This document shows, one piece after another, positions 1 to 64,000 of a DNA stretch of 64,000 nucleotides (its first letter is position 1; every line of letters starts with the position of its first letter). The DNA is taken from the NCBI GenBank assembly GCA_047946875.1, contig CP181398.1:207154-271153 (forward strand). Direction: 5' to 3'. The position numbers were made by a program, and so were the translations under genes. This DNA is from Candidatus Kerfeldbacteria bacterium (GTDB taxonomy: Bacteria > Patescibacteriota > Patescibacteriia > UBA10025 > JAHIVO01). The notes below the pieces were generated by a model. That model was not told the DNA's origin, ran no database searches, and saw only the letters and a program-made list of their open reading frames with translations.

Positions 1-1
1 A

Positions 2-325
2 GTAGCGGTGGATGTTTTTAATGCGGTACGTCTTATTGGTTATCCTGAATGCCAGATAAATTTAGCACATGGTGTAGTCTATCTGGCGAAAGCACCAAAG
101 GATAATTCTGCTTATCTTGGATTATTAGCATCAAAAAAAGATGTTAAAGAATCTATGAATGAACCAGTACCATTACATCTTCGTAATGCAGTTACTGATC
201 TTATGAAGGATCTTAACTATGGAAAGGATTATAAGTATTCTCATGATTATGACAAAGAGGATGGTAAGCAAGATTATTTACCAACGAGTTTGAAAGGGAA
301 AAAATATTATAAAGATAAAAAATAA
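2..325 (+). CDS. rarA: Replication-associated recombination protein A (RarA/MgsA), C-terminal fragment; the 5' end lies upstream of the window
   Basis: Translation matches the conserved RarA C-terminus (…YLAKAPKDNSAY… VPLHLRNAVTDLMKDLNYGKDYKYSHD). The ORF runs from the window edge with no upstream stop. Confidence 0.8.
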   Translation, partial: VAVDVFNAVRLIGYPECQINLAHGVVYLAKAPKDNSAYLGLLASKKDVKESMNEPVPLHLRNAVTDLMKDLNYGKDYKYSHDYDKEDGKQDYLPTSLKGKKYYKDKK

Positions 326-326
326 T

Positions 327-887
327 ATGAATTTACCACGTTTCAACGAAGTTAGTTATGCTCATTTTATTACCACCAAGACTTTTGAGAATAAAAAAAT
401 ATTTAGTGATAAAAACTGTTGTGAAATTTTGGTAAGTGATATTGATTTTTATAGTGGTAAGTTAGGTTTTCAATTAATTGGATATTGTATTATGCCTGAT
501 CATCTTCATCTGATAATTTGGTGGGATGTTGAAGGAAATAATGATTTAAATATTTCAAAAGTGATGCATAGAATTAAAGGATTGTCTGCTCAAAATTTAT
601 CACGTTATTTATTGGGTAGTCGAGGCGTTTCTGCCTCGACAGAAAGCCAAGGCACAAAGGCCTTGTCTACCCTTAGCAAAAAACACGTTATGAAAATATG
701 GCAACCGTCATTTTATGACTTTAATATTTATTCTGACAATAAACTGAACGAAAAATTGAATTATATTCATTATAATCCAGTGCGAGCTGGATTATGTGCA
801 GAGCCTGAGGATTGGATATGGTCATCATATAGTTATTATAAATTTGGAAAACAAGGAAAGATAAATATTAACAATATTACTAAATAA
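327..887 (+). CDS. REP-associated tyrosine transposase (RAYT; IS200-like Y1 HUH transposase)
   Basis: HUH motif IMPDHLHLII. C-terminal catalytic Tyr region YIHYNPVRAGL…W.WSS typical of TnpA_REP/Y1_Tnp. Contains an unusual in-frame GC-rich insert at nt 601-680 (see findings). Confidence 0.75.
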   Translation: MNLPRFNEVSYAHFITTKTFENKKIFSDKNCCEILVSDIDFYSGKLGFQLIGYCIMPDHLHLIIWWDVEGNNDLNISKVMHRIKGLSAQNLSRYLLGSRGVSASTESQGTKALSTLSKKHVMKIWQPSFYDFNIYSDNKLNEKLNYIHYNPVRAGLCAEPEDWIWSSYSYYKFGKQGKININNITK

Positions 888-1775
888 ATGAGTATTGGAT
901 TTTTATTAGCATTAGTAGCGGGATTGATTTGGTCGGGGAGTAATGTATTGGATAAACTATTAGCCAGTAAATTAGTTAAGAGTTTATTTTTTATGATGTT
1001 GATTTTTAGTTCAGTATTCTTTATTATTGGAATAATTATATTTTTAATAGAACCAGTTTTTATTTCAGGAAACGGTTTACTATTTACGATTGCTTCCGGA
1101 GTAGCTCAGTTAGCAGGTGTATTTTTTTACCTCAAAGCAATGAAGACACAAGAAGCTTCCAGAGTAGTGCCACTTTTTTCTATTGGTACAATTCTTATAG
1201 TTTTATTTAGTGCAATATTTTTGGGCGAGGTTTTTTCTACAATTCAGTATCTTGGAATTTTTTTAGTTATTGGCGGTGCCGTATTAATATCCTTACATGG
1301 TTCATTAAAATCAATTTTTAAAAGTAAGTTATTAGGACTTATGTCAATGTCTGGATTATTTATGGCAATAAATGCAATTCTCTATAAATATTTACTTGAG
1401 ACTTATAATTACAAACAAATTTTTTCACATGTAAGTATGTCCGCAGGATTGATAGGCATTATAGTACTTACAATTTTATATATTTTTATCAAAGAAAAAT
1501 TGGAAAAGGTTAGCCTGAAACACATTTTGTTAAATTCTTTCTCAAATACATTAGGAGTAATTGGTGAGTTAATTTATGTTATTGCTCTATCTATGTGGTA
1601 TTTAGCTTTGGTTGAAACTATTGCTTCTCTACAATTTGTTTTTATTTTTTTATGGAGTTTATTATTGTCTAGATTCAAACCAGAATTAATGACTGAAAAA
1701 ATTAACCAGAAGATCTTTATTCAAAAGAGTATTTCCATTATACTTATAATAGTAGGAATATATTTAATTACATAA
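888..1775 (+). CDS. DMT/EamA-like integral membrane transporter (about 10 TM)
   Basis: Highly hydrophobic 295-aa protein with two repeated 5-TM halves, characteristic of the drug/metabolite transporter superfamily. Confidence 0.5.
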   Translation: MSIGFLLALVAGLIWSGSNVLDKLLASKLVKSLFFMMLIFSSVFFIIGIIIFLIEPVFISGNGLLFTIASGVAQLAGVFFYLKAMKTQEASRVVPLFSIGTILIVLFSAIFLGEVFSTIQYLGIFLVIGGAVLISLHGSLKSIFKSKLLGLMSMSGLFMAINAILYKYLLETYNYKQIFSHVSMSAGLIGIIVLTILYIFIKEKLEKVSLKHILLNSFSNTLGVIGELIYVIALSMWYLALVETIASLQFVFIFLWSLLLSRFKPELMTEKINQKIFIQKSISIILIIVGIYLIT

Positions 1776-1778
1776 AAT

Positions 1779-2327
1779 ATGAAAACTGATCTAAAGAAGT
1801 GGAAAAAAGTTAAATCAAAAAAAATACTACATAATAAACATGTACAGATGTATCAAGATTTGGTGAAGCTACCTAATGGTAAACTATATGATTATTTTGT
1901 TGTAGGTAAAAGATCTAAAGCCGTATTAATATTGCCTATGGATAAGAAGGGTAGGATATTGATATCAAAGGAATATCGTCATCCACTAGGTAAAGTAATT
2001 TATCAATCCATAGGTGGCTCAGTAGAAAATAATGAGAAACCATTGGTGGCTGCAAAAAGAGAGCTTAAAGAAGAGTCTGGTTATACAGCAAAGAAGTTTC
2101 AATTGTTAGGTAATTTTTATGTTAACCCTTCTTTAGCAACAACAATTTTTTACGCCTATCTAGCAACTGACTTAGTAAAGGGTGTACCAGAACCAGAGCA
2201 AGAAGAGTTTATCGAGAGTGAGTTTGTGACCCAGAAAAAATTTAAGGAGATGATAAGGACAGGGGAGATAATGGAGCCATTTCTTATGGATGCGTTTTTA
2301 TTATATCAATTAAAGTTTAAAAAATGA
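1779..2327 (+). CDS. NUDIX hydrolase (ADP-ribose pyrophosphatase-like)
   Basis: Nudix box GGSVENNEKPLVAAKRELKEESGY (GX5EX7REUXEEXGU). Confidence 0.8.
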   Translation: MKTDLKKWKKVKSKKILHNKHVQMYQDLVKLPNGKLYDYFVVGKRSKAVLILPMDKKGRILISKEYRHPLGKVIYQSIGGSVENNEKPLVAAKRELKEESGYTAKKFQLLGNFYVNPSLATTIFYAYLATDLVKGVPEPEQEEFIESEFVTQKKFKEMIRTGEIMEPFLMDAFLLYQLKFKK

Positions 2328-2743
2328 TTCAAGTAAATTCAGCCGGAGCAATAATATACTATAATGATAATGGAGAATTAAAATTTTTGTTATTACAATA
2401 TATTGGAAAATATTGGGAATATGCCAGAGGGCATGTCGAGTCAGGAGAATCTAAGATTGATACAGCAAGAAGAGAGATTTCTGAAGAAACTGGATTAAAA
2501 AATTTGAATTTTGTTGAAGGTTTTCAAACGAAATCAGTTTTTCAGTATGAGTATAAAAAAAAGAAACATAGTAAGGAAGTAGTCTTATTTCTTGCAGAGT
2601 CCAAAAGTAATAAGGTAAAAATTTCGCATGAACATATTGGATTCGTATGGTTATCTGCAAAAGAGGCATTAAAAAGGATAACCTATGCAAATAGTAAAAA
2701 AGCTTTTAAAGATGCTCTTGATTTTCTAAAAATTAAGTACTAG
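2324..2743 (+). CDS. NUDIX hydrolase
   Basis: Nudix box ARGHVESGESKIDTARREISEETGL. 4-nt ATGA overlap with the upstream NUDIX gene suggests translational coupling. Confidence 0.8.
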   Translation: MIQVNSAGAIIYYNDNGELKFLLLQYIGKYWEYARGHVESGESKIDTARREISEETGLKNLNFVEGFQTKSVFQYEYKKKKHSKEVVLFLAESKSNKVKISHEHIGFVWLSAKEALKRITYANSKKAFKDALDFLKIKY

Positions 2744-2806
2744 ATATATTGACCAATAGCTCAAAATAAGGTATTTTTAATATATATTCATTAAGCAAAA
2801 AAATAT

Positions 2807-3142
2807 ATGCAAGATGAAAGATGGAAAGATATTATTGGTAGAGTGTTGGATGATTTTGACGTACTTGAGCATGAAACAAAAGATTTAGATCCTGGTCCTG
2901 GTGATGTAGAATATATTATTTTTAATGGACCTCTAGGTAAAATGAAGTTAGAGAGAACTAACAAACCAGTGATTTTAGATAAAAAAGGTTTGGGTTCTAG
3001 AAGGATAGGAAGTGAGGTAACAGTCCAATATACATATTCAGATACTGAGAAGGTACATAATTTCAAAGCATATCAATGGAAAGAAGATCGGGATAGTTGG
3101 GTAGAAATGGAAATGGAGGAGAAAGGTATGTTTAGCATGTAA
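2807..3142 (+). CDS. hypothetical protein
   Basis: 111-aa ORF with compact spacing in a co-directional gene array. No recognisable motif. Confidence 0.4.
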   Translation: MQDERWKDIIGRVLDDFDVLEHETKDLDPGPGDVEYIIFNGPLGKMKLERTNKPVILDKKGLGSRRIGSEVTVQYTYSDTEKVHNFKAYQWKEDRDSWVEMEMEEKGMFSM

Positions 3143-3147
3143 ATAGT

Positions 3148-3420
3148 ATGACAAATCCTCTAGATATAAATACAAAAATAGCAAATAATTTCTATCAAAA
3201 ATCAAAAATGCTTTCAGAGAAAGGGGATAAGCATAAATTTCGTGCAATATCATATTACAAAGGAGCTAAGGCTATCGAGCAATTGGACAAAGGTTTAGAT
3301 GAAATTTATCAACATGGTTGGCTAGTGGGATTACAGAAAATAAAAGGTATAGGTAATAGACTGGCTCATGATATAGAGACCGAACTAAAAAAATCAAATT
3401 TAATAAAATCTAAAAAATAA
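3148..3420 (+). CDS. hypothetical protein with helix-hairpin-helix-like motif
   Basis: 90-aa ORF. GIGNRLAHDI resembles an HhH DNA-binding motif. Confidence 0.35.
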   Translation: MTNPLDINTKIANNFYQKSKMLSEKGDKHKFRAISYYKGAKAIEQLDKGLDEIYQHGWLVGLQKIKGIGNRLAHDIETELKKSNLIKSKK

Positions 3421-3434
3421 TCTAATATAAAAGT

Positions 3435-3920
3435 ATGAGAAGGAAAGCATCATTAATAACAATTTTAGTAATTGCGATAGCAGGGATAATATTTTCTGGA
3501 TATCTGTCATACTACACATTATTTGCAGAAGGATGTAGTGAAGCAATCATAAGTTGTGGAGGGTCTGATTCAGTAGAAATTTTTGGACTACCGACGTGTG
3601 TCTATGGTTTTTTTATGTATTTAGTAGTAATTATTCTTACTATCATTACTTTGCTGCGTGATAAAAAAAGATGTTTGCAAAAAGCTATTTTAATAATTGG
3701 TATTGCTGGATTATTATTCTCTGGATATTTATCAGTATATGAGCTATTTTTCCAAAATACAGAATTTACGGAATTACCCGCATGTGTTTATGGTTTTGTG
3801 ATGTATTTAGGAATAGTGATTGTAGCTAGTCTTGGTCTTAGTAAAAAGAATTTAGCTTTAGATAGTCATGTGCAGGAAACTGAGATTACTAAAACTTCTG
3901 AGCAGGACGACAATAATTAA
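3435..3920 (+). CDS. membrane protein with internal duplication (4 TM, two Cys-containing repeats)
   Basis: Two repeats, each …C…(L)P(T/A)CVYGF(F/V)MYL… separated by TM helices. Confidence 0.4.
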   Translation: MRRKASLITILVIAIAGIIFSGYLSYYTLFAEGCSEAIISCGGSDSVEIFGLPTCVYGFFMYLVVIILTIITLLRDKKRCLQKAILIIGIAGLLFSGYLSVYELFFQNTEFTELPACVYGFVMYLGIVIVASLGLSKKNLALDSHVQETEITKTSEQDDNN

Positions 3921-3931
3921 TCATAAGTTTC

Positions 3932-4141
3932 ATGGAATTTTTTCAAGATGCATTTAGAGAAGCGGTTAGTTTTCTCACTAACCCAGATGGGCTAGGTTTT
4001 CCTATTTTGATAGGCTCTGGTTTAGGTATGGTTTTGTATCTGATGAATTATTCAAGTAAGGAATCAAAAAAAGCAGATCAAAAGATTGATGAAAAAAAGG
4101 AAACTTATAATAAAACAATTTACCCACATAAGCCATTTTAA
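3932..4141 (+). CDS. small hypothetical membrane protein
   Basis: 69-aa ORF with one hydrophobic helix, directly upstream of the ABC transporter pair. Confidence 0.3.
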   Translation: MEFFQDAFREAVSFLTNPDGLGFPILIGSGLGMVLYLMNYSSKESKKADQKIDEKKETYNKTIYPHKPF

Positions 4142-4146
4142 ATTTT

Positions 4147-4938
4147 ATGTTAAAGGTTACTAATTTAACAAAGAAGTTTAAAAATTTTACTGCGGTTGAT
4201 GATGTTTCTTTCGAAGCGAAGACGGGTGAGATATTCGGATTACTTGGTCCAAATGGAGCGGGTAAGACAACTACAATTAGAGTTCTGGCGACAGTATTAA
4301 AAGCGACTAGCGGTACGGCAAATATCGCTGGTTTTGATATTAATGATAATTCAGAAGAAGTAAGAAAGAATATTGGAGTGTTAACTGCGGAAATTGGTCT
4401 TTATGATAGATTTACTGCTAGAGAGAATATGAGATATTTTGGGCAGTTGTATGGGATGGGTGGTAAGAAGTTGGAAGAAAGGATAGATGAATTAGTTTAT
4501 GTTTTGCATATGGAAAGATTTGCTGATCGCAGGGCTGGTAAATTTTCTACTGGCATGAAACAGAAAGTTGCTATTAGTCGTTCTATTATTCATGATCCTA
4601 AGGTTATTATTTTTGATGAACCAACAGCCGGATTAGATGTTTTAGCATCACAGACCGTTATTTCATTTATGAAAGAATCAAAAAAGAATGGAAAGTTGGT
4701 AATATTATCAACGCACGACATGAATGATGCAGAAAAGCTATGTGATAATATCGCTATAATACATAGAGCAAAAGTAGTAGCCAAAGGTACAGTCAGTGAG
4801 TTGTTACAGAAAACAAACCAAGATAATCTAGAAGGCGCATTTACAAGTATTGTTGGCACTGAAGCAGCTATAGAGGCAGAAAAATTAGCTGAAGAGAAGC
4901 AGTTATCTGAAATGAGTAAGAAGAAAAAATTTTTATGA
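4147..4938 (+). CDS. ABC transporter ATP-binding protein (ABC-2/NatA-like)
   Basis: Walker A GPNGAGKTTT, ABC signature FSTGMKQKV, Walker B IIFDEPTAGLD. Confidence 0.9.
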   Translation: MLKVTNLTKKFKNFTAVDDVSFEAKTGEIFGLLGPNGAGKTTTIRVLATVLKATSGTANIAGFDINDNSEEVRKNIGVLTAEIGLYDRFTARENMRYFGQLYGMGGKKLEERIDELVYVLHMERFADRRAGKFSTGMKQKVAISRSIIHDPKVIIFDEPTAGLDVLASQTVISFMKESKKNGKLVILSTHDMNDAEKLCDNIAIIHRAKVVAKGTVSELLQKTNQDNLEGAFTSIVGTEAAIEAEKLAEEKQLSEMSKKKKFL

Positions 4939-6125
4939 AAGAGATATTCACAGTCTGGAAAAAAGAATTAATTGATAATTTCAGAGATCGACGTACTTTG
5001 ATAACTGCAATAATGATGCCGATTATATTAATGCCATTGATGTTAATAGGTACTTTTAAATTACAAGAATATCAAGTAAATCAAGCAGAAGAAAAAACTA
5101 CAATAATTGGTATTAATAAACAAGAGTCTGCTCCAAGTCTTATTTCGTATTTGGAAGAACAAGATAAAGTAGAATTGGTATATGGGATTGGTAATTATAA
5201 AAATGATATTGATGATGGGACGATCAATGTATATATTGAAGTAGAAGAAGATTTTGAAACAGTTTTGAGTAGTCAAGGTATTGCTGATGTAAGTTTATAT
5301 TTAAAATCTTCAAATATTGACTCTTCGACAGCGGTCAGCAAAGTTAATTTATTCCTAAATACTTTTAATCAGATAATTGGAGTAAGTCGTTTATCTGAAC
5401 AGGGGATTGATCCAAATATTATTCAAGGTTTAGCAATAAATATAGAAGATATTTCTACCGCTGAAGAACGAGGTGGATTTATTGTGGGACTATTGCTGCC
5501 TATGTTCATAGTAATTTTTGCTATTGTTGGTGGTATGTATATAGCTATCGATGTTTCCGCTGGAGAGAAAGAAAGAAAAACTTTGGAAGCATTATTATTA
5601 GCACCTATATCTAGATTCAAATTGGTTATGGGAAAGTATTTAGCAGTAACTACTATGGCAAGTATTACAATAATTTTGTCACTTATATCTATGAGTGTGG
5701 CATTTTCTGTGTATCCTCCAGATTTAGCAGGTTTAGGAGAGGTTGTTATCAATTTAAATATAACCAGTGTTAGTATAATGCTAATAATTGGAATAATTAT
5801 GGCTTTTATGTTTTCTGGTTTTCTATTGTCTGTAGCTATTTTCGCTAAGAGTTATAAGGAGGCTCAGAATTATATATCCCCATTTTATTTATTGGCAGTG
5901 TTGCCAGTGGCGATAGCAAATTCTTTACCTGGTTTTAAACCAACTATATACTTTTTTGCAATTCCTGGTGTAAATGCTGTATTTGTAATCAAAGAATCGC
6001 TTCTTGGAGTTTATGATTTTACGCATATAATGATCACTATAATTTCATTATTGATTTTTGCTGCTATATCTATTGTTGTGGCTAGTAAAATTTATTCTAA
6101 AGAAGGAATATTATTTCGAGATTAG
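4935..6125 (+). CDS. ABC-2 family transporter permease
   Basis: N-terminal TM, a large extracytoplasmic loop, then 5 C-terminal TMs. 4-nt overlap with the ATPase gene. Confidence 0.6.
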   Translation: MKEIFTVWKKELIDNFRDRRTLITAIMMPIILMPLMLIGTFKLQEYQVNQAEEKTTIIGINKQESAPSLISYLEEQDKVELVYGIGNYKNDIDDGTINVYIEVEEDFETVLSSQGIADVSLYLKSSNIDSSTAVSKVNLFLNTFNQIIGVSRLSEQGIDPNIIQGLAINIEDISTAEERGGFIVGLLLPMFIVIFAIVGGMYIAIDVSAGEKERKTLEALLLAPISRFKLVMGKYLAVTTMASITIILSLISMSVAFSVYPPDLAGLGEVVINLNITSVSIMLIIGIIMAFMFSGFLLSVAIFAKSYKEAQNYISPFYLLAVLPVAIANSLPGFKPTIYFFAIPGVNAVFVIKESLLGVYDFTHIMITIISLLIFAAISIVVASKIYSKEGILFRD

Positions 6126-6189
6126 TAGACCTTTATCAATATCCAAAATGTGCGTATAATAACAGATGATAACAAATTAAAAAGATATT

Positions 6190-6642
6190 ATGCAAGTAGG
6201 TAAAATAATGACAAAAAATCCGGTTACAATACCTGATTCAGCCACTTTATTAAAAACAGCCAAAATATTGAAAGATAATAATATTTCAGGTGCTCCCGTA
6301 GTAAATGAAGATGGAGATTTAGTTGGTATTGTATCTGAGAAAGACGTTTTTAAGGCTTTATACCCATCACATGCTGAGTTTTATGATAGTCCAGGTATTT
6401 GGGTAGATTTAGAATCACTTGAAGAGAAAACAAGAGATGCTATTGATAAACCTGTTCAAGATTTTATGACAAGAGATGTAATAACAGTTAATTCTAATGC
6501 ATCATTAATGCAGGTTGGTTCAATGATGATGGTCCGTGGTATACATCGGATAGTAGTGACTACTCAGGACAATAGGATTGAGGGGATAGTAACCCGTAGA
6601 GATATTTATCAGAATGTACTAAATAAAAGATTAGGGATATAG
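6190..6642 (+). CDS. CBS domain pair protein
   Basis: Two CBS motifs (…IMTKNPVTI…GAPVVNEDGDLVGIVSEKD… and …FMTRDVITV…HRIVVTTQDNRIEGIVTRRD…). Confidence 0.7.
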   Translation: MQVGKIMTKNPVTIPDSATLLKTAKILKDNNISGAPVVNEDGDLVGIVSEKDVFKALYPSHAEFYDSPGIWVDLESLEEKTRDAIDKPVQDFMTRDVITVNSNASLMQVGSMMMVRGIHRIVVTTQDNRIEGIVTRRDIYQNVLNKRLGI

Positions 6643-6645
6643 TAA

Positions 6646-7512
6646 ATGCCAGAATTACCAGAAGTAGAGACTGTAAGGAGTCAGTTAGCTACTGTTTTAA
6701 AAAATAAAAAAATAAACGGATTAGAAATTAGGAAACCAAAACTAATTAAAAGTCCAATTTTTAGTTTCAAAAAAAATGTGGTTGGTGCAAAAGTTACTGG
6801 AGTAAAAAGAAGAGCAAAATTAATAATTATAAATTTATCAAACAGTTACTCGGTATTTATTCATTTAAAAATGACTGGTCAATTGGTATATAGAAATAAG
6901 AAAATATTAAAAGTTGGAGGGCATCCTATCAAGGATGGTGTTAAAGATTTGCCAAATAAATATTCCCATATTATTTTTTCAATGACAGATGGTGGCGAAT
7001 TATTTTTTAATGACCTAAGACAATTTGGTTATTTAAAATTAGTTAAGACTTTAGATATTGATAATATATTTGTTAAATCAAAAATAGGTCCAGAACCACT
7101 TGATAAAGAATTCAGCTTAGATGTTTTTCAGAAACTTCTGAAAAAGAAGCCTAAGTCAAAAATCAAACCGTTATTGATGGATCAGACTTTTGTGGCTGGT
7201 ATAGGTAATATTTATGCGGCTGAGGTTTGTTTTTCTTCCAAAGTTGATCCAAGGAGATTAGTTAATACTTTGAAAGAAAGAGAAATATTTGATATTTATA
7301 AGCATATAGTTAGAATATTAAAACTTGCAGTAAAAAAACAAGGCACTTCATCAAAAAACTATGTTGATGCTTATGGTAATCCTGGTAGCTATGTTCCTAT
7401 GCTAAAAGTTTATGGAAGAAAAGATAAGAATTGTTTTCAATGCAAAACCAAAATTTTATCGATGAAGCTAGCTGGGCGGGGGACAAATTATTGTCCTAAA
7501 TGTCAAAAATAA
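6646..7512 (+). CDS. mutM: Formamidopyrimidine-DNA glycosylase (Fpg/MutM)
   Basis: N-terminal MPELPEVETVR catalytic motif, H2TH region, C-terminal zinc finger CFQC…CPKC. Confidence 0.9.
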   Translation: MPELPEVETVRSQLATVLKNKKINGLEIRKPKLIKSPIFSFKKNVVGAKVTGVKRRAKLIIINLSNSYSVFIHLKMTGQLVYRNKKILKVGGHPIKDGVKDLPNKYSHIIFSMTDGGELFFNDLRQFGYLKLVKTLDIDNIFVKSKIGPEPLDKEFSLDVFQKLLKKKPKSKIKPLLMDQTFVAGIGNIYAAEVCFSSKVDPRRLVNTLKEREIFDIYKHIVRILKLAVKKQGTSSKNYVDAYGNPGSYVPMLKVYGRKDKNCFQCKTKILSMKLAGRGTNYCPKCQK

Positions 7513-7564
7513 AATGACGCTTTAAAGCGTCATCCTGAGGTCATAATAATAACCGAAGGACCTC
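7513..7564. repeat. REP-like hairpin element (AAATGACGC…GCGTCATCCTGAGGTC…GACCTC), a family member
   Basis: Inverted repeats gacgctttaaagcgtc and gaggtc/gacctc. A near-identical copy lies in opposite orientation at 24716-24771. Confidence 0.6.
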
Positions 7565-7578
7565 AATTGTTAATTTAT

Positions 7579-8016
7579 TTAGAATATATAATAAGAGAGA
7601 GCACCTATTGCAAATCCAATTATACCTCCTATTAAAACTTGTAAAGGAGTGTGTTGTAGTTTAGTAGAAACAGGATTTAAACCTTCATTAGCAAGTTCTG
7701 GGTGGTTATCAACTATCATTTTTAGTACTTTACTATTTTCATCTACAAAACCACGAAATTTCATGGCATCGACAATAATTATTGCTGAAAAAATAATTGA
7801 AATTCCGAATGCAATAGAATCTACTCCAGCATAATAACCCACTAATGTAGTTAGAGATGTAACTGTTGCAGTATGTGATGAGGGCATCCCACCGTAAACA
7901 GACAATATTCCTTTAAGATTAAAATTACCCTTAATGCCATCGGTCGTAAGTTTGATTGTTTGTACTACGAGTATAGTAATAATGGCGGTAAGTACTATTT
8001 GTATGGTAATATTCAT
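7579..8016 (-). CDS. DUF212 / divergent PAP2 family membrane protein (acid phosphatase/vanadium haloperoxidase-related)
   Basis: Conserved YGGMPSSHTATV motif of the YuiD/DUF212 family. 4 TM. Confidence 0.6.
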   Translation of the reverse strand: MNITIQIVLTAIITILVVQTIKLTTDGIKGNFNLKGILSVYGGMPSSHTATVTSLTTLVGYYAGVDSIAFGISIIFSAIIIVDAMKFRGFVDENSKVLKMIVDNHPELANEGLNPVSTKLQHTPLQVLIGGIIGFAIGALSYYIF

Positions 8017-8024
8017 AATATACT

Positions 8025-8840
8025 ATGGATTATTTATATTCGACAATTTTAGGATTGATTCAAGGTTTGACTGAGGTGTTTCCGGTGTCTAGTTCTGGAC
8101 ACTTGGTGATTGCCCATGACTTATTAAACTTTGATTTTGTTAGCGATTTAAGTTTTGATGTTGCTTTGCATTTAGGTACACTTTTAGCTCTAGTTGTTTA
8201 TTTTTATAAGGATATTAATAAATATATCGTATCATTCTTTGGTAGTTTTGCCAATTGGGATTTGAAAAATAACTTTGATCAACGGATGGCTTGGTACATA
8301 TTAGTTAGTACTATACCAGCTGGTATAGCTGGCTTTTTTATGGCAGATATTGCAGAAGAATTATTAAGGAATTTATGGTTGGTCGCATCAATGTTAATAA
8401 TATTTGGAATATTTTTTATTGTTTTTGAAAAGATATTTAAAAAAGACAAAGAGTTAGATCAATTAAAATGGTTTGGCGCTATTCATATTGGCGTCGCTCA
8501 GGCCATAGCCTTAATTCCCGGTGTTTCTAGATCAGGTATAACAATAATTACAGGTTTAGCGCAGGGCTTGAAGAGGGAAGCAGCAGCAAGATTTTCTTTT
8601 TTATTATCTATTCCAATAGTGTTCGGAGCAGGTATGAAAAAAATGTATGACGTTAGTCAAACGGGCCTAGAAAATGATCAATGGATTATACTTGGGGTAG
8701 GGTTTGTTGTTTCAGCTGTGGTTGGTTATTTAGCAATCAGATTCTTATTAAAATTCTTACAAAAAAATCCTTTAAATATTTTTGCTTATTATCGTTTTGT
8801 ATTAGCTGGTGTGATTATTATATATTTATTAGTTAGGTAG
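8025..8840 (+). CDS. uppP: Undecaprenyl-diphosphatase (UppP/BacA)
   Basis: N-terminal …GLIQGLTEVFPVSSSGHL… and the C-terminal PGVSRSG motif of the BacA family. Confidence 0.9.
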   Translation: MDYLYSTILGLIQGLTEVFPVSSSGHLVIAHDLLNFDFVSDLSFDVALHLGTLLALVVYFYKDINKYIVSFFGSFANWDLKNNFDQRMAWYILVSTIPAGIAGFFMADIAEELLRNLWLVASMLIIFGIFFIVFEKIFKKDKELDQLKWFGAIHIGVAQAIALIPGVSRSGITIITGLAQGLKREAAARFSFLLSIPIVFGAGMKKMYDVSQTGLENDQWIILGVGFVVSAVVGYLAIRFLLKFLQKNPLNIFAYYRFVLAGVIIIYLLVR

Positions 8841-8854
8841 TTATAATTTGTTCG

Positions 8855-8879
8855 TACTTTCTGTAACCAGAAAGTACCA
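8855..8879. repeat. perfect 10-bp-stem palindrome gtactttctg-taacc-cagaaagtac
   Basis: Seen directly. Lies 15 nt after the uppP stop. Possible terminator hairpin but lacks a T-tract. Confidence 0.5.
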
Positions 8880-9030
8880 AAGAGTTCCGGGGGTCTTCAA
8901 TTCGCTCCCTGGAAATTTTAATATACTATTATTGATTGGCTCAAGAAGACGCCCCGGACCCCCAAAAGTAAAACTTACAACTGTAAAATAAATTTAATTT
9001 ATAAAAGTAAAAATGTAATTATAAAAATAT

Positions 9031-9166
9031 CTTGTCATTCTGAGGAGCCTGAGAGAAACGAAGGGGACGTGAGAATCTCCACGCAAAGCGTGGTAGATAG
9101 CTTTATTAATAGTAAATACACCTGACCAGAGGTCAGGAGATGCTTCGACTTCGCTCAGCATGACAA
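9031..9166. repeat. MITE/REP-like GC-rich element with imperfect TIRs (gtcattctgagg … gctcagcatgac)
   Basis: Its TIRs and inner palindromes (ccacgcaaagcgtgg; cctgaccagaggtcagg) are shared with the element at 52951-53022. Confidence 0.6.
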
Positions 9167-9262
9167 TGGGTGTCAAAAAGTATCATTAATAATAAGTATT
9201 ATTTATAAATAAAAAACCGCCCTATAAAAGAAGACGGTTTTTTTCAATGATTCTATAAATTG

Positions 9263-10396
9263 CTAGAATGGTAATTCGTTACCTGGATTATCTTCAGTCG
9301 GTGTACTAGATCTACCTTTATAATAACCAGTCGTTAGGATACCTATTACTACTAGTATCCATGGCCACCAGAGATATGTCTGAGCACAGAAATATCGGTA
9401 GTAAACTATTAAGCCAATGAAAGTTATTAGCAAAGGGAATATCCACCAGTTTGGTGATTTATGCTTTTTCTCGTAGATAAAATAGATTGCAAGAATCAAA
9501 GCGTAAATAATTAGTAGTGTAAATGTTAAACCGTGAGCGATGTTAATACATTCTTCATCTTCTTCTTTATTATTACCTTCTTCGTTATTATTTTCTTCTT
9601 CTTTATTACTTTCAAGAGTCATAAGTTCAGCTTTTTCAACATCTTCATTTAATGTTTCTTCGTTGATATCTTCATTTGTTTCAGTCAAATCTTCTTCTGT
9701 ATCTACGAGTTCTTCTTCATCTTCAGTTGGGATAATAGGGTCTGCTAGAAGAGTAATTGTATTTTTATGAACAATAATGCCAGGGGACATTTCAATATCT
9801 CCAATACTTGCTGTGACATATCCGATGCCTGCGCTATTTGCGGCTACCAAACCGCTAGTATTTACAGAAGTATAAACTCCGTCGGTAATCCATTTGAATT
9901 CAGCGTCAGTAACTGTATTTCCTGCTGCATCAAAAGCAACGGCAGTAAATTGTTGAGTACCTCCAATATTAATATTAGTAGGTTTATTGTTAGGAGTTAC
10001 GACTATTGAAGTTGCGATTCCTGCTTTTACATTAATTTGCCATACTTGATTGTCGTAGCCATTATTATCATCATTAGCTTCTACGACTATATTGTACATA
10101 CCAACAATATTTGGTTCCCAAGTTATAGTATTATCTACTAAAGTCACTCCTGTAGGTGAGTTTGTTAACTTGAAGCTAATATCATCATCATCACTATCTG
10201 TAGCTGTTAGCGAATACTGATAAGTTTGATCGGTCGTCACGACAAGTGTTGGATTTGATGTGATTACTGGTGCATGATTAATAGTTTGTGCACTAGTAAT
10301 ATTTGGTGTAAAAACCACCAATAAAATTGCAGTTAGACAGATGCTACTGTATATAAATGCCCTCCGCAAGGCTTTTTGCGTCATATTTGTGTACAT
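9263..10396 (-). CDS. cell-surface protein with Big_2 (bacterial Ig-like) domains, acidic linker and C-terminal TM anchor
   Basis: Signal peptide. Big_2-like SVNTSGLVAANSAGIGYVTASIGD. E/D/N-rich low-complexity linker. 3 C-terminal TM helices. Confidence 0.6.
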   Translation of the reverse strand: MYTNMTQKALRRAFIYSSICLTAILLVVFTPNITSAQTINHAPVITSNPTLVVTTDQTYQYSLTATDSDDDDISFKLTNSPTGVTLVDNTITWEPNIVGMYNIVVEANDDNNGYDNQVWQINVKAGIATSIVVTPNNKPTNINIGGTQQFTAVAFDAAGNTVTDAEFKWITDGVYTSVNTSGLVAANSAGIGYVTASIGDIEMSPGIIVHKNTITLLADPIIPTEDEEELVDTEEDLTETNEDINEETLNEDVEKAELMTLESNKEEENNNEEGNNKEEDEECINIAHGLTFTLLIIYALILAIYFIYEKKHKSPNWWIFPLLITFIGLIVYYRYFCAQTYLWWPWILVVIGILTTGYYKGRSSTPTEDNPGNELPF

Positions 10397-10498
10397 TGAT
10401 TAATTAGTTTAAAAATTATATAATTCCTTCATTTTATTAAAAAAAACTGATTTAGTCAAGGGTATTTAACTAAAAACCCCCCTAAATAATAGGAGGGC

Positions 10499-10507
10499 TG
10501 TGGATAA
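10499..10507 (-). promoter_or_regulatory. perfect DnaA-box-like 9-mer TTATCCACA (minus strand), about 100 bp upstream of the 9263-10396 gene
   Basis: Exact match to the DnaA box consensus. One of four co-oriented copies in promoter regions (see findings). Confidence 0.3.
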
Positions 10508-10599
10508 CTCAAATAAAATTATTTAAAAAATTAATGATTTGGTTTGTCCTGAATCTGCCTATCAACAGATAGGCGTAGTGAAGGAATCACGTCCGAAAT

Positions 10600-11568
10600 T
10601 TATATAATTTGGATTACTTTTGGCACTTGTTCTAAGAAGTGAGGGTGTAATAATATTGCAGTACCAGCGATTACTATTACAACAATTGACTGAATTATCA
10701 TATGAGGATGTTGAACTTTGATTTCTACAGCAATATTTATTAGTAGCATGATAACTAAGAACAATATTAATATTAAATAAAATTGCTGAGAATATTCAAT
10801 TAGCGTTGCTACAAATCCTTGAGATTTTTCACCTGCTAATTCTGCTGTACCTAATACATTAGCTGATAAGTCTGACTCAGGTATATTATTTTGTACTGGT
10901 AAAGTTTCTTCAGAGGCAAGCGGTTTTTCTTCTACTAGTGGTGGCTCTTGGTTTGTATTAGTAGGAGTTGTAGAAAGTGGAGTAGTAACTACTTCAACTT
11001 CAGTTTCACTAGATTGTTCAGGAGGAGCGACTACCACAATTGGTAATTCTATTGACCCACCGTCAATCCAGCCATTATTCTCGGAAACTAGGCCAAATGA
11101 TTCTTCAAATGTTCCTGCTTCACTTGGTGCTTCTAATATAAATTCAAATCTTCCTACTTCACCTGATCTAACAACTGATTGTGTTAGGATGGCAGGTCTA
11201 TAGTATTCAACCCAAGTTTCACTTTCAAATTCACTTTCTCGAGCAGTTGGGTTTGTTACATTTAGGGCGACAAAGTAATTACCACTGTTTGTCCAAGTAG
11301 CTGTACCGGTATTTTTGAAATCAACCCAGAAAGATATTTCTTCTAATGTTTTAATACCTAGGTCATTAGCACTTTGGTCAGTAAGTTCTGCCTTATAGTA
11401 AACAGGTTCTGGAGTAGGGGTTGGAGGGTTCAGGGACTGGTGTAGGTGTAGGTTCTGGAGTAGGGGTTGGTGCTGGATCAGGGACTGGTGTAGGTGTAGG
11501 TTCTGGAGTAGGGGTTGGAGTTGGTTCAGGGACAACAACTGGAGCAGGAGCTTCATAAGGAGTACCAA
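10600..11568 (-). CDS. C-terminal portion of a frameshifted CAP-domain surface protein (extracytoplasmic domain plus TM anchor)
   Basis: The frame switches within the PT-linker tandem repeat at 11393-11568. The N-terminal 50 aa of this ORF are an out-of-frame translation of the PT repeat. Confidence 0.5.
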   Translation of the reverse strand: MVLLMKLLLQLLSLNQLQPLLQNLHLHQSLIQHQPLLQNLHLHQSLNPPTPTPEPVYYKAELTDQSANDLGIKTLEEISFWVDFKNTGTATWTNSGNYFVALNVTNPTARESEFESETWVEYYRPAILTQSVVRSGEVGRFEFILEAPSEAGTFEESFGLVSENNGWIDGGSIELPIVVVAPPEQSSETEVEVVTTPLSTTPTNTNQEPPLVEEKPLASEETLPVQNNIPESDLSANVLGTAELAGEKSQGFVATLIEYSQQFYLILILFLVIMLLINIAVEIKVQHPHMIIQSIVVIVIAGTAILLHPHFLEQVPKVIQII

Positions 11569-12226
11569 AATGCTCTACTAGGATCATTGTTTCATGACCT
11601 TCTAATACACCTTCAATGACAGCTATTCCCATCTGAGTATATTTAGTATTCATTATATTTTTTTCATGGGTTGGACTATTCATAAAGGCGACATGAACAG
11701 AGGAAGCGCTGGAAAAATCCATTGCTAAATTTTCACCTGCAGCTGTGTAAGCATAGCCAGCTTCTTTAATAAAATACCACGGCTTTGTTCCGTCAGGAGC
11801 TGTGTGAGCAAAATAATCATTCTCAACCATATGCTGTGCTTTTAATAAAGCAGCTTGGTTTAATTGTGGACTAATAGTTAATGCAGCAACGCCAGCTTCT
11901 GCTCTAGATTGATTGGTTAGACTGAGTATTTCTGCTTCAGTGATTGTGGCGAATTGGCCAGGGGATGGGTATGATAAAAATAAAAAAGTAGTAACAAAAA
12001 CTTTTATACCAATAATGAAGTAAGTATAAATTCGTAGAGCAAGAGGTCTTAAAGCGTGAGGTTTATGACTATTACCTTTGTGAGGTATCAAAAAATGCTT
12101 AGCGTGTTTAGGAACACGTTTAGCATGATGAATCACCTTATGGCGAAGCTTCATTTTATTCTTTTGTTCTTCTTTTTTCTCTGTCATATAACTATAAGTT
12201 ATTATATCAGATACTAATTTCAACAA
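11393..12226 (-). CDS. CAP/SCP/PR-1 (YkwD-like) domain secreted protein, N-terminal portion with PT-rich linker
   Basis: N-terminal TM/signal. CAP motifs …LNQAALLKAQHMVENDYFAHT…GENLA…HVAFMNSPTHEKNIM…YTQMGIAV. Then (PEPTPTP)n. Confidence 0.65.
   Translation of the reverse strand: MLKLVSDIITYSYMTEKKEEQKNKMKLRHKVIHHAKRVPKHAKHFLIPHKGNSHKPHALRPLALRIYTYFIIGIKVFVTTFLFLSYPSPGQFATITEAEILSLTNQSRAEAGVAALTISPQLNQAALLKAQHMVENDYFAHTAPDGTKPWYFIKEAGYAYTAAGENLAMDFSSASSVHVAFMNSPTHEKNIMNTKYTQMGIAVIEGVLEGHETMILVEHFGTPYEAPAPVVVPEPTPTPTPEPTPTPVPDPAPTPTPEPTPTPVPEPSNPYSRTCLL
11400..11540. repeat. 54-bp tandem repeat (about 2.5 copies) encoding a PEPTPTP linker
   Basis: Direct repeat ggttctggagtaggggttgg…tcagggactggtgtaggtgta seen twice in a row. 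Coincides with the frame change. Confidence 0.7.
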
Positions 12227-12396
12227 TCAAGTCTACCATTCTTATTCCGTTTTGTCAAGGGGGTAGGCAGACAGGTTATTTTGGTATTTTGACTACCCGA
12301 TCGCACCTTAGAAAAGGCGCTCTCAATCAAATTTTAATGGATATTCTATTGCTTATAAGAGCATGCTTTTAGCGTGCGACCCCAAAAAACAATAAC

Positions 12397-12428
12397 CAAA
12401 AACAGCCTCTTAGCAGAGGCTGTTTTTG
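12397..12428 (-). terminator. intrinsic terminator hairpin (cagcctct-tagc-agaggctg) flanked by A/T runs
   Basis: 8-bp GC-rich stem followed by a U-run on the minus-strand transcript, immediately after the 12445 stop. Confidence 0.65.
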
Positions 12429-12444
12429 TATTTAAAGTATTCTA

Positions 12445-13911
12445 TTACTTTTTAGCTACAGTTAGTTTCATTGCTACCCCGGAAAAGATTAATAATAATC
12501 CTGCTCCGATAAGATAAGCAAATGTCATAGTTGAGCCACCTGTTACTGGTAGTTCTTCACCAAGTACTACAACTGCTCTTAATTCTACATCAGCAGTATC
12601 AAATACATTAGCTACTCCTTGTGCCCATACTTCGGCAGTATTCCTATAAATACCTGGCTCATTGTCTTTCAAGATAATAACATCGTAAGTAGTAGTTACT
12701 GAGTTACCAGGAGCGATAATGCCTAGCATCCAAGTATGAGTAGGAGCTAATGTGTCTGTGAATTGCATACCAGCAGCAATATGATCTATTAATACTGTAT
12801 CAACTGCCATAGAGTCTCCATCGTTAGTTATTACGATAGTGTAGCTAATAGTATCACCTGGGTTAGCAAATTCAACGCTAGCAGTTTTATCTATAGTTAA
12901 TGAAGGTAATGCTTCTTCACCTAGGACAATAGGGATTAATACTTCTTCTGCTACTGCGGTTGTAGCATCATCTTTGACAGCGGTAAGTCCTACAGCTTCG
13001 ACAGATGCAATATTTGTATAGTCTCTTGTTACAGCATCATCTTCAATGATTACTACGTATTCAATGGTTTTTGATTTATCACGAAGAATTGTGTCTAATT
13101 TCCATTGTTTTGCAGTGGTGCCATCTAGTTGATAGATTAAGCCTTCTGGCAATATATCATCTACTTTTACATCAAAGGCTGTTTGGTCGCCAGTATTTTT
13201 AACAACGATTGTATAATTTAAAGTATCACCAGGGTTTGCTTCTGTAACATCTACACTTTTTTCAATAGTTAAGTCTGGACCATCAGGAATAGAACAAGTA
13301 TCAAGGCTAGCAAAAGAAATAGCTAACTGACCCCAGTCATCACATCCGCCCCAAATTTCATCTGTGGCACGAATTTCAATAGTAAGTACACCTTTCATAC
13401 TTTCATCAAGTGGGAACTTTGCGGTATACCATTCTTCTGTAGAGTCATTTTTATCTGTATACGAATCAATAGGCACTTTATTTATATAAACTTCAAAGCT
13501 GTCATCATTGCTTAAACCGTCAAGATGTCTAACGGTAAGTAATTTAGCACCGTTATCACCAGCGTCTAGAGTAAAGAAGGCTGATTTATCATTATTTTTA
13601 TCACATGTTTTTTCGATCACCATTCTGAAGTTTCCGTCATCACCATATCCATAACTAGAACCGCCACTATGGATTATAGGATCACTCCATCCATATCCTG
13701 ATAAAATATGCCCAATCTCACTGGTAGTATCACCGATGTTTACAGAATCGGTGTTTTGATGATAATCACCACCATTATCACAGGTTAGTGTTGATATGGA
13801 TTGTGCATTTGTTGCTTGTGGTGCCAATAAAATGGCACCAAAAAGTCCAAAAATAGCCACCATTATGACCAAGGTGGATTTCATTTTGAACCTATTCATT
13901 ACATTTTTCAT
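12445..13911 (-). CDS. secreted DUF11-repeat protein with C-terminal LPXTG cell-wall sorting signal
   Basis: Signal peptide. Three DUF11-type repeats (…TIEKSVDVTEANPGDTLNYTIVVKNTGD…). C-terminus LPVTGG, a hydrophobic stretch, then KK. Confidence 0.7.
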   Translation of the reverse strand: MKNVMNRFKMKSTLVIMVAIFGLFGAILLAPQATNAQSISTLTCDNGGDYHQNTDSVNIGDTTSEIGHILSGYGWSDPIIHSGGSSYGYGDDGNFRMVIEKTCDKNNDKSAFFTLDAGDNGAKLLTVRHLDGLSNDDSFEVYINKVPIDSYTDKNDSTEEWYTAKFPLDESMKGVLTIEIRATDEIWGGCDDWGQLAISFASLDTCSIPDGPDLTIEKSVDVTEANPGDTLNYTIVVKNTGDQTAFDVKVDDILPEGLIYQLDGTTAKQWKLDTILRDKSKTIEYVVIIEDDAVTRDYTNIASVEAVGLTAVKDDATTAVAEEVLIPIVLGEEALPSLTIDKTASVEFANPGDTISYTIVITNDGDSMAVDTVLIDHIAAGMQFTDTLAPTHTWMLGIIAPGNSVTTTYDVIILKDNEPGIYRNTAEVWAQGVANVFDTADVELRAVVVLGEELPVTGGSTMTFAYLIGAGLLLIFSGVAMKLTVAKK

Positions 13912-14064
13912 AGATTATATACTTAGTAAATTGTTAGGTTTTTTATTTTTTTTGATATATTTATGTGTGAATTATTATACCACTACTATCGAAAAGAGCC
14001 AACCTTATTTGCTGAATGCTTAATATGTGGTCGGCTTTTCTTTATAGTAGTCTAAAAGTTAATT

Positions 14065-14730
14065 TTAGCTATTATTTTTTGTCTTTGCTATGGTTAGTCT
14101 GAGCACTATAACTGTAACCGTTAGTAGTATTAAAGCTACAATAAATATCAGTAATAATTGTCCTCCTGTTACTGGTAATTCAACCCCTAAAACAATTGGT
14201 TTTTTTGTTTCTATTGGATATTTTATTTCAGTTTCATCACCAAGTATTTTAGGTAGTATATAACCAATTTGAATATTAAATATTGATGATTTTAGTTGAT
14301 AGGGGTTGCCAACGCTAGTTGGAAAATCAGCATTAATAGTTAAAGTTTTAGTTTCAGATTTTTGAATTTTAATTAAACTTATTTCACCTAAGTCTAATAG
14401 ATTTGCTAAACTCTTTGGATCTGAAGAGCCACCATAAATTATATTTCCATTTTCAAAAATTTCAAATAGTATTTGATCATCTAAATCGAAGGTTGAAGTA
14501 CCGATGAATTTAATGCCGATAGTTTTTTCTTCTGTGGAGTTATTAGTAACTGTGATGGTCTCACTGGCCGTGTCTCCTGGCACGATACCTGTTTCAAAAA
14601 ACAGTGGATCGTGAGAAAATACAACGTCGAGGTCTCCGAGCTCAGCTTTGGCAGTTTGAGGGACAAAAATAAGAATAGCAATAATTATTATGCTTATTTG
14701 AAATATTTTTTTGTATAAAGTGTTTTTCAT
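14065..14730 (-). CDS. small secreted LPXTG-anchored protein (candidate fibre anchor, TapA-analogous by position)
   Basis: Signal peptide …QTAKA-ELGD. C-terminal LPVTGG plus TM plus basic tail. Lies directly downstream of the sipW-like gene. Confidence 0.5.
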   Translation of the reverse strand: MKNTLYKKIFQISIIIIAILIFVPQTAKAELGDLDVVFSHDPLFFETGIVPGDTASETITVTNNSTEEKTIGIKFIGTSTFDLDDQILFEIFENGNIIYGGSSDPKSLANLLDLGEISLIKIQKSETKTLTINADFPTSVGNPYQLKSSIFNIQIGYILPKILGDETEIKYPIETKKPIVLGVELPVTGGQLLLIFIVALILLTVTVIVLRLTIAKTKNNS

Positions 14731-14734
14731 ATAA

Positions 14735-16012
14735 TTAATTTGCTGGACACAAGGTTACATTGGGTTCTCCAGGAGAAGGTTCACAATTTTCTACGAAGTC
14801 ACTTGGTTGGTCAGTATCATAACCAACTGGATCTCTAGAAAGTGAATTTCCTTCAGCTACTCCAGGTACTGTTGGATTCCAAAGGTAGGTATTATTTATA
14901 TAACTCATTTGATCTACGATTTCGAACGTTTTATTTTTTAAGATAATGAAGTCACCAGCATTGTCGTATATTTGATAGATTGGAGGACCGCCTTCACCAA
15001 GTTCAATAATTTGAATATTTTCTAGATTTCCAAGATTAGTGAACCCCCAGTACTGAGTCCAGGTATTTGCACTTTTTGATAATAGAGCATAGCCATTGGC
15101 GGGTACATACTTATTTGCGCGGATCAAAAATATTGCTTCGTTATCAGTTAAGGTCCAATTTTTTAGGCTGATGTTAAAATCACAATTATTATAGATTTCA
15201 ACCCACTCATCCGGATTATTATTTTGTGGACCGTTTTGGTCGGGACCGTTCATATCTTCACCATCCAAGCCGTGTTCTTCATCAACGTCATAATATACTT
15301 CATTGATTACCAGACAGTCTGTTTCATCAATCCAGGCTCCAGATATCATAGTATTGTTTTTACTATTCTCAACATCTATAAAATAAGAGTTGGTGGCGAC
15401 GGTAGAAATGCCCAGGACACATAGTATTAAAATTATTATTTTTGTAATATTGACCTGTTCGGTTTTGACTGAGGTTTTTTTCTTTTTCTTTTGGATTTTC
15501 AACCATTCTTTTTTTAGTTTCTTTGATTCTTCCCAAATAATTATCGTGGCCGGAATGACGATCAAAATTATCAATCCTGGTAATGTTTTGGCGTAGCCTA
15601 TTGGGTAGCCGATATAGGGAATATGAAATAACATTTTGCCGATCACTGCAGTTTTTAGGACCGGTGCAGTATCAATATTTTCATTAGCATCACCTTTGGT
15701 TTGGAAGGTACTTTCGGTAATACTTTCAATACGATGAGTTGTAGTTTTTTTATTATTTGCTGAATCATTGAAGGTAATAACATCGCCAGTGCTGTATGTG
15801 TCAGCAGGAAGTACGACTGCCAAGCTACCCGTCTTTATATTTGGTTCCATAGATCCTGATTGCACAGTATATAATTTATACATACCTGGGATCGGTAAGA
15901 CAGAAAGTATAATAGCGATAAAAACGATTCCAAAAATGGAAATAACAATATTACGGAATAATTTTCCGGTTTTAATTTTTTTATTTAATTTTATTAGTTT
16001 GAATGATTTCAT
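14735..16012 (-). CDS. sipW: SipW-type (archaeal/ER-type) signal peptidase I fused to a C-terminal lamin-tail domain (LTD)
   Basis: Box B VQSGSMEPNIKTGS, box D TTHRI, box E KGDAN. A second TM follows. C-terminal LTD signature …VINEV…EWVEIYN…ISLKNWTLTDN…PANGYALL. Confidence 0.7.
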   Translation of the reverse strand: MKSFKLIKLNKKIKTGKLFRNIVISIFGIVFIAIILSVLPIPGMYKLYTVQSGSMEPNIKTGSLAVVLPADTYSTGDVITFNDSANNKKTTTHRIESITESTFQTKGDANENIDTAPVLKTAVIGKMLFHIPYIGYPIGYAKTLPGLIILIVIPATIIIWEESKKLKKEWLKIQKKKKKTSVKTEQVNITKIIILILCVLGISTVATNSYFIDVENSKNNTMISGAWIDETDCLVINEVYYDVDEEHGLDGEDMNGPDQNGPQNNNPDEWVEIYNNCDFNISLKNWTLTDNEAIFLIRANKYVPANGYALLSKSANTWTQYWGFTNLGNLENIQIIELGEGGPPIYQIYDNAGDFIILKNKTFEIVDQMSYINNTYLWNPTVPGVAEGNSLSRDPVGYDTDQPSDFVENCEPSPGEPNVTLCPAN

Positions 16013-16075
16013 AAAACCTTTATTCTCCCGCCCATTTTGAAGATTTGAGCGGGAGAGAAAAGCTTCAATTACTGT

Positions 16076-17242
16076 TTATAGATCAGTGTAGGTAATAAAA
16101 TTCATTTCCATTAAATACTCAGTAGGAGTCCATGGACTAAAGCTTGTACCAGAGGTAGGTACTACCCAGATTTTTGCACCGGATGCGATATTGGCATCTG
16201 CAGCTACTGGAAGACTCATACCTAATTCAACATTACCGTTTACATTTGCATATCCACTAGCATTAGGCATAAATGGAGTACCAATTGCAAAACCATTTGT
16301 GCTTGGCCATGGATCAGCATAATAATACAGTGTGTATTCTGTAGATGGATTTAAGCCCATTACTTCTAATGTGTAGTTAAAAGTATCATTAGAAGTAATA
16401 TAGGTTAGTTCGCCATTAGCATTACCAGTTGGTACCCAAGTACCGTCGTCCAGTTCTACTTTGTTTTCTAATTGCAATACAGTTCTTTCAGATGGGTTTG
16501 GTGCTGGGCAAGTGAATTCTTCATTATTTCTTGCTTGTTCAATATAGAACCAGATGTCAGCTGTTAACTGGTCTGTTTGTGAAGCATTGGTTACAGCGGA
16601 ACCGTTACATGATAGTTCGAAACCATCCATGTCAACAAACATGTCGCCATAGCACCAGTAGATTCCCATGTAAGTTGTCTCTCCACCAGGAAGCATTCCT
16701 AAAGGATACGATCTGCCGTTTAATACATCACTAGCCGGACCATAAGTATTTGAGAATAATGGTAGTTCATCATATTCCCAGATATTATCGCCATCATCAG
16801 CCCAAGCGAAGAAACTGATTTCTTCTGCTAATTCACCATTTCCAATTCCATCAGTTGTATCAACTTTTGCTTCTGGTTCGGTCAAGCCTAAATCATCGTT
16901 AGTCATGTGATCAATCATTAGACAACCATAAGCATCGTTGCTATCAACATGCAAGCTGATTGTATTTTCGCCGAAATCACCCGGTTTTACATCAGTGAAG
17001 TTGAAGAATTTTTCATAGGTGAGATCTGTGGCGTCCCAAGTACCACATTCTGCAGATGCGTCGCCGTTGTAGGTACATTCACTATCCACGGTTAGGTCGA
17101 TGGCGCCTGAGGTAAACTGGTTACCTTCAGAAACTTCTGTGTCGCTAAAGAAAGCGCTTGTACTTGCTACAGCAAATACCGCTACTAAAGCAATAGTACC
17201 CAAGCTAATGAGTACGCGTTTGTTCAAAAAGAATTTTTTCAT
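16076..17242 (-). CDS. TasA/camelysin (peptidase M73)-like secreted protein with SipW-cognate signal peptide
   Basis: N-terminus MKKFF…ALVAVFAVASTSAFFSDTEVSEGNQFTSGAIDL matches the SipW-dependent signal class (A-F-[FN]-[SN]-D … F-x-SG-x-[LI]-DL) as in B. subtilis TasA. Confidence 0.7.
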   Translation of the reverse strand: MKKFFLNKRVLISLGTIALVAVFAVASTSAFFSDTEVSEGNQFTSGAIDLTVDSECTYNGDASAECGTWDATDLTYEKFFNFTDVKPGDFGENTISLHVDSNDAYGCLMIDHMTNDDLGLTEPEAKVDTTDGIGNGELAEEISFFAWADDGDNIWEYDELPLFSNTYGPASDVLNGRSYPLGMLPGGETTYMGIYWCYGDMFVDMDGFELSCNGSAVTNASQTDQLTADIWFYIEQARNNEEFTCPAPNPSERTVLQLENKVELDDGTWVPTGNANGELTYITSNDTFNYTLEVMGLNPSTEYTLYYYADPWPSTNGFAIGTPFMPNASGYANVNGNVELGMSLPVAADANIASGAKIWVVPTSGTSFSPWTPTEYLMEMNFITYTDL

Positions 17243-17348
17243 AATTTTTTTGATTATTAATTAATTTTTTAAATAGGTCTAACAATAAGTAGCCTACTTT
17301 TAAAACAGTTAGCCTCCCAAAAGAAGACTACTTAAACAAAAAGAACAG

Positions 17349-17373
17349 TAATTTAATAAATTACTGTTAGTTC
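17349..17373. promoter_or_regulatory. perfect palindrome aacagtaattta|taaattactgtt upstream of the tasA-like gene (candidate operator)
   Basis: 12-bp half-sites, perfectly symmetric, about 110 bp upstream of the 17242 start codon on the minus strand. Confidence 0.35.
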
Positions 17374-17600
17374 GACCTTTTTTAAATAAAACACCCTGAT
17401 TTTGACAATGATTAATTGGCCAGAGTAGTTTATTTAAAAAAAGTGAATTTAGTCTATACATTGATATAATGTTGCTTTTAAGTATTAGTAAATAGCACTT
17501 CCTCCTAAAGATGTGTTATTGCTGGTATTTTTTTATTTTTTATATTCTTTAACATTATAAGTATTAAGGTAACATCGGTCAAGTTGATAACTCTCACCCT

Positions 17601-17631
17601 AAAAAGCAGGTCCGTAAGGACCTGCTTTTTG
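17601..17631 (-). terminator. intrinsic terminator (gcaggtcc-gtaa-ggacctgc) with flanking A/T runs
   Basis: 8-bp GC stem plus T-run, immediately after the stop of the giant gene. Confidence 0.7.
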
Positions 17632-17644
17632 TTATCAAAATGTG

Positions 17645-20600
17645 TTATTCTTTTTTACTTACAGTTAACTTCAGTGTATATGCAGAGAAGAGTAAGATTA
17701 GAGCTGCTGCAAATATATATAGGAATTGCATAGCTGAACCACCAGTTGTAGGTAATTCTTCACCTAATACTATAGGGGCTCTTACTTCTACATTTGCGAA
17801 GTCTGTTACATTCCCATGATTATCGGCCCAAGCAACTGCAAGGTTTTCATAATCACCAGGTAAGATTGTACCATTGGAGATTGCTGTGTAAGTGATAATT
17901 TTTGATTCACCGTGTAAGATATCTCCTAGGTTAAATGTTTTTGTAACTGTACCGTCTATGAATGTGAAACCAGCAGGTAGTAAGTCTTGTAATTTTACAT
18001 TGATAGCTACAGCTTCAGCTTGAGCATCACCAATGTTAGTAATAACAACAGTGTAAACTACACTATCGCCAGGATTGATAAATTGTTTATCAACTGTTTT
18101 CTCTATTACTAAGACTGGGTCTGCTTCTTCAGATTTTACAGTAGGTATTCTAACTTCTACTGTGGCGATATCATCAATACTTGGATGATTATCAGACCAG
18201 GTAATAGCTAGATTATCATAGAATCCTGCATCTACTTCTGAACCTATTAATACATTATAAGTAGTAGTGATAGAATCACCAACTATCATATCGCCAAGTG
18301 ACCATTCACGAGTTGCTAGACCAGTGTCTTCATAAACGAATCCATCTGGTAAAAGGTCAGAAAGTATAGTGTTGATAGAAGTATCAGTACCGACGTTAGT
18401 AACTACTACAGTGTAGGTTACTAAGTCTCCTCTGTTAACATAAGTAGTTGGTTCTACAGTTTTAACTATTGTTAAGACAGGAGCTGACTTTACAGTTACT
18501 TTTGATTCGTCCTCTAAATATTGTGGATCTGAATTATCAGCAGCAATTTTTGCGATGTTAATAATTTCAGTTCCGTTTGCTACAGGTACATTTAATGTAG
18601 CTGTATAAGTAACGAATCCAGAAGCGTTAGGTTGTTGTGTTCCGAAATCCCAAGTAATAGTTCTAGTTGTATCATCCCATTTTGGAGGAGTGACAGTAGG
18701 AATTGAAGAAGTAATAGATGCTACGTCTAGATTTAATTCAGCAGGGATAATGTCAGTTAAGACAACGTTAGTAGCAATAGAATTTCCAGCTACACTCCAG
18801 TCAATGTGATAAGCAACTGTCTCAGTAGTTTCTAAGATACCGTCGCCACCTTGAGCTACTTCTTGATCATTATATTTATCTAGAGTTAAAGTAATCTTTT
18901 CAGCATTACCGAATTCGAAGTATTCTTCCTGGCTATTGTTATCATAACCTGACATTATGACGATTGGACCGAATACACCGCCTACAGGGGCATATTGATA
19001 CCAACCAGTTTGCATTGTTTCAGATAACCAGTAAGTGCCGGCAACTATTCCGGTGAATTCAAACATTCCGAATTCATTGGTAAGTGTTTGGGCAATGATT
19101 GTTCCAGGTTGACCAGTATTGTCTTCGTGTAGGTTAATTTCCCAACCTTGTAAACCAGTCTCTTGGCCATCCCATTGTCTGTTATTATTAATATCTTCAA
19201 ATTTGTAACCTGTAATTATTCCAAGTTGGAAATTACCGAAGTTGTTGTCTTGACTGTTAGTACCACTTACAACAGTAATTGTTGCTGGGTCAGTAGTCAT
19301 TTGTGTCCAACCTGTTTTTAAGGTTTCAGTTACATTGTAGTCACCAGCTTGTAGGCCAGTGAATGAATAGTAACCGTTTGCGTCAGTAACATCAGATGAA
19401 CCGTTATCAAGATTGATAGTCCAACCAGCTAAAGCAAGTTCTCCAGTATCCCAAGTTTTATTTCCATTTACATCTTCGAATTTATATCCAGAGATTTTAC
19501 CTTTTTTATAATTACCAAAGTCAACATCAGTGATATCTGAACCACTTGTAATTGTAATTGGTGCTGGGTTAGAGGTAGTTCTTATCCAAGCAGTGTTTGA
19601 CTCATCTTCAGTTACTGTCCAGTCACCAGCAGTTAAACCAGTGAATTCATAGGAACCGTCGGTAAGTGTTTGTGTGCTTGTTGCCCAGTTACCGGAGATG
19701 TAGATTGTCCAACCAGCAATAGCAGGTTCTCCAGCATCCCATACTCCGTCACCGTTTAGGTCATTAAATTTATGTCCTGAGATTTTTGTATCTTTGAAAT
19801 TACCGAAATCAATATCATCAACATCTTGGCCACTTACCGCAATAATATCTGCTGGATTTGTAGTTGTTTGTGTCCATCCAGTTTGTTGTACTTCACGCAC
19901 ACGGTATGTACCTGGAGCAAGATCATCAAAACTATATCTTCCAACACCGTTGGTTACAGTGATATCAAGAACATTATTTTGTGCATCACGTAATTCAATC
20001 GTCCATCCTACTAGACCAGTCTCGCCACTATCTTTTGTACCATTGCCGTTTATATCTTCAAATTTTTGTCCTGCGATATAAATATTATCAAAGTTACCGA
20101 AGTTATAACCACTAACATCAGTTCCTGAAGTAACGTCTATTGGTCCTAGAATTTGTCCCTGGCCTGGGAATGTTTGTGTCCAACCGCCCTGTTGTACTTC
20201 ATTGAGGTAGTAGGTTCCTTTTTCTAGACCAGTGAATTCATATCTACCGTTTGAGTCAGTTATATCAGTATCAAGTACCGTGGACATATCATCAGCAAGT
20301 AATTGGATAGTCCATCCTAAGAGTGTAGGTTCTCCTGTATTCCAAATTCCGTCACCATTAAGATCGTTCCATTTTTGTCCGGTGATTTCACCGAGTTTGA
20401 AATTTCCAAACCATACACTTTCTAAATCTCCATTAGTAATTGTAACTGTTTTGGTCAATGTTCCATTTCCCGGTTCTGTGTTTGTCCAACCCGTTTGTTG
20501 GGTTTCAACTACATCATATGAACCAGTTGGAAGATTTCTGATTATAAGGTATGGAGAATCTTGTGGATCTTGACCGGTTGTTCCGGATGCGACTACTGTG

Positions 20601-23600
20601 CTTCCATCTTTTACTTCAAAATACCACCCTGGCATATAAGGTTCATTGGAATCTTTGTCTCCGTCACCATTAAGGTCATTATATTTTTTAATGCGAAGAT
20701 CACCGGTATCAAGTGCATTACAAAGTGTTATTTCAGTAGTGTTGTTTTTACTTACATTAATGTTTATTGGTAGAGTAATTCCTTCAAGATTAGTACAGTT
20801 GAAATTAGCACCTGGAGTGTTTGAGTACCATCCAACAAAGTGATAGTTAGCTACATCACCGTCATTTTCTGTTACATCATATGTGCCTGTAACAACTGTT
20901 TCATTACTGCCCATATCTCGGGCTGGTGTTTCAGAATCAATACCCCAGACAAATCCTAGAGCATTGGCTTCTGTATTTCCACCATCAAAGGTGCCATCAC
21001 CGTTAGTGTCTACTTCTTTATTTACTTTAATATCACCAGTGTCTCTTGTATTACAAAGTGTTATTTCAGTAGTGTCATTTTTAGAAACATTTATATTGGC
21101 TGGTAGTGAATGATAAGTAGTTGTTTCGCAAGTAAAATCTGATCCATTAACATACCATCCAACAAAGTGATAGTTAGCTACATCACCGTCATTTTCTGTT
21201 ACATCATATGTGCCTGTAACAACTGTTTTATTGCTGCCCATTGCACGAGCTGGAGTTTCAGCATTGATTCCCCAAACAAAGCCGAGGTTATTTGCTTCTG
21301 TGTTACCGCTTTCAAATGTACCATCGCCATTGGTATCAATTTCTTTGTTTACTTTAATATCGCCAGTGTCTCTGGTGTTTGTAAATGTGCAATCTACACC
21401 AGATTTGGTTAATTGAATTGTTTTTGTTTCAACAGCTCCGTAGCTGACGCCGTCACATGTTAAATCGGTAACATGATAGTTTGTCATCATATCTTCTGAA
21501 ATTGTATATGAACCTGTTGTTAGAGTTCTTCCTTGGCCTGTTGATATATTCTGTTCACCATTTGCAATATCCCATCTCCATGTATCTACATTATATTCAT
21601 CTACTATTCCGTTACCATCAGTGTCTAAGTTTTTATGGACAATAATTTCACCAGTATCACGATTGTTTCCAAACCATACACTTTTTAAACCTCCATTAGT
21701 AATTGTAACTGTTTTGGTCAATGTTCCATTTCCCGGTTCTGTGTTTGTCCAACCTGTTTGTTGGGTTTCAACTACATCGTATGAACCAGTTGGAAGATTT
21801 CTTATGATAAGGTATGGAGAATCTTGTGGGTCTTGACCGGTTGTTCCTGATGCGACTACTGTGCTTCCATCTTTTACTTCAAAATACCAGCCAGTCATGT
21901 AGTAATCATTACCATTTATGATTCCGTCACCATTAAGATCGTTATATTTTTTGATGCGAAGATCACCAACATTTCTTGTATTAGTGAAAGTACACACAAC
22001 TCCTTGATTAGTAAGGTTTACTTGTACTGACTCATTTGCACCGTAGCTTACACCATTACAAGTAACATCAGTTACATGGTAACCGGTTTTCATATCTTCT
22101 GAAAGAGTATATGTATCAGTTGCAAGTGTTCGTGTTGAACCAGTTGCAATATTCTGTTCGCCGTTTTGGATATCCCAATTCCAGTTAGTTGCACCAAATA
22201 CATCTACTTGTCCATCGCCGTTTGTATCAACATTTTTATAAACTGTTAAATCTCCAGTATCACGAACGTTAGTAAATGTACAGATAGTCGTTCTTCCGTT
22301 AAAAACTTCTGCATTATTGATAGTAGAGCCAGTTCCGTTCCACACTTGAGGAACATCACCGATCAATACACATTCCCAACCACTTACTGTGTATCCTTGA
22401 GGGGAAGTTTCTGTAACTGTGTAAATGTCTGTAGGTATTGTACCTACGTTATATTCTCCGTTTGTTCCTGTCCATCCGTTATCATTGAATTCAGAACCAT
22501 CAACCGTTACATAAACATCTAGCGGAGCGCCTGCCTGATCAACTTTACGAATAATTAAGTCACCAGTATTACGTGTATTTGTAATTGTACATTCTGCAGT
22601 ATTACCTGTAGTTACTGTTACTGAATTGCAAGTTGAATTAGTCAATGAATATCCAGGTATAATTTCTTCTTCAACGGTATAATCGTTAGGTGTTAAATCA
22701 TTAAACATTACATAGTTTGAAGTTGTAGCAGGATAAATGTATGGATTACCTGATCCAACAATTCTAAATCCAAAGTCTTCTGGTAAGGCTGTGCCACCAT
22801 TTACAACTTTGATTACTTTTAAATTACCGTTACAATCCATTTCAACATGGGTATTAACAATATTGCTGTAAATGTCTCCAGTTTCATTACTCCAGATCCA
22901 AGCTTGGTTTGGAATATCAAAATCATCACAGTCTAGCGGCTCAGTTATTACAGCTTGAAATATTACAGCGCCGGATTCTCCAGGGCTTACTACGTGAGCA
23001 TTTGCTACAGGATTTGAGCCATTGAAGTTTCCTTCAAAAGTAATTCCTTGGCCATCAACATCACCGGATATTAATTCTGTATGAATACCGTTGTATGTTA
23101 AACGAGGGTCAAGATTATCAAACAATTGAACTCCACCGCCTGTACAAATTGCTTCGCCGGTATTTATATATTCCAATGTATATTCCAATGTATCACCAAC
23201 TGATGCAGTTGTTTTATCAACAGTTTTTGTAATAACTAAATTACATACACCAGGAACATTTCCGAAATTCACATCTGTTTCATTTTGACCAGCCAAGAGA
23301 GTTACATTGTGCACATTATTAGTTGGATATGTTTGAATCCAATTAGTTTGTTGTGTTTCTGAAACAGTGTAGTTGCCTGGATTTAAATTTACAAAAGAAT
23401 ATAAACCATTTGAATCTGTAGTTGTAGAAGCAGTAGCATCACCACCAAGATTTATTGTCCAGTTAGCTAGTCCTGGCTCAGTTGCCTGCTGCCAAATACC
23501 ATCATTATTAGAATCTTTCCATTTATATCCAGAAATATTTCCTTCTTGTCGGTCATTAGTATAAGTACAAGTAACATTTTCACCTTCTTCAAGGTTAATT

Positions 23601-24655
23601 GATACGGTTGGGATAGTAACTGTTTGATTGCCGCCATTAGAAGTAGTGACAGTACAAGCAATGTTATTTAATGCCCATCCTGCAATTACTGATTCTGTTA
23701 TTGAATAAGTTGTAAAATCAATAATATCATTATAAGTTTTGGTATTAGTTGAAGTTCCATCATCAATCAGTGAAAAAATTGCTGGGGTTAAACCACCAGT
23801 TGTAGTGTAATCGAAACTTTGTGGACCTTCAGGAATAGCATCTTTAATTATTGTAATGGAAGCTGGGTAAATTACCGCTTCGGCTGATAATGATAGATCT
23901 TGACTGCCACCAGATCCGTTAAGTTCGACCAAACTTGAGTGGTAAGGGGAACCAGGAATAGCTATGGCTGAATTTTCATCGCCCCAGTCTTCTCTAGTAG
24001 AAATGTGTCCACCCCAAGCTAGCACTGGATTAGCTACATCAGCGGTAAAAGTTACAGTGATTATTGCTGTTTTATCGCCAACAAAGCCACTACCATCTGG
24101 GTATTCATAATTTCCAACGTTGGTTATGGTTCCACCAAATAAGGTAAATACACCTGGGATTTGTGTTATGCCAGAATTTTGAGGATCATTAGGAATTGGA
24201 TATGTAGTTGGTGTTAATCCAGGAATACCAATATCAGGATCAGCAGTTAAGACAGTTTCATTATAAGTTGTTAGGTAATCTATGGCATGTTTGTCAGCTT
24301 TTGTGGTATCCCATTTAATGGTTATTGTATTATTAGTGGAATCGATTGTTAAACCGCCCATTTCCATTTTATACGGGATAGTATCACCTTCATAATATAC
24401 TGATTTACTAGCTCCAAGGTTTCCTGTTACCCATTCTTTAGCATCTGTAGCGCATCCATCTGTACTTGGGGATGGTGCTGGATCATTAGCACATTGACTT
24501 ATTTTTGCTGATTCAGCAGCTTGAGCCTCATTTGGTGCGATAAATACCCCAATCATGGATGTATTTAAGATAAGTGCTAGAGTTGCAATAATATTAAGAG
24601 TTTTATATAGAACTCTCTTCGTTTTTTGCGGATGTGGTAATAAATTGATTTTCAT
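17645..24655 (-). CDS. giant (2336 aa) LPXTG-anchored surface adhesin with DUF11 and SdrD/CnaB-type B repeats
   Basis: Signal peptide. N- and C-terminal DUF11 repeats. More than 10 SdrD B-like repeats (G(K/Q)K(F/W)xDxNGNGxxDxGE…GW(T/E)I.L…(T/D)(D/T)xxGxYxF.(L/G)..GxY.V.E). C-terminus LPTTGG, a hydrophobic stretch, then KKE. Confidence 0.8.
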   Translation of the reverse strand: MKINLLPHPQKTKRVLYKTLNIIATLALILNTSMIGVFIAPNEAQAAESAKISQCANDPAPSPSTDGCATDAKEWVTGNLGASKSVYYEGDTIPYKMEMGGLTIDSTNNTITIKWDTTKADKHAIDYLTTYNETVLTADPDIGIPGLTPTTYPIPNDPQNSGITQIPGVFTLFGGTITNVGNYEYPDGSGFVGDKTAIITVTFTADVANPVLAWGGHISTREDWGDENSAIAIPGSPYHSSLVELNGSGGSQDLSLSAEAVIYPASITIIKDAIPEGPQSFDYTTTGGLTPAIFSLIDDGTSTNTKTYNDIIDFTTYSITESVIAGWALNNIACTVTTSNGGNQTVTIPTVSINLEEGENVTCTYTNDRQEGNISGYKWKDSNNDGIWQQATEPGLANWTINLGGDATASTTTDSNGLYSFVNLNPGNYTVSETQQTNWIQTYPTNNVHNVTLLAGQNETDVNFGNVPGVCNLVITKTVDKTTASVGDTLEYTLEYINTGEAICTGGGVQLFDNLDPRLTYNGIHTELISGDVDGQGITFEGNFNGSNPVANAHVVSPGESGAVIFQAVITEPLDCDDFDIPNQAWIWSNETGDIYSNIVNTHVEMDCNGNLKVIKVVNGGTALPEDFGFRIVGSGNPYIYPATTSNYVMFNDLTPNDYTVEEEIIPGYSLTNSTCNSVTVTTGNTAECTITNTRNTGDLIIRKVDQAGAPLDVYVTVDGSEFNDNGWTGTNGEYNVGTIPTDIYTVTETSPQGYTVSGWECVLIGDVPQVWNGTGSTINNAEVFNGRTTICTFTNVRDTGDLTVYKNVDTNGDGQVDVFGATNWNWDIQNGEQNIATGSTRTLATDTYTLSEDMKTGYHVTDVTCNGVSYGANESVQVNLTNQGVVCTFTNTRNVGDLRIKKYNDLNGDGIINGNDYYMTGWYFEVKDGSTVVASGTTGQDPQDSPYLIIRNLPTGSYDVVETQQTGWTNTEPGNGTLTKTVTITNGGLKSVWFGNNRDTGEIIVHKNLDTDGNGIVDEYNVDTWRWDIANGEQNISTGQGRTLTTGSYTISEDMMTNYHVTDLTCDGVSYGAVETKTIQLTKSGVDCTFTNTRDTGDIKVNKEIDTNGDGTFESGNTEANNLGFVWGINAETPARAMGSNKTVVTGTYDVTENDGDVANYHFVGWYVNGSDFTCETTTYHSLPANINVSKNDTTEITLCNTRDTGDIKVNKEVDTNGDGTFDGGNTEANALGFVWGIDSETPARDMGSNETVVTGTYDVTENDGDVANYHFVGWYSNTPGANFNCTNLEGITLPININVSKNNTTEITLCNALDTGDLRIKKYNDLNGDGDKDSNEPYMPGWYFEVKDGSTVVASGTTGQDPQDSPYLIIRNLPTGSYDVVETQQTGWTNTEPGNGTLTKTVTITNGDLESVWFGNFKLGEITGQKWNDLNGDGIWNTGEPTLLGWTIQLLADDMSTVLDTDITDSNGRYEFTGLEKGTYYLNEVQQGGWTQTFPGQGQILGPIDVTSGTDVSGYNFGNFDNIYIAGQKFEDINGNGTKDSGETGLVGWTIELRDAQNNVLDITVTNGVGRYSFDDLAPGTYRVREVQQTGWTQTTTNPADIIAVSGQDVDDIDFGNFKDTKISGHKFNDLNGDGVWDAGEPAIAGWTIYISGNWATSTQTLTDGSYEFTGLTAGDWTVTEDESNTAWIRTTSNPAPITITSGSDITDVDFGNYKKGKISGYKFEDVNGNKTWDTGELALAGWTINLDNGSSDVTDANGYYSFTGLQAGDYNVTETLKTGWTQMTTDPATITVVSGTNSQDNNFGNFQLGIITGYKFEDINNNRQWDGQETGLQGWEINLHEDNTGQPGTIIAQTLTNEFGMFEFTGIVAGTYWLSETMQTGWYQYAPVGGVFGPIVIMSGYDNNSQEEYFEFGNAEKITLTLDKYNDQEVAQGGDGILETTETVAYHIDWSVAGNSIATNVVLTDIIPAELNLDVASITSSIPTVTPPKWDDTTRTITWDFGTQQPNASGFVTYTATLNVPVANGTEIINIAKIAADNSDPQYLEDESKVTVKSAPVLTIVKTVEPTTYVNRGDLVTYTVVVTNVGTDTSINTILSDLLPDGFVYEDTGLATREWSLGDMIVGDSITTTYNVLIGSEVDAGFYDNLAITWSDNHPSIDDIATVEVRIPTVKSEEADPVLVIEKTVDKQFINPGDSVVYTVVITNIGDAQAEAVAINVKLQDLLPAGFTFIDGTVTKTFNLGDILHGESKIITYTAISNGTILPGDYENLAVAWADNHGNVTDFANVEVRAPIVLGEELPTTGGSAMQFLYIFAAALILLFSAYTLKLTVSKKE

Positions 24656-24715
24656 ATGTTTTATTTATTCTTTATATAATTAATATATATATAATAAGTT
24701 GTTAATAAGGTAAGT

Positions 24716-24771
24716 GAGGTCCTTCAGCCATATTGGCTTCAGGATGACGCTTTGCGTCATTTTTCTAGGTC
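24716..24771. repeat. REP-like hairpin element, inverted copy of the element at 7513-7564
   Basis: Its reverse complement gacctagaaaaatgacgcaaagcgtcatcctgaag…aaggacctc aligns with 7513-7564. Confidence 0.6.
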
Positions 24772-25133
24772 TTTTTGTTTTTTGGTAACTAAAAAACCAA
24801 CACCAAGTTATAAAGTTTTCAAAAATTGTAAAAAATGCATAAAATAATAGCATTTTTAACTAATTTTTTTGCGTTTTTAAACTAAATTTGTTTTTTGTTA
24901 GGTTTATAACCTAATGTTGGTCTTATAAGTCCTCCTATACTTATGTCCAAAGAGCATATCCCCCCGTTTGTTGTGATTAATGAGCAATTTTAATATTTGA
25001 TGATATAACACTTTTGTTTTTTTGTCAAGTCCTTTTGTATTTATTTCGGTCTCTATATCTTACCCCTATCTAAGTATATGTCAATGAATTTTTTATCATT
25101 TTTTGATCTTAAAATTAGGACAAAAATGAGGGT

Positions 25134-25193
25134 TGTGGATAAACTAAAACGAGCAATATTTTTTGTTTCTTGATTATATGTGAATAATCCACA
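25134..25193 (-). promoter_or_regulatory. pair of DnaA-box-like motifs (TTATCCACA perfect; TAATCCACA one mismatch) in opposite orientation, each followed by CTAAAACGNGCAA
   Basis: Seen directly in the 650-bp AT-rich region upstream of the giant adhesin gene. Confidence 0.3.
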
Positions 25194-25304
25194 AATGCTA
25201 AAACGCGCAAGTTTTTTGAAAATAAATAAGACCTAAAAACAGTCTGTCTTCCGACTGATAAGATAGGGATATTTTTGACAATTCAGCCAAATATGTTGTA
25301 ATAG

Positions 25305-26069
25305 CTACTTTTTGCTATTTTCAGGTCTTAGTAATAATAAGGAGAGACTTAGGGGTAAAAATGAAATTATTGCCAATATTAAGAAATATTGACTAATGTT
25401 TAAGTTATTACTTTCTGGAGTTAAATTATGTCTATAAGTAGTTCCTAAAACTTGTTTATTCTCTGATTCCTCATTTTTTGTTATAATAGTTAGTACAGTT
25501 TGTTCATTTTTTATTGAATCTTCATCAATATTAGGTGTAATATCATTATTGATGTTATTTGCTCTAACGGCAGGTAAAATTGTGGTTGGGGATAGTTGTT
25601 GTAGGCCGAACAATTGCACTACTATAGTATGTGAATTATTGGATATTATGGCAATTCCTGTTTCATTAAATTTGTTATTTAATATGTTATCTCGGTGAGC
25701 ATTGCTATTCATCCAAGCATTTATTGCTTCTTCAGTCTGTACCCAGTCTAAAGCTAGATTTTCACCGATTATTTGATAATTATAGTTTTCTCTTATTGCA
25801 TAATCCCATGGCATAAGACCATTTGGATCTTTATGATCAAAATAATCATTATTGATCATGTCATTCGCTCGAATTTCTGCAATATGAGTTAAAACGTTAT
25901 TTAATACTAATTCTGGAATTTGTTGATTTTGCCGTTCAATATTTATCTCTTTAAAGACACTTTCAACAGAAATCTCAGATGCTAATGCGTGATTAGGTAA
26001 TAAAAAAAATAGGCAAAAAATAAAGCCTACTCCAATTACAAATTGTATATTGTTATTAAATCGTTTCAT
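25305..26069 (-). CDS. CAP/SCP (YkwD-like) domain protein with signal peptide and C-terminal TM anchor
   Basis: CAP motifs …HIAEIRANDMINNDYFDHKDPNG…GENLA…AWMNSNAHRDNIL…ETGIAI. Second CAP paralog in the island. Confidence 0.65.
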   Translation of the reverse strand: MKRFNNNIQFVIGVGFIFCLFFLLPNHALASEISVESVFKEINIERQNQQIPELVLNNVLTHIAEIRANDMINNDYFDHKDPNGLMPWDYAIRENYNYQIIGENLALDWVQTEEAINAWMNSNAHRDNILNNKFNETGIAIISNNSHTIVVQLFGLQQLSPTTILPAVRANNINNDITPNIDEDSIKNEQTVLTIITKNEESENKQVLGTTYRHNLTPESNNLNISQYFLILAIISFLPLSLSLLLLRPENSKK

Positions 26070-26131
26070 TTTTAGCTTTTTATTTTTATTTTTCTAATTT
26101 CATTATATCACATTTTAATCAAAAAATCAAT

Positions 26132-26764
26132 ATGGAGGACCTAATTAACAAATTAATAGAAGAGGAATATTTAAAAACGCCTCGTATCATAAAAGCCTTT
26201 AAAAAAATTCAAAGGGCAGATTTTTTAACAGAAGATCAGAAAGAATATGCTGGTCATGATCGACCAATTAGCACAAGTCATGGTCAAACAAATTCACAAC
26301 CATTAACTGTGGCTTTTATGTTAGAATTACTTCAACCAAGGGAGGGTGATATAGTTTTGGATATTGGATCTGGTTCTGGTTGGCAAACAGCTCTGCTGGC
26401 AGAGATAGTTGGTGAGGATGGTAGAGTTTTTGGCATTGAAAGAATTCCTGATTTAAAAACTCATGGAGAAGAAAATATTTTAAAATATAATTTTAAGAAT
26501 GTAGAATTTATCTGCGCAGATGGAACGAAGGGATATAAAAATGAAGCCCCTTATGATAAAATAATAGTAGCTGCAGCATCTGGAATTGGTATACCTGATA
26601 TTTTTTTACAACAGTTGAGAGTAGATGGTCGCTTAGTGATTCCTGTTGGTAAATATGAACAAGATATGGTTTTAGTAAAAAAAGTTGGTAAAGATGATTA
26701 TCAAGAGGAACGATACCATGGTTTTCAATTTGTTCCGTTAATAACTAAGGGGTGGGGAGAGTAA
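26132..26764 (+). CDS. pcm: Protein-L-isoaspartate O-methyltransferase
   Basis: SAM-binding VLDIGSGSGWQTALLAEIVGEDGRVFGIE and overall PCMT architecture. Confidence 0.85.
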   Translation: MEDLINKLIEEEYLKTPRIIKAFKKIQRADFLTEDQKEYAGHDRPISTSHGQTNSQPLTVAFMLELLQPREGDIVLDIGSGSGWQTALLAEIVGEDGRVFGIERIPDLKTHGEENILKYNFKNVEFICADGTKGYKNEAPYDKIIVAAASGIGIPDIFLQQLRVDGRLVIPVGKYEQDMVLVKKVGKDDYQEERYHGFQFVPLITKGWGE

Positions 26765-26768
26765 GTAG

Positions 26769-26847
26769 ATTGTCATCGCGAGAAGTGTAGCGACGAAGCG
26801 ATCTAAGATTGCCACGTCACTCATTTCATTCGTTCCTCGCAATGAGT
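26769..26847. repeat. REP/MITE-like element, GTCATCGCGAG subfamily (TIRs tgtcatcgcgag / cctcgcaatgag)
   Basis: GC-rich in an AT-rich background. Shares halves with the composite element at 56905-57035. Confidence 0.6.
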
Positions 26848-26878
26848 AAAAATATTTAATAATATTAAGATATAATTT

Positions 26879-27955
26879 ATGAAGATTGTAATATTAGCTG
26901 GTGGTGGGGGAACTAGATTATGGCCAGTCTCTAGAAAGAGTAAGCCAAAACAAATACAACCTTTTATTGGTAGTAAAACTTTATTACAAAAAACTTATGA
27001 CCGTGTAAAAAGTGGTTATAAGACTAAAGATATTTTAGTTTCTACAAATTATAAACAATATCCATTAATCAGTAAACAATTAACAAAAATTCCGCGAGAG
27101 AATTATATTCTTGAAACGGAAAAAAAAGATACCGCTGCCGCAATTGGGTTAGCGGCGATTTATATTGCAAAAGATAATCCTAAAGAAGTTATGATGTTGA
27201 CTGCGTCAGATCATTATATAAAAAATGAAAAAGAATTCATTAGAATTACTAAACTAGCTGAGAAAATAATCAAAGAAGACTATAAACAATCGGTAGTGAT
27301 TGGTTTAAGACCAACATATCCAGAGACTGGTTATGGTTATATAAAAATGAATAAGTTATATAAGCAGTATGGTAATGATGAAGTGTTTCATGTACAAAAG
27401 TTCGTAGAAAAACCAGATTTATTTACTGCTCAGAAGTATCTAAAAAGTTGGGATTATCTTTGGAATGCTTCTATGTTTGGTTGGAGAGCTGATTATATAT
27501 TAAGTTTGTTTAAGAAATTTTTGCCAGAGCATTACAAAATATTGATGAGAATCCAGCCAGCTCTAGGGACTAAAAATGAAAAAAAGGTTGTAGAAAAGGA
27601 ATACAAAAAAATGAAGTCCATATCTATTGATTATGGTATAATGGAACGAACTAAAAAGATTGTAGTGATACCTGCAAGTTTTGATTGGGCTGATGTAGGC
27701 CATTGGCGAGCAGTGCAGGAGATATTATCAAAACAACCAACAGATAATGTAGTTAGAGGTAAGCATGTAGATTTTGGGTCAGAAGGTAGTCTTATTTACA
27801 GTTATACTGGTAAATTAGTTGCTACAGCTGGCTTAAAAGATATGGTTGTTATTGATACGGAAGATTGTATATTGGTTTGTTCAAAAGATAAAGCTCAGGA
27901 TGTTAAAAAGATTGTAGATCAATTGAACAAGAAAAACATGAAGAAATATTTGTAA
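26879..27955 (+). CDS. mannose-1-phosphate guanylyltransferase-like sugar nucleotidyltransferase
   Basis: N-terminal ILAGGGGTRLWP (G-x-G-T-R) nucleotidyltransferase motif. Length and layout as for ManC/CpsB N-terminal domains. Confidence 0.7.
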   Translation: MKIVILAGGGGTRLWPVSRKSKPKQIQPFIGSKTLLQKTYDRVKSGYKTKDILVSTNYKQYPLISKQLTKIPRENYILETEKKDTAAAIGLAAIYIAKDNPKEVMMLTASDHYIKNEKEFIRITKLAEKIIKEDYKQSVVIGLRPTYPETGYGYIKMNKLYKQYGNDEVFHVQKFVEKPDLFTAQKYLKSWDYLWNASMFGWRADYILSLFKKFLPEHYKILMRIQPALGTKNEKKVVEKEYKKMKSISIDYGIMERTKKIVVIPASFDWADVGHWRAVQEILSKQPTDNVVRGKHVDFGSEGSLIYSYTGKLVATAGLKDMVVIDTEDCILVCSKDKAQDVKKIVDQLNKKNMKKYL

Positions 27956-27961
27956 AAAATT

Positions 27962-28993
27962 ATGGTAAAGAAAATATTATTATTTATATTCAGTATTGGG
28001 TTAATTGTAGCAATTAGCTTGGTAGGTTTGTATTTTACAAAAATTAATTCTTCTGTTTCTGATAGTGAAGAAATAAAAATATTTTCTGTAAAATCTGGAG
28101 AGGGCGTTAAAGTTATTTCAGCAAATCTTAAAGATGAAGAAATAATTAACAGTAGTTATATTTTTGAATGGTATGTATATCTCGGAGGATCAGAGAGTAA
28201 ATTCTTAGCTGGAGATTATGAATTAATGGCAAGTCTGAATATTAAAGAGGTTGTTGAAATTATGACATTAGGACAATCTCAGGCAGAAATAGAAATTACT
28301 ATTATAGAGGGTTGGAAGAGTGATGAGATAGATAAGTATTTAGCGTCCCAAGATATTATTGAGAGAGGGGCATTTATTGCCAAATCAAACATTATTGATA
28401 CTAGAACAATCATCGTAGATAAAGAATATAGCTTTCTTGATGGCAAACCTAGTAATCAAGGATTAGAAGGATATTTATTTCCAGATACATATCGAATTTT
28501 TAAAGATTCAACATCAGTAGATATTATAAAACGTATGTTAAATAATTTTGAAACTAAGTTTACAGATCAGATGAAACAAGACTCAGAAATTGGCAATATG
28601 ACTGTATATGAAATAATAACACTTGCTTCAATTATTGAGAAAGAAGTATCCAATGATGAAGATAGAAAAAATGTCGCTAGTGTTTTTTATAATCGTCTAA
28701 ATAATGGCATGGGGTTGCAATCTGATGCCACCGTTAATTATGTTACTAAGGAGGATAGACCACAACCGACACTAGAAGATTTAGAAGTTGATAGTCCATA
28801 TAATACTTATATGTATCGAGACTTACCACCAGGTCCGATAAGTAATCCTTCCTTGTCTTCAATTATGGCAGCAATCTATCCTGCAGATACAAATTATTTT
28901 TATTTCTTAAATAAAATTAACGATGATGGTAGCACAGTATTTAGTAATACTTATGATGAGCATCTTAATAATAAAGCTAAATATTTAAACTAA
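27962..28993 (+). CDS. mltG: Endolytic murein transglycosylase MltG (YceG family)
   Basis: N-terminal TM. YceG motifs TIIEGW, LASIIEKE, LQSDATVNYV, YNTYMYRDLPPGPISNPS. Confidence 0.8.
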   Translation: MVKKILLFIFSIGLIVAISLVGLYFTKINSSVSDSEEIKIFSVKSGEGVKVISANLKDEEIINSSYIFEWYVYLGGSESKFLAGDYELMASLNIKEVVEIMTLGQSQAEIEITIIEGWKSDEIDKYLASQDIIERGAFIAKSNIIDTRTIIVDKEYSFLDGKPSNQGLEGYLFPDTYRIFKDSTSVDIIKRMLNNFETKFTDQMKQDSEIGNMTVYEIITLASIIEKEVSNDEDRKNVASVFYNRLNNGMGLQSDATVNYVTKEDRPQPTLEDLEVDSPYNTYMYRDLPPGPISNPSLSSIMAAIYPADTNYFYFLNKINDDGSTVFSNTYDEHLNNKAKYLN

Positions 28994-28994
28994 C

Positions 28995-29681
28995 ATGAAA
29001 AATAAAGAAACATTTGTAATTTCTTTAGGAGGTTCACTCATCGTGCCAAATGCAATTGATATTATTTTTCTAAAGAAATTTAGAAAAATAATAATTGATA
29101 AAATAAAAAAGGGTCATCGATTTATTATAGTAACTGGAGGAGGGGATGCTGCAAGAAAATATCAAAATGCAGCAAAAAAAATTGCAAAAGTATCTACTAA
29201 AGATTTAGATTGGGTTGGTATAGCCGCTACAAAAATTAATGCTGAGCTTGTAAGAGTAATTTTTAATGACTATGCGTATAAAGAAATACTATCAAATCCT
29301 AATATCCATATTAAAACAAACAAAAAAATACTTATTGGCTCAGGTTGGGTACCTGGGTTTTCTTCAGATAAGGACGCAGTATTACTGGCTAAAACATATG
29401 GTGCAAAAACGGTTATAAATATGAGCAATATTTCATATGTATATACGGCTGATCCAAAGAAAGTAAAATCAGCAAAACCAATCAAAAGCATGTCTTGGAA
29501 GGAATTCCTTGATTTAACTGGAAGAAAATGGAATCCAGGAGCACATGTACCATTTGACCCTGAAGCTTCTAAATTTGCTCAAAAGAATAAAATGAAAGTG
29601 ATTATTACAAAAGGAACTGATATAGTGAATTTATTAAAAATTTTGGCCAATAAAAGAGCAAAAGGAACGGTTATTGAATAA
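28995..29681 (+). CDS. pyrH: UMP kinase, archaeal type
   Basis: Amino-acid-kinase fold with VTGGGDAARKY, GWVPGFSSDKDAVLLA and ISYVYTADPKK, closely matching archaeal PyrH. Confidence 0.75.
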   Translation: MKNKETFVISLGGSLIVPNAIDIIFLKKFRKIIIDKIKKGHRFIIVTGGGDAARKYQNAAKKIAKVSTKDLDWVGIAATKINAELVRVIFNDYAYKEILSNPNIHIKTNKKILIGSGWVPGFSSDKDAVLLAKTYGAKTVINMSNISYVYTADPKKVKSAKPIKSMSWKEFLDLTGRKWNPGAHVPFDPEASKFAQKNKMKVIITKGTDIVNLLKILANKRAKGTVIE

Positions 29682-29685
29682 AGCT

Positions 29686-29714
29686 TGACACATTTATTAG
29701 TACTGCTATACTAT
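29686..29714 (+). promoter_or_regulatory. sigma70-type promoter TTGACA-N16/17-TATACT for the rplJ-rplL operon
   Basis: Near-consensus -35 and -10 hexamers. The downstream ~140-nt GC-richer leader (…ccacagacagtaggtggcgagatc…acctgccgaggtg…) is consistent with an L10 autoregulatory leader. Confidence 0.55.
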
Positions 29715-29857
29715 CCATAACATAAATAAATACCACAGACAGTAGGTGGCGAGATCTTGAAAAAAGTTCAGGACAAGCATAAAACCTGCCGAGGTGTAAT
29801 AATAAATTTTTATTATCTGTGGTGTCTACACAGATTTTTTTATTAAACAATAATAAT

Positions 29858-30379
29858 ATGCCAAAAACTAAGCAGCAAAAAGAAGAAACAGTCAAAGACT
29901 TAGCAGAAAAATTATCAAAAACCAAAACTGTGATATTTACTAATTTTGATGGTTTGAATGTAACAGATACAACAGAGCTAAGAAATTTACTACGAGAAAA
30001 TAATATAGATTATGCAGTAACTAAGAGAACATTAATAAAGTTAGCATTAGCTGATGCAGATCTAAAAGATATTGATGTTTCCCAGTTAGAAGGTGGATTA
30101 GGAGTAGCCTTAGGATATGATGACGAAATACTTCCAGCAAAAATATTAGGTCAGTTTGCAAAGAAACATGATAAATTGATTATGGCTGGTGGAATTTTTG
30201 ATGGTAAATTTATTGATGCCAAGCAGGTAGTTGAACTATCTAAGATGGCAGGCAAAGATGAGCTAAGAGGTAAATTGGTTTGGTTACTAAATTATCCTGC
30301 TAGTGGATTCGTTAATGCACTTGCTGGTAATATAAAGAATTTAGTTTATGCCTTACAGGCAATAAAAGATAAAAAATAA
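29858..30379 (+). CDS. rplJ: 50S ribosomal protein L10
   Basis: MPKTKQQKEETVKDLAEKL… typical L10 N-terminus. The ORF-track start at 29819 is a spurious 5' extension. Confidence 0.85.
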   Translation: MPKTKQQKEETVKDLAEKLSKTKTVIFTNFDGLNVTDTTELRNLLRENNIDYAVTKRTLIKLALADADLKDIDVSQLEGGLGVALGYDDEILPAKILGQFAKKHDKLIMAGGIFDGKFIDAKQVVELSKMAGKDELRGKLVWLLNYPASGFVNALAGNIKNLVYALQAIKDKK

Positions 30380-30402
30380 TAATTAATAAAGGATAAAATA
30401 TT

Positions 30403-30819
30403 ATGACAGAAGAAAAAAAAGAGGAAAAAGCAGTCGAGGTTCCAGAAAAATTTAAAAGTATGGTAACTGAGATTGAAAAGCTAACTGTAATGGAGTTAGC
30501 AGAGTTAGTAAAAGTTTTAGAAGAGAAATTTGGTGTTTCAGCTCAAGCTCCTGTAGCTGTAGCTGGTGCTGCTCCTGCCGGTGAAGCAGAAGGTGAAGCA
30601 GAAGAAAAATCAAGTTTTGATGTTGAGCTTACTGCAGCAGGTGGAACAAAGATTGCAGTTATCAAAGCTGTTAGAGAAATTACAGAGCAAGGTTTGAAAG
30701 AGGCTAAAGATATGGTAGATGCTGCTCCAAAAGTTATTAAAAAAGGAGTTGCTAAAGAAGAAGCAGAAGAGTTAAAGAAAACATTAGAAGAAGCTGGCGC
30801 AACAGTTACTTTAAAATAA
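30403..30819 (+). CDS. rplL: 50S ribosomal protein L7/L12
   Basis: N-terminal dimerisation helix, an Ala/Glu-rich hinge, and a C-terminal domain …[37 protein letters not shown]. Confidence 0.9.
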
Positions 30820-30830
30820 ACATTTTAAAT

Positions 30831-30866
30831 AAAAAATCCTCAAGTATAATACTAGAGGATTTTTTA
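30831..30866 (+). terminator. intrinsic terminator (atcctc…gaggat plus T5)
   Basis: Hairpin followed by a T-run 12 nt after the rplL stop. Confidence 0.65.
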
Positions 30867-30882
30867 TTTACTTAAATTTTTT

Positions 30883-33189
30883 TTAATTTAATATATCAAT
30901 AGCTAGAATAGAATTACCGTTTAATATATATGTCTTTTTGTTCTTCCAGTCAGTAGATATGCTTTTCATATTATTAAATGAATCTGAAACATATTGGTTA
31001 ACAAGTTTTCCGTCTTTAGTAAATTCTATAATCCTATTACCTTTAGTATCTAAGACGAAAATATTATCTGTATCTGAATTAGTCCAGATCTGGTTAGCAG
31101 ATTCTAGTAGAGGATCGATTTTTGCTAATGCCCATTCTTGTTTTGCTCCTTGGAATAATCTTAATACTTGTCCATTACTTAGGGAGACATAAACATTACC
31201 GTCAATTGCAATAGATAATCCATTACGCAGATCAGAACTGTCTTGAAGCCATTCACTTGCCTGGTTGTAACCATTGCTAGTTCTTGTCGATCTATAAATT
31301 TGGCCTTTGTTAATATCTAGAAAATATACTCTATTCTCATAACTATTCATATCAATAATATTAACGTCGTCAGTAGGTAGGTTAAATTGTAATGAGGATA
31401 TTGTATTGCTTTGAGAGTTAAATTCGTCTAACCCATTAGCATTATTAAATAAGACTAAATTATTATTATACTCTGTAGAATATTGAAAAGTATTTTCTAT
31501 TTCTTCTTGAGGGTATGATTTTATCTCACCTGATTCAATGTCTGCAGAATAAATAGTTTTCTTACTAGAATCATAAGCATAAATTATATCATCAATGACA
31601 GTAAAGTTATTAATACTTGCTGTAGAGTCCACTGTAGAAAAATCAACTATATTGGTGGCTGCCATATTTGCTATATGTCTTGTTTTCTCTAATTGAATAG
31701 CTATATCTGATTGTAACTCAGTAATCTTGATTTGATCATTTTTATCGTTTTTTGCAAGCTCTGTTAGAATATCTTGTGCTTCGAATAGTAAATCTTTTGC
31801 TCCATCTTCATTGCCATATGAAAGTGCAGCTTCAGCTTTTAGAATATTTTGTGATATTTGTGATATCGATCTATCGAATTCAATACTTTCTTCTTGATTC
31901 TGTTGTGACATCGCTGAGCTAAATATACTTTGAGCAAGTACAAATGCTATTACTATAGCAGAGAGAAGTAATATTTTACTTATGTTAGGAAGTTTAATAA
32001 ATTTATTAATTATATTGGATATTTTTTGAGAAAAAGTTTTAGGACTTGATACAATACTAGATGCTATTTTATCGCGTTTCCTAAATATTCCAACAATCAC
32101 GTGAAGTAATTTTATTAATGCTTGACCAAGAATTTTAATTAAATTTCCAATCGATTTTAATAAAGTTGATTCTCTTTTTTCTTTATTACTATATTGTTTT
32201 TGAGTGCTTGTATCAGCTGGTCTGTAATCTTTTGTTTCTTTTTCGAATCTTAGTCTACGAGGAGATTGTTTTAATAATTTTAGTTTAATGAAATCGCCTA
32301 ACTTTAAAAATATTCCCCCAAATAAATTACTCATATGTCTACTTAGAGATGGTTTGAGTATTTGATTTGTAGAATTTTTTTTATCTAAAAGATTTTCCAT
32401 GGAAGATTGTGAAGAAAAATGATTAACTGCGTTAGCTACGTTGGCTGGGGGAGTCACGACATCAGAATCTGGCTGCTTATATTCTGTTGCAGTTTTAACT
32501 TCTTTAATTTCTGTTTTAATTGAGAGAGCAGCAAAAGCTGTATTAGTTGAGTTTTCAGCTAGTAGATTTTCTAGAATATGTACTGATCTTTGAGGTGAAT
32601 TTTCTTGAATTGTTCGTTTTATTTTTTCTGGTGATAGATAATCTAGTAAATTGGAATTACAAAATAAGAGTGCATCGTCAGAAGCAAGTTCACCGCTTAC
32701 GATATTTGAAAAAGCTTTTAGAGGATTAATTTTGTCACCCAACTCATTTGCTTCTTCAGTCGTTTCAATAATGTTAGTAATTTTATTGTTTCTGACCATG
32801 AATGCATAAAGCTTACCAACTTGACTAAAGTACAGTGTATTGTCTTTTACTATTACAGCAATAATATTTAATTTATCTAGCCAATTTGTATCATAGTCAC
32901 CAACCATATCAGCAATTCGTTGATTTACATTTTCGAGAGCTTGTTCGAAAGCTGATTCTATTTGTAAATCATCTGTATTATAATAGCTTGTAGTAAAAGT
33001 ATCCTGAATAGTTTGGATAATATCAAGATTTATTTTGTCGTCTGAGTTAATTTCTGCAACTAGAAAAAGTTTACCCAGATTCTTCTCTTCAATAGGGGAT
33101 TGTTTGGATGCAAAAACATGGCAGGTTGACCTGCTTGTGTCTGGATCAAATATTAATAATTTGTCAAAAATTAGTGCAAAATTAGCCAT
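30883..33189 (-). CDS. large membrane protein: cytoplasmic N-terminal domain, single TM, extracytoplasmic beta-propeller-like repeat domain
   Basis: 768 aa. A central TM (…ILLLSAIVIAFVLAQSIFSSA…). The C-terminus has repeated …Y(V/F)LD..G.RI…DGK… blade-like segments. No confident family assignment. Confidence 0.45.
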   Translation of the reverse strand: MANFALIFDKLLIFDPDTSRSTCHVFASKQSPIEEKNLGKLFLVAEINSDDKINLDIIQTIQDTFTTSYYNTDDLQIESAFEQALENVNQRIADMVGDYDTNWLDKLNIIAVIVKDNTLYFSQVGKLYAFMVRNNKITNIIETTEEANELGDKINPLKAFSNIVSGELASDDALLFCNSNLLDYLSPEKIKRTIQENSPQRSVHILENLLAENSTNTAFAALSIKTEIKEVKTATEYKQPDSDVVTPPANVANAVNHFSSQSSMENLLDKKNSTNQILKPSLSRHMSNLFGGIFLKLGDFIKLKLLKQSPRRLRFEKETKDYRPADTSTQKQYSNKEKRESTLLKSIGNLIKILGQALIKLLHVIVGIFRKRDKIASSIVSSPKTFSQKISNIINKFIKLPNISKILLLSAIVIAFVLAQSIFSSAMSQQNQEESIEFDRSISQISQNILKAEAALSYGNEDGAKDLLFEAQDILTELAKNDKNDQIKITELQSDIAIQLEKTRHIANMAATNIVDFSTVDSTASINNFTVIDDIIYAYDSSKKTIYSADIESGEIKSYPQEEIENTFQYSTEYNNNLVLFNNANGLDEFNSQSNTISSLQFNLPTDDVNIIDMNSYENRVYFLDINKGQIYRSTRTSNGYNQASEWLQDSSDLRNGLSIAIDGNVYVSLSNGQVLRLFQGAKQEWALAKIDPLLESANQIWTNSDTDNIFVLDTKGNRIIEFTKDGKLVNQYVSDSFNNMKSISTDWKNKKTYILNGNSILAIDILN

Positions 33190-33298
33190 TTCAGTATTAT
33201 TTCTTGCTAGTTTTTTATAGGCATATTATAATACAGTCATAACAATTAGTAAATAGTCATTACATTCAGCTGTGTTGTGATTAATAAAGGAAAAAAGT

Positions 33299-33862
33299 AT
33301 GCTTGAACACCTATTTAGTTCACGAACTAGGGTAAAATTACTAAAAATATTCTTAAGTAATCCAGATAAAGATTATTTTGTAAGAGAACTAACCAGAAAA
33401 ATTAAGGAGAGAATAAACTCAGTTCGTAGGGAACTAGAGAATCTTGAAAGACTTGGGTTAATTGTGGCAGAAACCTCTGGTCAAAAGAAATTTTATCGTG
33501 TTGATAGTAATTTCATCTTATATCCTGAAATGCGTGCTTTAATACTTAAGTCTCAAATGACTGTAGAAAGAGATTTCGCAAAAAATATTGGACAAGTTGG
33601 TCAAATATCATATTTAGTTTTGACTGGTATCTTTACAGGTATCGAAGATTCACAGACAGATATATTGATTGTTGGTAAAGTAAATAGAACCAAATTAACA
33701 AGATTGATAAATAAATTTAGAAAAGAACTTGATAAACAGATTAGATTTACAGTTATGACCAAAAAAGAATTTGAATATCGGAATGATCTGACAGATAAAT
33801 TTTTGTATCATATTTTAGAAAATAAAAAAATCGTTATCACTGATAAAATATTTGATAAATAG
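33299..33862 (+). CDS. putative winged-helix transcriptional regulator
   Basis: N-terminal …SRTRVKLLKIFLSNPDKDYFVRELTRKI…LERLGLIV resembles a wHTH. Confidence 0.35.
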   Translation: MLEHLFSSRTRVKLLKIFLSNPDKDYFVRELTRKIKERINSVRRELENLERLGLIVAETSGQKKFYRVDSNFILYPEMRALILKSQMTVERDFAKNIGQVGQISYLVLTGIFTGIEDSQTDILIVGKVNRTKLTRLINKFRKELDKQIRFTVMTKKEFEYRNDLTDKFLYHILENKKIVITDKIFDK

Positions 33863-33865
33863 ATA

Positions 33866-34303
33866 ATGATATTAATAATAAATACAGCCGTTGAGGATAT
33901 ATTCCAGATCGCTTTAGCTGATAAGGACGGTGTTTTGTTGGCACAAAAAAATGTGCGCGGCAAGTATGTACAAGCTGAAAAGTTGTTACCGACCATTGTG
34001 AAACTAATGGAAGTAAATAAAATTAAACAAAAAGATCTAAAGGGGATTGTAGTTGTTAAAGGACCGGGCGGTTTTACTTCGATAAGAATTGGAGTTATTA
34101 CGGCGAATACTTTTTCATTCGCACTTAACTTACCAATTATTGATTTCAAATTGAACGAATTTAGTGATTTTGGTGATTTAGCAAAGAAATCAGTAAGAAA
34201 ATTTAGAAAGAAAGTTAATAAAAAATTAGTAATTCCATTTTATGGGCGCGAGCCAAATATAACAAAATCTAATAAAAATATTTTTGATTCACTTAAAATT
34301 TAA
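33866..34303 (+). CDS. tsaB: tRNA threonylcarbamoyladenosine biosynthesis protein TsaB (YeaZ)
   Basis: Short Kae1/YgjD-like N-terminal domain with GPGGFTSIRIGV. Confidence 0.65.
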   Translation: MILIINTAVEDIFQIALADKDGVLLAQKNVRGKYVQAEKLLPTIVKLMEVNKIKQKDLKGIVVVKGPGGFTSIRIGVITANTFSFALNLPIIDFKLNEFSDFGDLAKKSVRKFRKKVNKKLVIPFYGREPNITKSNKNIFDSLKI

Positions 34304-35508
34304 TAAGTTACAGGGTTACTTGGTTTTAGTTGGTACGCTGATTTAAATCCAAATTTATTACTCAGAATGTCTATAGCATTCTGTATTTTTTTAATTTTGA
34401 AAAATGATTTTTCAAAAATACTTTGAATTGGTTCATAACTTAAGAGGTCATGAATAGTAGCTGATACAGAAATTATTTTAGTGCTCAATGGTAAAATTTC
34501 ATTTAGTAATTGATTTGCCAAAGGAGCTAAGTCATTATAATTATTTAAAGGCATATTAAATTGTTTCCTTTTTGTTTTGATACTATGTTTATTAAACGTG
34601 ATTTTAATAGAAAGAACGTTCCCAGTTTTCTTCTGAGATTTGAGAGAATTACAAATTATTTTTATTTGATCAAGCAAAGAATCAAATATAAGATTTTGGT
34701 CGTTGGTAGCAAATTCAAAGCTATTTGATCTAGTGATTGATTTTTTTATTCCAACTGAATACACTTCACGGTCATCGAGAGCATTTGCCATTTTCCAAAT
34801 TTGTAATCCATTATTACCGAATGTTTGAACAAGCTGTGCTTGAGGCATATTTGCTAGATGTCCAATGGTATGTATATTGAGAGATTTTAGAGCAATTTCT
34901 GTCCTTGGGCCTATGGCTGGTAAATATTTTATAGGTAATCCTGAGATGAATTCTTTTTCTTGTCCCCAGGGTACATAAGTTATTGCATTTGGTTTTTGTG
35001 ACTGGCAAGCGATCCGAGCACATATTTTGTTGCTAGCTATTCCTACAGAAGAAGTTATTTCAAGTTCTGAATATAATTTATTTCTAATATCATTTGCAGC
35101 TTGTTCTGGTGATATCCATTTTTCTTCAAAGCCTGATATATCAATATACGCCTCATCTAGTGAGATTGGTTCAATTTTTTTACTATATTGTGAAATTATT
35201 TTGAAAAATTGTTGAGAAAATAATTCATATTGTTCAAATGAGCCGGCAATATATTTAGCTTGTGGGGCTATCTCATATGCTTTTGATAAAGTCATTATTT
35301 TATTAATACCTAAATTTCTTGCTTCATAACTGGAGCAAGCCACAAGACTATTGGGTTTGATGTTATTACTTATTATGACTGGTTGGTTTCGTAGTTCTGG
35401 ATGTAGAGCTTTTTCTACTGAAGTAAAAAAAGAATCTAGACTTATATATAGTATTGTTTTTCCGGCATAGCCGGATCCGCCTTTGGAGGAGAATTTATTT
35501 TTTTTCAT
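34300..35508 (-). CDS. dinB: DNA polymerase IV (Y-family, DinB)
   Basis: …ILYISLDSFFTSVE…, SLDEAYIDIS and a little-finger domain. The N-terminal ~17 aa, encoded by a GC-rich repeat, are probably not native, so the start is uncertain. Confidence 0.8.
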   Translation of the reverse strand: MKKNKFSSKGGSGYAGKTILYISLDSFFTSVEKALHPELRNQPVIISNNIKPNSLVACSSYEARNLGINKIMTLSKAYEIAPQAKYIAGSFEQYELFSQQFFKIISQYSKKIEPISLDEAYIDISGFEEKWISPEQAANDIRNKLYSELEITSSVGIASNKICARIACQSQKPNAITYVPWGQEKEFISGLPIKYLPAIGPRTEIALKSLNIHTIGHLANMPQAQLVQTFGNNGLQIWKMANALDDREVYSVGIKKSITRSNSFEFATNDQNLIFDSLLDQIKIICNSLKSQKKTGNVLSIKITFNKHSIKTKRKQFNMPLNNYNDLAPLANQLLNEILPLSTKIISVSATIHDLLSYEPIQSIFEKSFFKIKKIQNAIDILSNKFGFKSAYQLKPSNPVTY

Positions 35509-35722
35509 ATTAGATTTATAAGTTTCCGGCGGGGCCGGATCCGGCTTTGCCTGAATTAGTTAGTTATTTTAATTTATAAAGAGGGAAGTGATGAGCCGAA
35601 TAAAAACCGAAAATAAATAACAAATTTATTTTCGTCCTGAAAGATTTTGAAGGACCTAAGTTTTTTGGCTCACTAAACAATATATGTCTTTGAGTAAATT
35701 ATTTTATTTGGTTAAAAAAGGT

Positions 35723-36349
35723 TTATGAAAAATTTCTAATTATTCCTAGTACTCTCCCTTGGACGATAATATTTTTTTCGTAACGCGGTTTATATTTTTT
35801 ATTAGCAGGTTGTAATCTAATAAAGTTTTTTGTACGAAAAAATTTCTTTAGAGTTGCACTTCCGTCTTCAAGTAGGGCAACGACGGTATCACCATTTTTT
35901 GCATATTCAGTTTTTTCACAAACAACATAATCACCATCAGCGATAAGACTTTCGATCATAGAGTCACCCTTAACTTTAAGAATGTATGAATTCTTTTGAC
36001 CGATCATTTCTTTAGGAACTGGTATTTTAGAATCTCGATTTTCTAAAGCCTCTATTGGTTCTCCGGCAGTGATAAGACCGACTACAGGAAGTAGAATTGA
36101 GTTATTATCTGAGACGGGGGATGATTCAATCTCATCTTCTATGATTGTTATGCCTCTAGCAGTATCTTTATCTCTTTGAATAAAATTATGTTCTTCAAGA
36201 AACTTGATATGTTCATGAACCGTAGCTAGTGATGACAAGTTAAACTCTTTTGCAATTTCAGTAAGTGTAGGTGCATAATTATTTTCTTTGATATAACCTT
36301 TTAAAAATTGAAAAATCTTTTGTTTTTTGTTTGGTAATATAGTTACCAT
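35723..36349 (-). CDS. lexA: LexA repressor
   Basis: N-terminal wHTH …PTLTEIAKEFNLSS…VHEHIKFLE. C-terminal S24 peptidase with VKGDSM (Ser) and K in …GDTVVALLEDGSATLKKF. Confidence 0.85.
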   Translation of the reverse strand: MVTILPNKKQKIFQFLKGYIKENNYAPTLTEIAKEFNLSSLATVHEHIKFLEEHNFIQRDKDTARGITIIEDEIESSPVSDNNSILLPVVGLITAGEPIEALENRDSKIPVPKEMIGQKNSYILKVKGDSMIESLIADGDYVVCEKTEYAKNGDTVVALLEDGSATLKKFFRTKNFIRLQPANKKYKPRYEKNIIVQGRVLGIIRNFS

Positions 36350-36390
36350 ATATTTGTAAGTTAGTATATAATGAATTTAGAATAATATTT

Positions 36391-37185
36391 TTGAATATGA
36401 CAGGAATAATTAATATATTTTTACCATTGTTTGTGCAGATACTAGTACTGTATCTTCTTTCTCGTCTTTTGAATAAAGTGATTATGAGGCAGTTGGGGAA
36501 GAAATGGTATTTAGCGACGATGTGGCCTGGTGTCATGATTCATGAACTATCACATGTGATCGGGTGTATAATTACTTTTACAAAAGTTTATAAAGTTAAT
36601 TTGTTTACACCAACAGGGGATTCTTTAGGGTCTGTAGAACATGCAAAGACAAGTAATCCAATATCGAATATTATTATTTCAATTGCGCCATTGTTTGGGG
36701 GGACTGCAGTTATTTGGTTGCTGACCTACTTGTTCTTCCCCGAAATATATAAGGTTCAGTTAGATAGTGTTAATCTTGCAGTAGGTGATCTGAATAATTT
36801 TCAAAACTTTTTTAATTTTACAGTAAATTATTTTCAGTTGTATTGGGATTATTTTGTTCAACTATTTCAGAATATGAATTTTGGATCCTGGCAAACTTAT
36901 TTATTTATCTATTTAATGTTATCTCTTAGCTCTCATGTTGCACCATCTAAAAAGGATTTAAGCTATACCTATGTAGGAGTTATTGGATTAATACTCTTCT
37001 TTGCTCTTATTTTCTTTTTAGATTCGTGGTTACAGGTTCCAATAACATGGAGTATTATTCAATGGTTAACTAAACCTCTGTTTTTAACTGCCAATTTTTT
37101 AATTTACGGCATCATTTTTACAGTATTTAGTTTATTTGTTATGCAGTTGATTGCTTTGATTAAGCGCCTTTTTGTAAGGGGATAA
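36391..37185 (+). CDS. polytopic membrane protein with HExxH motif (putative membrane metalloprotease), divergent from lexA
   Basis: MIHELSHVIG lies between TM helices. About 7 TM. Confidence 0.4.
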   Translation: MNMTGIINIFLPLFVQILVLYLLSRLLNKVIMRQLGKKWYLATMWPGVMIHELSHVIGCIITFTKVYKVNLFTPTGDSLGSVEHAKTSNPISNIIISIAPLFGGTAVIWLLTYLFFPEIYKVQLDSVNLAVGDLNNFQNFFNFTVNYFQLYWDYFVQLFQNMNFGSWQTYLFIYLMLSLSSHVAPSKKDLSYTYVGVIGLILFFALIFFLDSWLQVPITWSIIQWLTKPLFLTANFLIYGIIFTVFSLFVMQLIALIKRLFVRG

Positions 37186-37233
37186 TCGAATACATTAAAT
37201 ATAGCCGAATAAAAACCGAAAGTCAATACATAG

Positions 37234-37242
37234 TTATCCACA
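37234..37242 (+). promoter_or_regulatory. perfect DnaA-box-like TTATCCACA upstream of the mra/dcw operon
   Basis: Exact 9-mer, plus strand, about 330 bp upstream of mraZ. Confidence 0.3.
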
Positions 37243-37447
37243 GAAATAAATTTTCAAATAGGCTGAGGTATATAATATTTGATCACATAACCATCAATTA
37301 AATAGCTATTGATATTCATAGCTATTTTTTAATTACTATATCTTGTGGTCACTCACTATCAGGGCATACCACAAGTTGTAATTTTTTTCATTGGTAATCT
37401 TGACGAATATTTTGAATTATATTGTGGTGAATATTATTGCAAAGGCT

Positions 37448-37476
37448 TTGACTTTTTGCTAAAAATGGGGTAGAAT
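37448..37476 (+). promoter_or_regulatory. Pmra-like sigma70 promoter TTGACT-N17-TAGAAT, followed by TGGGG/TGGAT direct repeats (candidate MraZ operator)
   Basis: Consensus-like hexamers. Repeats TGGGG(37466), TGGAT(37475), TGGAT(37497), TGGGG(37506) at roughly 10-bp phasing in the leader. Confidence 0.5.
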
Positions 37477-37573
37477 GGATGTATTAGGTAGCGAAGTGGA
37501 TAATTGTGGGGATAAGCTCACTTATCTGTGGACAAGCCGTAAATTTTATTACTTAAATTACATATCTAAATCA

Positions 37574-38005
37574 ATGTTTATAGGAGAATATCAACATAAT
37601 ATAGATGAGAAGGGTCGGTTGGCAGTGCCGGTTAAATTTCGTGGTGATTTAAGTAAAGGAGCTGTAGTAACTAGAGGATTAGATAACTGTTTATTTTTAT
37701 ATCCTCAGAAAGATTGGGAAGAATTAGCTAAGAAATTATCACAATTACCAATATCCAAAGCAAATACAAGAGCATTCGGCAGATTGATGTTAGCTGGAGC
37801 TATGGATTGTGAGGTAGATAAACAAGGAAGAATCATATTACCTGATTATTTAAGAAAGTATGCAGCGATCTCAAAGAAAGTTGTAGTAGCTGGATTATAT
37901 AATAGATTAGAGATTTGGGATGAAGATGCTTGGGAAAAGTATAAAGCAGGGACTGAGAAAAATAGCGGAGATATTGCTGAAGCGCTTGGAGAGATAGGCG
38001 TTTAA
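37574..38005 (+). CDS. mraZ: Transcriptional regulator MraZ
   Basis: MFIGEYQHNIDEKGRLAVP… duplicated MraZ/SpoVT-AbrB halves. The ORF-track start at 37475 is an upstream extension. Confidence 0.85.
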   Translation: MFIGEYQHNIDEKGRLAVPVKFRGDLSKGAVVTRGLDNCLFLYPQKDWEELAKKLSQLPISKANTRAFGRLMLAGAMDCEVDKQGRIILPDYLRKYAAISKKVVVAGLYNRLEIWDEDAWEKYKAGTEKNSGDIAEALGEIGV

Positions 38006-38013
38006 TTTAGTTT

Positions 38014-38973
38014 ATGCCAAATACGCACATACCAGTACTTCAAAAAGAAGTTATAGATAATTTACAACCAAGTTCAGGTAATAATTTCATAGACGGAACT
38101 CTTGGAGGAGGTGGACATGCTAAAGAAATATTAAAGTTAACTGGACCAGATGGAAAACTACTAGCACTTGATCTGAATAATGATACATTCGTCGTAGCAA
38201 AAGAAAATTTAAAAGAATTTAATAATAGAGTTACATACGTACAAGAAAATTTCTCAAAAATAAAACAAATATACAATGAACAGTTCTCAATATATAAAAT
38301 TAACGGTATTCTACTTGACCTTGGTTTCTCTTCTCTTGAGCTCGAAGGTGAGGATAGAGGATTTTCTTTTAAAATAGATAGTCCACTAGATATGCGGTAC
38401 GACCAACGACAGTCGCTGACCGCAGCAGAAATAGTTAATACATGGTCGTTTGACAATTTAAAAAAAGTGATTCAGGAGTATGGTCAAGAACGTTTAGCGC
38501 AAGCGATTGCCAAAAAAATAATAGATTCGCGTCTAAACAAAAATATAACAAAAACAAAAAATCTTGTTGAGGTCATACTCCTGGCCTTTAGAGAAAAATT
38601 AGGTACGGATAAGGAAATTCCATGGATAGGTGGTATTCATCCAGCTACTCGAACTTTTCAAGCATTGCGTATTGCAGTAAACGATGAAATTAACAATTTA
38701 AAAAAAGTTCTACCACAATCAATAGACTTATTAGAAAGTGGAGGTAGGCTAGCGATCATTTCTTTTCATTCTTTAGAAGATAGAATAGTAAAACATTATT
38801 TTCGTAAAGAATCAATAGATTGTATATGTCCTCCAGAGATTCCTGATTGTAGATGTGATCATCATGCTAAAATAAAATTAATAACTAAAAAACCAATTAA
38901 ACCTTCTGAGGAAGAAATAAAAATAAACCCTCGTTCCCGTAGCGCACTATTACGCGTCGTGGAAAAAATATAA
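38014..38973 (+). CDS. rsmH: 16S rRNA (cytosine1402-N4)-methyltransferase RsmH (MraW)
   Basis: HIPVL…DGTLGGGGHA…LDLGFSS… RsmH motifs. Confidence 0.9.
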   Translation: MPNTHIPVLQKEVIDNLQPSSGNNFIDGTLGGGGHAKEILKLTGPDGKLLALDLNNDTFVVAKENLKEFNNRVTYVQENFSKIKQIYNEQFSIYKINGILLDLGFSSLELEGEDRGFSFKIDSPLDMRYDQRQSLTAAEIVNTWSFDNLKKVIQEYGQERLAQAIAKKIIDSRLNKNITKTKNLVEVILLAFREKLGTDKEIPWIGGIHPATRTFQALRIAVNDEINNLKKVLPQSIDLLESGGRLAIISFHSLEDRIVKHYFRKESIDCICPPEIPDCRCDHHAKIKLITKKPIKPSEEEIKINPRSRSALLRVVEKI

Positions 38974-38978
38974 ACAAA

Positions 38979-39332
38979 ATGACAAAAATGGCAAGAAAAT
39001 TTAATAAAAAAAATAATTTTGTAAATCCAGTAAAACAAAGAAATTTAAATTTAGGTAAAAATAGTTTAGGTATCATGCTATTTGCTCTAATAGTTTTTGT
39101 TGGACTATCCTATCTATATTATATAAATCAAACAGCAACTGGTGGTTTTGATATAAAAGGTATGGAAAACCAAATTACTGAACTATCAAAAGATAATAGG
39201 CAATTAGAAATTAAAACAGCGGAGATGCAATCTCTTAGTATAATCGAAGAAGCAGGAAATAATCTAGAAATGGTAGCAACAACATCCATTGAATATTTAC
39301 CGGCAGTTGGTTCAGCAGTGGCCGTCAGGTAA
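38979..39332 (+). CDS. ftsL: cell division protein FtsL-like (small bitopic coiled-coil protein)
   Basis: 117 aa, one TM, then a coiled-coil segment. Positioned between rsmH and ftsI as in dcw clusters. Confidence 0.45.
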   Translation: MTKMARKFNKKNNFVNPVKQRNLNLGKNSLGIMLFALIVFVGLSYLYYINQTATGGFDIKGMENQITELSKDNRQLEIKTAEMQSLSIIEEAGNNLEMVATTSIEYLPAVGSAVAVR

Positions 39333-39399
39333 AATATATATAATCATATTGAAATAATAGGTGTACTGCTAATAAGTAAATGTTTCAATTAATTTTTAT

Positions 39400-41166
39400 A
39401 TGGTAATAAAATCGCGTCATAAAAGAAATAATAAACCAAAATCTCGTGACCGCATTGATATAGTATTTGCGGTTATTTTTGTGTTTGCTGCAATTATTAT
39501 AGTGCGATTAGCCGATATCCAGATATTTCAACATTCTTTTTACGAGGCATTAGCAGCGGATCAGCATGAGTTGCATGAAAAATTATCACCAGAGCGAGGT
39601 GATATATTGGTTCGGGATAAAGATGATTCAGAAAAATTATTTCCTTTAGCAACAAACAAAACATTATATTTTGTTTATGCCGAGCCAAAACGTATTGAAG
39701 ACCCTGATGATGTAGCTGACAAATTATTTACATTATTAGAGATAGAAGAAGATGAAGAGAAAGAGGAAATATTGAATAGGTTAAAAAAAGAAGATGATCT
39801 GTATGAACCAATCAAACGACAAGTGACTGAAGAAGTAATTTTGGAATTAGATAAATTGGAGATGACTGGTATAAAATATCAGGAAGAATATGAACGATTA
39901 TATCCTGAGAATAACTTCGGTTCTCATATTTTAGGATTTTTGGGAAATAGTGGTGATGCGAAAATTGGTCAATATGGGCTAGAAGAATATTGGGAAACAG
40001 AGCTAGCTGGCGAAGCAGGTTATTTACAAGCTGAGAAAGATGCACGGGGAAGATGGATTACTTTTGGTACAAAATTATTAGAAGAAGCAAAAGATGGCGA
40101 TGATCTTGTTTTAACTATTGATAGATCTGTCCAATACGAAGCTTGTAAACAGTTAAATGAAACTGTATCTAGGCATGGAGCAGATGGCGGTAGTGTCGTA
40201 ATTATAGATCCAAGTACTGGTGGGATACTGGCTATGTGTGGGGCTCCTGACTTTGATCCGAATAATTATGGTGAAGTAGAAGATGCAAATACATATATTA
40301 ATCCCGCAACTTTCTATATTTATGAGCCTGGTTCTATTTTTAAATCTATAACTATGGCCGCGGCATTAGATCAAGGAGCTGTCACTCCAACAACTACTTA
40401 TAATGACACGGGGAGTGTAGAGATCGGTAAGTATACAATTAGAAATTCTGACGGAAAAGCAAATGGAATAAATACAATGACCGAGGTATTAGAAAAGTCT
40501 CTAAATACAGGAGTAATATTTGCTGTTCGTACAATCGGTCCTGAAATTTTTGAAGATTATGTAAAAAGATTTGGCTTTGGTCAGAAGTATGGAATAGAAT
40601 TAAATTCGGAAGCTCAAGGTAATATAAAAAATTTAGCAAAGCATCAAGATATATATATGGCTACTGGATCTTATGGTCAGGGGCTGTCAGTAACACCATT
40701 GCAGATGACCAATGCTTATGCTGCGATTGCTAACGGTGGTAGATTGATGGAACCATTTATAGTTGACGAAGTTATTAATAGTGATGGGTTTAGTACTAAG
40801 ACAGAACCAAAAGTTATTAGACAGGTTATCAAAGAGCAGACTGCTACTACACTTGGGGCGATGCTAGTAAATGTGGTTCGTAATGGACATGGTGGACGAG
40901 CCGGTGTTGATGGATATTATGTAGCAGGTAAGACAGGTACTGCTCAAATACCAAGTCAGACAGGACCGGGCTATGATCCTGATTTTACAATTGGTAGTTT
41001 TTGTGGTTTTGCGCCTGTTGATAATCCTATATTTGCTATGTGTGTAAAAATCGATAAACCAAGAACAGTACAATGGGCCGAATCTACGGCTGCACCATTA
41101 TTTGGAGAACTTGCACAGTTTATGTTGAATTACTATGGTGTTCCACCAGAAGAAACGGTAAAATAA
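39400..41166 (+). CDS. ftsI: Penicillin-binding protein 2/3 (FtsI-like peptidoglycan D,D-transpeptidase)
   Basis: N-terminal TM. SXXK (SIFK), SXN (SLN), KTGT present. Confidence 0.85.
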   Translation: MVIKSRHKRNNKPKSRDRIDIVFAVIFVFAAIIIVRLADIQIFQHSFYEALAADQHELHEKLSPERGDILVRDKDDSEKLFPLATNKTLYFVYAEPKRIEDPDDVADKLFTLLEIEEDEEKEEILNRLKKEDDLYEPIKRQVTEEVILELDKLEMTGIKYQEEYERLYPENNFGSHILGFLGNSGDAKIGQYGLEEYWETELAGEAGYLQAEKDARGRWITFGTKLLEEAKDGDDLVLTIDRSVQYEACKQLNETVSRHGADGGSVVIIDPSTGGILAMCGAPDFDPNNYGEVEDANTYINPATFYIYEPGSIFKSITMAAALDQGAVTPTTTYNDTGSVEIGKYTIRNSDGKANGINTMTEVLEKSLNTGVIFAVRTIGPEIFEDYVKRFGFGQKYGIELNSEAQGNIKNLAKHQDIYMATGSYGQGLSVTPLQMTNAYAAIANGGRLMEPFIVDEVINSDGFSTKTEPKVIRQVIKEQTATTLGAMLVNVVRNGHGGRAGVDGYYVAGKTGTAQIPSQTGPGYDPDFTIGSFCGFAPVDNPIFAMCVKIDKPRTVQWAESTAAPLFGELAQFMLNYYGVPPEETVK

Positions 41167-41170
41167 AGGT

Positions 41171-41830
41171 ATGAATAGACCAGAAAATATCAATTCACCA
41201 GAAGTACAAAAAGAATGTTTATTAGAGATTGCAGAAAAATTATATAGTCCTGAAATGCCGTATCATAATTTTGAACATGCTAAAGATACTATCGAAGCTG
41301 CAAAGAAAATTATCGAACGTTGTAAAGAAGAAGGTTTAGAGTTAGATGAGGAAGTTGTCTATTATGCTATGTTATTTCATGATGCAGGATATCATGAGAA
41401 TCATGAAAAATTAGGTTTTAGAAGTAAAGAAGAATATTCGGCACATTTAGCTGATCAAGAAATGACTAAAGTAAAAATTCCTGATGAAAAAATCAAAGAA
41501 GTGGTCAAAACAATTCTAGCTACTCACAGTCAAGCTCCATTTGTCACAGTCGAACAGAAAATAGCGAGAGCAGCTGATCTATCGGGGATGGCAGCTGAGT
41601 ACGAGTTATTTGTAGAAAATAATATTAAACTAAAAAAAGAACAAGAGTTAATCGATGGTAAAGAAATAAGTTTAGAAGCATGGAAACAAAAAACTAAGGA
41701 AGTGATCGAGTTCTATCTATCACAAGATATTCATTTAACAGATGGGTATCAAGATGAGGAAGGGAATTCAATCTTTCATAATAAAGTGAAGGAGAATTTA
41801 GCAAGATTTTTAAAAGAAGAAGAAATTTAA
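41171..41830 (+). CDS. HD-domain phosphohydrolase
   Basis: H…HD metal-binding pair (YHNFEHAKD … LFHDAGY). Confidence 0.5.
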   Translation: MNRPENINSPEVQKECLLEIAEKLYSPEMPYHNFEHAKDTIEAAKKIIERCKEEGLELDEEVVYYAMLFHDAGYHENHEKLGFRSKEEYSAHLADQEMTKVKIPDEKIKEVVKTILATHSQAPFVTVEQKIARAADLSGMAAEYELFVENNIKLKKEQELIDGKEISLEAWKQKTKEVIEFYLSQDIHLTDGYQDEEGNSIFHNKVKENLARFLKEEEI

Positions 41831-41834
41831 AATA

Positions 41835-43133
41835 ATGAATATTATAAAGAAAATAATAGAATGGGAATTGCGAGTGTTAGCTGGCTTGGTTTTGAGTAGA
41901 TACAAACCTAAGGTTATTGGTCTGACTGGTAGTGTAGGTAAGACATCTACCAAAGAAGCGATATATAAAGTATTGGATCCTAATTTCAAAACTTGGAAGA
42001 ATATAAAAAATTATAATAATGAGATTGGTGTTCCATTATCGATCTTGGGTATGGAATCAGCAAACAGAAATCCGTTTATGTGGGGTTGGGTATTTTTTAA
42101 GGCAATTGGAATATTGATTGTGCGAAATAAAAAATATCCCGAAATGTTGATATTAGAAATGGGAGCAGATAAGCCAGGGGATATCAAATACTTAGTTGAT
42201 TTTGCAAAATGTCATGTGGGAGTAGTTACGGCGATCGGAGCAGCTCATTTAGAATTATTTGGTAGCGTAGAGAAAGTTGCAAGAGAGAAGCAAAATATAG
42301 TTTCACATCTTAAGGTAGGAGATTATGCGGTTTTAAATATTGATGATGAGATGGTGATGAAGATGAAAGAAAAAACTAGGGCTCAAGTAATTACTTATGG
42401 TTTTGATGATGAGGCAGACATTCGGGCTAGTGGTTTGGATATATCAGCTGGACCATCATCAGATCCTTGGATTGATATGCAGATAAAAGGAATTAGTTTC
42501 AAATTACATTACAAGGGCGCTATCGCTCCAGTATTTTTACCAAAGACTTTGGGTAAGCATCAAGTATATAGTGCATTGGCAGCAGCAGCAGTGGGAGTAT
42601 CACAAGGGATAAATATTGTAGATATTGCAGAGTCTTTACGAGAGTCATATCCACCAGCCGGGCGGATGAGGTTAATAGCTGGGATAAAACATACTTCAAT
42701 AATTGATGATACTTATAACTCATCACCTTTGGCTTCTAAAGCAGCTTTGAATGTTTTGCATGAAATAAAAGTTTCCGGTAGAAAAATTGTAGCGATGGGA
42801 GATATGTTGGAGCTTGGAGATTATACCGAGCAGGGGCATAGAGATGTTGGTATGTATGTTGCAGAAGCAGCCGATATATTGGTTACTTCGGGAGAAAGTG
42901 GAAAAATAATTGCTAAGGCAGCTATAGAAAGTGGTATGTTAGTAGATAATGTATTTACTTTCCCTGATCCAGAATCTGCTGGTAGGTTTATCCAAGATAA
43001 AATTAAAAAAGGTGATATAATATTAGTGAAGGGTTCACAGGGAGCTAGGATGGAAAAAGTAGTAAAGGAGCTGATGGCAGAGCCACAAAAAGCTGAAGAA
43101 CTATTGGTAAGACAAATAAAAGAATGGCAATAG
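41835..43133 (+). CDS. murF: UDP-N-acetylmuramoyl-tripeptide--D-alanyl-D-alanine ligase MurF
   Basis: Mur ligase P-loop GLTGSVGKTSTKE and a C-terminal Mur ligase domain. Confidence 0.8.
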   Translation: MNIIKKIIEWELRVLAGLVLSRYKPKVIGLTGSVGKTSTKEAIYKVLDPNFKTWKNIKNYNNEIGVPLSILGMESANRNPFMWGWVFFKAIGILIVRNKKYPEMLILEMGADKPGDIKYLVDFAKCHVGVVTAIGAAHLELFGSVEKVAREKQNIVSHLKVGDYAVLNIDDEMVMKMKEKTRAQVITYGFDDEADIRASGLDISAGPSSDPWIDMQIKGISFKLHYKGAIAPVFLPKTLGKHQVYSALAAAAVGVSQGINIVDIAESLRESYPPAGRMRLIAGIKHTSIIDDTYNSSPLASKAALNVLHEIKVSGRKIVAMGDMLELGDYTEQGHRDVGMYVAEAADILVTSGESGKIIAKAAIESGMLVDNVFTFPDPESAGRFIQDKIKKGDIILVKGSQGARMEKVVKELMAEPQKAEELLVRQIKEWQ

Positions 43134-43162
43134 CTATATATAAATTATTAATATAAAATAGT

Positions 43163-45754
43163 ATGGGAAAAAATTTTTATATTATTACAGCAATAACACT
43201 TGTTGTAATTTTATGTGTGACTGGATTTATTTTTAAAGATCAACTTTTTGGAGATGATGAGGGGAATCGTGTATTGCCGGTCATCGCTACATTAAGTGAT
43301 AATGAGTTTACCTTTAAAGCAGATAATTATGATTCTATGGGGGTGCATCCGGGTACAAGTTTTACTTTGACATCCAAGAATCAAGTTGAGAAAACAAGTA
43401 TTGAAGGTAATCTTGTAGTTGATCCGACATTCAAATATAAAGTAGAATCGTCAGATAGCAATGAATTCTCTATTGTTCCGGAAGAAACTCTGAAAGACAA
43501 TACTATATATAAATTTTCTATAGTGGGGCAGCAAGAAGGTGATGATAGTGTCAAAGAATACCAATGGGCATATCAGACTAAAAGCACTTTTAAAATAAAG
43601 GGTAGTTTACCAGCTGATGAAACTGCTTATGTGCCAGTTAATAGTGGTATCGAAATTATTTTTTCTCATGAGAATTATATAGATTATGAGGATTATTTTT
43701 CAATAAGTCCTGAAGCAGATGGTGCTTTTGAAAAACATAGGAAAACTTTGGTATTTGTTCCTGATGGATTGGAAAAAAGTACATTATATACTGTAACTAT
43801 TGATAGCGGATTACCACTTGAGGGAAGTGATTTGGTGTTGGATATGGATTATATATTTCAATTCGAAACAGAAGCGGATAGCTATGATAGTGGGAATGTT
43901 ACATTCGCTGATAATTTTTTTGAATACCCATCTACACAAGCGCCGGTACTTTCTATTAACGAATATAATTCTGGCTTAATCAGTTTAAATATAGAAGTAT
44001 ATGGATTTAATAGTTTTGATGATTTTACAGCTGCAGTGGATACATTAAATAATTATCCACATTGGGCGGGTTATTCAAATTTAAAGAATACTTATCCGAC
44101 AGATGGTTTAGATTTAATTATTAATTTCGATGCAGATATAATTGATGATAATTATTCAAAATTAATAGAGTTCCCAGAAAGTTTGAGTACGGGCTATTAT
44201 CTTGTTCAGATTTATAATTCGAGTGGTGTTTCCCAGACTTATTTACAGATAAGCGACTTGATAGCGAGTTATCAAGGCACAGATTCGAATTCATTCATTT
44301 GGGCTCATGATTTAAATACATCTTTACCGTTGAATAATGCAATCATAGGATTTTCACACGATACTGATTTTAGCGCGACAACAAATACAAAAGGCTTGGC
44401 AGAATTTAACACACCAAGTCAAATTGCGACTGATCAGCAATATAAAATTACCAACATATCTTATTACACAGTAAATTATAATAATGTGAATTTATTAATT
44501 CCCATAGAGAGACATTATGAAATGGGTGGTTGGATGATGAACAGTGGTAATAGGAATTATTGGACATATTTATATACCAACCGCACAATTTATTCCCGAA
44601 CTGATAGTATAAAATATTGGGGTGTATTAAAAAGTAGGGTAGGAGATCAGGTACCACAAGCCACTGTAAAATTTGTTAAGAGTGGTGGTGGATATATGGG
44701 TGCGAGTGATACAGTATTACAAGAAAGTGATATTAATATTGGATCTTACGGAACTTATGAAGGTAGTTTTGATTATACGAATCTGGGTGTTGGAGCCTAT
44801 TATCTAAAAATTTATGTAGGGGATGAATTAATACATACTAAGTATATTAATATTACTACATATGTTAAGCCAAGTTTTAAGATTGAAGTTAACACGGATA
44901 AGAAGGCATATTTTGAAGGTGAAGATATTATCTATAATATTAAGTCTGTATATTATGATGGTACTCCGATAGGTAATATAGAACTAGAATATTATGCGGA
45001 CGGCAACAATACTATAACGACAGATGCCAGTGGAGAGGCAACAATTACTAGATCGACATCATATAGTAGTGATGGATATTATCCAAATTCGGAATATTTT
45101 TCCATCCATCCAACATTAGCAGCTACATCTGATCTATATACAGATAATAATGTATATTTATTCGGACCTTCAATGGATTTGAAAGCCAGTCTAGACGAAA
45201 ATAATGTTATTAATGGAAACGTATTCGAAGTTGATTTAAGTACAATAAATGATGAAGGAAATGATTTTGCTTGGAATTTCGAAGGCGATCCAATACCAGG
45301 AATTAATGTAACCGCTAAGGTGTATCATCAATATTATACCAAGACAGAAACAGGGACGAGGTATGATTATATAAACAAGAAGACATATAAAACTTATGAT
45401 TATGATTTCAATTCTGATTTAGAAGATGAAGTTATAGCTATTACAAGTGCAGATGGAAAATATTTGGTAAATTATAATTATCAAGATGGTAAAAAATATA
45501 AAATTGAATTAGGTATTACTGATAGTGCTGGCAGGACAGCCACAAAGAATGTTTATAAATATTCCGGATATAATGGTTATAACTATTATGCTAATCAAGG
45601 CTATGACTATTATAATTTGGTAACTGAAGGTGGATCAGATGAAACATCAATAATATTTTTCAACCTGGCGAAACTATTGATGTTTCATTTTATGAAAATG
45701 AAGATTTATTGTCTGGAACGAGCAATGAAGACTTTGTATATTTCAAAGGAATGA
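43163..45754 (+). CDS. alpha-2-macroglobulin-like large surface protein, N-terminal part (membrane-anchored). It forms one gene with 45709-48429 via a frameshift
   Basis: N-terminal TM. Long beta-rich repeat domains. The frame ends in junk after a T5 run at 45656-45660 while the next ORF's frame is open from 45643. Confidence 0.5.
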   Translation: MGKNFYIITAITLVVILCVTGFIFKDQLFGDDEGNRVLPVIATLSDNEFTFKADNYDSMGVHPGTSFTLTSKNQVEKTSIEGNLVVDPTFKYKVESSDSNEFSIVPEETLKDNTIYKFSIVGQQEGDDSVKEYQWAYQTKSTFKIKGSLPADETAYVPVNSGIEIIFSHENYIDYEDYFSISPEADGAFEKHRKTLVFVPDGLEKSTLYTVTIDSGLPLEGSDLVLDMDYIFQFETEADSYDSGNVTFADNFFEYPSTQAPVLSINEYNSGLISLNIEVYGFNSFDDFTAAVDTLNNYPHWAGYSNLKNTYPTDGLDLIINFDADIIDDNYSKLIEFPESLSTGYYLVQIYNSSGVSQTYLQISDLIASYQGTDSNSFIWAHDLNTSLPLNNAIIGFSHDTDFSATTNTKGLAEFNTPSQIATDQQYKITNISYYTVNYNNVNLLIPIERHYEMGGWMMNSGNRNYWTYLYTNRTIYSRTDSIKYWGVLKSRVGDQVPQATVKFVKSGGGYMGASDTVLQESDINIGSYGTYEGSFDYTNLGVGAYYLKIYVGDELIHTKYINITTYVKPSFKIEVNTDKKAYFEGEDIIYNIKSVYYDGTPIGNIELEYYADGNNTITTDASGEATITRSTSYSSDGYYPNSEYFSIHPTLAATSDLYTDNNVYLFGPSMDLKASLDENNVINGNVFEVDLSTINDEGNDFAWNFEGDPIPGINVTAKVYHQYYTKTETGTRYDYINKKTYKTYDYDFNSDLEDEVIAITSADGKYLVNYNYQDGKKYKIELGITDSAGRTATKNVYKYSGYNGYNYYANQGYDYYNLVTEGGSDETSIIFFNLAKLLMFHFMKMKIYCLERAMKTLYISKE

Positions 45755-48429
45755 CAGGCATCTTTGATATTATTTCAAGTAATAAATCAAATTTCTCATT
45801 TGAGTTCGACGAGACATATGCGCCGAACATCTATGTTTATGGAATATATTTTGATGGTCGAAGTTATCATCTCACTGAATCATTAAGATTGGATTATGAT
45901 ACTACCATCCAGAAATTAAATATAGATATTGATCAGGATAAGATTAATTATGGACCGGGCGAGGAAGTAAACTTGGAAATTACAGTTACTGATATAAATG
46001 ACAATCCGGTAAAAGCAGAAGTTAATGTATCGGCGATTGATGAAGCTTTGACCGCTTTACAATGGAACAATGATGCAAGTTTCTTTTCAACTTTATATAC
46101 CACACTTCCTCTTACTCTAGAATATTCATATCAAAGTCATAAGGATTTGGCTGCACCGATGGCTGAAGGTGGAGGATGCTTTACGGGTGATACGAATATT
46201 TTGATGAGCGACGGAAGTAGTAAACAAATATCTGATGTTCGGATAGGTGATGAAGTTCTTACCAAGATCGATGATGAATCTAATGATTTGGTCACGGCCA
46301 AGGTTTTAAATACGGTGAAACATTTGGTTAATGGATATTTGATAATAAATGAAGATCTACAAGTAACGGATAAACATATAATATATCTGAATGGGGAGTG
46401 GAGTATTGCTGGTGATGCTAAAGAGGGAGATTATTTAACCAATTCTTCAGGTGAAGAAGTAATTATCAATAGTATTATCGAAACAAAAAAACCAAGCAAA
46501 GTATACAATCTTCACATTGAAAATCTAAATACTTTCATTGCTGATGATATTTATGTGCATAACAGTAAAGGTGGTCTCAGAGAAGATTTTCAAGATATCG
46601 CTTTCTTTGGTAGTGTAGAGACCAATGGACAAGGGCAGGCAACTTTATCATTTGAATTACCTGATAATATTACATCTTGGGCGACCACTGTTCATGCGCT
46701 AACCAAAGATTTAAAGGCTGAATCAACACAATCAGCCGTGATTGCTACTTTACCATTCTTTGTAGATGTTGCAGTGGCCGAGAATTACATAGTGGGTGAT
46801 AAACCAGTAGTTAATATTAGATCTTTTGGGATAGAACTAGATACTGATGCTCAAGTGGAATATACAATTTCTTACCCTGGTTATAATGAAGATGAGATTG
46901 TAATGACTGCCAATGCTAGTGAAGCGGTTGAAATAACTTTACCTGAATTTGGTGCTGGAGAGTTTTCTATTCAAGTCATTGCTAAGCAGGGGAACTATAA
47001 TGATGCGGTAAAGAAAAGTTTTGATTTTTATCAGTCAAATTTATTAGAAGGAAATTCTACATTTTATGATTTGATTCAAGGTGTGGATATTACTGGGAGT
47101 GAGGATAGTTATACGAATCTTACATTTACTAACAAAGAAAGAGGGCAATATTATAATCTATTAAAAAGATCAATGTGGAGCTACGGCGACAGAGTTGAGC
47201 AAAAAGTTTCAAGATACTATGCTGATAAATTATTAATGGATTATTTTGATGAGCCAATGACCGGTGATAATGATTTTGATTTTACTGCTTTCCAGCAAAG
47301 TGACGGTGGAATTTCCTTATTACCTTATTCATCTTCTGATATATTATTAACCGCTAAGGTTATGGAAGTAGCTGGTAGTAAATTTGATGCAATTTCAGCC
47401 AAAAGTTATTTTGAGGCAATATTAGCTAATAAAGACAACAACTTGGATGAAATTGTCTATGCATTATTAGGTATGTCTAATATAGGTGAACCTGTTTTAA
47501 CTGAAATAAATATTTTGATGGACAGTAACGAAATTCCAGATATTTTGAAATTATATCTATCCAGAGCTCTGTCCAACTTGGGAGCTACGGAATACGCTAC
47601 TACATTGGTCCAGACAATATTAGACAATTATGGTGATGAAACAGATAACTATATCAAACTTGCATTGGGAGAAGATCAGGATGAATACACTGAATATACA
47701 TACCAAGCAGCTATTGTTTTAGCTCAAGCGTCAACTGATATTGCAAGTAAATTATTTGATTACGCTTATGCTAATCCAGCTAAAGAACAATTGAATAATC
47801 TAGAACAATTAGCCTACGTTCAATATGCACTACCTCTATTATCTGGGGATCCTGTTAGTTTTAGCTATATTTTGAACGGTAAAACAGAGTCAGTAAGTTT
47901 GGCAAATAATGAGAAACTTTCATTATTATTAACTAGTACTGAATTGGGAGATATAGCTTATAGTAATATCGTGGGAGCTGTAGGAATGGTATCAAGCTAT
48001 CAAGTGCCTGTGGATCTGGCTAATGTGGAGGTAGATCCTGATATTAGTGTGACTAGGGAATATACCGTTGATGGTACGTCGACTGTTAACTTTCAAGAAA
48101 ATGATGTTGTTAAGATAACATTATCTCCAAATATTAGTGATGGGGCAATAGATAATGAATATCAATTAACTGATTATCTGCCATCAGGATTAAAAATGTT
48201 GAGTAATCTACATGCCTGGAGTATTGGTTGGACTAGTGACACTAGATATCCTTATGAGATTGATGGTCAGGCAGTGAAATTTTGGACTAGCAGAACAACG
48301 GAACCATTTCACTATTATGCTATAGTTATTAGTAAAGGTGATTATATAGCTGAGCAAACTATTCTTCAGGGTTTTGTAGCCAAAGATAGTATTAATTATG
48401 GTGTGCAATCTGCCATCAATATTCAATAA
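45709..48429 (+). CDS. alpha-2-macroglobulin-like protein, C-terminal part, containing an inserted Hint (mini-intein/BIL) domain
   Basis: A2M-like …LPDNITSWATTVHALTKD… (cf. LPDSITTW). Hint domain at 46177-46563. Confidence 0.5.
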   Translation: MSGTSNEDFVYFKGMTGIFDIISSNKSNFSFEFDETYAPNIYVYGIYFDGRSYHLTESLRLDYDTTIQKLNIDIDQDKINYGPGEEVNLEITVTDINDNPVKAEVNVSAIDEALTALQWNNDASFFSTLYTTLPLTLEYSYQSHKDLAAPMAEGGGCFTGDTNILMSDGSSKQISDVRIGDEVLTKIDDESNDLVTAKVLNTVKHLVNGYLIINEDLQVTDKHIIYLNGEWSIAGDAKEGDYLTNSSGEEVIINSIIETKKPSKVYNLHIENLNTFIADDIYVHNSKGGLREDFQDIAFFGSVETNGQGQATLSFELPDNITSWATTVHALTKDLKAESTQSAVIATLPFFVDVAVAENYIVGDKPVVNIRSFGIELDTDAQVEYTISYPGYNEDEIVMTANASEAVEITLPEFGAGEFSIQVIAKQGNYNDAVKKSFDFYQSNLLEGNSTFYDLIQGVDITGSEDSYTNLTFTNKERGQYYNLLKRSMWSYGDRVEQKVSRYYADKLLMDYFDEPMTGDNDFDFTAFQQSDGGISLLPYSSSDILLTAKVMEVAGSKFDAISAKSYFEAILANKDNNLDEIVYALLGMSNIGEPVLTEINILMDSNEIPDILKLYLSRALSNLGATEYATTLVQTILDNYGDETDNYIKLALGEDQDEYTEYTYQAAIVLAQASTDIASKLFDYAYANPAKEQLNNLEQLAYVQYALPLLSGDPVSFSYILNGKTESVSLANNEKLSLLLTSTELGDIAYSNIVGAVGMVSSYQVPVDLANVEVDPDISVTREYTVDGTSTVNFQENDVVKITLSPNISDGAIDNEYQLTDYLPSGLKMLSNLHAWSIGWTSDTRYPYEIDGQAVKFWTSRTTEPFHYYAIVISKGDYIAEQTILQGFVAKDSINYGVQSAINIQ
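46177..46563 (+). other. 129-aa Hint domain (mini-intein or bacterial intein-like domain): CFTGDT…TDKH…VHN followed by Ser
   Basis: N-terminal Cys (block A), TxxH block B (TDKH), C-terminal HN and a +1 Ser. No endonuclease domain. Confidence 0.65.
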
Positions 48430-48432
48430 ACT

Positions 48433-49350
48433 GTGAAGAAAATATTTTTCATTATTGTTTTTGTTTTAGCCTTCATTGGTATTTCTTTTGCAATTGGTCA
48501 TGTAGTTACAGGGAGTAATGATAATGAAATTACAGAAGTTGCTAATGTCTCCAATTCACGTAGTGAGATTATGATGGATAAGTATTTTTATCCGAATAAT
48601 TTTTATAACTCCGTTGAGCAAGCCACTGTTTCCGATGTTAAATTTCAGACAGATATTGTTAGAGCTGGTATAATTCCTCATGATATTACTCAGGGTCAGA
48701 TGATTGCACATTTTTTTCAAGGATTAATAAATCAAAATCCTAAAAGAATAATATTACTTGGCCCAAATCATTACGAGGTAGGTAATAGTAAATTTATTAC
48801 AACTACCGCTGATTGGGAGACTGAGTTTGGAATAGTTAAGACTGATGATAGGGTAGTTGAAAATTTATTAGTTAATTATCAATTTTCTGAGAATAGTAAG
48901 ATTATAGAAAATGAGCATTCTGTATCTGCGATTGTTCCTTATATATCTAATTATCTTCCTAACACACAAGTAGTGCCAATAATTTTTAAAGCTGATATAA
49001 GAGAGAATGAGATTGAAGCTGTTATTAAAATTATAGATGATTATATTGATGATGAAACAGTTGTGGTTGCCGCGGTGGATTTTTCTCATTATCTAACTAA
49101 AGCACAAGCTTCGATTAATGACGAAAAAACAAAAAATTATTTAGAGAATTTAGATTATCAAAGTATACTTAACTTAGGTGGAAATTTTAATGACTACCTT
49201 GATTCACCGGCCGTAATTGGGTTATTATTAAAGTGGTTGGATAATAAGGGGTATATAAATAGTCAGTTTTTAAGCCATGTTAATTCCGCTGATGAAGCAA
49301 ATGATCCAAATATCCAAACCACCAGTTATTTTGAATTAATTTATTACTAA
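48433..49350 (+). CDS. Memo1-family protein (AmmeMemoRadiSam system protein B-like) with N-terminal membrane anchor
   Basis: …GIIPHDITQGQ…ILLGPNH…IVPYISN… resembles MEMO/extradiol-dioxygenase class III. GTG start. Confidence 0.5.
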   Translation: MKKIFFIIVFVLAFIGISFAIGHVVTGSNDNEITEVANVSNSRSEIMMDKYFYPNNFYNSVEQATVSDVKFQTDIVRAGIIPHDITQGQMIAHFFQGLINQNPKRIILLGPNHYEVGNSKFITTTADWETEFGIVKTDDRVVENLLVNYQFSENSKIIENEHSVSAIVPYISNYLPNTQVVPIIFKADIRENEIEAVIKIIDDYIDDETVVVAAVDFSHYLTKAQASINDEKTKNYLENLDYQSILNLGGNFNDYLDSPAVIGLLLKWLDNKGYINSQFLSHVNSADEANDPNIQTTSYFELIYY

Positions 49351-49362
49351 TCAATTAAATAT

Positions 49363-50085
49363 ATGAAAAAAAGTATTATTTATTCATTATTAATCGCAGG
49401 TTTAGTATTGGTACCAGGACTCGTATTTGGTATGGAAGAGGTAGAGGTAGATACTACTACGATTACTGACCAGACTGATGAAGTGAGTAAGCTGGTAAAA
49501 GAAATTGAAGATGAGTTAGAAGATCCAGGGGTTTTACCTGATTCACCATTCTATTTTGTTAAAGAATGGTCAGAAGGGATTCAAGAATTTTTTACATTTG
49601 ATAATGAAAAAAAAGCAGAGTTACAATATAGATTTGCAATGAGACGAGTAGCTGAGGTAAATAAATTAGTATCCAAAGGAAAACTAGAAAAAGCTCAAGA
49701 ACATATGGATAAGTATGATTCGCATTTAGAGAAATTTTCTGAGAAGGTCGTTAAGCTAAAAGAAAAAGATGCCGACAAGGCAGAGGCATTAACAGACAAG
49801 TTAGAGATAATGCAAGTAAAACAGCAGAGTGTTTTAGCTGATGTTTATGATAAAGTTCCTGAAGAAGCAAAGGAAGGGATATTGAACGCAATGGAAAATT
49901 CTTCAAAAGGATTGGAAAATGCTATAGAGAAAATTGAAGGAAAAGAAAAGTTGGATTCTTTTAAAGAAAGATTTCGAAATAGAATCGAAGAGGAGTATCA
50001 AGATAAAAGTGATGAAGTGCAAGATAGTTTGAAAAAAAGAGCAAAGGAAATGGTAGATGATGCATTGGAAGGGGAGGATGAGTAA
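49363..50085 (+). CDS. secreted coiled-coil/charged protein
   Basis: Signal peptide, then a highly charged KE-rich helical sequence. Confidence 0.4.
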   Translation: MKKSIIYSLLIAGLVLVPGLVFGMEEVEVDTTTITDQTDEVSKLVKEIEDELEDPGVLPDSPFYFVKEWSEGIQEFFTFDNEKKAELQYRFAMRRVAEVNKLVSKGKLEKAQEHMDKYDSHLEKFSEKVVKLKEKDADKAEALTDKLEIMQVKQQSVLADVYDKVPEEAKEGILNAMENSSKGLENAIEKIEGKEKLDSFKERFRNRIEEEYQDKSDEVQDSLKKRAKEMVDDALEGEDE

Positions 50086-50159
50086 GTTGATGATAATAAT
50101 TAATAAAAAAAAGCGCTTTGATATTATCTTAGCGCTTTATGGTAGAAAGCAAATGCTTT

Positions 50160-50960
50160 TTAGGCTATAGTAGTTTCCGGTTCTTTAGAAACTACGTCTT
50201 CGTGTTCGTCCTGCTTTATACGGCGGCACATGATTGTTACTTGGTGCATACCATCTACAACACTGTTATTCATCACTTGGTAAATTTCCCATCCATCCTC
50301 GGAAAGTTTTTGGACAGTAGTCTTGTATAGATTGGTGTTTATAGGATTGGAACCAGCAATGGTATTTGCTGGAATATTATTTACAACCTCTTGGTGGTAG
50401 TCCCATGCCATTTGAGCACCCGATGAGATATGTTTATATCCCATTTTTTGCAGGAGTACGAGAGCACCAACGACGGATTTACCGGCAGTTTTGAGGATTA
50501 ATCCTCGTACAGAATTCCGGCTTATGCCAAGTATTTTGGACAACTTAACTTGATTATGTGTTATAGAAGTTAGTGCATTGCTCATTTGATTGCCAATGGA
50601 AAGTTCATTAGCAGTAAGATCAATGACAGGCATGCCATTTTCATCTTTCATAGGTAATTCACTGGTAGTATCGTCAGTCGTCGGACGTATAAAATAGTTC
50701 CCATCAATCTGGGATGGAAAACCAGGAACTACATACATGAATCCAAGGGATTGAAGATATCCAAGAAGCAACAGTATAGAGTTGTTTGAACCTTCTTCCA
50801 TTTGGATAATCAATCTTTTACTGAGTCCGGACTTTCCCATAGCCATTTCAATGTTCATTCCAGCAGTAATTCTTGCAAAGTGAAGTTGAGCCCCAATGGT
50901 TTTCGGGACATCTGATAGATTGACTATAGGTAATCGTTGGTCTTTCTTATCCTTGGCCAT
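50160..50960 (-). CDS. transcriptional regulator with two XRE-type HTH domains
   Basis: Two copies of an HTH_XRE-like segment (…IGAQLHFARITAGMNIEMAMGKSGLSKRLIIQMEEG… and …KLSKILGISRNSVRGLIL…). AAGGAGG RBS precedes the ATG at 50960. Confidence 0.45.
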   Translation of the reverse strand: MAKDKKDQRLPIVNLSDVPKTIGAQLHFARITAGMNIEMAMGKSGLSKRLIIQMEEGSNNSILLLLGYLQSLGFMYVVPGFPSQIDGNYFIRPTTDDTTSELPMKDENGMPVIDLTANELSIGNQMSNALTSITHNQVKLSKILGISRNSVRGLILKTAGKSVVGALVLLQKMGYKHISSGAQMAWDYHQEVVNNIPANTIAGSNPINTNLYKTTVQKLSEDGWEIYQVMNNSVVDGMHQVTIMCRRIKQDEHEDVVSKEPETTIA

Positions 50961-51183
50961 AAAAACCCTCCTTGTTTTATTAAAGTACATATGATATTTA
51001 AATTACCTTAATAAAATAAACAACTGTTGTCAAGCGACTTAACATCAATTTTGGTGTGAGGTTTAACAAAAAATTAAATAATTTATAACAAAAAATGAAC
51101 AACCATCGTGGGCCGATGGTCGTTCACATAATTATTCTATAATAGGATTTGATATTAATCAAGTCCTTTTTGTGCAAAAAAAA

Positions 51184-51221
51184 TAACCCTGTTAACTATT
51201 CTAGAAAAATTAACAGGGTTG
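51184..51221. promoter_or_regulatory. perfect 11-bp inverted repeat aaccctgttaa-N14-ttaacagggtt in the divergent regulator/sensor intergenic region
   Basis: Seen directly. Candidate operator or bidirectional terminator. Confidence 0.35.
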
Positions 51222-51401
51222 GCGTGGGACTCGTGGCGAGAGTCAGGTAGATATGCATCATTGCGATCGGATCAAACCAAATACTAGGAGAAGTATCAGA
51301 ATTTCTGTCGAAAATTTGTATTGAATGAGCAACTATGCTAAATATATTTTAATTATATATTATATAGAATATAAGTCAATTAATATAATATGAGAATATA
51401 T

Positions 51402-51410
51402 TTATCCACA
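51402..51410 (+). promoter_or_regulatory. perfect DnaA-box-like TTATCCACA about 100 bp upstream of sensor paralog 1
   Basis: Exact 9-mer. Confidence 0.3.
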
Positions 51411-51511
51411 GGTATGATATTTAGTTAATTTGACATAGATTGAGTGGGGTAGTAGGGTAATAGTGAGACGGCTTAATTATTAGCGACGGCGCATACTTAA
51501 TAGAAAATATT

Positions 51512-52921
51512 ATGTTAAAAGTAATATTATACCTATTCTCGGCCTTTAACCTTATTGTATATATATACTTGTTATTCGCAATAGGTAAGAGAATTACATA
51601 TAGTAAAGCACATAGGAGTTTTTTTATACTGATGATATTCACTATATTATGGATTTTTGTCAGGTTGCTTGAAAATACATTTGAGCGGTATTGGGAATTA
51701 TATATTAATTTAGATTTTGCAATAGCAGCACTAATTGGTTATGCATTAGTAATTTTTGCTTTACATTATCCAAAAGAAAATAAGAACCTCTCTCCAATTA
51801 AAGAAATATATATTTTAATGCCAATTGCAATTTTAGCAATCCTGTCATTTTTTAATGTTTATTATGAGATTTTTTCCTATAGAGTAATTGAATATTCTTA
51901 TAATTATATAATATATATTTTAATACTAATTATATATTTTCTTGGGATTGGAGGAACGCTATTTATAAAAAAATTAATAAAGAGTAAGGGTATAGAAAGA
52001 GTACAACTAAAATATATAAGTTTTGGATATATATCTTCAATTTCTGTATTGTTATTTGATAGTATTTATACAGCTTATGAAGGGGCAAGAACTGAGAATT
52101 GGGATTTCATTTTTTTTAATTTTACTATTATATTCGCAATAATAATTACTTACGCCATGTTACGTTATCGTTTTATGGACATACGAGTTATAGTGAGAAA
52201 AAGTATTGTCTATGGATTTTCATTAATTATAGTTTTGGGAGTTTTTGCATATTTCGTTTTGACTTTTAAACAGACAATTGAAGAGTCATGGAATTTGAAT
52301 ACTTCATGGACAGCGGGAATATTAATAATTATTGTAGCAGTAGGATTTCCTTCATTGAAAACTTTTGTGGAGAAGGTGGTTAATAAAATATTTCAAGATG
52401 AAAAAAGTATTGATTTGGCTGTAGCCGAAGTGAAAGAAAAATTATCACATGAAACTGATTTTGATAATTTGATTCATATTATTAAAAAAGAAATTAAAGA
52501 ATATCTTCAAGTTGAAAATATTCAACTTTTTGTATTGGATAAGGTTAATCATAATTTTAAAGGTAAGGATAATGAAGTAGGTAAAAGCATCCCACAAAAA
52601 AGTGATTTGATTAAATATTTTGAAAAGTATGATGATGTTCTTATAACGGAAGAGATTCCGCATTTACAGAATGAGCGTTCAGGTAAATTTGAAATAGAAA
52701 TGTTGAAACAAGCGGATAAGGAAATAAAGAAATATAATTTTAGATTGGCAATGCCAGTGATAGCAGATAAGGAAATTATTGCTGTACTTGGTTTTTCTGG
52801 GATCGGAAAAAGTTTTACAGTTCAGGATATAGATTACCTAAATAAACTAAGAGAACAAATAGCTTTCGCTATAGCTAACGCCTTACTTTATAAAGAGGCT
52901 ATAGATAGGATTAAGAAATAA
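51512..52921 (+). CDS. 7TM-sensor protein paralog 1 (HisKA_7TM-like membrane domain plus GAF-like cytoplasmic domain, no kinase)
   Basis: 7-8 TM. Conserved …MLRYRFMDIRVIVRKS… after the last TM. Paralogous to 55152-56585 and to the N-terminus of the HK at 59994. Confidence 0.55.
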   Translation: MLKVILYLFSAFNLIVYIYLLFAIGKRITYSKAHRSFFILMIFTILWIFVRLLENTFERYWELYINLDFAIAALIGYALVIFALHYPKENKNLSPIKEIYILMPIAILAILSFFNVYYEIFSYRVIEYSYNYIIYILILIIYFLGIGGTLFIKKLIKSKGIERVQLKYISFGYISSISVLLFDSIYTAYEGARTENWDFIFFNFTIIFAIIITYAMLRYRFMDIRVIVRKSIVYGFSLIIVLGVFAYFVLTFKQTIEESWNLNTSWTAGILIIIVAVGFPSLKTFVEKVVNKIFQDEKSIDLAVAEVKEKLSHETDFDNLIHIIKKEIKEYLQVENIQLFVLDKVNHNFKGKDNEVGKSIPQKSDLIKYFEKYDDVLITEEIPHLQNERSGKFEIEMLKQADKEIKKYNFRLAMPVIADKEIIAVLGFSGIGKSFTVQDIDYLNKLREQIAFAIANALLYKEAIDRIKK

Positions 52922-52950
52922 ATTGAAATTGAATAAAAAATTACTAAATA

Positions 52951-53022
52951 TGTCTTCCTGAGCTTTGCGAAGGAACTCCTGACCGTAGGTCAGGGGACTC
53001 TTCACTCCGTTCAGAGTGACAG
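52951..53022. repeat. MITE/REP-like element (tgtcttcctgagc … cctgaccgtaggtcagg … gttcagagtgaca)
   Basis: Same family as 9031-9166 (shared central palindrome and TIRs). Confidence 0.6.
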
Positions 53023-53031
53023 AATAAAATA

Positions 53032-54027
53032 ATGACAACTAATAAACCAAAAATTGCATTACTGTTTTGTGGGGGGTCTGCACTTGTTGCGGGAGAAAAA
53101 GTAATCTCTGTAAAAAAAGAAAGTGATATGAAAGCTTGGGTTGATGCTATCCCAGAAATAAATTTGATTGCAGATATTGAGTCGGTTTTCGTGTTTGGTG
53201 GCGATGCTTCAGAAATGAAACCTAAGTTGTGGAGTAATCTCATCAAAGAAATATATAAAAGAATTGGTGAGTATGATGGATTTGTAGTAACGCATGGTAT
53301 AGATACTATGTTATTTACTTCGGCAATGACAACATTCATGCTACAGTCTCTGAATAAGCCAATTATTTTTACAGGTTCTCCATTGTCAGCAGAAGTTACA
53401 GAAAGTGATAAACAAGATTTGTCAGGGTTGATTTCAAATTATAAATCGTTGGGAGTTAAAGCGAATATTATAAATGCGATTCAGGTAGCCACAATGGATA
53501 TCGCTGAAGTAGGAATAATGTTTGGTAATAAATTGATCAAGGCTACTAAGGCAGTGAAAAGTGATACACCGACGTTCAATTTTTTTGATGCGCATCAAGA
53601 CGGTTTGCTTGGTAAGGTAGATTTTGGGATAAAAATTTTGGACAAAACTAAAAAGAGGCATAAAGATAAAGTTCGGTTGATGGATACTATGGAAGAGAAT
53701 ATTTGTTTGTTGCAACTTTATCCTGGAGCCCCAGTAGAATTATTACAACAAATGATAGATAAAGATTGTCAGGGGATTATAGTAAGGAGTTTTAATACGA
53801 ACTTATTTCCTGATAGTTATCGTAGTCTGCTAGAACAAGCTTATAAAAAGAAGATACCGATTGTCGCACATAATCAGTCAGCTCTTGATATTAAGAAAAA
53901 AAAGAAAGAATATATTTTGGTTAATGACCAAACCTTTGAGACGACGTTTGTGAAATTCATGTGGGCTTTGGGGCAAACAAGAGATTTGGGTAAATTAAGA
54001 ATTATTATGTGGGAGAATGGAATTTAA
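53032..54027 (+). CDS. L-asparaginase family protein (type I asparaginase/GatD-like)
   Basis: …IALLFCGGS… N-terminal motif and VVTHGIDTMLFTSAMTTFML…NKPIIFTGS matching asparaginase N-terminal domain motifs. Confidence 0.6.
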   Translation: MTTNKPKIALLFCGGSALVAGEKVISVKKESDMKAWVDAIPEINLIADIESVFVFGGDASEMKPKLWSNLIKEIYKRIGEYDGFVVTHGIDTMLFTSAMTTFMLQSLNKPIIFTGSPLSAEVTESDKQDLSGLISNYKSLGVKANIINAIQVATMDIAEVGIMFGNKLIKATKAVKSDTPTFNFFDAHQDGLLGKVDFGIKILDKTKKRHKDKVRLMDTMEENICLLQLYPGAPVELLQQMIDKDCQGIIVRSFNTNLFPDSYRSLLEQAYKKKIPIVAHNQSALDIKKKKKEYILVNDQTFETTFVKFMWALGQTRDLGKLRIIMWENGI

Positions 54028-54326
54028 TGAAGGAAGAGAAAATATACTACGTCTATATAATAACTAATAAATACGATAAGGTTTTATATATCGGTACCAC
54101 TAGGAATCTAGAGAATAGGATAAGACAACACAAAAATAAAGAATTAACGGGATTTTCTGAAAAATATAATTTGAATAAGCTTGTATATTATGAAGAATTT
54201 GAAATGGCAATAGAAGCTTTTGATAGAGAGAAACAACTTAAGAATTGGCACAGGGAATGGAAAATTAATTTAATCAAAACTATGAATATAGAATTTAAAG
54301 ATTTAGCCAAAGAGTGGTATGAATGA
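54027..54326 (+). CDS. GIY-YIG nuclease family protein (small stand-alone)
   Basis: IYYVYII…VLYIGTTRNLENRIRQH…YYEEF. ATG overlaps the TAA of the upstream gene (TAATG). Confidence 0.75.
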   Translation: MKEEKIYYVYIITNKYDKVLYIGTTRNLENRIRQHKNKELTGFSEKYNLNKLVYYEEFEMAIEAFDREKQLKNWHREWKINLIKTMNIEFKDLAKEWYE

Positions 54327-54477
54327 GATCCTGAAACTAGTTCAGGATGAGGGAATAAAAAAATGTTAATAATCAACCTTCTCCTCATTCTGAATTTATT
54401 TCAGAATATCAATACTAAAAATATTTTCATCAATAAGTAATAAAAAATGAGTATATCAAACTACAAATTAGAAAATT
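54028..54477 (+). mobile_element. putative GIY-YIG insertion cassette bounded by synonymously recoded direct repeats of the host gene's 3' end (53951-54027 and 54478-54556)
   Basis: Both repeats encode the identical peptide VKFMWALGQTRDLGKLRIIMWENGI* but differ at many synonymous positions. Confidence 0.45.
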
Positions 54478-54556
54478 GTGAAATTCATGTGGGCTCTAGG
54501 ACAGACTAGAGACCTTGGTAAACTAAGAATAATTATGTGGGAGAATGGAATTTAAT

Positions 54557-55147
54557 ATGAGAACATACTTTTTTTCACCATTAATATCTACTGACACTCT
54601 GGATAAAAACTATAAGCTTATTATAGAAATTCTAAAAAAAGCTGGTGTGTTCGTCGTGGCCGCGACTGATGAAAATAATACTGATTTCAAAAAAGAAGAA
54701 TTAGAAAATATGCAGGAGTCAGGGGAGATATTGTTAGATAAAATGGATTGTATAATTATCGAAGCTTCCCAGACTGATCAGGAGATAGGATATCTATTAG
54801 CTTATGCAATTTCACAGAAAAAACCATTATTATATTTGTATAAAGTGGGTACCCCAGAAAAAGTTTCATTTGGATATCTTAACAAAAAAAATACTCCCGA
54901 CTTTGTTCGTATGGCTTCATACACTATTAAAGACTTGGAGCAAAAAGTATTGCAGTTTATCGATGAAGTTGGTATGGGCAAGGGGATTAAGGAAAAACCA
55001 ACAATTAAATTTACTCTTCGGATTACTTCTCAAATGGAAAGATATTTGGACTGGAAATCCAAACGTAAGAAAGTTTCTAAGGCAGATTTCTTACGCAAGA
55101 TCTTAGAAAGAATGATTGAGGAGGACGGGGATTTTAGAGGAAAATAA
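54557..55147 (+). CDS. hypothetical protein: Rossmann-like (nucleoside 2-deoxyribosyltransferase-like) N-domain plus C-terminal ribbon-helix-helix motif
   Basis: …DCIIIEASQTDQEIGYLLAYAISQKKPLLYLY… and C-terminal …KFTLRITSQMERYLDWKSKRKKVSKADFLRKILERM. Confidence 0.35.
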   Translation: MRTYFFSPLISTDTLDKNYKLIIEILKKAGVFVVAATDENNTDFKKEELENMQESGEILLDKMDCIIIEASQTDQEIGYLLAYAISQKKPLLYLYKVGTPEKVSFGYLNKKNTPDFVRMASYTIKDLEQKVLQFIDEVGMGKGIKEKPTIKFTLRITSQMERYLDWKSKRKKVSKADFLRKILERMIEEDGDFRGK

Positions 55148-55151
55148 TTTT

Positions 55152-56585
55152 ATGACTTTGATAACCATATCTACAATTATTGCAGTTCTGTCTAATGTTA
55201 TTCTAGGTTTATTTATAATAATGAAAGATAGATACAGTAAAACTAATCAATTACTAAGTGCTTATTGTTTTTTTATATCAATATGGGCAATTTCAAATTA
55301 TTTTTCACTTTCTCTTATTGAAAAAGGGGATATATTACTTTCAATGAGAGCAGTAATGTCATTTGCTACAGCTCAATCAATTGCTATATTATTATTTGTA
55401 ATTAATTATCCAAAAAGATCTTTTGATATAAAAGATAAGTGGAAATTGCCAATTATATTTTCAGGGTTAATAGTATTTATTTTGAGTTATACACCTTTTA
55501 TATTTTCTGATGTAATTATTTTCCAAGATGGTAGAACGCATTTACCTGTTGTTGAACCAGGAATTATGTTATTTGCTCTTGTTACTCTTGGTTCAATTTT
55601 CTTATCAATAATTATATTATTAAGAAGGGTAAAAAAAGAAGTTGGTTTATTAAAGTTACAATTAAAATATGTGCTTTATGGTTTAATGGTTATGTATTTT
55701 GGAATAATAGTTTTCTCTTTTGTATTTGTTGTAATTTTTAATAATTCAGATTATGTACATCTTAGTTCATTTTTGACACTGCCTTTTATAATACTAACTA
55801 CTTATTCAATTTTGAAATATCGTTTGATGGATATAAAGGTTGTAATGAAGAAAGGACTAGCTTATTTTATTTCAGTATTAATTTTGTTGTTTGGATATAT
55901 ATATTTACTATTTGTTTCGAAAGACTATCTTGTAAATGAGTATGGATATTCTGAGCAAACAATCTTGATTATATTAATATTAGTAATTGTTTTAACGTTT
56001 GAGCCATTGAGAAGATGTATTATTAAGCTTGTAGATAAAGTACTATTTTCTCAAGTTGAAGAGGAGAAAATACAAACTGATAAATTACGCATAACTCTCA
56101 GCTCTACAATGCAGTTTGATCAGTTGATAAATAAAATAGAGTCATTCTTAAAATATTTCTTAAATATTGAGGAGACGAATTTTATATGGCTAAATAAAGA
56201 GACTGGTAAGTTACAAAATTATAATAAGAGTAAAAAAATAGTTTTGGAAACTACTGGACCAGTTTTTCAATATTTGAAAAATAATACGGAAATTTTGGTA
56301 ACGGAAGAGATCCCATATTTGATAGAACAGATGAGTAACGGGGAGAGGGAGTTGCTAGTTAAAGTGGAAAAGAAGCTCAAGGATTTAAATGTCTACATGG
56401 TTATGCCAGTTGGTGAACCAGGGGAGTTGATGGGGATCTTTCTATTAACCCAAAAGAAAAATAAAGAAGCATTTACGACATATGATGTTGAGTATCTTAT
56501 TAAGTTGCAACCGCAAATGACAGGGGCGATTGCCAATGCGATATTTTATAAGCAGGCGGTGGAGAGGATTGGTAGGACGGAATAA
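55152..56585 (+). CDS. 7TM-sensor protein paralog 2 (no kinase domain)
   Basis: Same architecture and conserved segments as 51512-52921 (…ILKYRLMDIKVVMKKG… ; …IFYKQAVERIGRTE). Confidence 0.55.
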   Translation: MTLITISTIIAVLSNVILGLFIIMKDRYSKTNQLLSAYCFFISIWAISNYFSLSLIEKGDILLSMRAVMSFATAQSIAILLFVINYPKRSFDIKDKWKLPIIFSGLIVFILSYTPFIFSDVIIFQDGRTHLPVVEPGIMLFALVTLGSIFLSIIILLRRVKKEVGLLKLQLKYVLYGLMVMYFGIIVFSFVFVVIFNNSDYVHLSSFLTLPFIILTTYSILKYRLMDIKVVMKKGLAYFISVLILLFGYIYLLFVSKDYLVNEYGYSEQTILIILILVIVLTFEPLRRCIIKLVDKVLFSQVEEEKIQTDKLRITLSSTMQFDQLINKIESFLKYFLNIEETNFIWLNKETGKLQNYNKSKKIVLETTGPVFQYLKNNTEILVTEEIPYLIEQMSNGERELLVKVEKKLKDLNVYMVMPVGEPGELMGIFLLTQKKNKEAFTTYDVEYLIKLQPQMTGAIANAIFYKQAVERIGRTE

Positions 56586-56620
56586 TTTAATAATTAGTAA
56601 AAAACTTCCCCGAGAAATTT

Positions 56621-56911
56621 ATGAGGAAGTTTTTTGTTTATATTATGGCAAACAGGAATAATAACGTGTTATATGTTGGAGTGACGCGTGATTTGGAATA
56701 TAGGATTTGGGAGCATAAGAATAAAGTACACAAAGGTTTTACCAGTAAGTATAATGTGAATAAGTTGGTTTATTATGAGGAGTTTGATAGTGCATATGAA
56801 GCGATTATGCGGTAGAAGCAGTTGAAAGGTGGATCTAGACTTAAGAAAGTATTATTAATTGAAAGTATGAATAAAGATTGGATTGATTTATCAGCTGAGT
56901 GGTATTATTGA
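56621..56911 (+). pseudogene. GIY-YIG nuclease paralog disrupted by an in-frame TAG (GAG to TAG)
   Basis: FVYIMANRNNNVLYVGVTRDLEYRIWEH…YYEEF then TAG. The downstream frame continues KQLKGGSRLKK…AEWYY, which aligns to the intact paralog. Confidence 0.6.
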
Positions 56912-57035
56912 GATCGCTTCATTTTATTCGCGATGACAGAACTTTTTTATTCTTGTCATTGCGAGGAATGGAATGACGAAGCAATCTTAGCGTCTAAATT
57001 CAGGATGACCATCCTCCTGTCATTTCGGACTTGCT
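56905..57035. repeat. composite REP/MITE-like repeat cluster (gatcgcttc…tcgcgatgacag; cttgtcattgcgaggaatggaatgacgaagcaatcttagcg; caggatgaccatcctcctgtcat)
   Basis: Segments match both halves of the 26769-26847 element in reverse orientation. Confidence 0.55.
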
Positions 57036-57127
57036 TGTCCGCCTCTGGTGGGATCCAGAATCTCTATTGACTATTAGGCTTATTTTTGGTAAACAGAACA
57101 AAAGAAAACAAAAACATTGGAGGTTAC

Positions 57128-58201
57128 ATGAAAAAGCTCTTTGTCATATCGTTTTGCTTACTACTAGTTATTGGCTGTGGTAAACCGAAACATGATATTA
57201 TTCAGCCAGAAGTTTATACCAAGGCCGAAGTTGATTCATTATTGATTGTTCTTAGAAATAATACCAAACAATCAGTTGATCTATTAGTAGACAAACAAAT
57301 ACAAAATGATTCTTTGATTGTTGAAAATAGTTTGGAATTTAACAATTATCGCAAAAATATAACTGCGATTCAAATTCCTGATGAGGTTACTTTTTGTGGT
57401 CAGGTAATACCACTTGATCGCCCCGATGTCCGTCAGCGTTTTGAAAAGATTCTATATTTTTATACTGATAATCAACCTCAATTAATGTTGTACAAACAGC
57501 GTAGTAATCTTTTCTTTCATGTTATGGATAGTATGCTGATTGAAGCTGGACTATCGACAGATATCAAATACATTGCTGTGATCGAGTCAGCTCTTAGACC
57601 GAGTGCTCTATCAAGAGCTGGTGCTAAAGGTTTTTGGCAATTTATGTATTGGACTGCGGATGCACATGAGATTACTAATAATCACTCTGTTGATATGCGG
57701 AATAATTTAATTGCTTCAACAGCTGGTGCAATCTTATACTTAAAAAGTTTGTACGAAAAGTTTCATGATTGGTTTCTGGCTTTTGCTGGTTACAATCGTG
57801 GTGAGAATGGTTTAGCTAGGGACATTAAAGAGCAAGGAACAAGAGATTACTTTGAAATTATTTTCCCCCAGCGGGAAACTGAAGAGTATGTTCTTAGAGC
57901 TGCAGCAGTGAAGTTAATCCTTGAAGATCCTGATCGCTTTGGTATACCACAAGAGGAAATTATTCCTTGGGTAGCTCCGAAGAAGGAGATTGTTACGGTC
58001 CGTGTAAGAAATCGATTAAGAGTTCGTTGGGTAGCAGACTGGTGCGAGACCACTTATCGTCAGATCAAACTTTTTAACCCTGAGTTAAAAGGTGATAAAT
58101 GGGGACCGGGAAAGTATGAAATTTCCATCCCAGCTGGTCAAAGCGATCATTTTTATCAGGGCTTGAAAGATATTAAGTCTGGTAAATATAAAATACCTTA
58201 G
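57128..58201 (+). CDS. lytic transglycosylase (SLT domain) lipoprotein
   Basis: Lipobox LLLVIGC. SLT motifs …AVIESALRPSALSRAGAKGFWQFM… and …AGYNRGENG…. GGAGG RBS precedes the ATG at 57128. Confidence 0.7.
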   Translation: MKKLFVISFCLLLVIGCGKPKHDIIQPEVYTKAEVDSLLIVLRNNTKQSVDLLVDKQIQNDSLIVENSLEFNNYRKNITAIQIPDEVTFCGQVIPLDRPDVRQRFEKILYFYTDNQPQLMLYKQRSNLFFHVMDSMLIEAGLSTDIKYIAVIESALRPSALSRAGAKGFWQFMYWTADAHEITNNHSVDMRNNLIASTAGAILYLKSLYEKFHDWFLAFAGYNRGENGLARDIKEQGTRDYFEIIFPQRETEEYVLRAAAVKLILEDPDRFGIPQEEIIPWVAPKKEIVTVRVRNRLRVRWVADWCETTYRQIKLFNPELKGDKWGPGKYEISIPAGQSDHFYQGLKDIKSGKYKIP

Positions 58202-58212
58202 ATATTAAGACA

Positions 58213-58243
58213 AACGTCGGACAATTAAGTTCGGCGTTTTTTT
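58213..58243 (+). terminator. intrinsic terminator (acgtcgga…ttcggcgt plus T7)
   Basis: Hairpin with G-U pairs plus a T-run after the SLT gene. A paralogous copy with compensatory changes lies at 59135-59165. Confidence 0.55.
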
Positions 58244-58276
58244 ATTGTGTAAATTTTTTATAGAAGTAAGTAAAAA

Positions 58277-58285
58277 TGGTATAAT
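58277..58285 (+). promoter_or_regulatory. extended -10 promoter element TGgTATAAT
   Basis: Seen directly. Followed by a ~140-nt leader ending in a hairpin plus T-run (58358-58424) before the gene at 58486. Confidence 0.45.
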
Positions 58286-58485
58286 GTATATATAAGGTTA
58301 GCATTGTACTAATTTTATAGCCGTCACATTAAATTAAAAATTTAATAATTCAATAGTAACCTTCCCTATAAAGTATGCGCCGTCTTATTTTTAAGCCGTC
58401 GCAGAAATATGTGGAAGGTTTTTTATTTTGGAAAAATAAAAAATAAATTGATAAATAAACATTGAACTTTAAAAAGGAGAATCTA

Positions 58486-58935
58486 ATGCACCGATTTAAA
58501 ATCAAAACCTCACCAACAAGTAGAGGTGAATGGAAAGCAACTGCAATGAAAGGTCATAAAGAAGTTGCGGTATCTTATGGTATATCAAGACAGAAAGCGA
58601 TTGACGAGGTAATAAAGAAAATGCCTGAAGACAAACGCTTTAAAACTACAACTGGTCGAACGCCAAATGGTGCGGGATGTTTTGCAACTGTAAAGGATTA
58701 TCAAACCGGTGAGAGTTGGACGGGTAATCATTCATATGATACGGGTACAGCATTAAAAGAGATTGAACCATTATTACCAAAAGAATATTTCTTTCAAAAG
58801 AATGGTTCAGAGTATAGGATGAATGGTAGAAATGAGTGGGCTAGTCATCATGGTTGGAAAGCATTTGGAATTCCAGTAATCATAATGTGTGTAATTGTAG
58901 TTATTATTATGGTCTTAATTGGTAATCTACCATGA
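58486..58935 (+). CDS. hypothetical protein with C-terminal TM helix
   Basis: AAAGGAG RBS 7 nt upstream of the ATG at 58486. C-terminal hydrophobic IPVIIMCVIVVIIMVLIG. Confidence 0.45.
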   Translation: MHRFKIKTSPTSRGEWKATAMKGHKEVAVSYGISRQKAIDEVIKKMPEDKRFKTTTGRTPNGAGCFATVKDYQTGESWTGNHSYDTGTALKEIEPLLPKEYFFQKNGSEYRMNGRNEWASHHGWKAFGIPVIIMCVIVVIIMVLIGNLP

Positions 58936-59134
58936 TTAAATTGGGGATTATAGTTATTAATACTATTTTCCCCAATAAAAAAACTGGGCTAAATCCTGAC
59001 TAAGGCGAACATCCACATTTTACTTTTCAGTCAAGTCTTTGTCCCAGTAATACAGCTAAAAGAACTACTTATATTATATAGCTTTGTAGATTGATAGTCA
59101 ATGCGACTTGTACACAGGCGAATTAATGAATTTA

Positions 59135-59165
59135 ACATCGGACAATTGAGTTCGACGTTTTTTTA
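59135..59165 (+). terminator. intrinsic terminator, paralog of 58213-58243
   Basis: acatcgga-caattgag-ttcgacgt plus T7. Confidence 0.5.
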
Positions 59166-59291
59166 TGCTAAAATTAGGATATAAGAAAAATAAAAATAAA
59201 AGAGATCATATGAAAAATAATTTAATGAATAACCCAATATTTAAGGAGGGGATTTTTTGTATGGGCCAAAAACCTTTACAAAAGTCTATTT

Positions 59292-59972
59292 TTGTGGTAT
59301 GATAAAGGTATGAAAATAATAAATTCAATAAAAACATTTTTTTTAAAATATAAAATTAAGACACAGAATAATGGGATTGAATTTAGAATTGCACAAACGC
59401 AAGATGAAAAAGACGAAGTATATAAATTAAGATATAGTGTTTACTGCGAAGAAAAAAAATATTTAAAAGTAAGTGATTATCCAGATGGATTAGAGTTTGA
59501 TAAATATGATCCAATTTCTGATCATTTTATTGCTTTAAATAAAATAGGTAAAATTGTTGGAACATTAAGGTTGGTTCCAAGAGATAATAATTTATTTAAT
59601 GAAAAGAGAATTCCTTTAGAATATTATACCGATATAGAAAATCATATAAACAGTAAAAGCGTTGTTAGTGAATTGTCAAGATTTACTATAGATAAGAATT
59701 ATAGAACTAAATACTCAATTAATTTTGGATTGATAAAAAGGGCAACACTTTTTGCTTTAGCTGAAGGTATTACTCATTTTGCCATATCAACTTCTGTAAA
59801 TAGCAAAAATTATTTTGAAAGATTTGGATTTCATCAAATTGGAGAATCTTATATATATCAAAAATTACAATATAAATTACCTTCAATAACTATGATAACG
59901 AGTATACAAAAAGGATTAAAGAAGATGAGAGATTCAAATATAGGTTTTTATGATTATTTTATTTCTAAATAA
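59292..59972 (+). CDS. GNAT-fold N-acyltransferase of the LuxI/FeeM (autoinducer synthase / N-acyl amino acid synthase) type
   Basis: …VYKLRYSVYCEEKKYL…DHFIALNKIGKIVGTLRLVP…ELSRFTIDKNYR… resembles N-acyl amino acid synthase signatures. An alternative start is at 59310. Confidence 0.5.
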   Translation: MWYDKGMKIINSIKTFFLKYKIKTQNNGIEFRIAQTQDEKDEVYKLRYSVYCEEKKYLKVSDYPDGLEFDKYDPISDHFIALNKIGKIVGTLRLVPRDNNLFNEKRIPLEYYTDIENHINSKSVVSELSRFTIDKNYRTKYSINFGLIKRATLFALAEGITHFAISTSVNSKNYFERFGFHQIGESYIYQKLQYKLPSITMITSIQKGLKKMRDSNIGFYDYFISK

Positions 59973-59993
59973 ATTACTAAATAATTTTCTTAG

Positions 59994-62852
59994 ATGACAT
60001 TTACAAATTTAATATTATTATTTGCTGTATTAATAAATTTAATTATTGGAATAATAATATTTTTTAAAAATAATAAAAATCAAGTTAATCGGTCATTTTT
60101 ATTATTTATTATTGGAATTGTTGGTTGGATTTTAACTATTTTCTTTATTCAATATAATCAAAGTCTATTATTAGGTAAATTAGCTTTTGTATTTTCATCT
60201 TTAATGACTGCAAGTTTTTTATTTTTTTGTATTACATTTAAATCAAAGAGAAAAAAAATAAAATTTGTTTATTTATTACTTGTTTATTTGCCGGTCATTA
60301 TTTTTATTGTTAGTTTACCAACAAATTTTTTAGTTAAAGAAATTATTGATGTACACGGTATTCAAATTGAAGGGGTGAGGGGAATAGGTTATCCAATATT
60401 TTCAATTACTTTTTTTCTAGAATTATTGATGGGTTTCTATTTTTTGATTAAAAATTTTAAAGAATCAAGTGGAGTTTTTAAGATTCAATTAAGATACGTA
60501 TTTTTTGGAACTATACTTTTTGCATTTTTTGGTTCAATGACAAATATCATATTGCCATTACTTGGTTTGTCTCAATTTAATGGAATTGGTCCTTCATTTT
60601 CTGTTTTTATGGTAATTTTTATTGCTTATGCAATTGTAAAACATAAATTACTTGACATAAGGTTAATCGTACTGAGAACAATTTCTTATTCGTTAATTGT
60701 GTTATTCATTTCATCAGCAGTAGTTGGATTAGCAATATTATTACCAGAGGCAGTTGACGCAAATAATGTGGTGAAATCTTTAATAGCAATTGTTGTGTCA
60801 GTATTAATTGTACTTATTTTAGACCCTCTCAAAAAGGGTATCGCAAGAATAACTGATAGGTTATTTTTTAAAGCAAGTGTAGATTATAAAAAATTATTAG
60901 CAGATCTATCTCAAATTATAAATCGTGAGATTGATATGGATAGGTTACTTTTTTTAATGTCCAAGAAACTTGAAAAAGAGATAAAATTAAAGAATGTGAG
61001 TATTTATTTAGTTGGTAGTATTGGAGGGGCTTTTTATAAACGTAAAGGTAGGGTTGATAAAGATGGTAAGAAAATAACATTAGGTAATACTCATGAAATG
61101 AATGACACTGATGAGCATGATTTTAAGAGTAGAATTTCACATGATAATCCTTTGATAGAATATTTAAATGAATCGCAGGATATTATTGTACTTGAAGCAC
61201 TGGAAAGAAAAATAGAAGATACTCAAGATGACAAGCATAGAAAAAAGTTAGAATTATCAAAGAAATCACTAGATGAGTTAGATGCTGGAGTAGTCGCCCC
61301 AGTAAATGTTGGTAATAGTCTTAATGCTATTATGGTCTTCGGACCGAAACTTTCTGGTGATCCGTTTGGTAGTGAAGATATAGAATTATTTAAACTAATC
61401 GGACCACAGTTATCTTCAGCATTAGAGAAATCACGTCTGTATGATGAAGCGAAACAATTTACAGAAAGATTAAAAAAAGAAGTTGCTTTGGCTACAGAGC
61501 ATATGCGCAGTACCAATGTCCAACTCCAAGAACGTAATAGATTTTTATCAGCTTTACAAAAAGTTACATCTTTAATGACTCAGACTTTGGATTTCAATAA
61601 AGTTACGCAATCAATCGCTGATAGTATCTCTACCGAGCTTGGATATCTTGGAGGGATAGTTATGTTCCTAGGTAAAGATAGACATAAATTATTTCCTGAT
61701 GCGGTTACTGAGACGCCAATGATTAAAAAAGCTTTGAAATTATTACCAAAACCTTATACAGAATTTTATGGTGATTATCGTAAAGACAAAAGTAGGACTA
61801 TCACCGCTATTAAAGATGGTAAAGTGCAGATAGGACATGATCTTAATGATTTTATCGGTCCTGCTGTGCCTAAGTTAGTTAGTAAAGCTATCCAAAAATT
61901 AGTTGGTGTTAAAACAATAGTTGCAATACCAATTTTCTCTGAGAAGAAAGCAATTGGTGTAATAGATTTTTTACTTAAAGATGAAGCTGATGAAATAAGA
62001 GAAACGGATTTATCAATCATGAAAGCCTTAGCTAATCAAACGGGGATTGTGTCTAGAAATATTGAATTATACAAACAGGTTCAAGACTCGAACAAAGAAT
62101 TAGCTGAAGCTAATGTTCACTTGCAACAGCTAGATCAATCTAAGTCAGAATTTGTATCTATCACTTCTCATCAATTACGTACACCGATGACAGGAATAAT
62201 GGGTTATCTGTCTATGATTTTGCAAGGGGACTTCGGTAAGGTACCAAAAGAACAAAATGAGGTTTTGACAAATCTATTAGAAGAATCACAACGCATGATT
62301 AGAATTATTAATTTATTCCTAAATGTTAGTAAGATTGAATCAGGTAAAATGGAATTAAATCTAGAAGAAGTTCAGATAGAGGACGTAGTAACAAAAGTTA
62401 TTGCCATGGTCCAACAACCTGCTGATGAAAAAGGATTGAAATTAATTTATAATAAACCGGCGAAACCATTAGCTAAAGTCTGGGGAGACAAAGATAAGCT
62501 TGGTGATATTGTTTTAAACTTTACTGATAATGCTATCAAATATACTGAGAAGGGAACTATTACTCTGACTACGAAGGTAGAAGGAGATTATATGCATTTT
62601 GCAGTTAAGGATACTGGTCGTGGTCTTGATAAAGCAGAAGCAAAGAAATTGTTTACAAAGTTTGTTCGTGGTTATGGTATTGCTCAAGTTAATCCAGATG
62701 GATCAGGATTGGGTTTGTATGTAGCTAGAAGGTTGGCAGAAGCTCACAAAGGAGAAATTTGGGTAGAATCAGACGGCGTTGGTAAAGGTTCAATTTTTCA
62801 AGTGAAAATACCATTGGCTAATGGTCAAAAGGTAGTAAAACCGAAAAAATAA
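59994..62852 (+). CDS. sensor histidine kinase: N-terminal 7TM sensor domain, GAF-like regions, HisKA and HATPase_c
   Basis: 7TM N-terminus paralogous to the two orphan sensors. H-box ITSHQLRTPMTGIMGY. G-boxes DTGRGLD and GSGLGLYVARRL. Confidence 0.8.
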   Translation: MTFTNLILLFAVLINLIIGIIIFFKNNKNQVNRSFLLFIIGIVGWILTIFFIQYNQSLLLGKLAFVFSSLMTASFLFFCITFKSKRKKIKFVYLLLVYLPVIIFIVSLPTNFLVKEIIDVHGIQIEGVRGIGYPIFSITFFLELLMGFYFLIKNFKESSGVFKIQLRYVFFGTILFAFFGSMTNIILPLLGLSQFNGIGPSFSVFMVIFIAYAIVKHKLLDIRLIVLRTISYSLIVLFISSAVVGLAILLPEAVDANNVVKSLIAIVVSVLIVLILDPLKKGIARITDRLFFKASVDYKKLLADLSQIINREIDMDRLLFLMSKKLEKEIKLKNVSIYLVGSIGGAFYKRKGRVDKDGKKITLGNTHEMNDTDEHDFKSRISHDNPLIEYLNESQDIIVLEALERKIEDTQDDKHRKKLELSKKSLDELDAGVVAPVNVGNSLNAIMVFGPKLSGDPFGSEDIELFKLIGPQLSSALEKSRLYDEAKQFTERLKKEVALATEHMRSTNVQLQERNRFLSALQKVTSLMTQTLDFNKVTQSIADSISTELGYLGGIVMFLGKDRHKLFPDAVTETPMIKKALKLLPKPYTEFYGDYRKDKSRTITAIKDGKVQIGHDLNDFIGPAVPKLVSKAIQKLVGVKTIVAIPIFSEKKAIGVIDFLLKDEADEIRETDLSIMKALANQTGIVSRNIELYKQVQDSNKELAEANVHLQQLDQSKSEFVSITSHQLRTPMTGIMGYLSMILQGDFGKVPKEQNEVLTNLLEESQRMIRIINLFLNVSKIESGKMELNLEEVQIEDVVTKVIAMVQQPADEKGLKLIYNKPAKPLAKVWGDKDKLGDIVLNFTDNAIKYTEKGTITLTTKVEGDYMHFAVKDTGRGLDKAEAKKLFTKFVRGYGIAQVNPDGSGLGLYVARRLAEAHKGEIWVESDGVGKGSIFQVKIPLANGQKVVKPKK

Positions 62853-63000
62853 GTTTAGTAATATCTAGAATTTTAATTCAAGTAGTTTTTTGGTATATAT
62901 AATAAGTAGTTATTGACATTTGTTTAAGTAGATGGTAAATTATTTAGAAAATTAGCTCTTTGAAAATTAAATATGATATATAAAGAAATGAGGAATAATT

Positions 63001-64000
63001 ATGTCACTTCGAGTCGCAGCAATAGCTGCACCAGGTTATCTGAGAGGACGACCTGCGGGTACCACATTAGCCAGTAAAGATCCAGCAAGTCTATATAATG
63101 CTTGTCGGTATGCTGCTCATTTAGCAGATAATAGTACTGGTTTATGGGGAGATAGTAATTGGGCAGACGGCAGAAAGTCGAGACGCTCATCAGTGCTATT
63201 ATTAAATTCTTTGCAGGAAGATATGCAGGAATTTGAAGAAATGTTATTACGTGTTAAGCCTAATTTGCTTTTGATCGGTTCGATGACTTTATGTCTTCTT
63301 GGAGCGGTTGAATGTGCAAAAAAAGCTAGAGAAATGTTTGGCGATCAGATATGTATAGTTCTTGGTGGTAAGCATGTTAATGAGTCAGTTTATATTGATC
63401 AAGGAACTGGTCAGATTACTCATCATGTTAGCTCACCATTACGTTTGGTGGCTGATGGTCATATAGATAATATTTTTGATCTTGTAATTGCTGGTGAAGG
63501 GGAATATGTAATTGCTAAAATTGGAATGGTTGTCAGCATGCTTGATAAAAGAAAATCATCATTAGCTGATATAAAAAAATCATTATATTATCTTTCTCAA
63601 GCTCAAGGTAATTATATTATTGGCACGGTTGTTAATAATGATATAAGAGTTGTCCAGAGTAGAGGATTACCAATTGATAGAAACACATTACCGTCACCAA
63701 GTAGTATGTTTGGTATACAAACATCGTTTGATATATACCCTGGCACCAAAACTGCTCATGTTTTTAGTGATACTGGTGGTGGATGTGTTTTGAATTGTGA
63801 TTGGTGTAGTGAGTGCCTTTTGGTAAATGGTTCACTCAAGCAAGTGAACACTAGTGCTAATCGGTTGTATAGGCAATTGCAAAGTGCGATAGAAGTAGTT
63901 AGTCATGATAGTCCTGGTTATAAAACTAGTGCATTTGTTGAAGACTCAATAATGTTGGCTTCAAGTCCCAGACAGTTAAAGATGTTTTCGACTTTATTAG
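63001..64000 (+). CDS. B12-binding-domain radical SAM protein (partial; continues beyond the window end)
   Basis: Own translation, frame open to the window end. N-terminal Rossmann-like B12-binding-type region (…LLLIGSMTLCLLGAVECAKKAREMFGDQICIVLGGKHV…) then the CxxxCxxC radical SAM motif (CVLNCDWC). Confidence 0.6.
   Translation, partial: MSLRVAAIAAPGYLRGRPAGTTLASKDPASLYNACRYAAHLADNSTGLWGDSNWADGRKSRRSSVLLLNSLQEDMQEFEEMLLRVKPNLLLIGSMTLCLLGAVECAKKAREMFGDQICIVLGGKHVNESVYIDQGTGQITHHVSSPLRLVADGHIDNIFDLVIAGEGEYVIAKIGMVVSMLDKRKSSLADIKKSLYYLSQAQGNYIIGTVVNNDIRVVQSRGLPIDRNTLPSPSSMFGIQTSFDIYPGTKTAHVFSDTGGGCVLNCDWCSECLLVNGSLKQVNTSANRLYRQLQSAIEVVSHDSPGYKTSAFVEDSIMLASSPRQLKMFSTLL

Follow-up and report, generated by a model that had tools for sequence, protein, structure and literature searches.

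Type A bacterial intein-like (BIL) domains, reportedly described by Amitai in 2003 and by Dassa in 2004, combine a Hint fold with an N-terminal Cys, the block B motif TxxH and a C-terminal His-Asn, and are scattered in hypervariable, extracytoplasmic bacterial proteins. They keep the His-Asn pair without a nucleophile at position +1, cleavage is their dominant outcome, and ligation proceeds by a free amine (PMC4031507). BIL2 of the Tetrahymena BUBL1 polyubiquitin-like locus (PDB 6TMM/6Y75) is eukaryotic, is flanked by ubiquitin-like domains (Ubl) and follows a Gly-Gly type N-extein end; a Lys accepts the thioester to give an isopeptide between its epsilon-NH2 and the C-terminus, the acceptor lying in the folded downstream Ubl or in other substrates (PMC8616854). 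Class-1 mini-inteins such as Mtu RecA and Ssp DnaB contain A, B, F and G blocks, and inteins are described as typical of cytoplasmic replication and repair proteins (PMC5874633). Hedgehog/Hog and PT-HINT domains, with a Gly-Cys-Phe N-junction, need only thioester-based N-terminal cleavage, do not conserve the C-terminal His-Asn, and precede a sterol-recognition region or a toxin.

Cleavage of a single exposed loop activates alpha-2-macroglobulin (A2M) and complement proteins. Complement C3, C4 and C5 have an anaphylatoxin domain and a maturation cleavage in the slot equivalent to the bait region, where external proteases (furin, convertases) do the processing and removal of the domain drives activation. 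Bacterial A2Ms (E. coli ECAM/YfhM, Salmonella SaA2M) have A2M_BRD and A2M domains, a membrane anchor, a cell-envelope gene neighbourhood and PbpC as operon partner, and type II A2Ms such as MagD of P. aeruginosa lack the thioester. We know of no described bacterial or eukaryotic A2M with an autoprocessing domain in its bait region. No description of a fusion of A2M with a Hint, intein or BIL domain, in CPR bacteria or elsewhere, was found in the literature searched, where the only mention of A2M genes in Patescibacteria treats them as large surface proteins (PMC9793634).

Here we describe a 129-aa Hint domain within an A2M-like protein encoded in the window, a 64,000-nucleotide stretch of a Candidatus Kerfeldbacteria genome. 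The domain resembles type A BILs in its Hint fold, N-terminal Cys, block B TxxH and C-terminal His-Asn, in the lack of a conserved +1 nucleophile across the family, and in its extracytoplasmic host, and differs from them in its A2M host and bait-region site, in occupying one orthologous position across a superphylum, and in a near-invariant Lys+2 and Gly-Gly at −2/−1. BIL2 shares the Gly-Gly type end, but the candidate acceptor Lys here would sit in a Gly-rich linker, as the second residue past the scissile Asn. Fold, size and blocks are those of class-1 mini-inteins, and the window copy even has Ser+1; unlike these, the family does not conserve a +1 nucleophile, has Asn at the block-F position, lacks a homing endonuclease and a sporadic distribution, and has an exported surface host. 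The Gly-Cys-Phe junction and the top Pfam match recall hedgehog/Hog and PT-HINT, whereas neither a sterol-recognition region nor a toxin is present in the window protein. We consider that the domain is probably a vertically inherited, type-A BIL-like Hint autoprocessing domain, predicted to be catalytically intact and to excise itself from the bait region; the BIL assignment draws on its motifs and on the nearest structure and sequence matches to known BILs.

The host is a membrane-anchored A2M-like protein

The A2M-like gene lies on the plus strand and is interrupted by a frameshift. Its N-terminal two-thirds (43163..45660), delimited by the ORF list and translation, contain an N-terminal hydrophobic anchor, MGKNFYIITAITLVVILCVTGFIF, and matched Pfam Big_5 (8e-8) and, weakly, bMG3. 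Three-frame translation and comparison with two homologues (L001 and P0002) showed that the reading frame breaks by one base in a T5 homopolymer (45656..45660), and that T6 would restore ...DETSIIFFQPGETIDVSFY..., as in intact homologues; four of these (P0002, L001, L003 and L008) are single unbroken ORFs of 1793-1872 aa. The break may be an indel from sequencing or assembly, or else a genuine lesion, pseudogenising or phase-variable. The mechanical ORF of the N-terminal part continues out of frame to 45754.

The C-terminal part (45661..48429) was called as an ORF at 45709-48429 with a TTG start and 906 aa, and is 100% identical to the NCBI entry 'polymorphic toxin-type HINT domain-containing protein [Candidatus Kerfeldbacteria]'. 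It contains an A2M bait-region domain (A2M_BRD, ORF aa 24-117, 45778..46059; E=2.7e-10, 41.2 bits against a cut-off of 22.7) and an A2M family domain (PF00207, ORF aa 299-368, 46603..46812; 3.5e-9) that includes LPDNITSW (46657-46680). It has a degenerate thioester site, YGDRVEQ (47182..47202), in place of canonical YGCxEQ, which puts the window protein in the thioester-less subfamily. A thioester-bearing homologue (P0007) aligns to ECAM, human A2M, C4 and TEP1. Together with the anchor, these matches indicate that the host is an A2M-like membrane-anchored surface protein.

The inserted segment is a Hint domain whose nearest folds are BILs

The Hint domain (46177..46563, plus strand) sits after the bait-region domain and ahead of the macroglobulin domain that comes next. 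It translates to 129 aa, CFTGDTNILMSDG...TDKH...IYVHN, with Ser (AGT, 46564-46566) and Lys as the residues that come after it, and its signature residues are Cys1 (46177-46179), block B T64-D-K-H67 (46366-46377), block F V-Y-N111-L (46501-46512) and His128-Asn129 (46558-46563), all on the plus strand. The original prediction of an intein-like segment in an A2M-like protein, starting with Cys and containing TDKH and a terminal VHN followed by Ser, was thus correct as to both the segment and the host; LPDNITSW, which it had put about 50 aa downstream, begins 32 aa after the Asn.

In a Hint profile search of the 129 aa, judged against curated cut-offs, four Pfam families passed: PT-HINT (PF07591; E=7.6e-12, 46.1 bits, cut-off 27.7), Vint (3.9e-9, 37 bits, cut-off 27), Hom_end_hint (8.5e-8, 32.9 bits, cut-off 32.1) and Hint (3.5e-7, 30.5 bits, cut-off 29.7). 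NCBIfam intein_Cterm (TIGR01443) also passed (22.3 against 15.6), and intein_Nterm and Intein_splicing scored under cut-off. Because these matches exceed curated cut-offs, the Hint-family and A2M assignments are far beyond chance.

The best Pfam match and the public name agree in implying a pre-toxin HINT of a polymorphic toxin, which would release a C-terminal toxin. This reading was rejected on domain architecture and has next to no probability. Everything downstream of the Hint is A2M, namely PF00207, a TED-like region in which the thioester motif is degenerate, and a C-terminal MG-like stretch that shows homology to Hint-free A2Ms; no toxin domain or immunity gene was found there, and the next gene, Memo-like, is also conserved beside Hint-free orthologues. 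The public name is therefore misleading and is corrected here.

The AF2 model of the Hint had a pLDDT of 87.9. Foldseek gave BIL2 of T. thermophila as the best match (E=6.7e-12, TM about 0.8, 27-30% identity) and the C. thermocellum BIL 2LWY as second-best (E=5e-10, TM 0.80-0.83), ahead of mini-inteins (about 2e-8; best intein 2.2e-8) and hedgehog (7e-7). The model had 60 PDB matches at E<=1e-3, and all 50 of the 50 listed were BILs, inteins, hedgehog or Vint. At the sequence level, phmmer against the PDB matched 2LWY over its full length at 9e-5, and inteins at 2e-3 or weaker. In a 339-aa precursor segment modelled with a 6-sequence alignment, AF2 placed a confident Hint between low-confidence linkers (mean pLDDT 61, poor outside the Hint).

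Cys1 is the sole Cys in the 906-aa ORF; in family members, about 1760 aa long, the median number of Cys outside the Hint is 2. A mobile element at the DNA level was also considered and rejected: no flanking repeats were found around the Hint, the minus strand opposite it has no ORF longer than 54 aa, and its GC content (0.328) equals that of the gene (0.332).

The catalytic residues are invariant and the +1 residue is not

Conservation was examined in 152 A2M Hint copies taken from clusters <=50% identical to each other. C1, F2, T64, H67, H128, N129 and G-1 were invariant (152/152), N111 of block F was present in 151 copies and Gly-2 in 146. Loss of Cys1 or of the terminal Asn, the observation named as counting against the original prediction, was thus not seen. 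The invariance of the catalytic residues alone does not prove a benefit to the host, because the same purifying selection is expected for a selfish intein that has to splice if its host protein is to survive. At block-F position 118, 129 of the 152 copies have His and the window copy has Asn; with this residue and its frameshifted gene, the window copy might be inactive.

The +1 residue was variable (D68, Q44, E22, S7, G5, N3, A2, T1, I1): it was Asp, Gln or Glu in 134 copies and non-nucleophilic in 144, and Ser or Thr occurred in only 8, the window copy among them. With no conserved +1 nucleophile, the family does not appear to be a canonical class-1 intein. The C-side junction reads S-K-G-G-L-R in the window (46564..46581, plus strand), where Ser+1 is the variable position and Arg+6 is invariant. 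Lys occupied +2 in 149 of the 152 copies and +3 to +5 in the remaining three. Among 77 Hint-free junctions, just 6 have a Lys in the equivalent stretch, and Lys+2 was absent from all seven non-A2M Hint junctions examined (in P0010, P0024 and P0132). A Lys at +2 accompanies the Hint and is seldom found in Hint-free orthologues. The Hint was 129 aa long in 134 of 153 copies measured, one of them a non-A2M Hint, and no homing endonuclease or remnant of one was found in the copies.

The Hint occupies the C-terminal end of the bait region

In orthologues that lack the Hint but share the A2M-Memo operon, the site reads GGAE.GG↓(E/D)GG..R.DF.D (the arrow marks the junction). The N-side junction of the window copy, AEGGG (46162..46176, plus strand), corresponds to their 'AE.GG' and to 'RFGG' (946-949) of E. 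coli ECAM. Since these orthologues read GG↓(E/D)GG, removal of the Hint restores an ancestral-like motif, as the extein alignment envisaged in the original prediction could have revealed and did; this shows precise insertion and is not proof of canonical splicing.

The E. coli yfhM (ECAM) sequence from NC_000913.3 was aligned with the Hint-deleted family profile. The result placed the site at RFGG↓DGDELKR956, where the bait region ends; Arg956, to which the invariant Arg+6 aligns, comes six residues later; the bait-end motif GG(D/E)G...R is common to ECAM and the family. In elastase-cleaved ECAM, Arg923-Leu942 is without electron density, and Arg956 docks on the CTMG domain after bait cleavage (PMC4498604). 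The Hint site directly follows the former stretch and directly precedes Arg956 in the alignment. The Hint-deleted window segment had no phmmer match in the PDB, and P0007 was aligned instead. Its post-Hint residues align from human A2M residue 727, in the bait/anaphylatoxin slot, and, farther downstream, to the complement C4 alpha chain.

One possible reading is a self-cleaving bait, in which the Hint excises itself and the flanks stay apart. The single chain would become two chains held together non-covalently, comparable to the action of furin on C3/C4/C5 in the equivalent slot, or cleavage would be a protease-independent, condition-dependent trigger that frees a new N-terminus, x-K-G-G-x-R, whose Arg docks on the C-terminal MG as in protease-cleaved ECAM. 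Besides the position six residues upstream of the Arg956 equivalent and the P0007 alignment, the dominance of cleavage products over splicing in type-A BILs (PMC4031507) is consistent with it. However, canonical CxEQ is kept in 66 of 140 Hint-bearing homologues, and unconditional self-activation would waste that thioester; one cut suffices for two chains, yet Cys1 and Asn129 are both invariant; and the Hint-linked Lys points to a re-ligation nucleophile. We regard permanent separation of the flanks, or its use as a trigger, as somewhat unlikely.

The Hint is inherited with its host subfamily

The same Hint at the same A2M site was found in at least 150 protein clusters (<=50% identical) and more than 70 named genomes, mostly CPR. 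For each of the best 150 representative clusters the match runs on through the Hint (E<=1e-105), and 72 of the best 80 genome loci, from many named CPR lineages, contain it. Some Hint-bearing genome records are labelled non-CPR (per record, uncultured Gammaproteobacteria, Pseudomonadales, Bdellovibrionales and Methanoperedens). The Hint is present in every relative with >=41% identity and missing from each of the 72 full-length relatives at <=40%; no sporadic presence or absence was seen among close relatives. Mean pairwise identity was 44% in the Hint against 29% in the flanks (Spearman 0.45 between them), and in 94% of cases a Hint and its nearest Hint neighbour shared their thioester class. 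The Hint thus tracks its host subfamily, suggesting that it is vertically inherited and fixed. Because hundreds of ultra-small CPR/Patescibacteria conserve the same arrangement at one site, it resembles a maturation or trigger step built into the protein more than a roaming selfish intein.

These data bear on whether the domain is a genuine class-1 mini-intein, a selfish element that splices via Ser+1 in the window copy and is trapped in an unusual extein. The window copy does have Cys1, TxxH, HN and Ser+1, TIGR01443 exceeds its cut-off, mini-inteins are good structural matches, and removal of the element restores the ancestral-like motif. However, only 8 of 152 homologues have a +1 nucleophile; block F has Asn in 151, at a position that is usually Asp in class-1 inteins; Intein_splicing and intein_Nterm are beneath their cut-offs; the length is nearly fixed with no endonuclease or remnant; presence is not sporadic; and the host is an exported surface protein rather than a cytoplasmic replication or repair protein. 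A class-1 intein is accordingly very improbable. The original prediction had left the choice between a genuine intein and a BIL domain undecided; across the family the evidence is in favour of the BIL option, because the +1 nucleophile is rare, the length is fixed without an endonuclease, one site is used across many CPR lineages, the Hint tracks its host subfamily, and BILs are the nearest folds.

Proposed autoprocessing chemistry

For a BIL-like domain that excises itself, the proposed course begins with insertion, once or very early, into GG↓(D/E)GG at the C-terminal bait end, followed by vertical inheritance across CPR/Patescibacteria. The identity of the domain, its invariant catalytic residues, its site, its distribution and its co-inheritance with the host are shown above; the chemical steps, their timing and what becomes of the thioester are inferred. 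Once the protein has been translated and exported, Cys1 would attack the Gly-1 carbonyl in an N-S acyl shift to form a thioester; Asn129 would cyclise with the help of His128, cutting the Hint from the C-side flank; and the 129-aa domain would depart from the bait region. Because the family does not keep a Ser, Thr or Cys at +1, an amine would then resolve the thioester, either the freed alpha-amine of the +1 residue, a route demonstrated for type-A BILs, or the epsilon-amine of Lys+2, a route demonstrated for Tetrahymena BIL2. Either route would rejoin the A2M halves, giving a mature protein with an ancestral-like GG-(D/E)-K-GG bait end. The Ser+1 of the window copy means that this copy could also use canonical class-1 chemistry. 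The sequence is compatible both with ligation of the flanks and with plain cleavage.

The near-invariant Lys+2 and the BIL2 precedent raise the possibility, which we hold only tentatively, of a BUBL-like isopeptide splice. The Gly-1 carbonyl would pass from Cys1 to the epsilon-amine of Lys+2 (or, conditionally, to an outside amine), and the mature CPR A2M would bear a branched, self-made cross-link at the bait. Equivalently, the Hint would be a protease-independent chemical trigger that fires the conformational trap of the A2M. If true, either version would arm or activate an alpha-macroglobulin by a new route and would represent the first Lys-directed ligation by a Hint in prokaryotes.

Under the preferred reading of self-excision, a self-cutting domain would be built into the very loop at which these proteins are activated, an arrangement shared by much of the CPR radiation. 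Should the domain only splice, it would be an unusually ancient and fixed BIL- or intein-like element of an exported protein, and its Lys-linked junction could also broaden known Hint ligation chemistry. Should it cleave or conjugate, it would provide a protease-independent activation or anchoring mode for alpha-macroglobulins, and a compact 129-aa Cys/Asn Hint for protein engineering that requires no +1 nucleophile.

Thioester classes and gene neighbourhood

The A2M-like gene of the window is located in the dcw cell-wall cluster. This location and the degenerate YGDRVEQ are in line with a conjugation device, in which a nucleophile from outside (for example, a Lys on a protease or host-cell surface protein or an amine or hydroxyl of peptidoglycan or lipid) would resolve the Gly-Gly thioester that the Hint forms, covalently anchoring the N-terminal A2M fragment and perhaps compensating for the lost CxEQ. 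The models would be hedgehog cholesteroylation and BUBL ubiquitin-like conjugation. The Gly-Gly-Cys-Phe junction of the Hint copies resembles both the GCF of hedgehog and the GG terminus of ubiquitin-like proteins. BIL2 is reported to conjugate the upstream Ubl to other substrates (PMC8616854). However, the Hint occurs equally with CxEQ (66 of 140 Hint-bearing homologues) and without it (74 of 140), and thioester-less Hint-free orthologues exist; there is therefore no compensatory pattern, and compensation for CxEQ loss was rejected as a general rule. N-terminal transfer alone does not need the invariant Asn129, and dcw linkage is shared with only one other related locus (L038), so that a general linkage of the A2M gene to this cluster was likewise rejected. 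We judge conjugation to an outside partner improbable.

Directly 3′ of the A2M-like gene, on the same strand, is a Memo-like gene (48433..49350; Pfam Memo 2.7e-28) with an N-terminal hydrophobic segment, in contrast to the PbpC partner of other bacterial A2Ms. Of 80 related loci, 53 have a Memo-like gene downstream on the same strand, and one more has it upstream. It was downstream in all eight Hint-free loci among those 80, indicating that it is an operon partner of the A2M-like gene with or without the Hint.

The Hint segment and its host gene

Translation of positions 46177-46563 (+) gave 129 aa without stops (CFTGDTNILMSDG...VTDKH...VYNLHIENLNTFIADDIYVHN, numbered Cys1 to Asn129), and the codons directly 3′ of it encode Ser and then Lys. 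The segment is carried by a 906-aa ORF (45709-48429, +), in which Pfam placed an alpha-2-macroglobulin (A2M) bait-region domain N-terminal to it (ORF residues 24-117) and an A2M family domain C-terminal to it (residues 299-368). The segment itself matched the Pfam models PT-HINT (E = 7.6e-12), Vint, Hom_end_hint and Hint, all exceeding curated cut-offs, and passed the NCBIfam intein C-terminal model and not the N-terminal one. The opposite strand of the segment held no competing ORF and its flanks no DNA repeats. Taken together, these results confirm the original prediction of a Hint-like segment inside an A2M-like protein.

An NCBI protein with 100% identity to the ORF comes from a 1.31-Mb Candidatus Kerfeldbacteria contig and bears the public name 'polymorphic toxin-type HINT domain-containing protein'. 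An upstream ORF (43163-45754, +, 863 aa) with a hydrophobic N-terminal anchor, Big_5 and a weak bMG3 encodes the N-terminal part of this A2M-like protein. A T5 run at 45656-45660 (+), one base short, breaks the reading frame and splits the gene (43163-48429) in two; T6 would restore ...IIFFQPGETIDVSFY... and one homologue-like protein of ~1756 aa. Public annotation calls the 3′ ORF separately, from an internal TTG. The frame change is absent from the homologues P0002, L001, L003 and L008, which read through, the last three as single ORFs of 1793-1872 aa. Either the assembly carries an indel here or the lesion is real; in six other nearby ORFs, comparison with Pfam revealed no break. At the thioester site the motif has degenerated (YGDRVEQ, 47182-47202), and the window protein is therefore a thioester-less A2M.

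Conservation of the Hint and its junctions

An alignment of the N flank, Hint and C flank was used in a profile search of 1.84 billion representative proteins, which returned 1709 proteins at E ≤ 1e-30. Among the best 150 (all E ≤ 1e-105, pairwise identity never above 50%), 149 matched contiguously through the Hint, the exception being the multi-Hint protein P0132. The measured set comprised 153 full Hint copies, 152 of them in A2Ms, and the length was 129 aa in 134/153. Cys1, Phe2, Thr64, His67, His128, Asn129 and Gly-1 were each present in 152/152 copies, Asn111 in 151 and Gly-2 in 146. Cys1 is the sole cysteine of the 906-aa ORF, and in family proteins of ~1760 aa the median number of cysteines beyond the Hint is two. 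The residue after Asn129 was D in 68 copies, Q in 44, E in 22, S in 7, G in 5, N in 3, A in 2, and T and I in one each; a splicing nucleophile thus occupies +1 in 8/152 copies, the window (Ser) among these exceptions. Lys was found at +2 in 149/152 and at +3 or +5 in the remaining three. Block-F position 118 is Asn in the window copy and His in 129/152.

The same searches brought up non-A2M Hint proteins, P0132 (2780 aa, four or five tandem copies), P0010 (1004 aa, two or three) and P0024 (381 aa). Their junctions read HN followed by A or S, without Lys at +2, and they are further BIL (bacterial intein-like)-like arrays in large surface proteins.

Relationship to BIL domains and inteins

Residues -6 to +9 were modelled with confidence by AF2 (pLDDT 87.9), and the model was compared with the PDB by Foldseek. 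The first match was BIL2 of the Tetrahymena BUBL1 locus (6.7e-12), followed by the C. thermocellum bacterial intein-like domain 2LWY (5e-10), which also gave a full-length sequence match (9e-5); mini-inteins (~2e-8), hedgehog (7e-7) and Vint (1e-5) were weaker. BILs lack a +1 nucleophile and type-A BILs retain His-Asn (PMC4031507), a definition that the A2M Hint family fits. In its Gly-Gly N-junction and Hint-linked Lys the family also resembles BIL2, where the upstream ubiquitin-like domain is joined through its C-terminus to a lysine ε-amine as an isopeptide (PMC8616854).

The original prediction had offered a genuine intein or a BIL domain. The second reading is favoured, given the type-A features and the best folds; a mobile canonical intein is disfavoured by the rarity of a +1 nucleophile, the constant length and the lack of any endonuclease in the Hint family. 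The identity suggested by the public name, a polymorphic-toxin module, was rejected. The segment is very probably a BIL-type Hint with its catalytic competence intact, fixed in the bait region of A2M-like proteins of Patescibacteria (CPR).

Position in the A2M and the empty site

The family member P0007 (thioester CVEQ) aligns to E. coli A2M (ECAM, yfhM), human A2M, C4 and TEP1. Its residues 556-628 correspond to ECAM chain positions 831-903, the Hint lies at 649-777, and the match to human A2M restarts at 779 (A2M residue 727). A profile built from 65 thioester-bearing family members with the Hint deleted was aligned with yfhM; the insertion point fell between ...AALRFGG and DGDELKR956GG..., with the invariant Arg+6 on ECAM Arg956. 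In elastase-cleaved ECAM, bait residues Arg923-Leu942 are without electron density and Arg956, Gly958 and Asn963 dock on the C-terminal MG domain; untethering of the cleaved bait was proposed to drive activation (PMC4498604). Read against this structure, the alignments put the Hint at the bait region's C-terminal end, right in front of the segment that comes into play once the bait is cleaved. AF2 modelling of a 339-aa precursor segment gave a poor result overall (mean pLDDT 61), in which a confident Hint stands between stretches of low confidence (residues 56-99 and 232-241); this fits a globular domain set into a flexible bait.

Among genomes sampled at one per GTDB species, a scan turned up at least 555 related loci, and the Hint was present in 72 of the best 80. 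Record titles of these 72 included Parcubacteria, Peribacteria, Peregrinibacteria, Uhrbacteria, Magasanikbacteria, Moranbacteria, Gracilibacteria, Daviesbacteria, Falkowbacteria, Doudnabacteria, Shapirobacteria, Microgenomates and others. Hint-bearing A2M loci with non-CPR labels were L060 (Candidatus Methanoperedens) and many third-party-assembled (TPA_asm) records (Gammaproteobacteria, Pseudomonadales, Bdellovibrionales); L072, labelled Woesearchaeota, had a Hint match only. These labels could reflect mis-binning, mislabelling or real transfer.

The other eight of the best 80 loci (L073-L080; Dehalococcoidia, Chloroflexia and Clostridia-type genomes) encode orthologues that have no Hint, and at least five of these also have no thioester (YG[DS]R[VL][ED]Q). 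Their empty site reads GGAE(K/Q/R)GG followed directly by (E/D)GG..R.DF.D, and the occupied site reads AE.GG-Hint-(D/E/Q)KGG.R.DF.D. The comparison with Hint-free A2Ms that the original prediction had proposed gave a clear outcome: with the Hint taken out, the junction reads as an ancestral-like GG-(D/E)-x-GG motif. A metagenome scan with a Hint-deleted alignment agreed. The eight closest relatives, seven full-length at 41-53% identity and the truncated locus L090, all had the Hint, with E or Q at +1 and Lys+2 in seven (+1/+2 of L112 could be read only ambiguously). The 72 more distant ones (31-40% identity, GC 0.30-0.69) lacked the Hint and carried GG(E/D)GG. Hint-free sites read GG(E/D)GG, so the acidic +1 is the ancestral extein residue. 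The Lys is new and Hint-linked: just 6/77 distinct Hint-free junctions have one in the corresponding stretch. The motif GGAE.GG(E/D)GG..R.DF.D is a conserved Gly-rich acidic bait end in thioester-less A2Ms of many phyla (L073-L080, L085-L161), and is recognisable in ECAM as RFGGDGDELKR (yfhM residues 946-956, L081).

Inheritance and proposed mechanism

Mean pairwise identity was 44% for Hints versus 29% for flanks (500 aa), with a Spearman correlation of 0.45. The nearest neighbour came from the same subfamily of A2Ms, with or without the thioester, for 94% of Hints versus 99% of flanks, and GC content was equal in Hint, gene and window. With the fixed length and lack of an endonuclease, these sequence comparisons argue for a fixed domain inherited vertically. 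Conservation alone would not prove a host function; a trapped intein would also be selected to keep splicing.

Cys1 would form a Gly-Cys thioester, Asn129 would cyclise and the Hint domain would depart from the A2M protein. The invariance of both the Cys1 and Asn129 ends argues that both cuts matter. Type-A BILs give mostly cleavage products, and ligation is possible if the N-terminal thioester is attacked by the amine that Asn cyclisation releases (PMC4031507). Plain cleavage, leaving a two-chain or self-activated A2M, seems rather unlikely here: unconditional self-activation sits poorly with the CxEQ thioester kept in about half of the family (66/140 Hint-bearing members), which is useful only with an intact bait, and with the recreated GG-(D/E)-x-GG motif. 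On these grounds re-ligation of the flanks is favoured and is somewhat probable, its weight divided roughly evenly between a putative +1 α-amine route, for which type-A BILs are the precedent, and a putative Lys+2 ε-amine route, suggested by BIL2 and by the co-occurrence of Lys with the Hint. Transfer of the thioester to an outside nucleophile is improbable. In the window copy, canonical splicing via Ser+1 is chemically possible; the frameshift and Asn118 make it possible that this copy is impaired.

In the open-access text searched, patescibacterial A2Ms appeared only as large surface proteins, maybe protective against host proteases (PMC9793634), and no paper linking A2M with a Hint, intein or BIL was found; domain-architecture databases may already list the combination. 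BIL domains themselves are known, and what is new here is one in a functionally pointed A2M context, with a distinctive Lys-bearing junction.

Gene neighbourhood

Directly downstream of the A2M-like gene lies a Memo-like gene (PF01875; 48433-49350, +) with an N-terminal hydrophobic segment, accompanied on this side by a DUF5667 gene. A Memo-like gene is directly downstream on the same strand in 53 of the best 80 related loci (L001-L080), including all eight Hint-free Firmicutes/Chloroflexi orthologues, and upstream in one more (L070). This pairing suggests that A2M-Memo is an old, undescribed operon, whereas E. coli A2M is paired with PbpC.

On the 5′ side, the order mraZ-mraW-(ORF)-ftsI-HD-murF forms a dcw-type cell-division/cell-wall cluster (37475-43133), to whose end the A2M gene is appended. 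The ORF, of 117 aa, stands in the place of ftsL, and the next three genes encode an ftsI-like PBP, a protein with an HD domain and a murF-like ligase. The linkage of the A2M gene to this cluster recurred in only one other related locus (L038).

Elsewhere in the window, no tRNA genes were found, and the sole Rfam match was L10_leader (29715-29849; 52.7 bits, gathering score 44), upstream of ORFs 29819-30379 and 30403-30819. A small stand-alone GIY-YIG (T5orf172-like) nuclease gene (54009-54326), possibly a mobile-element remnant, overlaps the end of an asparaginase gene (53032-54027) and has no association with the Hint. Three paralogous genes share a HisKA_7TM N-terminal region (51512-52921, 55116-56585 and 59994-62852); GAF, HisKA and HATPase occur only in the last (952 aa), and the shorter two (469 and 489 aa) are without the kinase core.

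What the first reader, a model, noticed from the sequence alone, without database searches (positions are those of the whole stretch)
59292..64000. LuxI/FeeM-like N-acyltransferase, 7TM histidine kinase and B12-radical SAM: candidate small-molecule signal locus
A GNAT-fold enzyme with N-acyl amino acid/autoinducer-synthase-like motifs lies immediately upstream of the only complete sensor kinase. A cobalamin-binding-type radical SAM enzyme (CVLNCDWC) follows. Synthase, tailoring enzyme and sensor in a row is the layout of a diffusible-signal production and sensing unit. Such a unit would be notable in a reduced genome.
Basis: inference. Interest (0 to 1): 0.55.

Follow-up and report, generated by a model that had tools for sequence, protein, structure and literature searches.

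The report
Acyl-signal synthase and membrane kinase pair
A small-genome (Kerfeldbacteria) bacterium carries a LuxI/FeeM-like N-acyltransferase gene directly next to a many-pass membrane sensor kinase. This pairing recurs in related uncultured bacteria and looks like a make-and-sense signalling unit, whereas the neighbouring radical SAM gene belongs to a separate cassette.

Summary
All three genes exist as described. The GNAT (59310-59972) is a LuxI/FeeM-like N-acyltransferase. The kinase (59994-62852) combines HisKA_7TM, GAF, HisKA and HATPase domains. The radical SAM gene (63001 to beyond 64000) belongs to TIGR04434 and has a B12-type fold.

The GNAT-kinase link is real. In 6 of 7 neighbourhoods of GNAT relatives (28-70% identity), a HisKA_7TM kinase follows within two genes. 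One contig carries two such modules in tandem. Relatives usually also have a class I methyltransferase, which elsewhere occurs fused to the GNAT, and single-domain response regulators. The window copy is stripped down: it has no methyltransferase, and no receiver domain lies within 74 kb.

The radical SAM gene is not part of this unit. It has its own promoter-like site, and its conserved partners lie downstream (a B3_4 protein and a different methyltransferase). It is absent from every other GNAT-kinase locus. Its relatives never sit beside a GNAT or kinase.

LuxI-like synthase and sensor kinase pairs in CPR bacteria, including Kerfeldbacteria, were already catalogued in silico (Bernard et al. 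2020). This is therefore a new member of a predicted, untested kind. Interest is moderate.

The parts
59138..59165 (+). Terminator-like hairpin plus T-run. It marks the upstream boundary of the GNAT-kinase unit.
   Evidence: It is the only terminator-like site in 58400-64000. This is a consensus match only.
59275..59303 (+). Promoter-like site TTTACA-17-TGgTATGAT (extended -10). It ends 6 nt before the GNAT ATG, which implies a leaderless or near-leaderless mRNA.
   Evidence: Found in the scan. The 15-mer TTTTTGTGGTATGAT and the flanking AAAGTC block are conserved at the same position upstream of the 70%-identical GNAT in L062 and L063. Function is inferred.
59310..59972 (+). LuxI/FeeM/TIGR03694-like GNAT N-acyltransferase, 220 aa (XOU94688.1), the putative N-acyl amino acid or AHL-like synthase.
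   Evidence: Pfam and NCBIfam hits. The family profile matches BjaI and LasI in the PDB. The AF2 fold is nearest FeeM and BjaI. The LuxI-family residues are invariant: R41, E62, D64, D67, R87, E121, S123, R124. GC is 23.2% against a window mean of 32.8%.
59994..62852 (+). Sensor histidine kinase, 952 aa, with about 9 TM helices (HisKA_7TM core), a GAF-like middle region, GAF, HisKA (H726) and HATPase_c. It has no receiver domain. It is the putative membrane receptor.
   Evidence: Pfam and TM and motif analysis. Its 7TM domain is closer to GNAT-adjacent kinases of other organisms (E 1e-21 to 1e-43) than to the 7TM paralogues of its own genome (E 1e-6 to 1e-12). The gap to the GNAT is 21 nt.
62913..62941 (+). 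Promoter-like site TTGACA-17-TAAATT with an upstream TG, in the 148-nt spacer before the radical SAM gene.
   Evidence: Found in the scan. The spacer has no stable hairpin (z = +1.84), so read-through from the kinase cannot be excluded.
63001..64000 (+). N-terminal 333 aa of a TIGR04434 B12-binding-domain/radical SAM protein (518 aa, XOU94690.1). It is the first gene of a separate cassette that continues beyond the window (B3_4 protein, class I methyltransferase of a different family, then ProRS-proBCA).
55116..56585 (+). Paralogue with HisKA_7TM plus the middle domain but no kinase core (a truncated sensor).
   Evidence: Pfam HisKA_7TM 3.2e-8. phmmer matches the 7TM and middle regions but not the kinase region. 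A similar kinase-less protein lies directly upstream of the GNAT in L057-L060.
51512..52921 (+). Second, more distant, kinase-less 7TM plus middle-domain paralogue.
   Evidence: phmmer gives 7TM 2.4e-6 and middle region 1.9e-7, with no kinase match.

Best explanation
The interval holds two independent units.

Unit 1 (about 59275-62852) is a two-gene operon and a pared-down copy of a module that recurs in CPR-type bacteria. The full module has a LuxI/N-acyl-amino-acid-synthase-like GNAT, a class I SAM methyltransferase, a HisKA_7TM histidine kinase and one or more single-domain response regulators.

Proposed mechanism: the GNAT transfers an acyl chain from an acyl-thioester (acyl-CoA or acyl-ACP) to the amine of an amino acid (or of SAM), making a lipophilic N-acyl amino-acid-type molecule. 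In relatives the partner methyltransferase modifies this product, most simply by capping the carboxylate to give a neutral, AHL-like methyl ester. The product partitions into membranes and is read by the loop-less, roughly nine-helix membrane domain of the co-transcribed kinase. That domain signals through the GAF domains to the DHp/CA core (H726). In this genome the phosphoryl acceptor is encoded elsewhere and the product would be unmethylated.

Shown here: the family and fold of each protein, intact catalytic motifs, conserved synteny, tandem co-duplication of the module, and methyltransferase-GNAT fusions. Inferred: the chemistry of the product, that the kinase senses it, and the output.

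Unit 2 (from about 62913 onward) is a TIGR04434 B12-type radical SAM enzyme with a B3_4-domain protein and another methyltransferase. It is an accessory cassette of unknown chemistry, unrelated to unit 1.
For: - GNAT family and fold. All LuxI-superfamily catalytic and substrate-binding positions are invariant across the 10-sequence alignment.
- Kinase: intact, and almost entirely membrane-embedded at its N-terminus.
- Conserved neighbourhood of GNAT relatives:
  - L003 (57% identity): GNAT, MTase, 7TM kinase, then 3 receivers.
  - L057-L060 (58%): GNAT, MTase, 7TM kinase, receiver.
  - L060: a second, diverged GNAT-MTase-7TM module in tandem.
  - L070 (55%): GNAT, MTase, 7TM.
  - L052 (about 30%): MTase, GNAT, 7TM kinase, receiver, then PilB and PilC.
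- Congruent divergence: identities of the GNAT, MTase and 7TM parts rank the modules the same way.
- Specificity: none of 47 TIGR03694-like loci from other phyla has a HisKA_7TM neighbour.
- Rosetta-stone evidence: at least 8 of the top 149 cluster representatives are fusions of this same methyltransferase family with the GNAT.
- Operon signals: a 21-nt GNAT-kinase gap and a conserved promoter-like element upstream of the GNAT.
- Separation of the radical SAM gene: plus a promoter-like site and a GC step from 30.5% to 37%.
- Published in-silico precedent: 18 of 36 CPR LuxI homologues lie next to a sensor kinase (PMC7567580).
Against: - No experiment exists for any member. No product or ligand is known, and HisKA_7TM has no assigned ligand.
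- The closest GNAT relative (70% identity, L062) is followed by an FAD_binding_4 oxidase, not a kinase.
- The closest kinase relatives (50-56%, L065 and L067) have the methyltransferase but no recognisable LuxI-like GNAT. Other unannotated proteins occupy that position. The kinase subfamily is therefore not strictly tied to this GNAT.
- The window copy lacks the methyltransferase, and no receiver domain lies in 74 kb. It could be a decaying remnant.
- L057 and L070 are close relatives, so the seven neighbourhoods are not fully independent. HisKA_7TM genes are also frequent in this genome (3 in 64 kb).
- CPR bacteria generally lack fatty-acid synthesis (own knowledge), so the acyl donor is unclear. 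No ACP was found in the window (only 5% of the genome).
- The absence of a terminator after the kinase leaves co-transcription with the radical SAM gene possible.
Confidence: 0.5

Rival explanations
1. The GNAT and kinase are functionally linked, but not as signal and receptor. The GNAT (with the methyltransferase in relatives) makes a lipoamino-acid effector, such as a surfactant, antimicrobial or membrane lipid of the N-acyl tyrosine, stieleriacine or ornithine-lipid type. The kinase senses something else, such as membrane state or a host cue, and merely shares the operon.
For: [quoted passage not shown]
- Weak OlsB-like matches.
- The kinase subfamily also occurs with other upstream enzymes, and the GNAT also occurs with an oxidase instead of a kinase.
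Against: - Tandem co-duplication and parallel divergence of GNAT, MTase and 7TM sensor in L060 is what specificity-matched signal and receptor pairs show. It is not needed for a plain regulator.
- The sensor is a loop-less membrane domain, suited to lipophilic ligands.
- OlsB equivalog scores are far below cut-off (34 vs 320 bits).
Confidence: 0.27
2. The window copy is a decaying or repurposed remnant of the module. After losing the methyltransferase and the adjacent response regulators, the GNAT and/or kinase no longer work as a unit.
For: - No methyltransferase of the module family and no receiver domain lie in the window plus 10 kb downstream.
- Two kinase-less 7TM paralogues nearby show that such sensors are being truncated in this genome.
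- The sister lineage (L062) has already lost the kinase adjacency.
- The GNAT has aberrant GC, 23%.
Against: - Both ORFs are full length with every invariant catalytic residue and kinase box intact.
- The promoter-like element is conserved with the 70% relative.
- Response regulators can be encoded elsewhere, and only about 5% of the 1.31-Mb genome was visible.
Confidence: 0.13
3. One reading: the synthase (GNAT), tailoring enzyme (B12 radical SAM) and sensor (kinase) form one three-gene signal production and sensing locus.
For: The genes share a strand. No terminator-like hairpin lies between the kinase and the radical SAM gene, so read-through is possible.
Against: - No radical SAM gene occurs in any of six other GNAT-kinase neighbourhoods.
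- No GNAT or kinase occurs near radical SAM relatives in Patescibacteria, Actinophytocola or Rhizobium.
- The radical SAM gene keeps its own downstream partners.
- The syntenic L067 lacks it.
- The spacer carries a promoter-like site, and GC steps up at the boundary.
- The methyltransferase downstream of the radical SAM gene is not homologous to the module methyltransferase.
Confidence: 0.04
4. The GNAT-kinase adjacency is inherited synteny or chance, without functional meaning.
For: HisKA_7TM genes are abundant here (3 in 64 kb). Several of the supporting loci come from related uncultured lineages.
Against: The adjacency persists down to about 30% GNAT identity and in a different gene order (L052). 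It was duplicated as a block (L060). The GNAT-adjacent 7TM domains form a group that is more similar across organisms than to same-genome paralogues.
Confidence: 0.06

Closest known systems
LuxI-homologue and sensor-kinase syntenic pairs in CPR genomes (Bernard et al. 2020, mSystems, PMC7567580, Table S4)
   Same: These are the same kind of pair: a weak LuxI/GNAT homologue directly next to a sensory kinase in Patescibacteria. They include Kerfeldbacteria entries (PIS42786/PIS42785, HBY73149/HBY73150). They were proposed as complete quorum-sensing candidates.
   Different: That catalogue is purely computational and predates this genome (XOU accessions). It does not describe the HisKA_7TM identity of the sensor, the accompanying methyltransferase (including fusions), the single-domain receivers or the tandem duplication found here.
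[quoted passage not shown]
   Same: This is the best-scoring curated family for the GNAT (92.5 bits). It shares the N-terminal motifs LRYxVYCxE, YPDGxExDxYD and ELSRF. Those enzymes make long-chain N-acyl amino acids, and a signalling role through a neighbouring kinase has been proposed (own knowledge of the TIGRFAM comment).
   Different: The score is below the family cut-off of 111.95, and only profile positions 6-126 of 241 align. The characteristic insert of P0009 and P0010 is absent. None of 47 TIGR03694-like loci had a HisKA_7TM neighbour. No exosortase context was seen.
FeeM, N-acyl tyrosine synthase from soil eDNA (PDB 2g0b)
   Same: It is the closest solved fold (Foldseek E 8e-12, TM 0.80 on the target). 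The Pfam FeeM domain scores above threshold.
   Different: Identity is only 16-18%. The sequence-profile match to FeeM (1.6e-3) is weaker than to AHL synthases. FeeM works with a dedicated ACP inside a biosynthetic cluster, not next to a kinase.
LuxI-type AHL synthases, especially the CoA-dependent BjaI, RpaI and MesI (PDB 5w8a, 6wn0, 6wns)
   Same: They are the best PDB sequence matches to the family profile (BjaI 1e-13, LasI 1.4e-9). The R/E-x-D-x-x-D/R/E-x-S-R residues are conserved. Pfam PF00765 scores above its gathering score. Use of acyl-CoA would suit an organism without fatty-acid synthesis.
   Different: NCBIfam AHL-synthase equivalogs score about 24 bits against 250-292 needed. The W34 equivalent is Tyr. 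The family's partnership with a methyltransferase or with ThiF suggests a product with a free carboxylate rather than a lactone. The receptor is a kinase, not LuxR.
Synthase and membrane-kinase quorum-sensing pairs: LuxM-LuxN and AinS-AinR (Vibrio), CqsA-CqsS and LqsA-LqsS
   Same: The logic and layout match: an autoinducer synthase gene lies next to a kinase whose multi-pass membrane domain binds the lipophilic signal (own knowledge).
   Different: The synthases are unrelated (LuxM family; PLP-dependent CqsA) and so are the membrane domains. LuxN and CqsS are hybrid kinases or feed a phosphorelay. This kinase has no receiver domain.
Cobalamin-dependent radical SAM enzymes TsrM and OxsB; NCBIfam TIGR04434 (rSAM_Pput_1520)
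   Same: The radical SAM protein passes the TIGR04434 cut-off. Its model aligns over its full length to TsrM and OxsB, with an N-terminal Rossmann-like domain followed by the radical SAM barrel.
   Different: TM scores are only 0.42-0.50 and identity is 10-13%. There is no PF02310 or PF04055 hit, no solved homologue by sequence and no literature on the family. Substrate and reaction are unknown.

Membership tests
LuxI-type AHL synthase (PF00765 / NCBIfam AHL-synthase equivalogs) | Pfam PF00765 at or above the gathering score | tested here: met
   29.5 bits against 24. It is outscored by the clan relatives PF13444 (58.6) and PF21926 (54.1).
LuxI-type AHL synthase (PF00765 / NCBIfam AHL-synthase equivalogs) | Curated equivalog score (TraI-type models NF052393, NF010408) | tested here: not met
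   23.9 and 23.4 bits against cut-offs of 250 and 292.
LuxI-type AHL synthase (PF00765 / NCBIfam AHL-synthase equivalogs) | Conserved N-terminal and beta-4 residues (R24, F28, W34, E43, D45, D48, R68, E97/101, S, R100/104 in LuxI, EsaI or LasI numbering; recalled from the literature) | tested here: inconclusive
   R41, Y45, Y51 (Tyr in place of Trp), E62, D64, D67, R87, E121, S123 and R124 are present and mostly invariant. TIGR03694-type N-acyl amino acid synthases share these residues, so they do not discriminate.
LuxI-type AHL synthase (PF00765 / NCBIfam AHL-synthase equivalogs) | Makes an acyl-homoserine lactone from SAM | not testable with these tools
   Needs expression and LC-MS.
TIGR03694 PEP-CTERM/exosortase-associated N-acyl amino acid synthase | Score at or above the curated cut-off over the full-length profile | tested here: not met
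   92.5 bits against 111.95, with only profile positions 6-126 of 241 aligned. A true member, P0009, scores 245 bits over positions 3-239.
TIGR03694 PEP-CTERM/exosortase-associated N-acyl amino acid synthase | Genome carries an exosortase/PEP-CTERM system | not tested
   Only 64 kb plus 10 kb of a 1.31-Mb genome was visible, and no dedicated search was run.
FeeM-type N-acyl amino acid synthase (PF21926) | Pfam domain above threshold and FeeM-like fold | tested here: met
   54.1 bits against 27. 2g0b is the top Foldseek hit, E 8e-12.
FeeM-type N-acyl amino acid synthase (PF21926) | [quoted passage not shown] | not testable with these tools
   Biochemical. No ACP was found in the window, which is weak evidence.
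OlsB ornithine N-acyltransferase | NCBIfam equivalog score | tested here: not met
   34.2 and 32.5 bits against 320 and 350.
HisKA_7TM sensor histidine kinase (PF16927 + HisKA + HATPase_c) | 7TM domain, phospho-acceptor His and ATPase boxes | tested here: met
   PF16927 53.7 bits against 28.6, with profile positions 1-222 of 224 aligned. HisKA 5.9e-17 and HATPase_c 7e-25. H726 and the N, G1 and G2 motifs are present.
Synthase-receptor quorum-sensing unit (LuxM/LuxN- or CqsA/CqsS-like logic) | Synthase and membrane kinase adjacent, co-oriented, and conserved as a pair | tested here: met
   The gap is 21 nt. The kinase is present in 6 of 7 neighbourhoods of GNAT relatives, including one tandem duplication.
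Synthase-receptor quorum-sensing unit (LuxM/LuxN- or CqsA/CqsS-like logic) | Cognate response regulator or phosphorelay partner | tested here: not met
   No receiver domain lies in the window plus 10 kb downstream (REC HMM). Relatives have 1-3 single-domain receivers directly downstream.
Synthase-receptor quorum-sensing unit (LuxM/LuxN- or CqsA/CqsS-like logic) | The kinase binds the synthase product; the response depends on cell density | not testable with these tools
   Requires biochemistry or cultivation.
TIGR04434 B12-binding-domain/radical SAM protein | Score at or above the curated cut-off, plus the CX3CX2C cluster motif | tested here: met
   566.2 bits against 550 for the full-length P0011. 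C262, C266 and C269 are invariant.
Cobalamin-dependent (class B-like) radical SAM enzymes | Recognisable B12-binding domain | tested here: inconclusive
   PF02310 is not detected, and only 3 of 120 homologues carry it. The AF2 model aligns end to end with TsrM and OxsB. Cobalamin binding itself is untested.

The most novel reading that the evidence does not exclude
HisKA_7TM kinases of CPR bacteria are dedicated membrane receptors for N-acyl amino acid (methyl ester) autoinducers made by the neighbouring LuxI/NAS-like GNAT and methyltransferase. This would be a previously uncharacterised quorum-sensing chemistry and receptor class. Tandemly duplicated, diverged modules would act as orthogonal channels, and single-domain receivers would provide the output, possibly to type IV pili. 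It would give HisKA_7TM its first ligand. [quoted passage not shown] The window would hold a methyltransferase-less variant that emits and senses the free acid.
Probability: 0.25. Interest if true: 0.7.

Novelty: new member of a known kind. Interest (0 to 1): 0.4.

Why it matters
CPR/Patescibacteria are ultra-small, mostly uncultured, host-dependent bacteria, and how they communicate is unknown. If the GNAT-kinase pair really is a self-made signal and its receptor, it would show that they invest scarce genome space in their own lipophilic autoinducer. It would also offer a tractable test: express one 220-aa enzyme and look for N-acyl products. The comparative data refine the published in-silico catalogue. 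The conserved unit is GNAT, class I methyltransferase, HisKA_7TM kinase and CheY-like receivers, not GNAT, kinase and radical SAM. For annotation, the radical SAM gene should not be read as a tailoring enzyme of this locus.

Tried and rejected
- Exact-sequence look-ups of the TTG-start GNAT and of the kinase found nothing. The ATG-start GNAT did. The kinase itself is not in the protein collection.
- The scan of 185,579 species genomes with the GNAT alignment returned only relatives of 40% identity or less, mostly Proteobacteria of the TIGR03694 type. It returned no close CPR relative and not this genome. The patterns were narrow, so the CPR homologues listed by Bernard et al. were missed.
- I tested whether the methyltransferase downstream of the radical SAM gene is the displaced module methyltransferase. 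It shows no homology to it in either direction.
- I tested whether the 45-aa ORF with an AGGAGG site upstream of the GNAT (59165-59302) is a precursor or leader peptide. It is not conserved in the 70% relative, whereas the promoter-like element is.
- I tested whether the 275-aa and 442-aa proteins at the GNAT position in L067 and L065 are diverged GNATs. Only a sub-threshold Acetyltransf_1 hint appeared (E 0.13), and the GNAT HMM gave no hit. These sequences could not be submitted for structure prediction.
- Rfam found no riboswitch or leader near the locus. No tRNAs were found.
- PADLOC gave no defence-system hits for the radical SAM, B3_4, methyltransferase or GNAT proteins.
- Literature searches for TIGR04434, Pput_1520, and radical SAM plus AdoMet decarboxylase found nothing.
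- A PDB sequence search for the radical SAM protein found nothing.
- The 1.31-Mb contig could not be fetched, so the genome-wide response-regulator, ACP and acyl-CoA inventory was not possible.
Full report
**What is there.** The window comes from a Candidatus Kerfeldbacteria (CPR/Patescibacteria) genome. The GNAT and radical SAM proteins are GenBank XOU94688.1 and XOU94690.1, on a 1.31-Mb contig. Positions 59292-64000 hold three + strand ORFs.

**The GNAT.** The ORF opens at TTG 59292, but the start is almost certainly ATG 59310 (220 aa, as annotated).
- Pfam gives Acetyltransf_5 1.1e-15, FeeM 2e-14 and Autoind_synth 6.4e-7 (29.5 bits, gathering score 24).
- NCBIfam's best model is TIGR03694, the exosortase-associated N-acyl amino acid synthase, at 92.5 bits. 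That is below the 111.95 cut-off, and only the N-terminal half of the profile aligns. OlsB and TraI models score far below their cut-offs.
- A profile of ten homologues hits AHL synthases in the PDB (BjaI 1e-13, LasI 1.4e-9, MesI, TofI, RpaI, EsaI) more strongly than FeeM (1.6e-3).
- The AF2 model (pLDDT 86.5) is structurally closest to FeeM, then BjaI.
- The superfamily's signature positions are invariant: R41, E62-x-D64-x-x-D67, R87 and E121-x-S123-R124.
- The protein is therefore a bona fide LuxI/NAS-superfamily N-acyltransferase, but it fits none of the curated subfamilies.
- The clade is rare. Only 3 of 1.84 billion cluster representatives reach E ≤ 1e-30. No close relative was found among 185,579 species genomes.

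**The kinase (59994-62852).** It has a HisKA_7TM domain inside about nine hydrophobic helices with minimal loops. A GAF-like middle region, a GAF domain, HisKA (H726) and a complete HATPase_c follow. It is the only kinase core in the window. Two paralogues (55116-56585 and 51512-52921) have the 7TM and middle parts but no kinase.

**The radical SAM gene.**
- It starts at 63001 and is cut after 333 of 518 aa. CVLNCDWC is the CX3CX2C cluster motif, invariant in 41 homologues.
- The full protein passes TIGR04434 (566 vs 550 bits).
- Its AF2 model (pLDDT 93.6) aligns end to end with the cobalamin-dependent enzymes TsrM and OxsB.
- Pfam PF02310 and PF04055 do not detect it.

**Is the GNAT-kinase adjacency meaningful?** I recovered seven neighbourhoods of GNAT relatives.

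| Locus | GNAT identity to window | Gene order |
|---|---|---|
| Window | - | GNAT, kinase |
| L003 | 57% | GNAT, class I methyltransferase, HisKA_7TM kinase, 3 single-domain receivers |
| L057-L060 | 58% | Same order, then one receiver |
| L060, second module | 28-30% | Diverged GNAT, methyltransferase, 7TM, in tandem with the first |
| L070 | 55% | GNAT, methyltransferase, 7TM |
| L052 | about 30% (1.0-Mb chromosome) | Methyltransferase, GNAT, 7TM kinase, receiver, PilB, PilC, pilin |
| L062 (closest relative) | 70% | GNAT, FAD-linked oxidase |

- Only L062 breaks the pattern.
- The 7TM domains next to GNATs resemble each other across organisms (E 1e-21 to 1e-43). They resemble the window's own 7TM paralogues far less (1e-6 to 1e-12).
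- None of 47 TIGR03694-like loci from other phyla has such a neighbour.
- The methyltransferase is one family. It also occurs fused N-terminally to the GNAT in at least eight cluster representatives. This is Rosetta-stone evidence that the two enzymes act on one product.
- GNAT-ThiF fusions also exist. Together with the methyltransferase, this hints (inference) at a product with a free carboxylate, that is, an N-acyl amino acid rather than a lactone.
- The closest kinase relatives (L065 and L067, 50-56%) keep the methyltransferase but have other, unannotated proteins where the GNAT would be. The kinase and methyltransferase may therefore partner with more than one kind of enzyme.

**The window copy is reduced.** It has no module-type methyltransferase and no receiver domain in 64 kb plus 10 kb downstream. 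The GNAT and kinase are 21 nt apart. A promoter-like TTTACA-17-TGgTATGAT ends 6 nt before the ATG and is conserved with the 70% relative. This suggests a leaderless bicistronic mRNA (inference). The GNAT is compositionally odd, at 23% GC against 33% for the window.

**The radical SAM gene is a different unit.**
- Downstream of it lie a B3_4-domain protein and a methyltransferase of another family, then ProRS-proBCA.
- The same rSAM, B3_4, methyltransferase, ProRS row occurs in another Patescibacteria genome with unrelated upstream genes.
- In Actinophytocola and on Rhizobium symbiosis plasmids, the radical SAM gene is instead followed by a SpeD-like decarboxylase.
- L067 is syntenic with the window: it has a homologue of the 157-aa protein upstream, and ProRS-like-proB-proC downstream. 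It has no radical SAM gene.
- No GNAT-kinase locus contains a radical SAM relative.
- The 148-nt spacer has a TTGACA-17-TAAATT site, and GC rises from 30.5% to 37%.
- No terminator is present, so read-through cannot be ruled out. Comparative evidence still argues against a functional trio.

**Mechanism (best estimate, about 0.5).** The GNAT N-acylates an amino acid (or SAM) using an acyl-thioester. The lipophilic product is sensed in the membrane by the 7TM domain of the co-transcribed kinase. The output runs through a response regulator encoded elsewhere. In relatives the product is also methylated and the receivers are adjacent. The analogy is to LuxM/LuxN or CqsA/CqsS logic built on a LuxI/NAS-type enzyme.

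The main rival (about 0.27) is that the product is an effector lipid and the kinase is only a co-located regulator. A remnant scenario (about 0.13) is also possible. The acyl donor is an open problem because CPR bacteria usually lack fatty-acid synthesis (own knowledge). The resemblance to CoA-dependent BjaI may be relevant here.

**Novelty.** Bernard et al. 2020 (PMC7567580) already reported in silico 36 LuxI homologues in CPR, 18 of them next to a sensory kinase, including Kerfeldbacteria pairs. The window is thus a new member of a predicted but untested kind. Several details appear not to be described: the HisKA_7TM identity of the sensor, the methyltransferase partner and its fusions, the tandem modules, and the exclusion of the radical SAM gene. 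Most of these concern relatives rather than this locus. Interest is moderate (0.4).

Noticed in passing
window 63001-64000, continuing in L002 2799-5802: A TIGR04434 B12-type radical SAM gene forms a conserved cassette with a stand-alone B3_4 (PheRS-beta-like) domain protein and a class I methyltransferase, directly upstream of ProRS-proB-proC-proA. The same row occurs in another Patescibacteria genome (L004). In Rhizobium sym plasmids and Actinophytocola the same radical SAM gene is paired with a SpeD-like AdoMet decarboxylase instead. The function is unknown and I found no literature.
   Followed up: partly
window 55116-56585 and 51512-52921: Two proteins have HisKA_7TM plus a GAF-like middle domain and end just before the HisKA domain, so they are kinase-less sensors. 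A similar truncated or split copy lies directly upstream of the GNAT in L057-L060 (L060 4360-5870, ending inside the H-box). They may be decoys, or products of recurrent kinase truncation.
   Followed up: partly
L060 5998-10572: Two complete GNAT-methyltransferase-HisKA_7TM modules lie in tandem and have diverged to about 25-32% identity in every part. This is the pattern expected for orthogonal signal and receptor channels.
   Followed up: partly
proteins P0199, P0229, P0265, P0269, P0275, P0295, P0298, P0325; P0193, P0219: Natural fusions exist of the module-type class I methyltransferase with the LuxI/FeeM-like GNAT (about 350-480 aa). Separate GNAT-ThiF (E1-like) fusions and double-GNAT proteins (P0185, P0201) also exist. 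Their genomic contexts could not be examined.
   Followed up: partly
window 59275-59310: The conserved promoter-like -10 (TGgTATGAT) ends only 6 nt before the GNAT ATG, implying a leaderless mRNA. The TTG at 59292 lies inside this element, so it is unlikely to be the start codon.
   Followed up: partly
window 58462-58935; L067 1510-1956 and 6401-6835: A 157-aa protein of unknown function has a C-terminal membrane anchor and lies just upstream of the GNAT. In the syntenic L067, two paralogues flank the enzyme-methyltransferase-kinase block in opposite orientation. It has no Pfam or PADLOC hit.
   Followed up: partly
window 54009-54326 and 56621-56815: Two GIY-YIG-domain small ORFs, the second only 64 aa, bracket the kinase-less 7TM gene. 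They may be mobile nuclease relics that contributed to local rearrangement.
   Followed up: no
window 59310-59972: The GNAT gene has 23.2% GC (GC3 12%) against 32.8% for the window and 30.5% for the adjacent kinase. It is compositionally atypical, which may reflect recent acquisition.
   Followed up: no
L052 (OZ246408.1, 677694-692125): A 1.0-Mb chromosome labelled 'uncultured Gammaproteobacteria' carries the methyltransferase, GNAT, 7TM kinase and receiver module directly upstream of PilB, PilC and pilin genes. The genome size and gene content look CPR-like, so the taxonomic label may be wrong. The layout hints at type IV pili as an output.
   Followed up: no
window 17645-24655 (- strand): A 2336-aa ORF, by far the largest in the window, lies in a block of minus-strand genes with higher GC (36-38%). 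It was not annotated.
   Followed up: no
window 29715-29849: Ribosomal protein L10 leader (Rfam RF00557, 52.7 bits). It is the only Rfam hit in the window, and there are no tRNAs.
   Followed up: no
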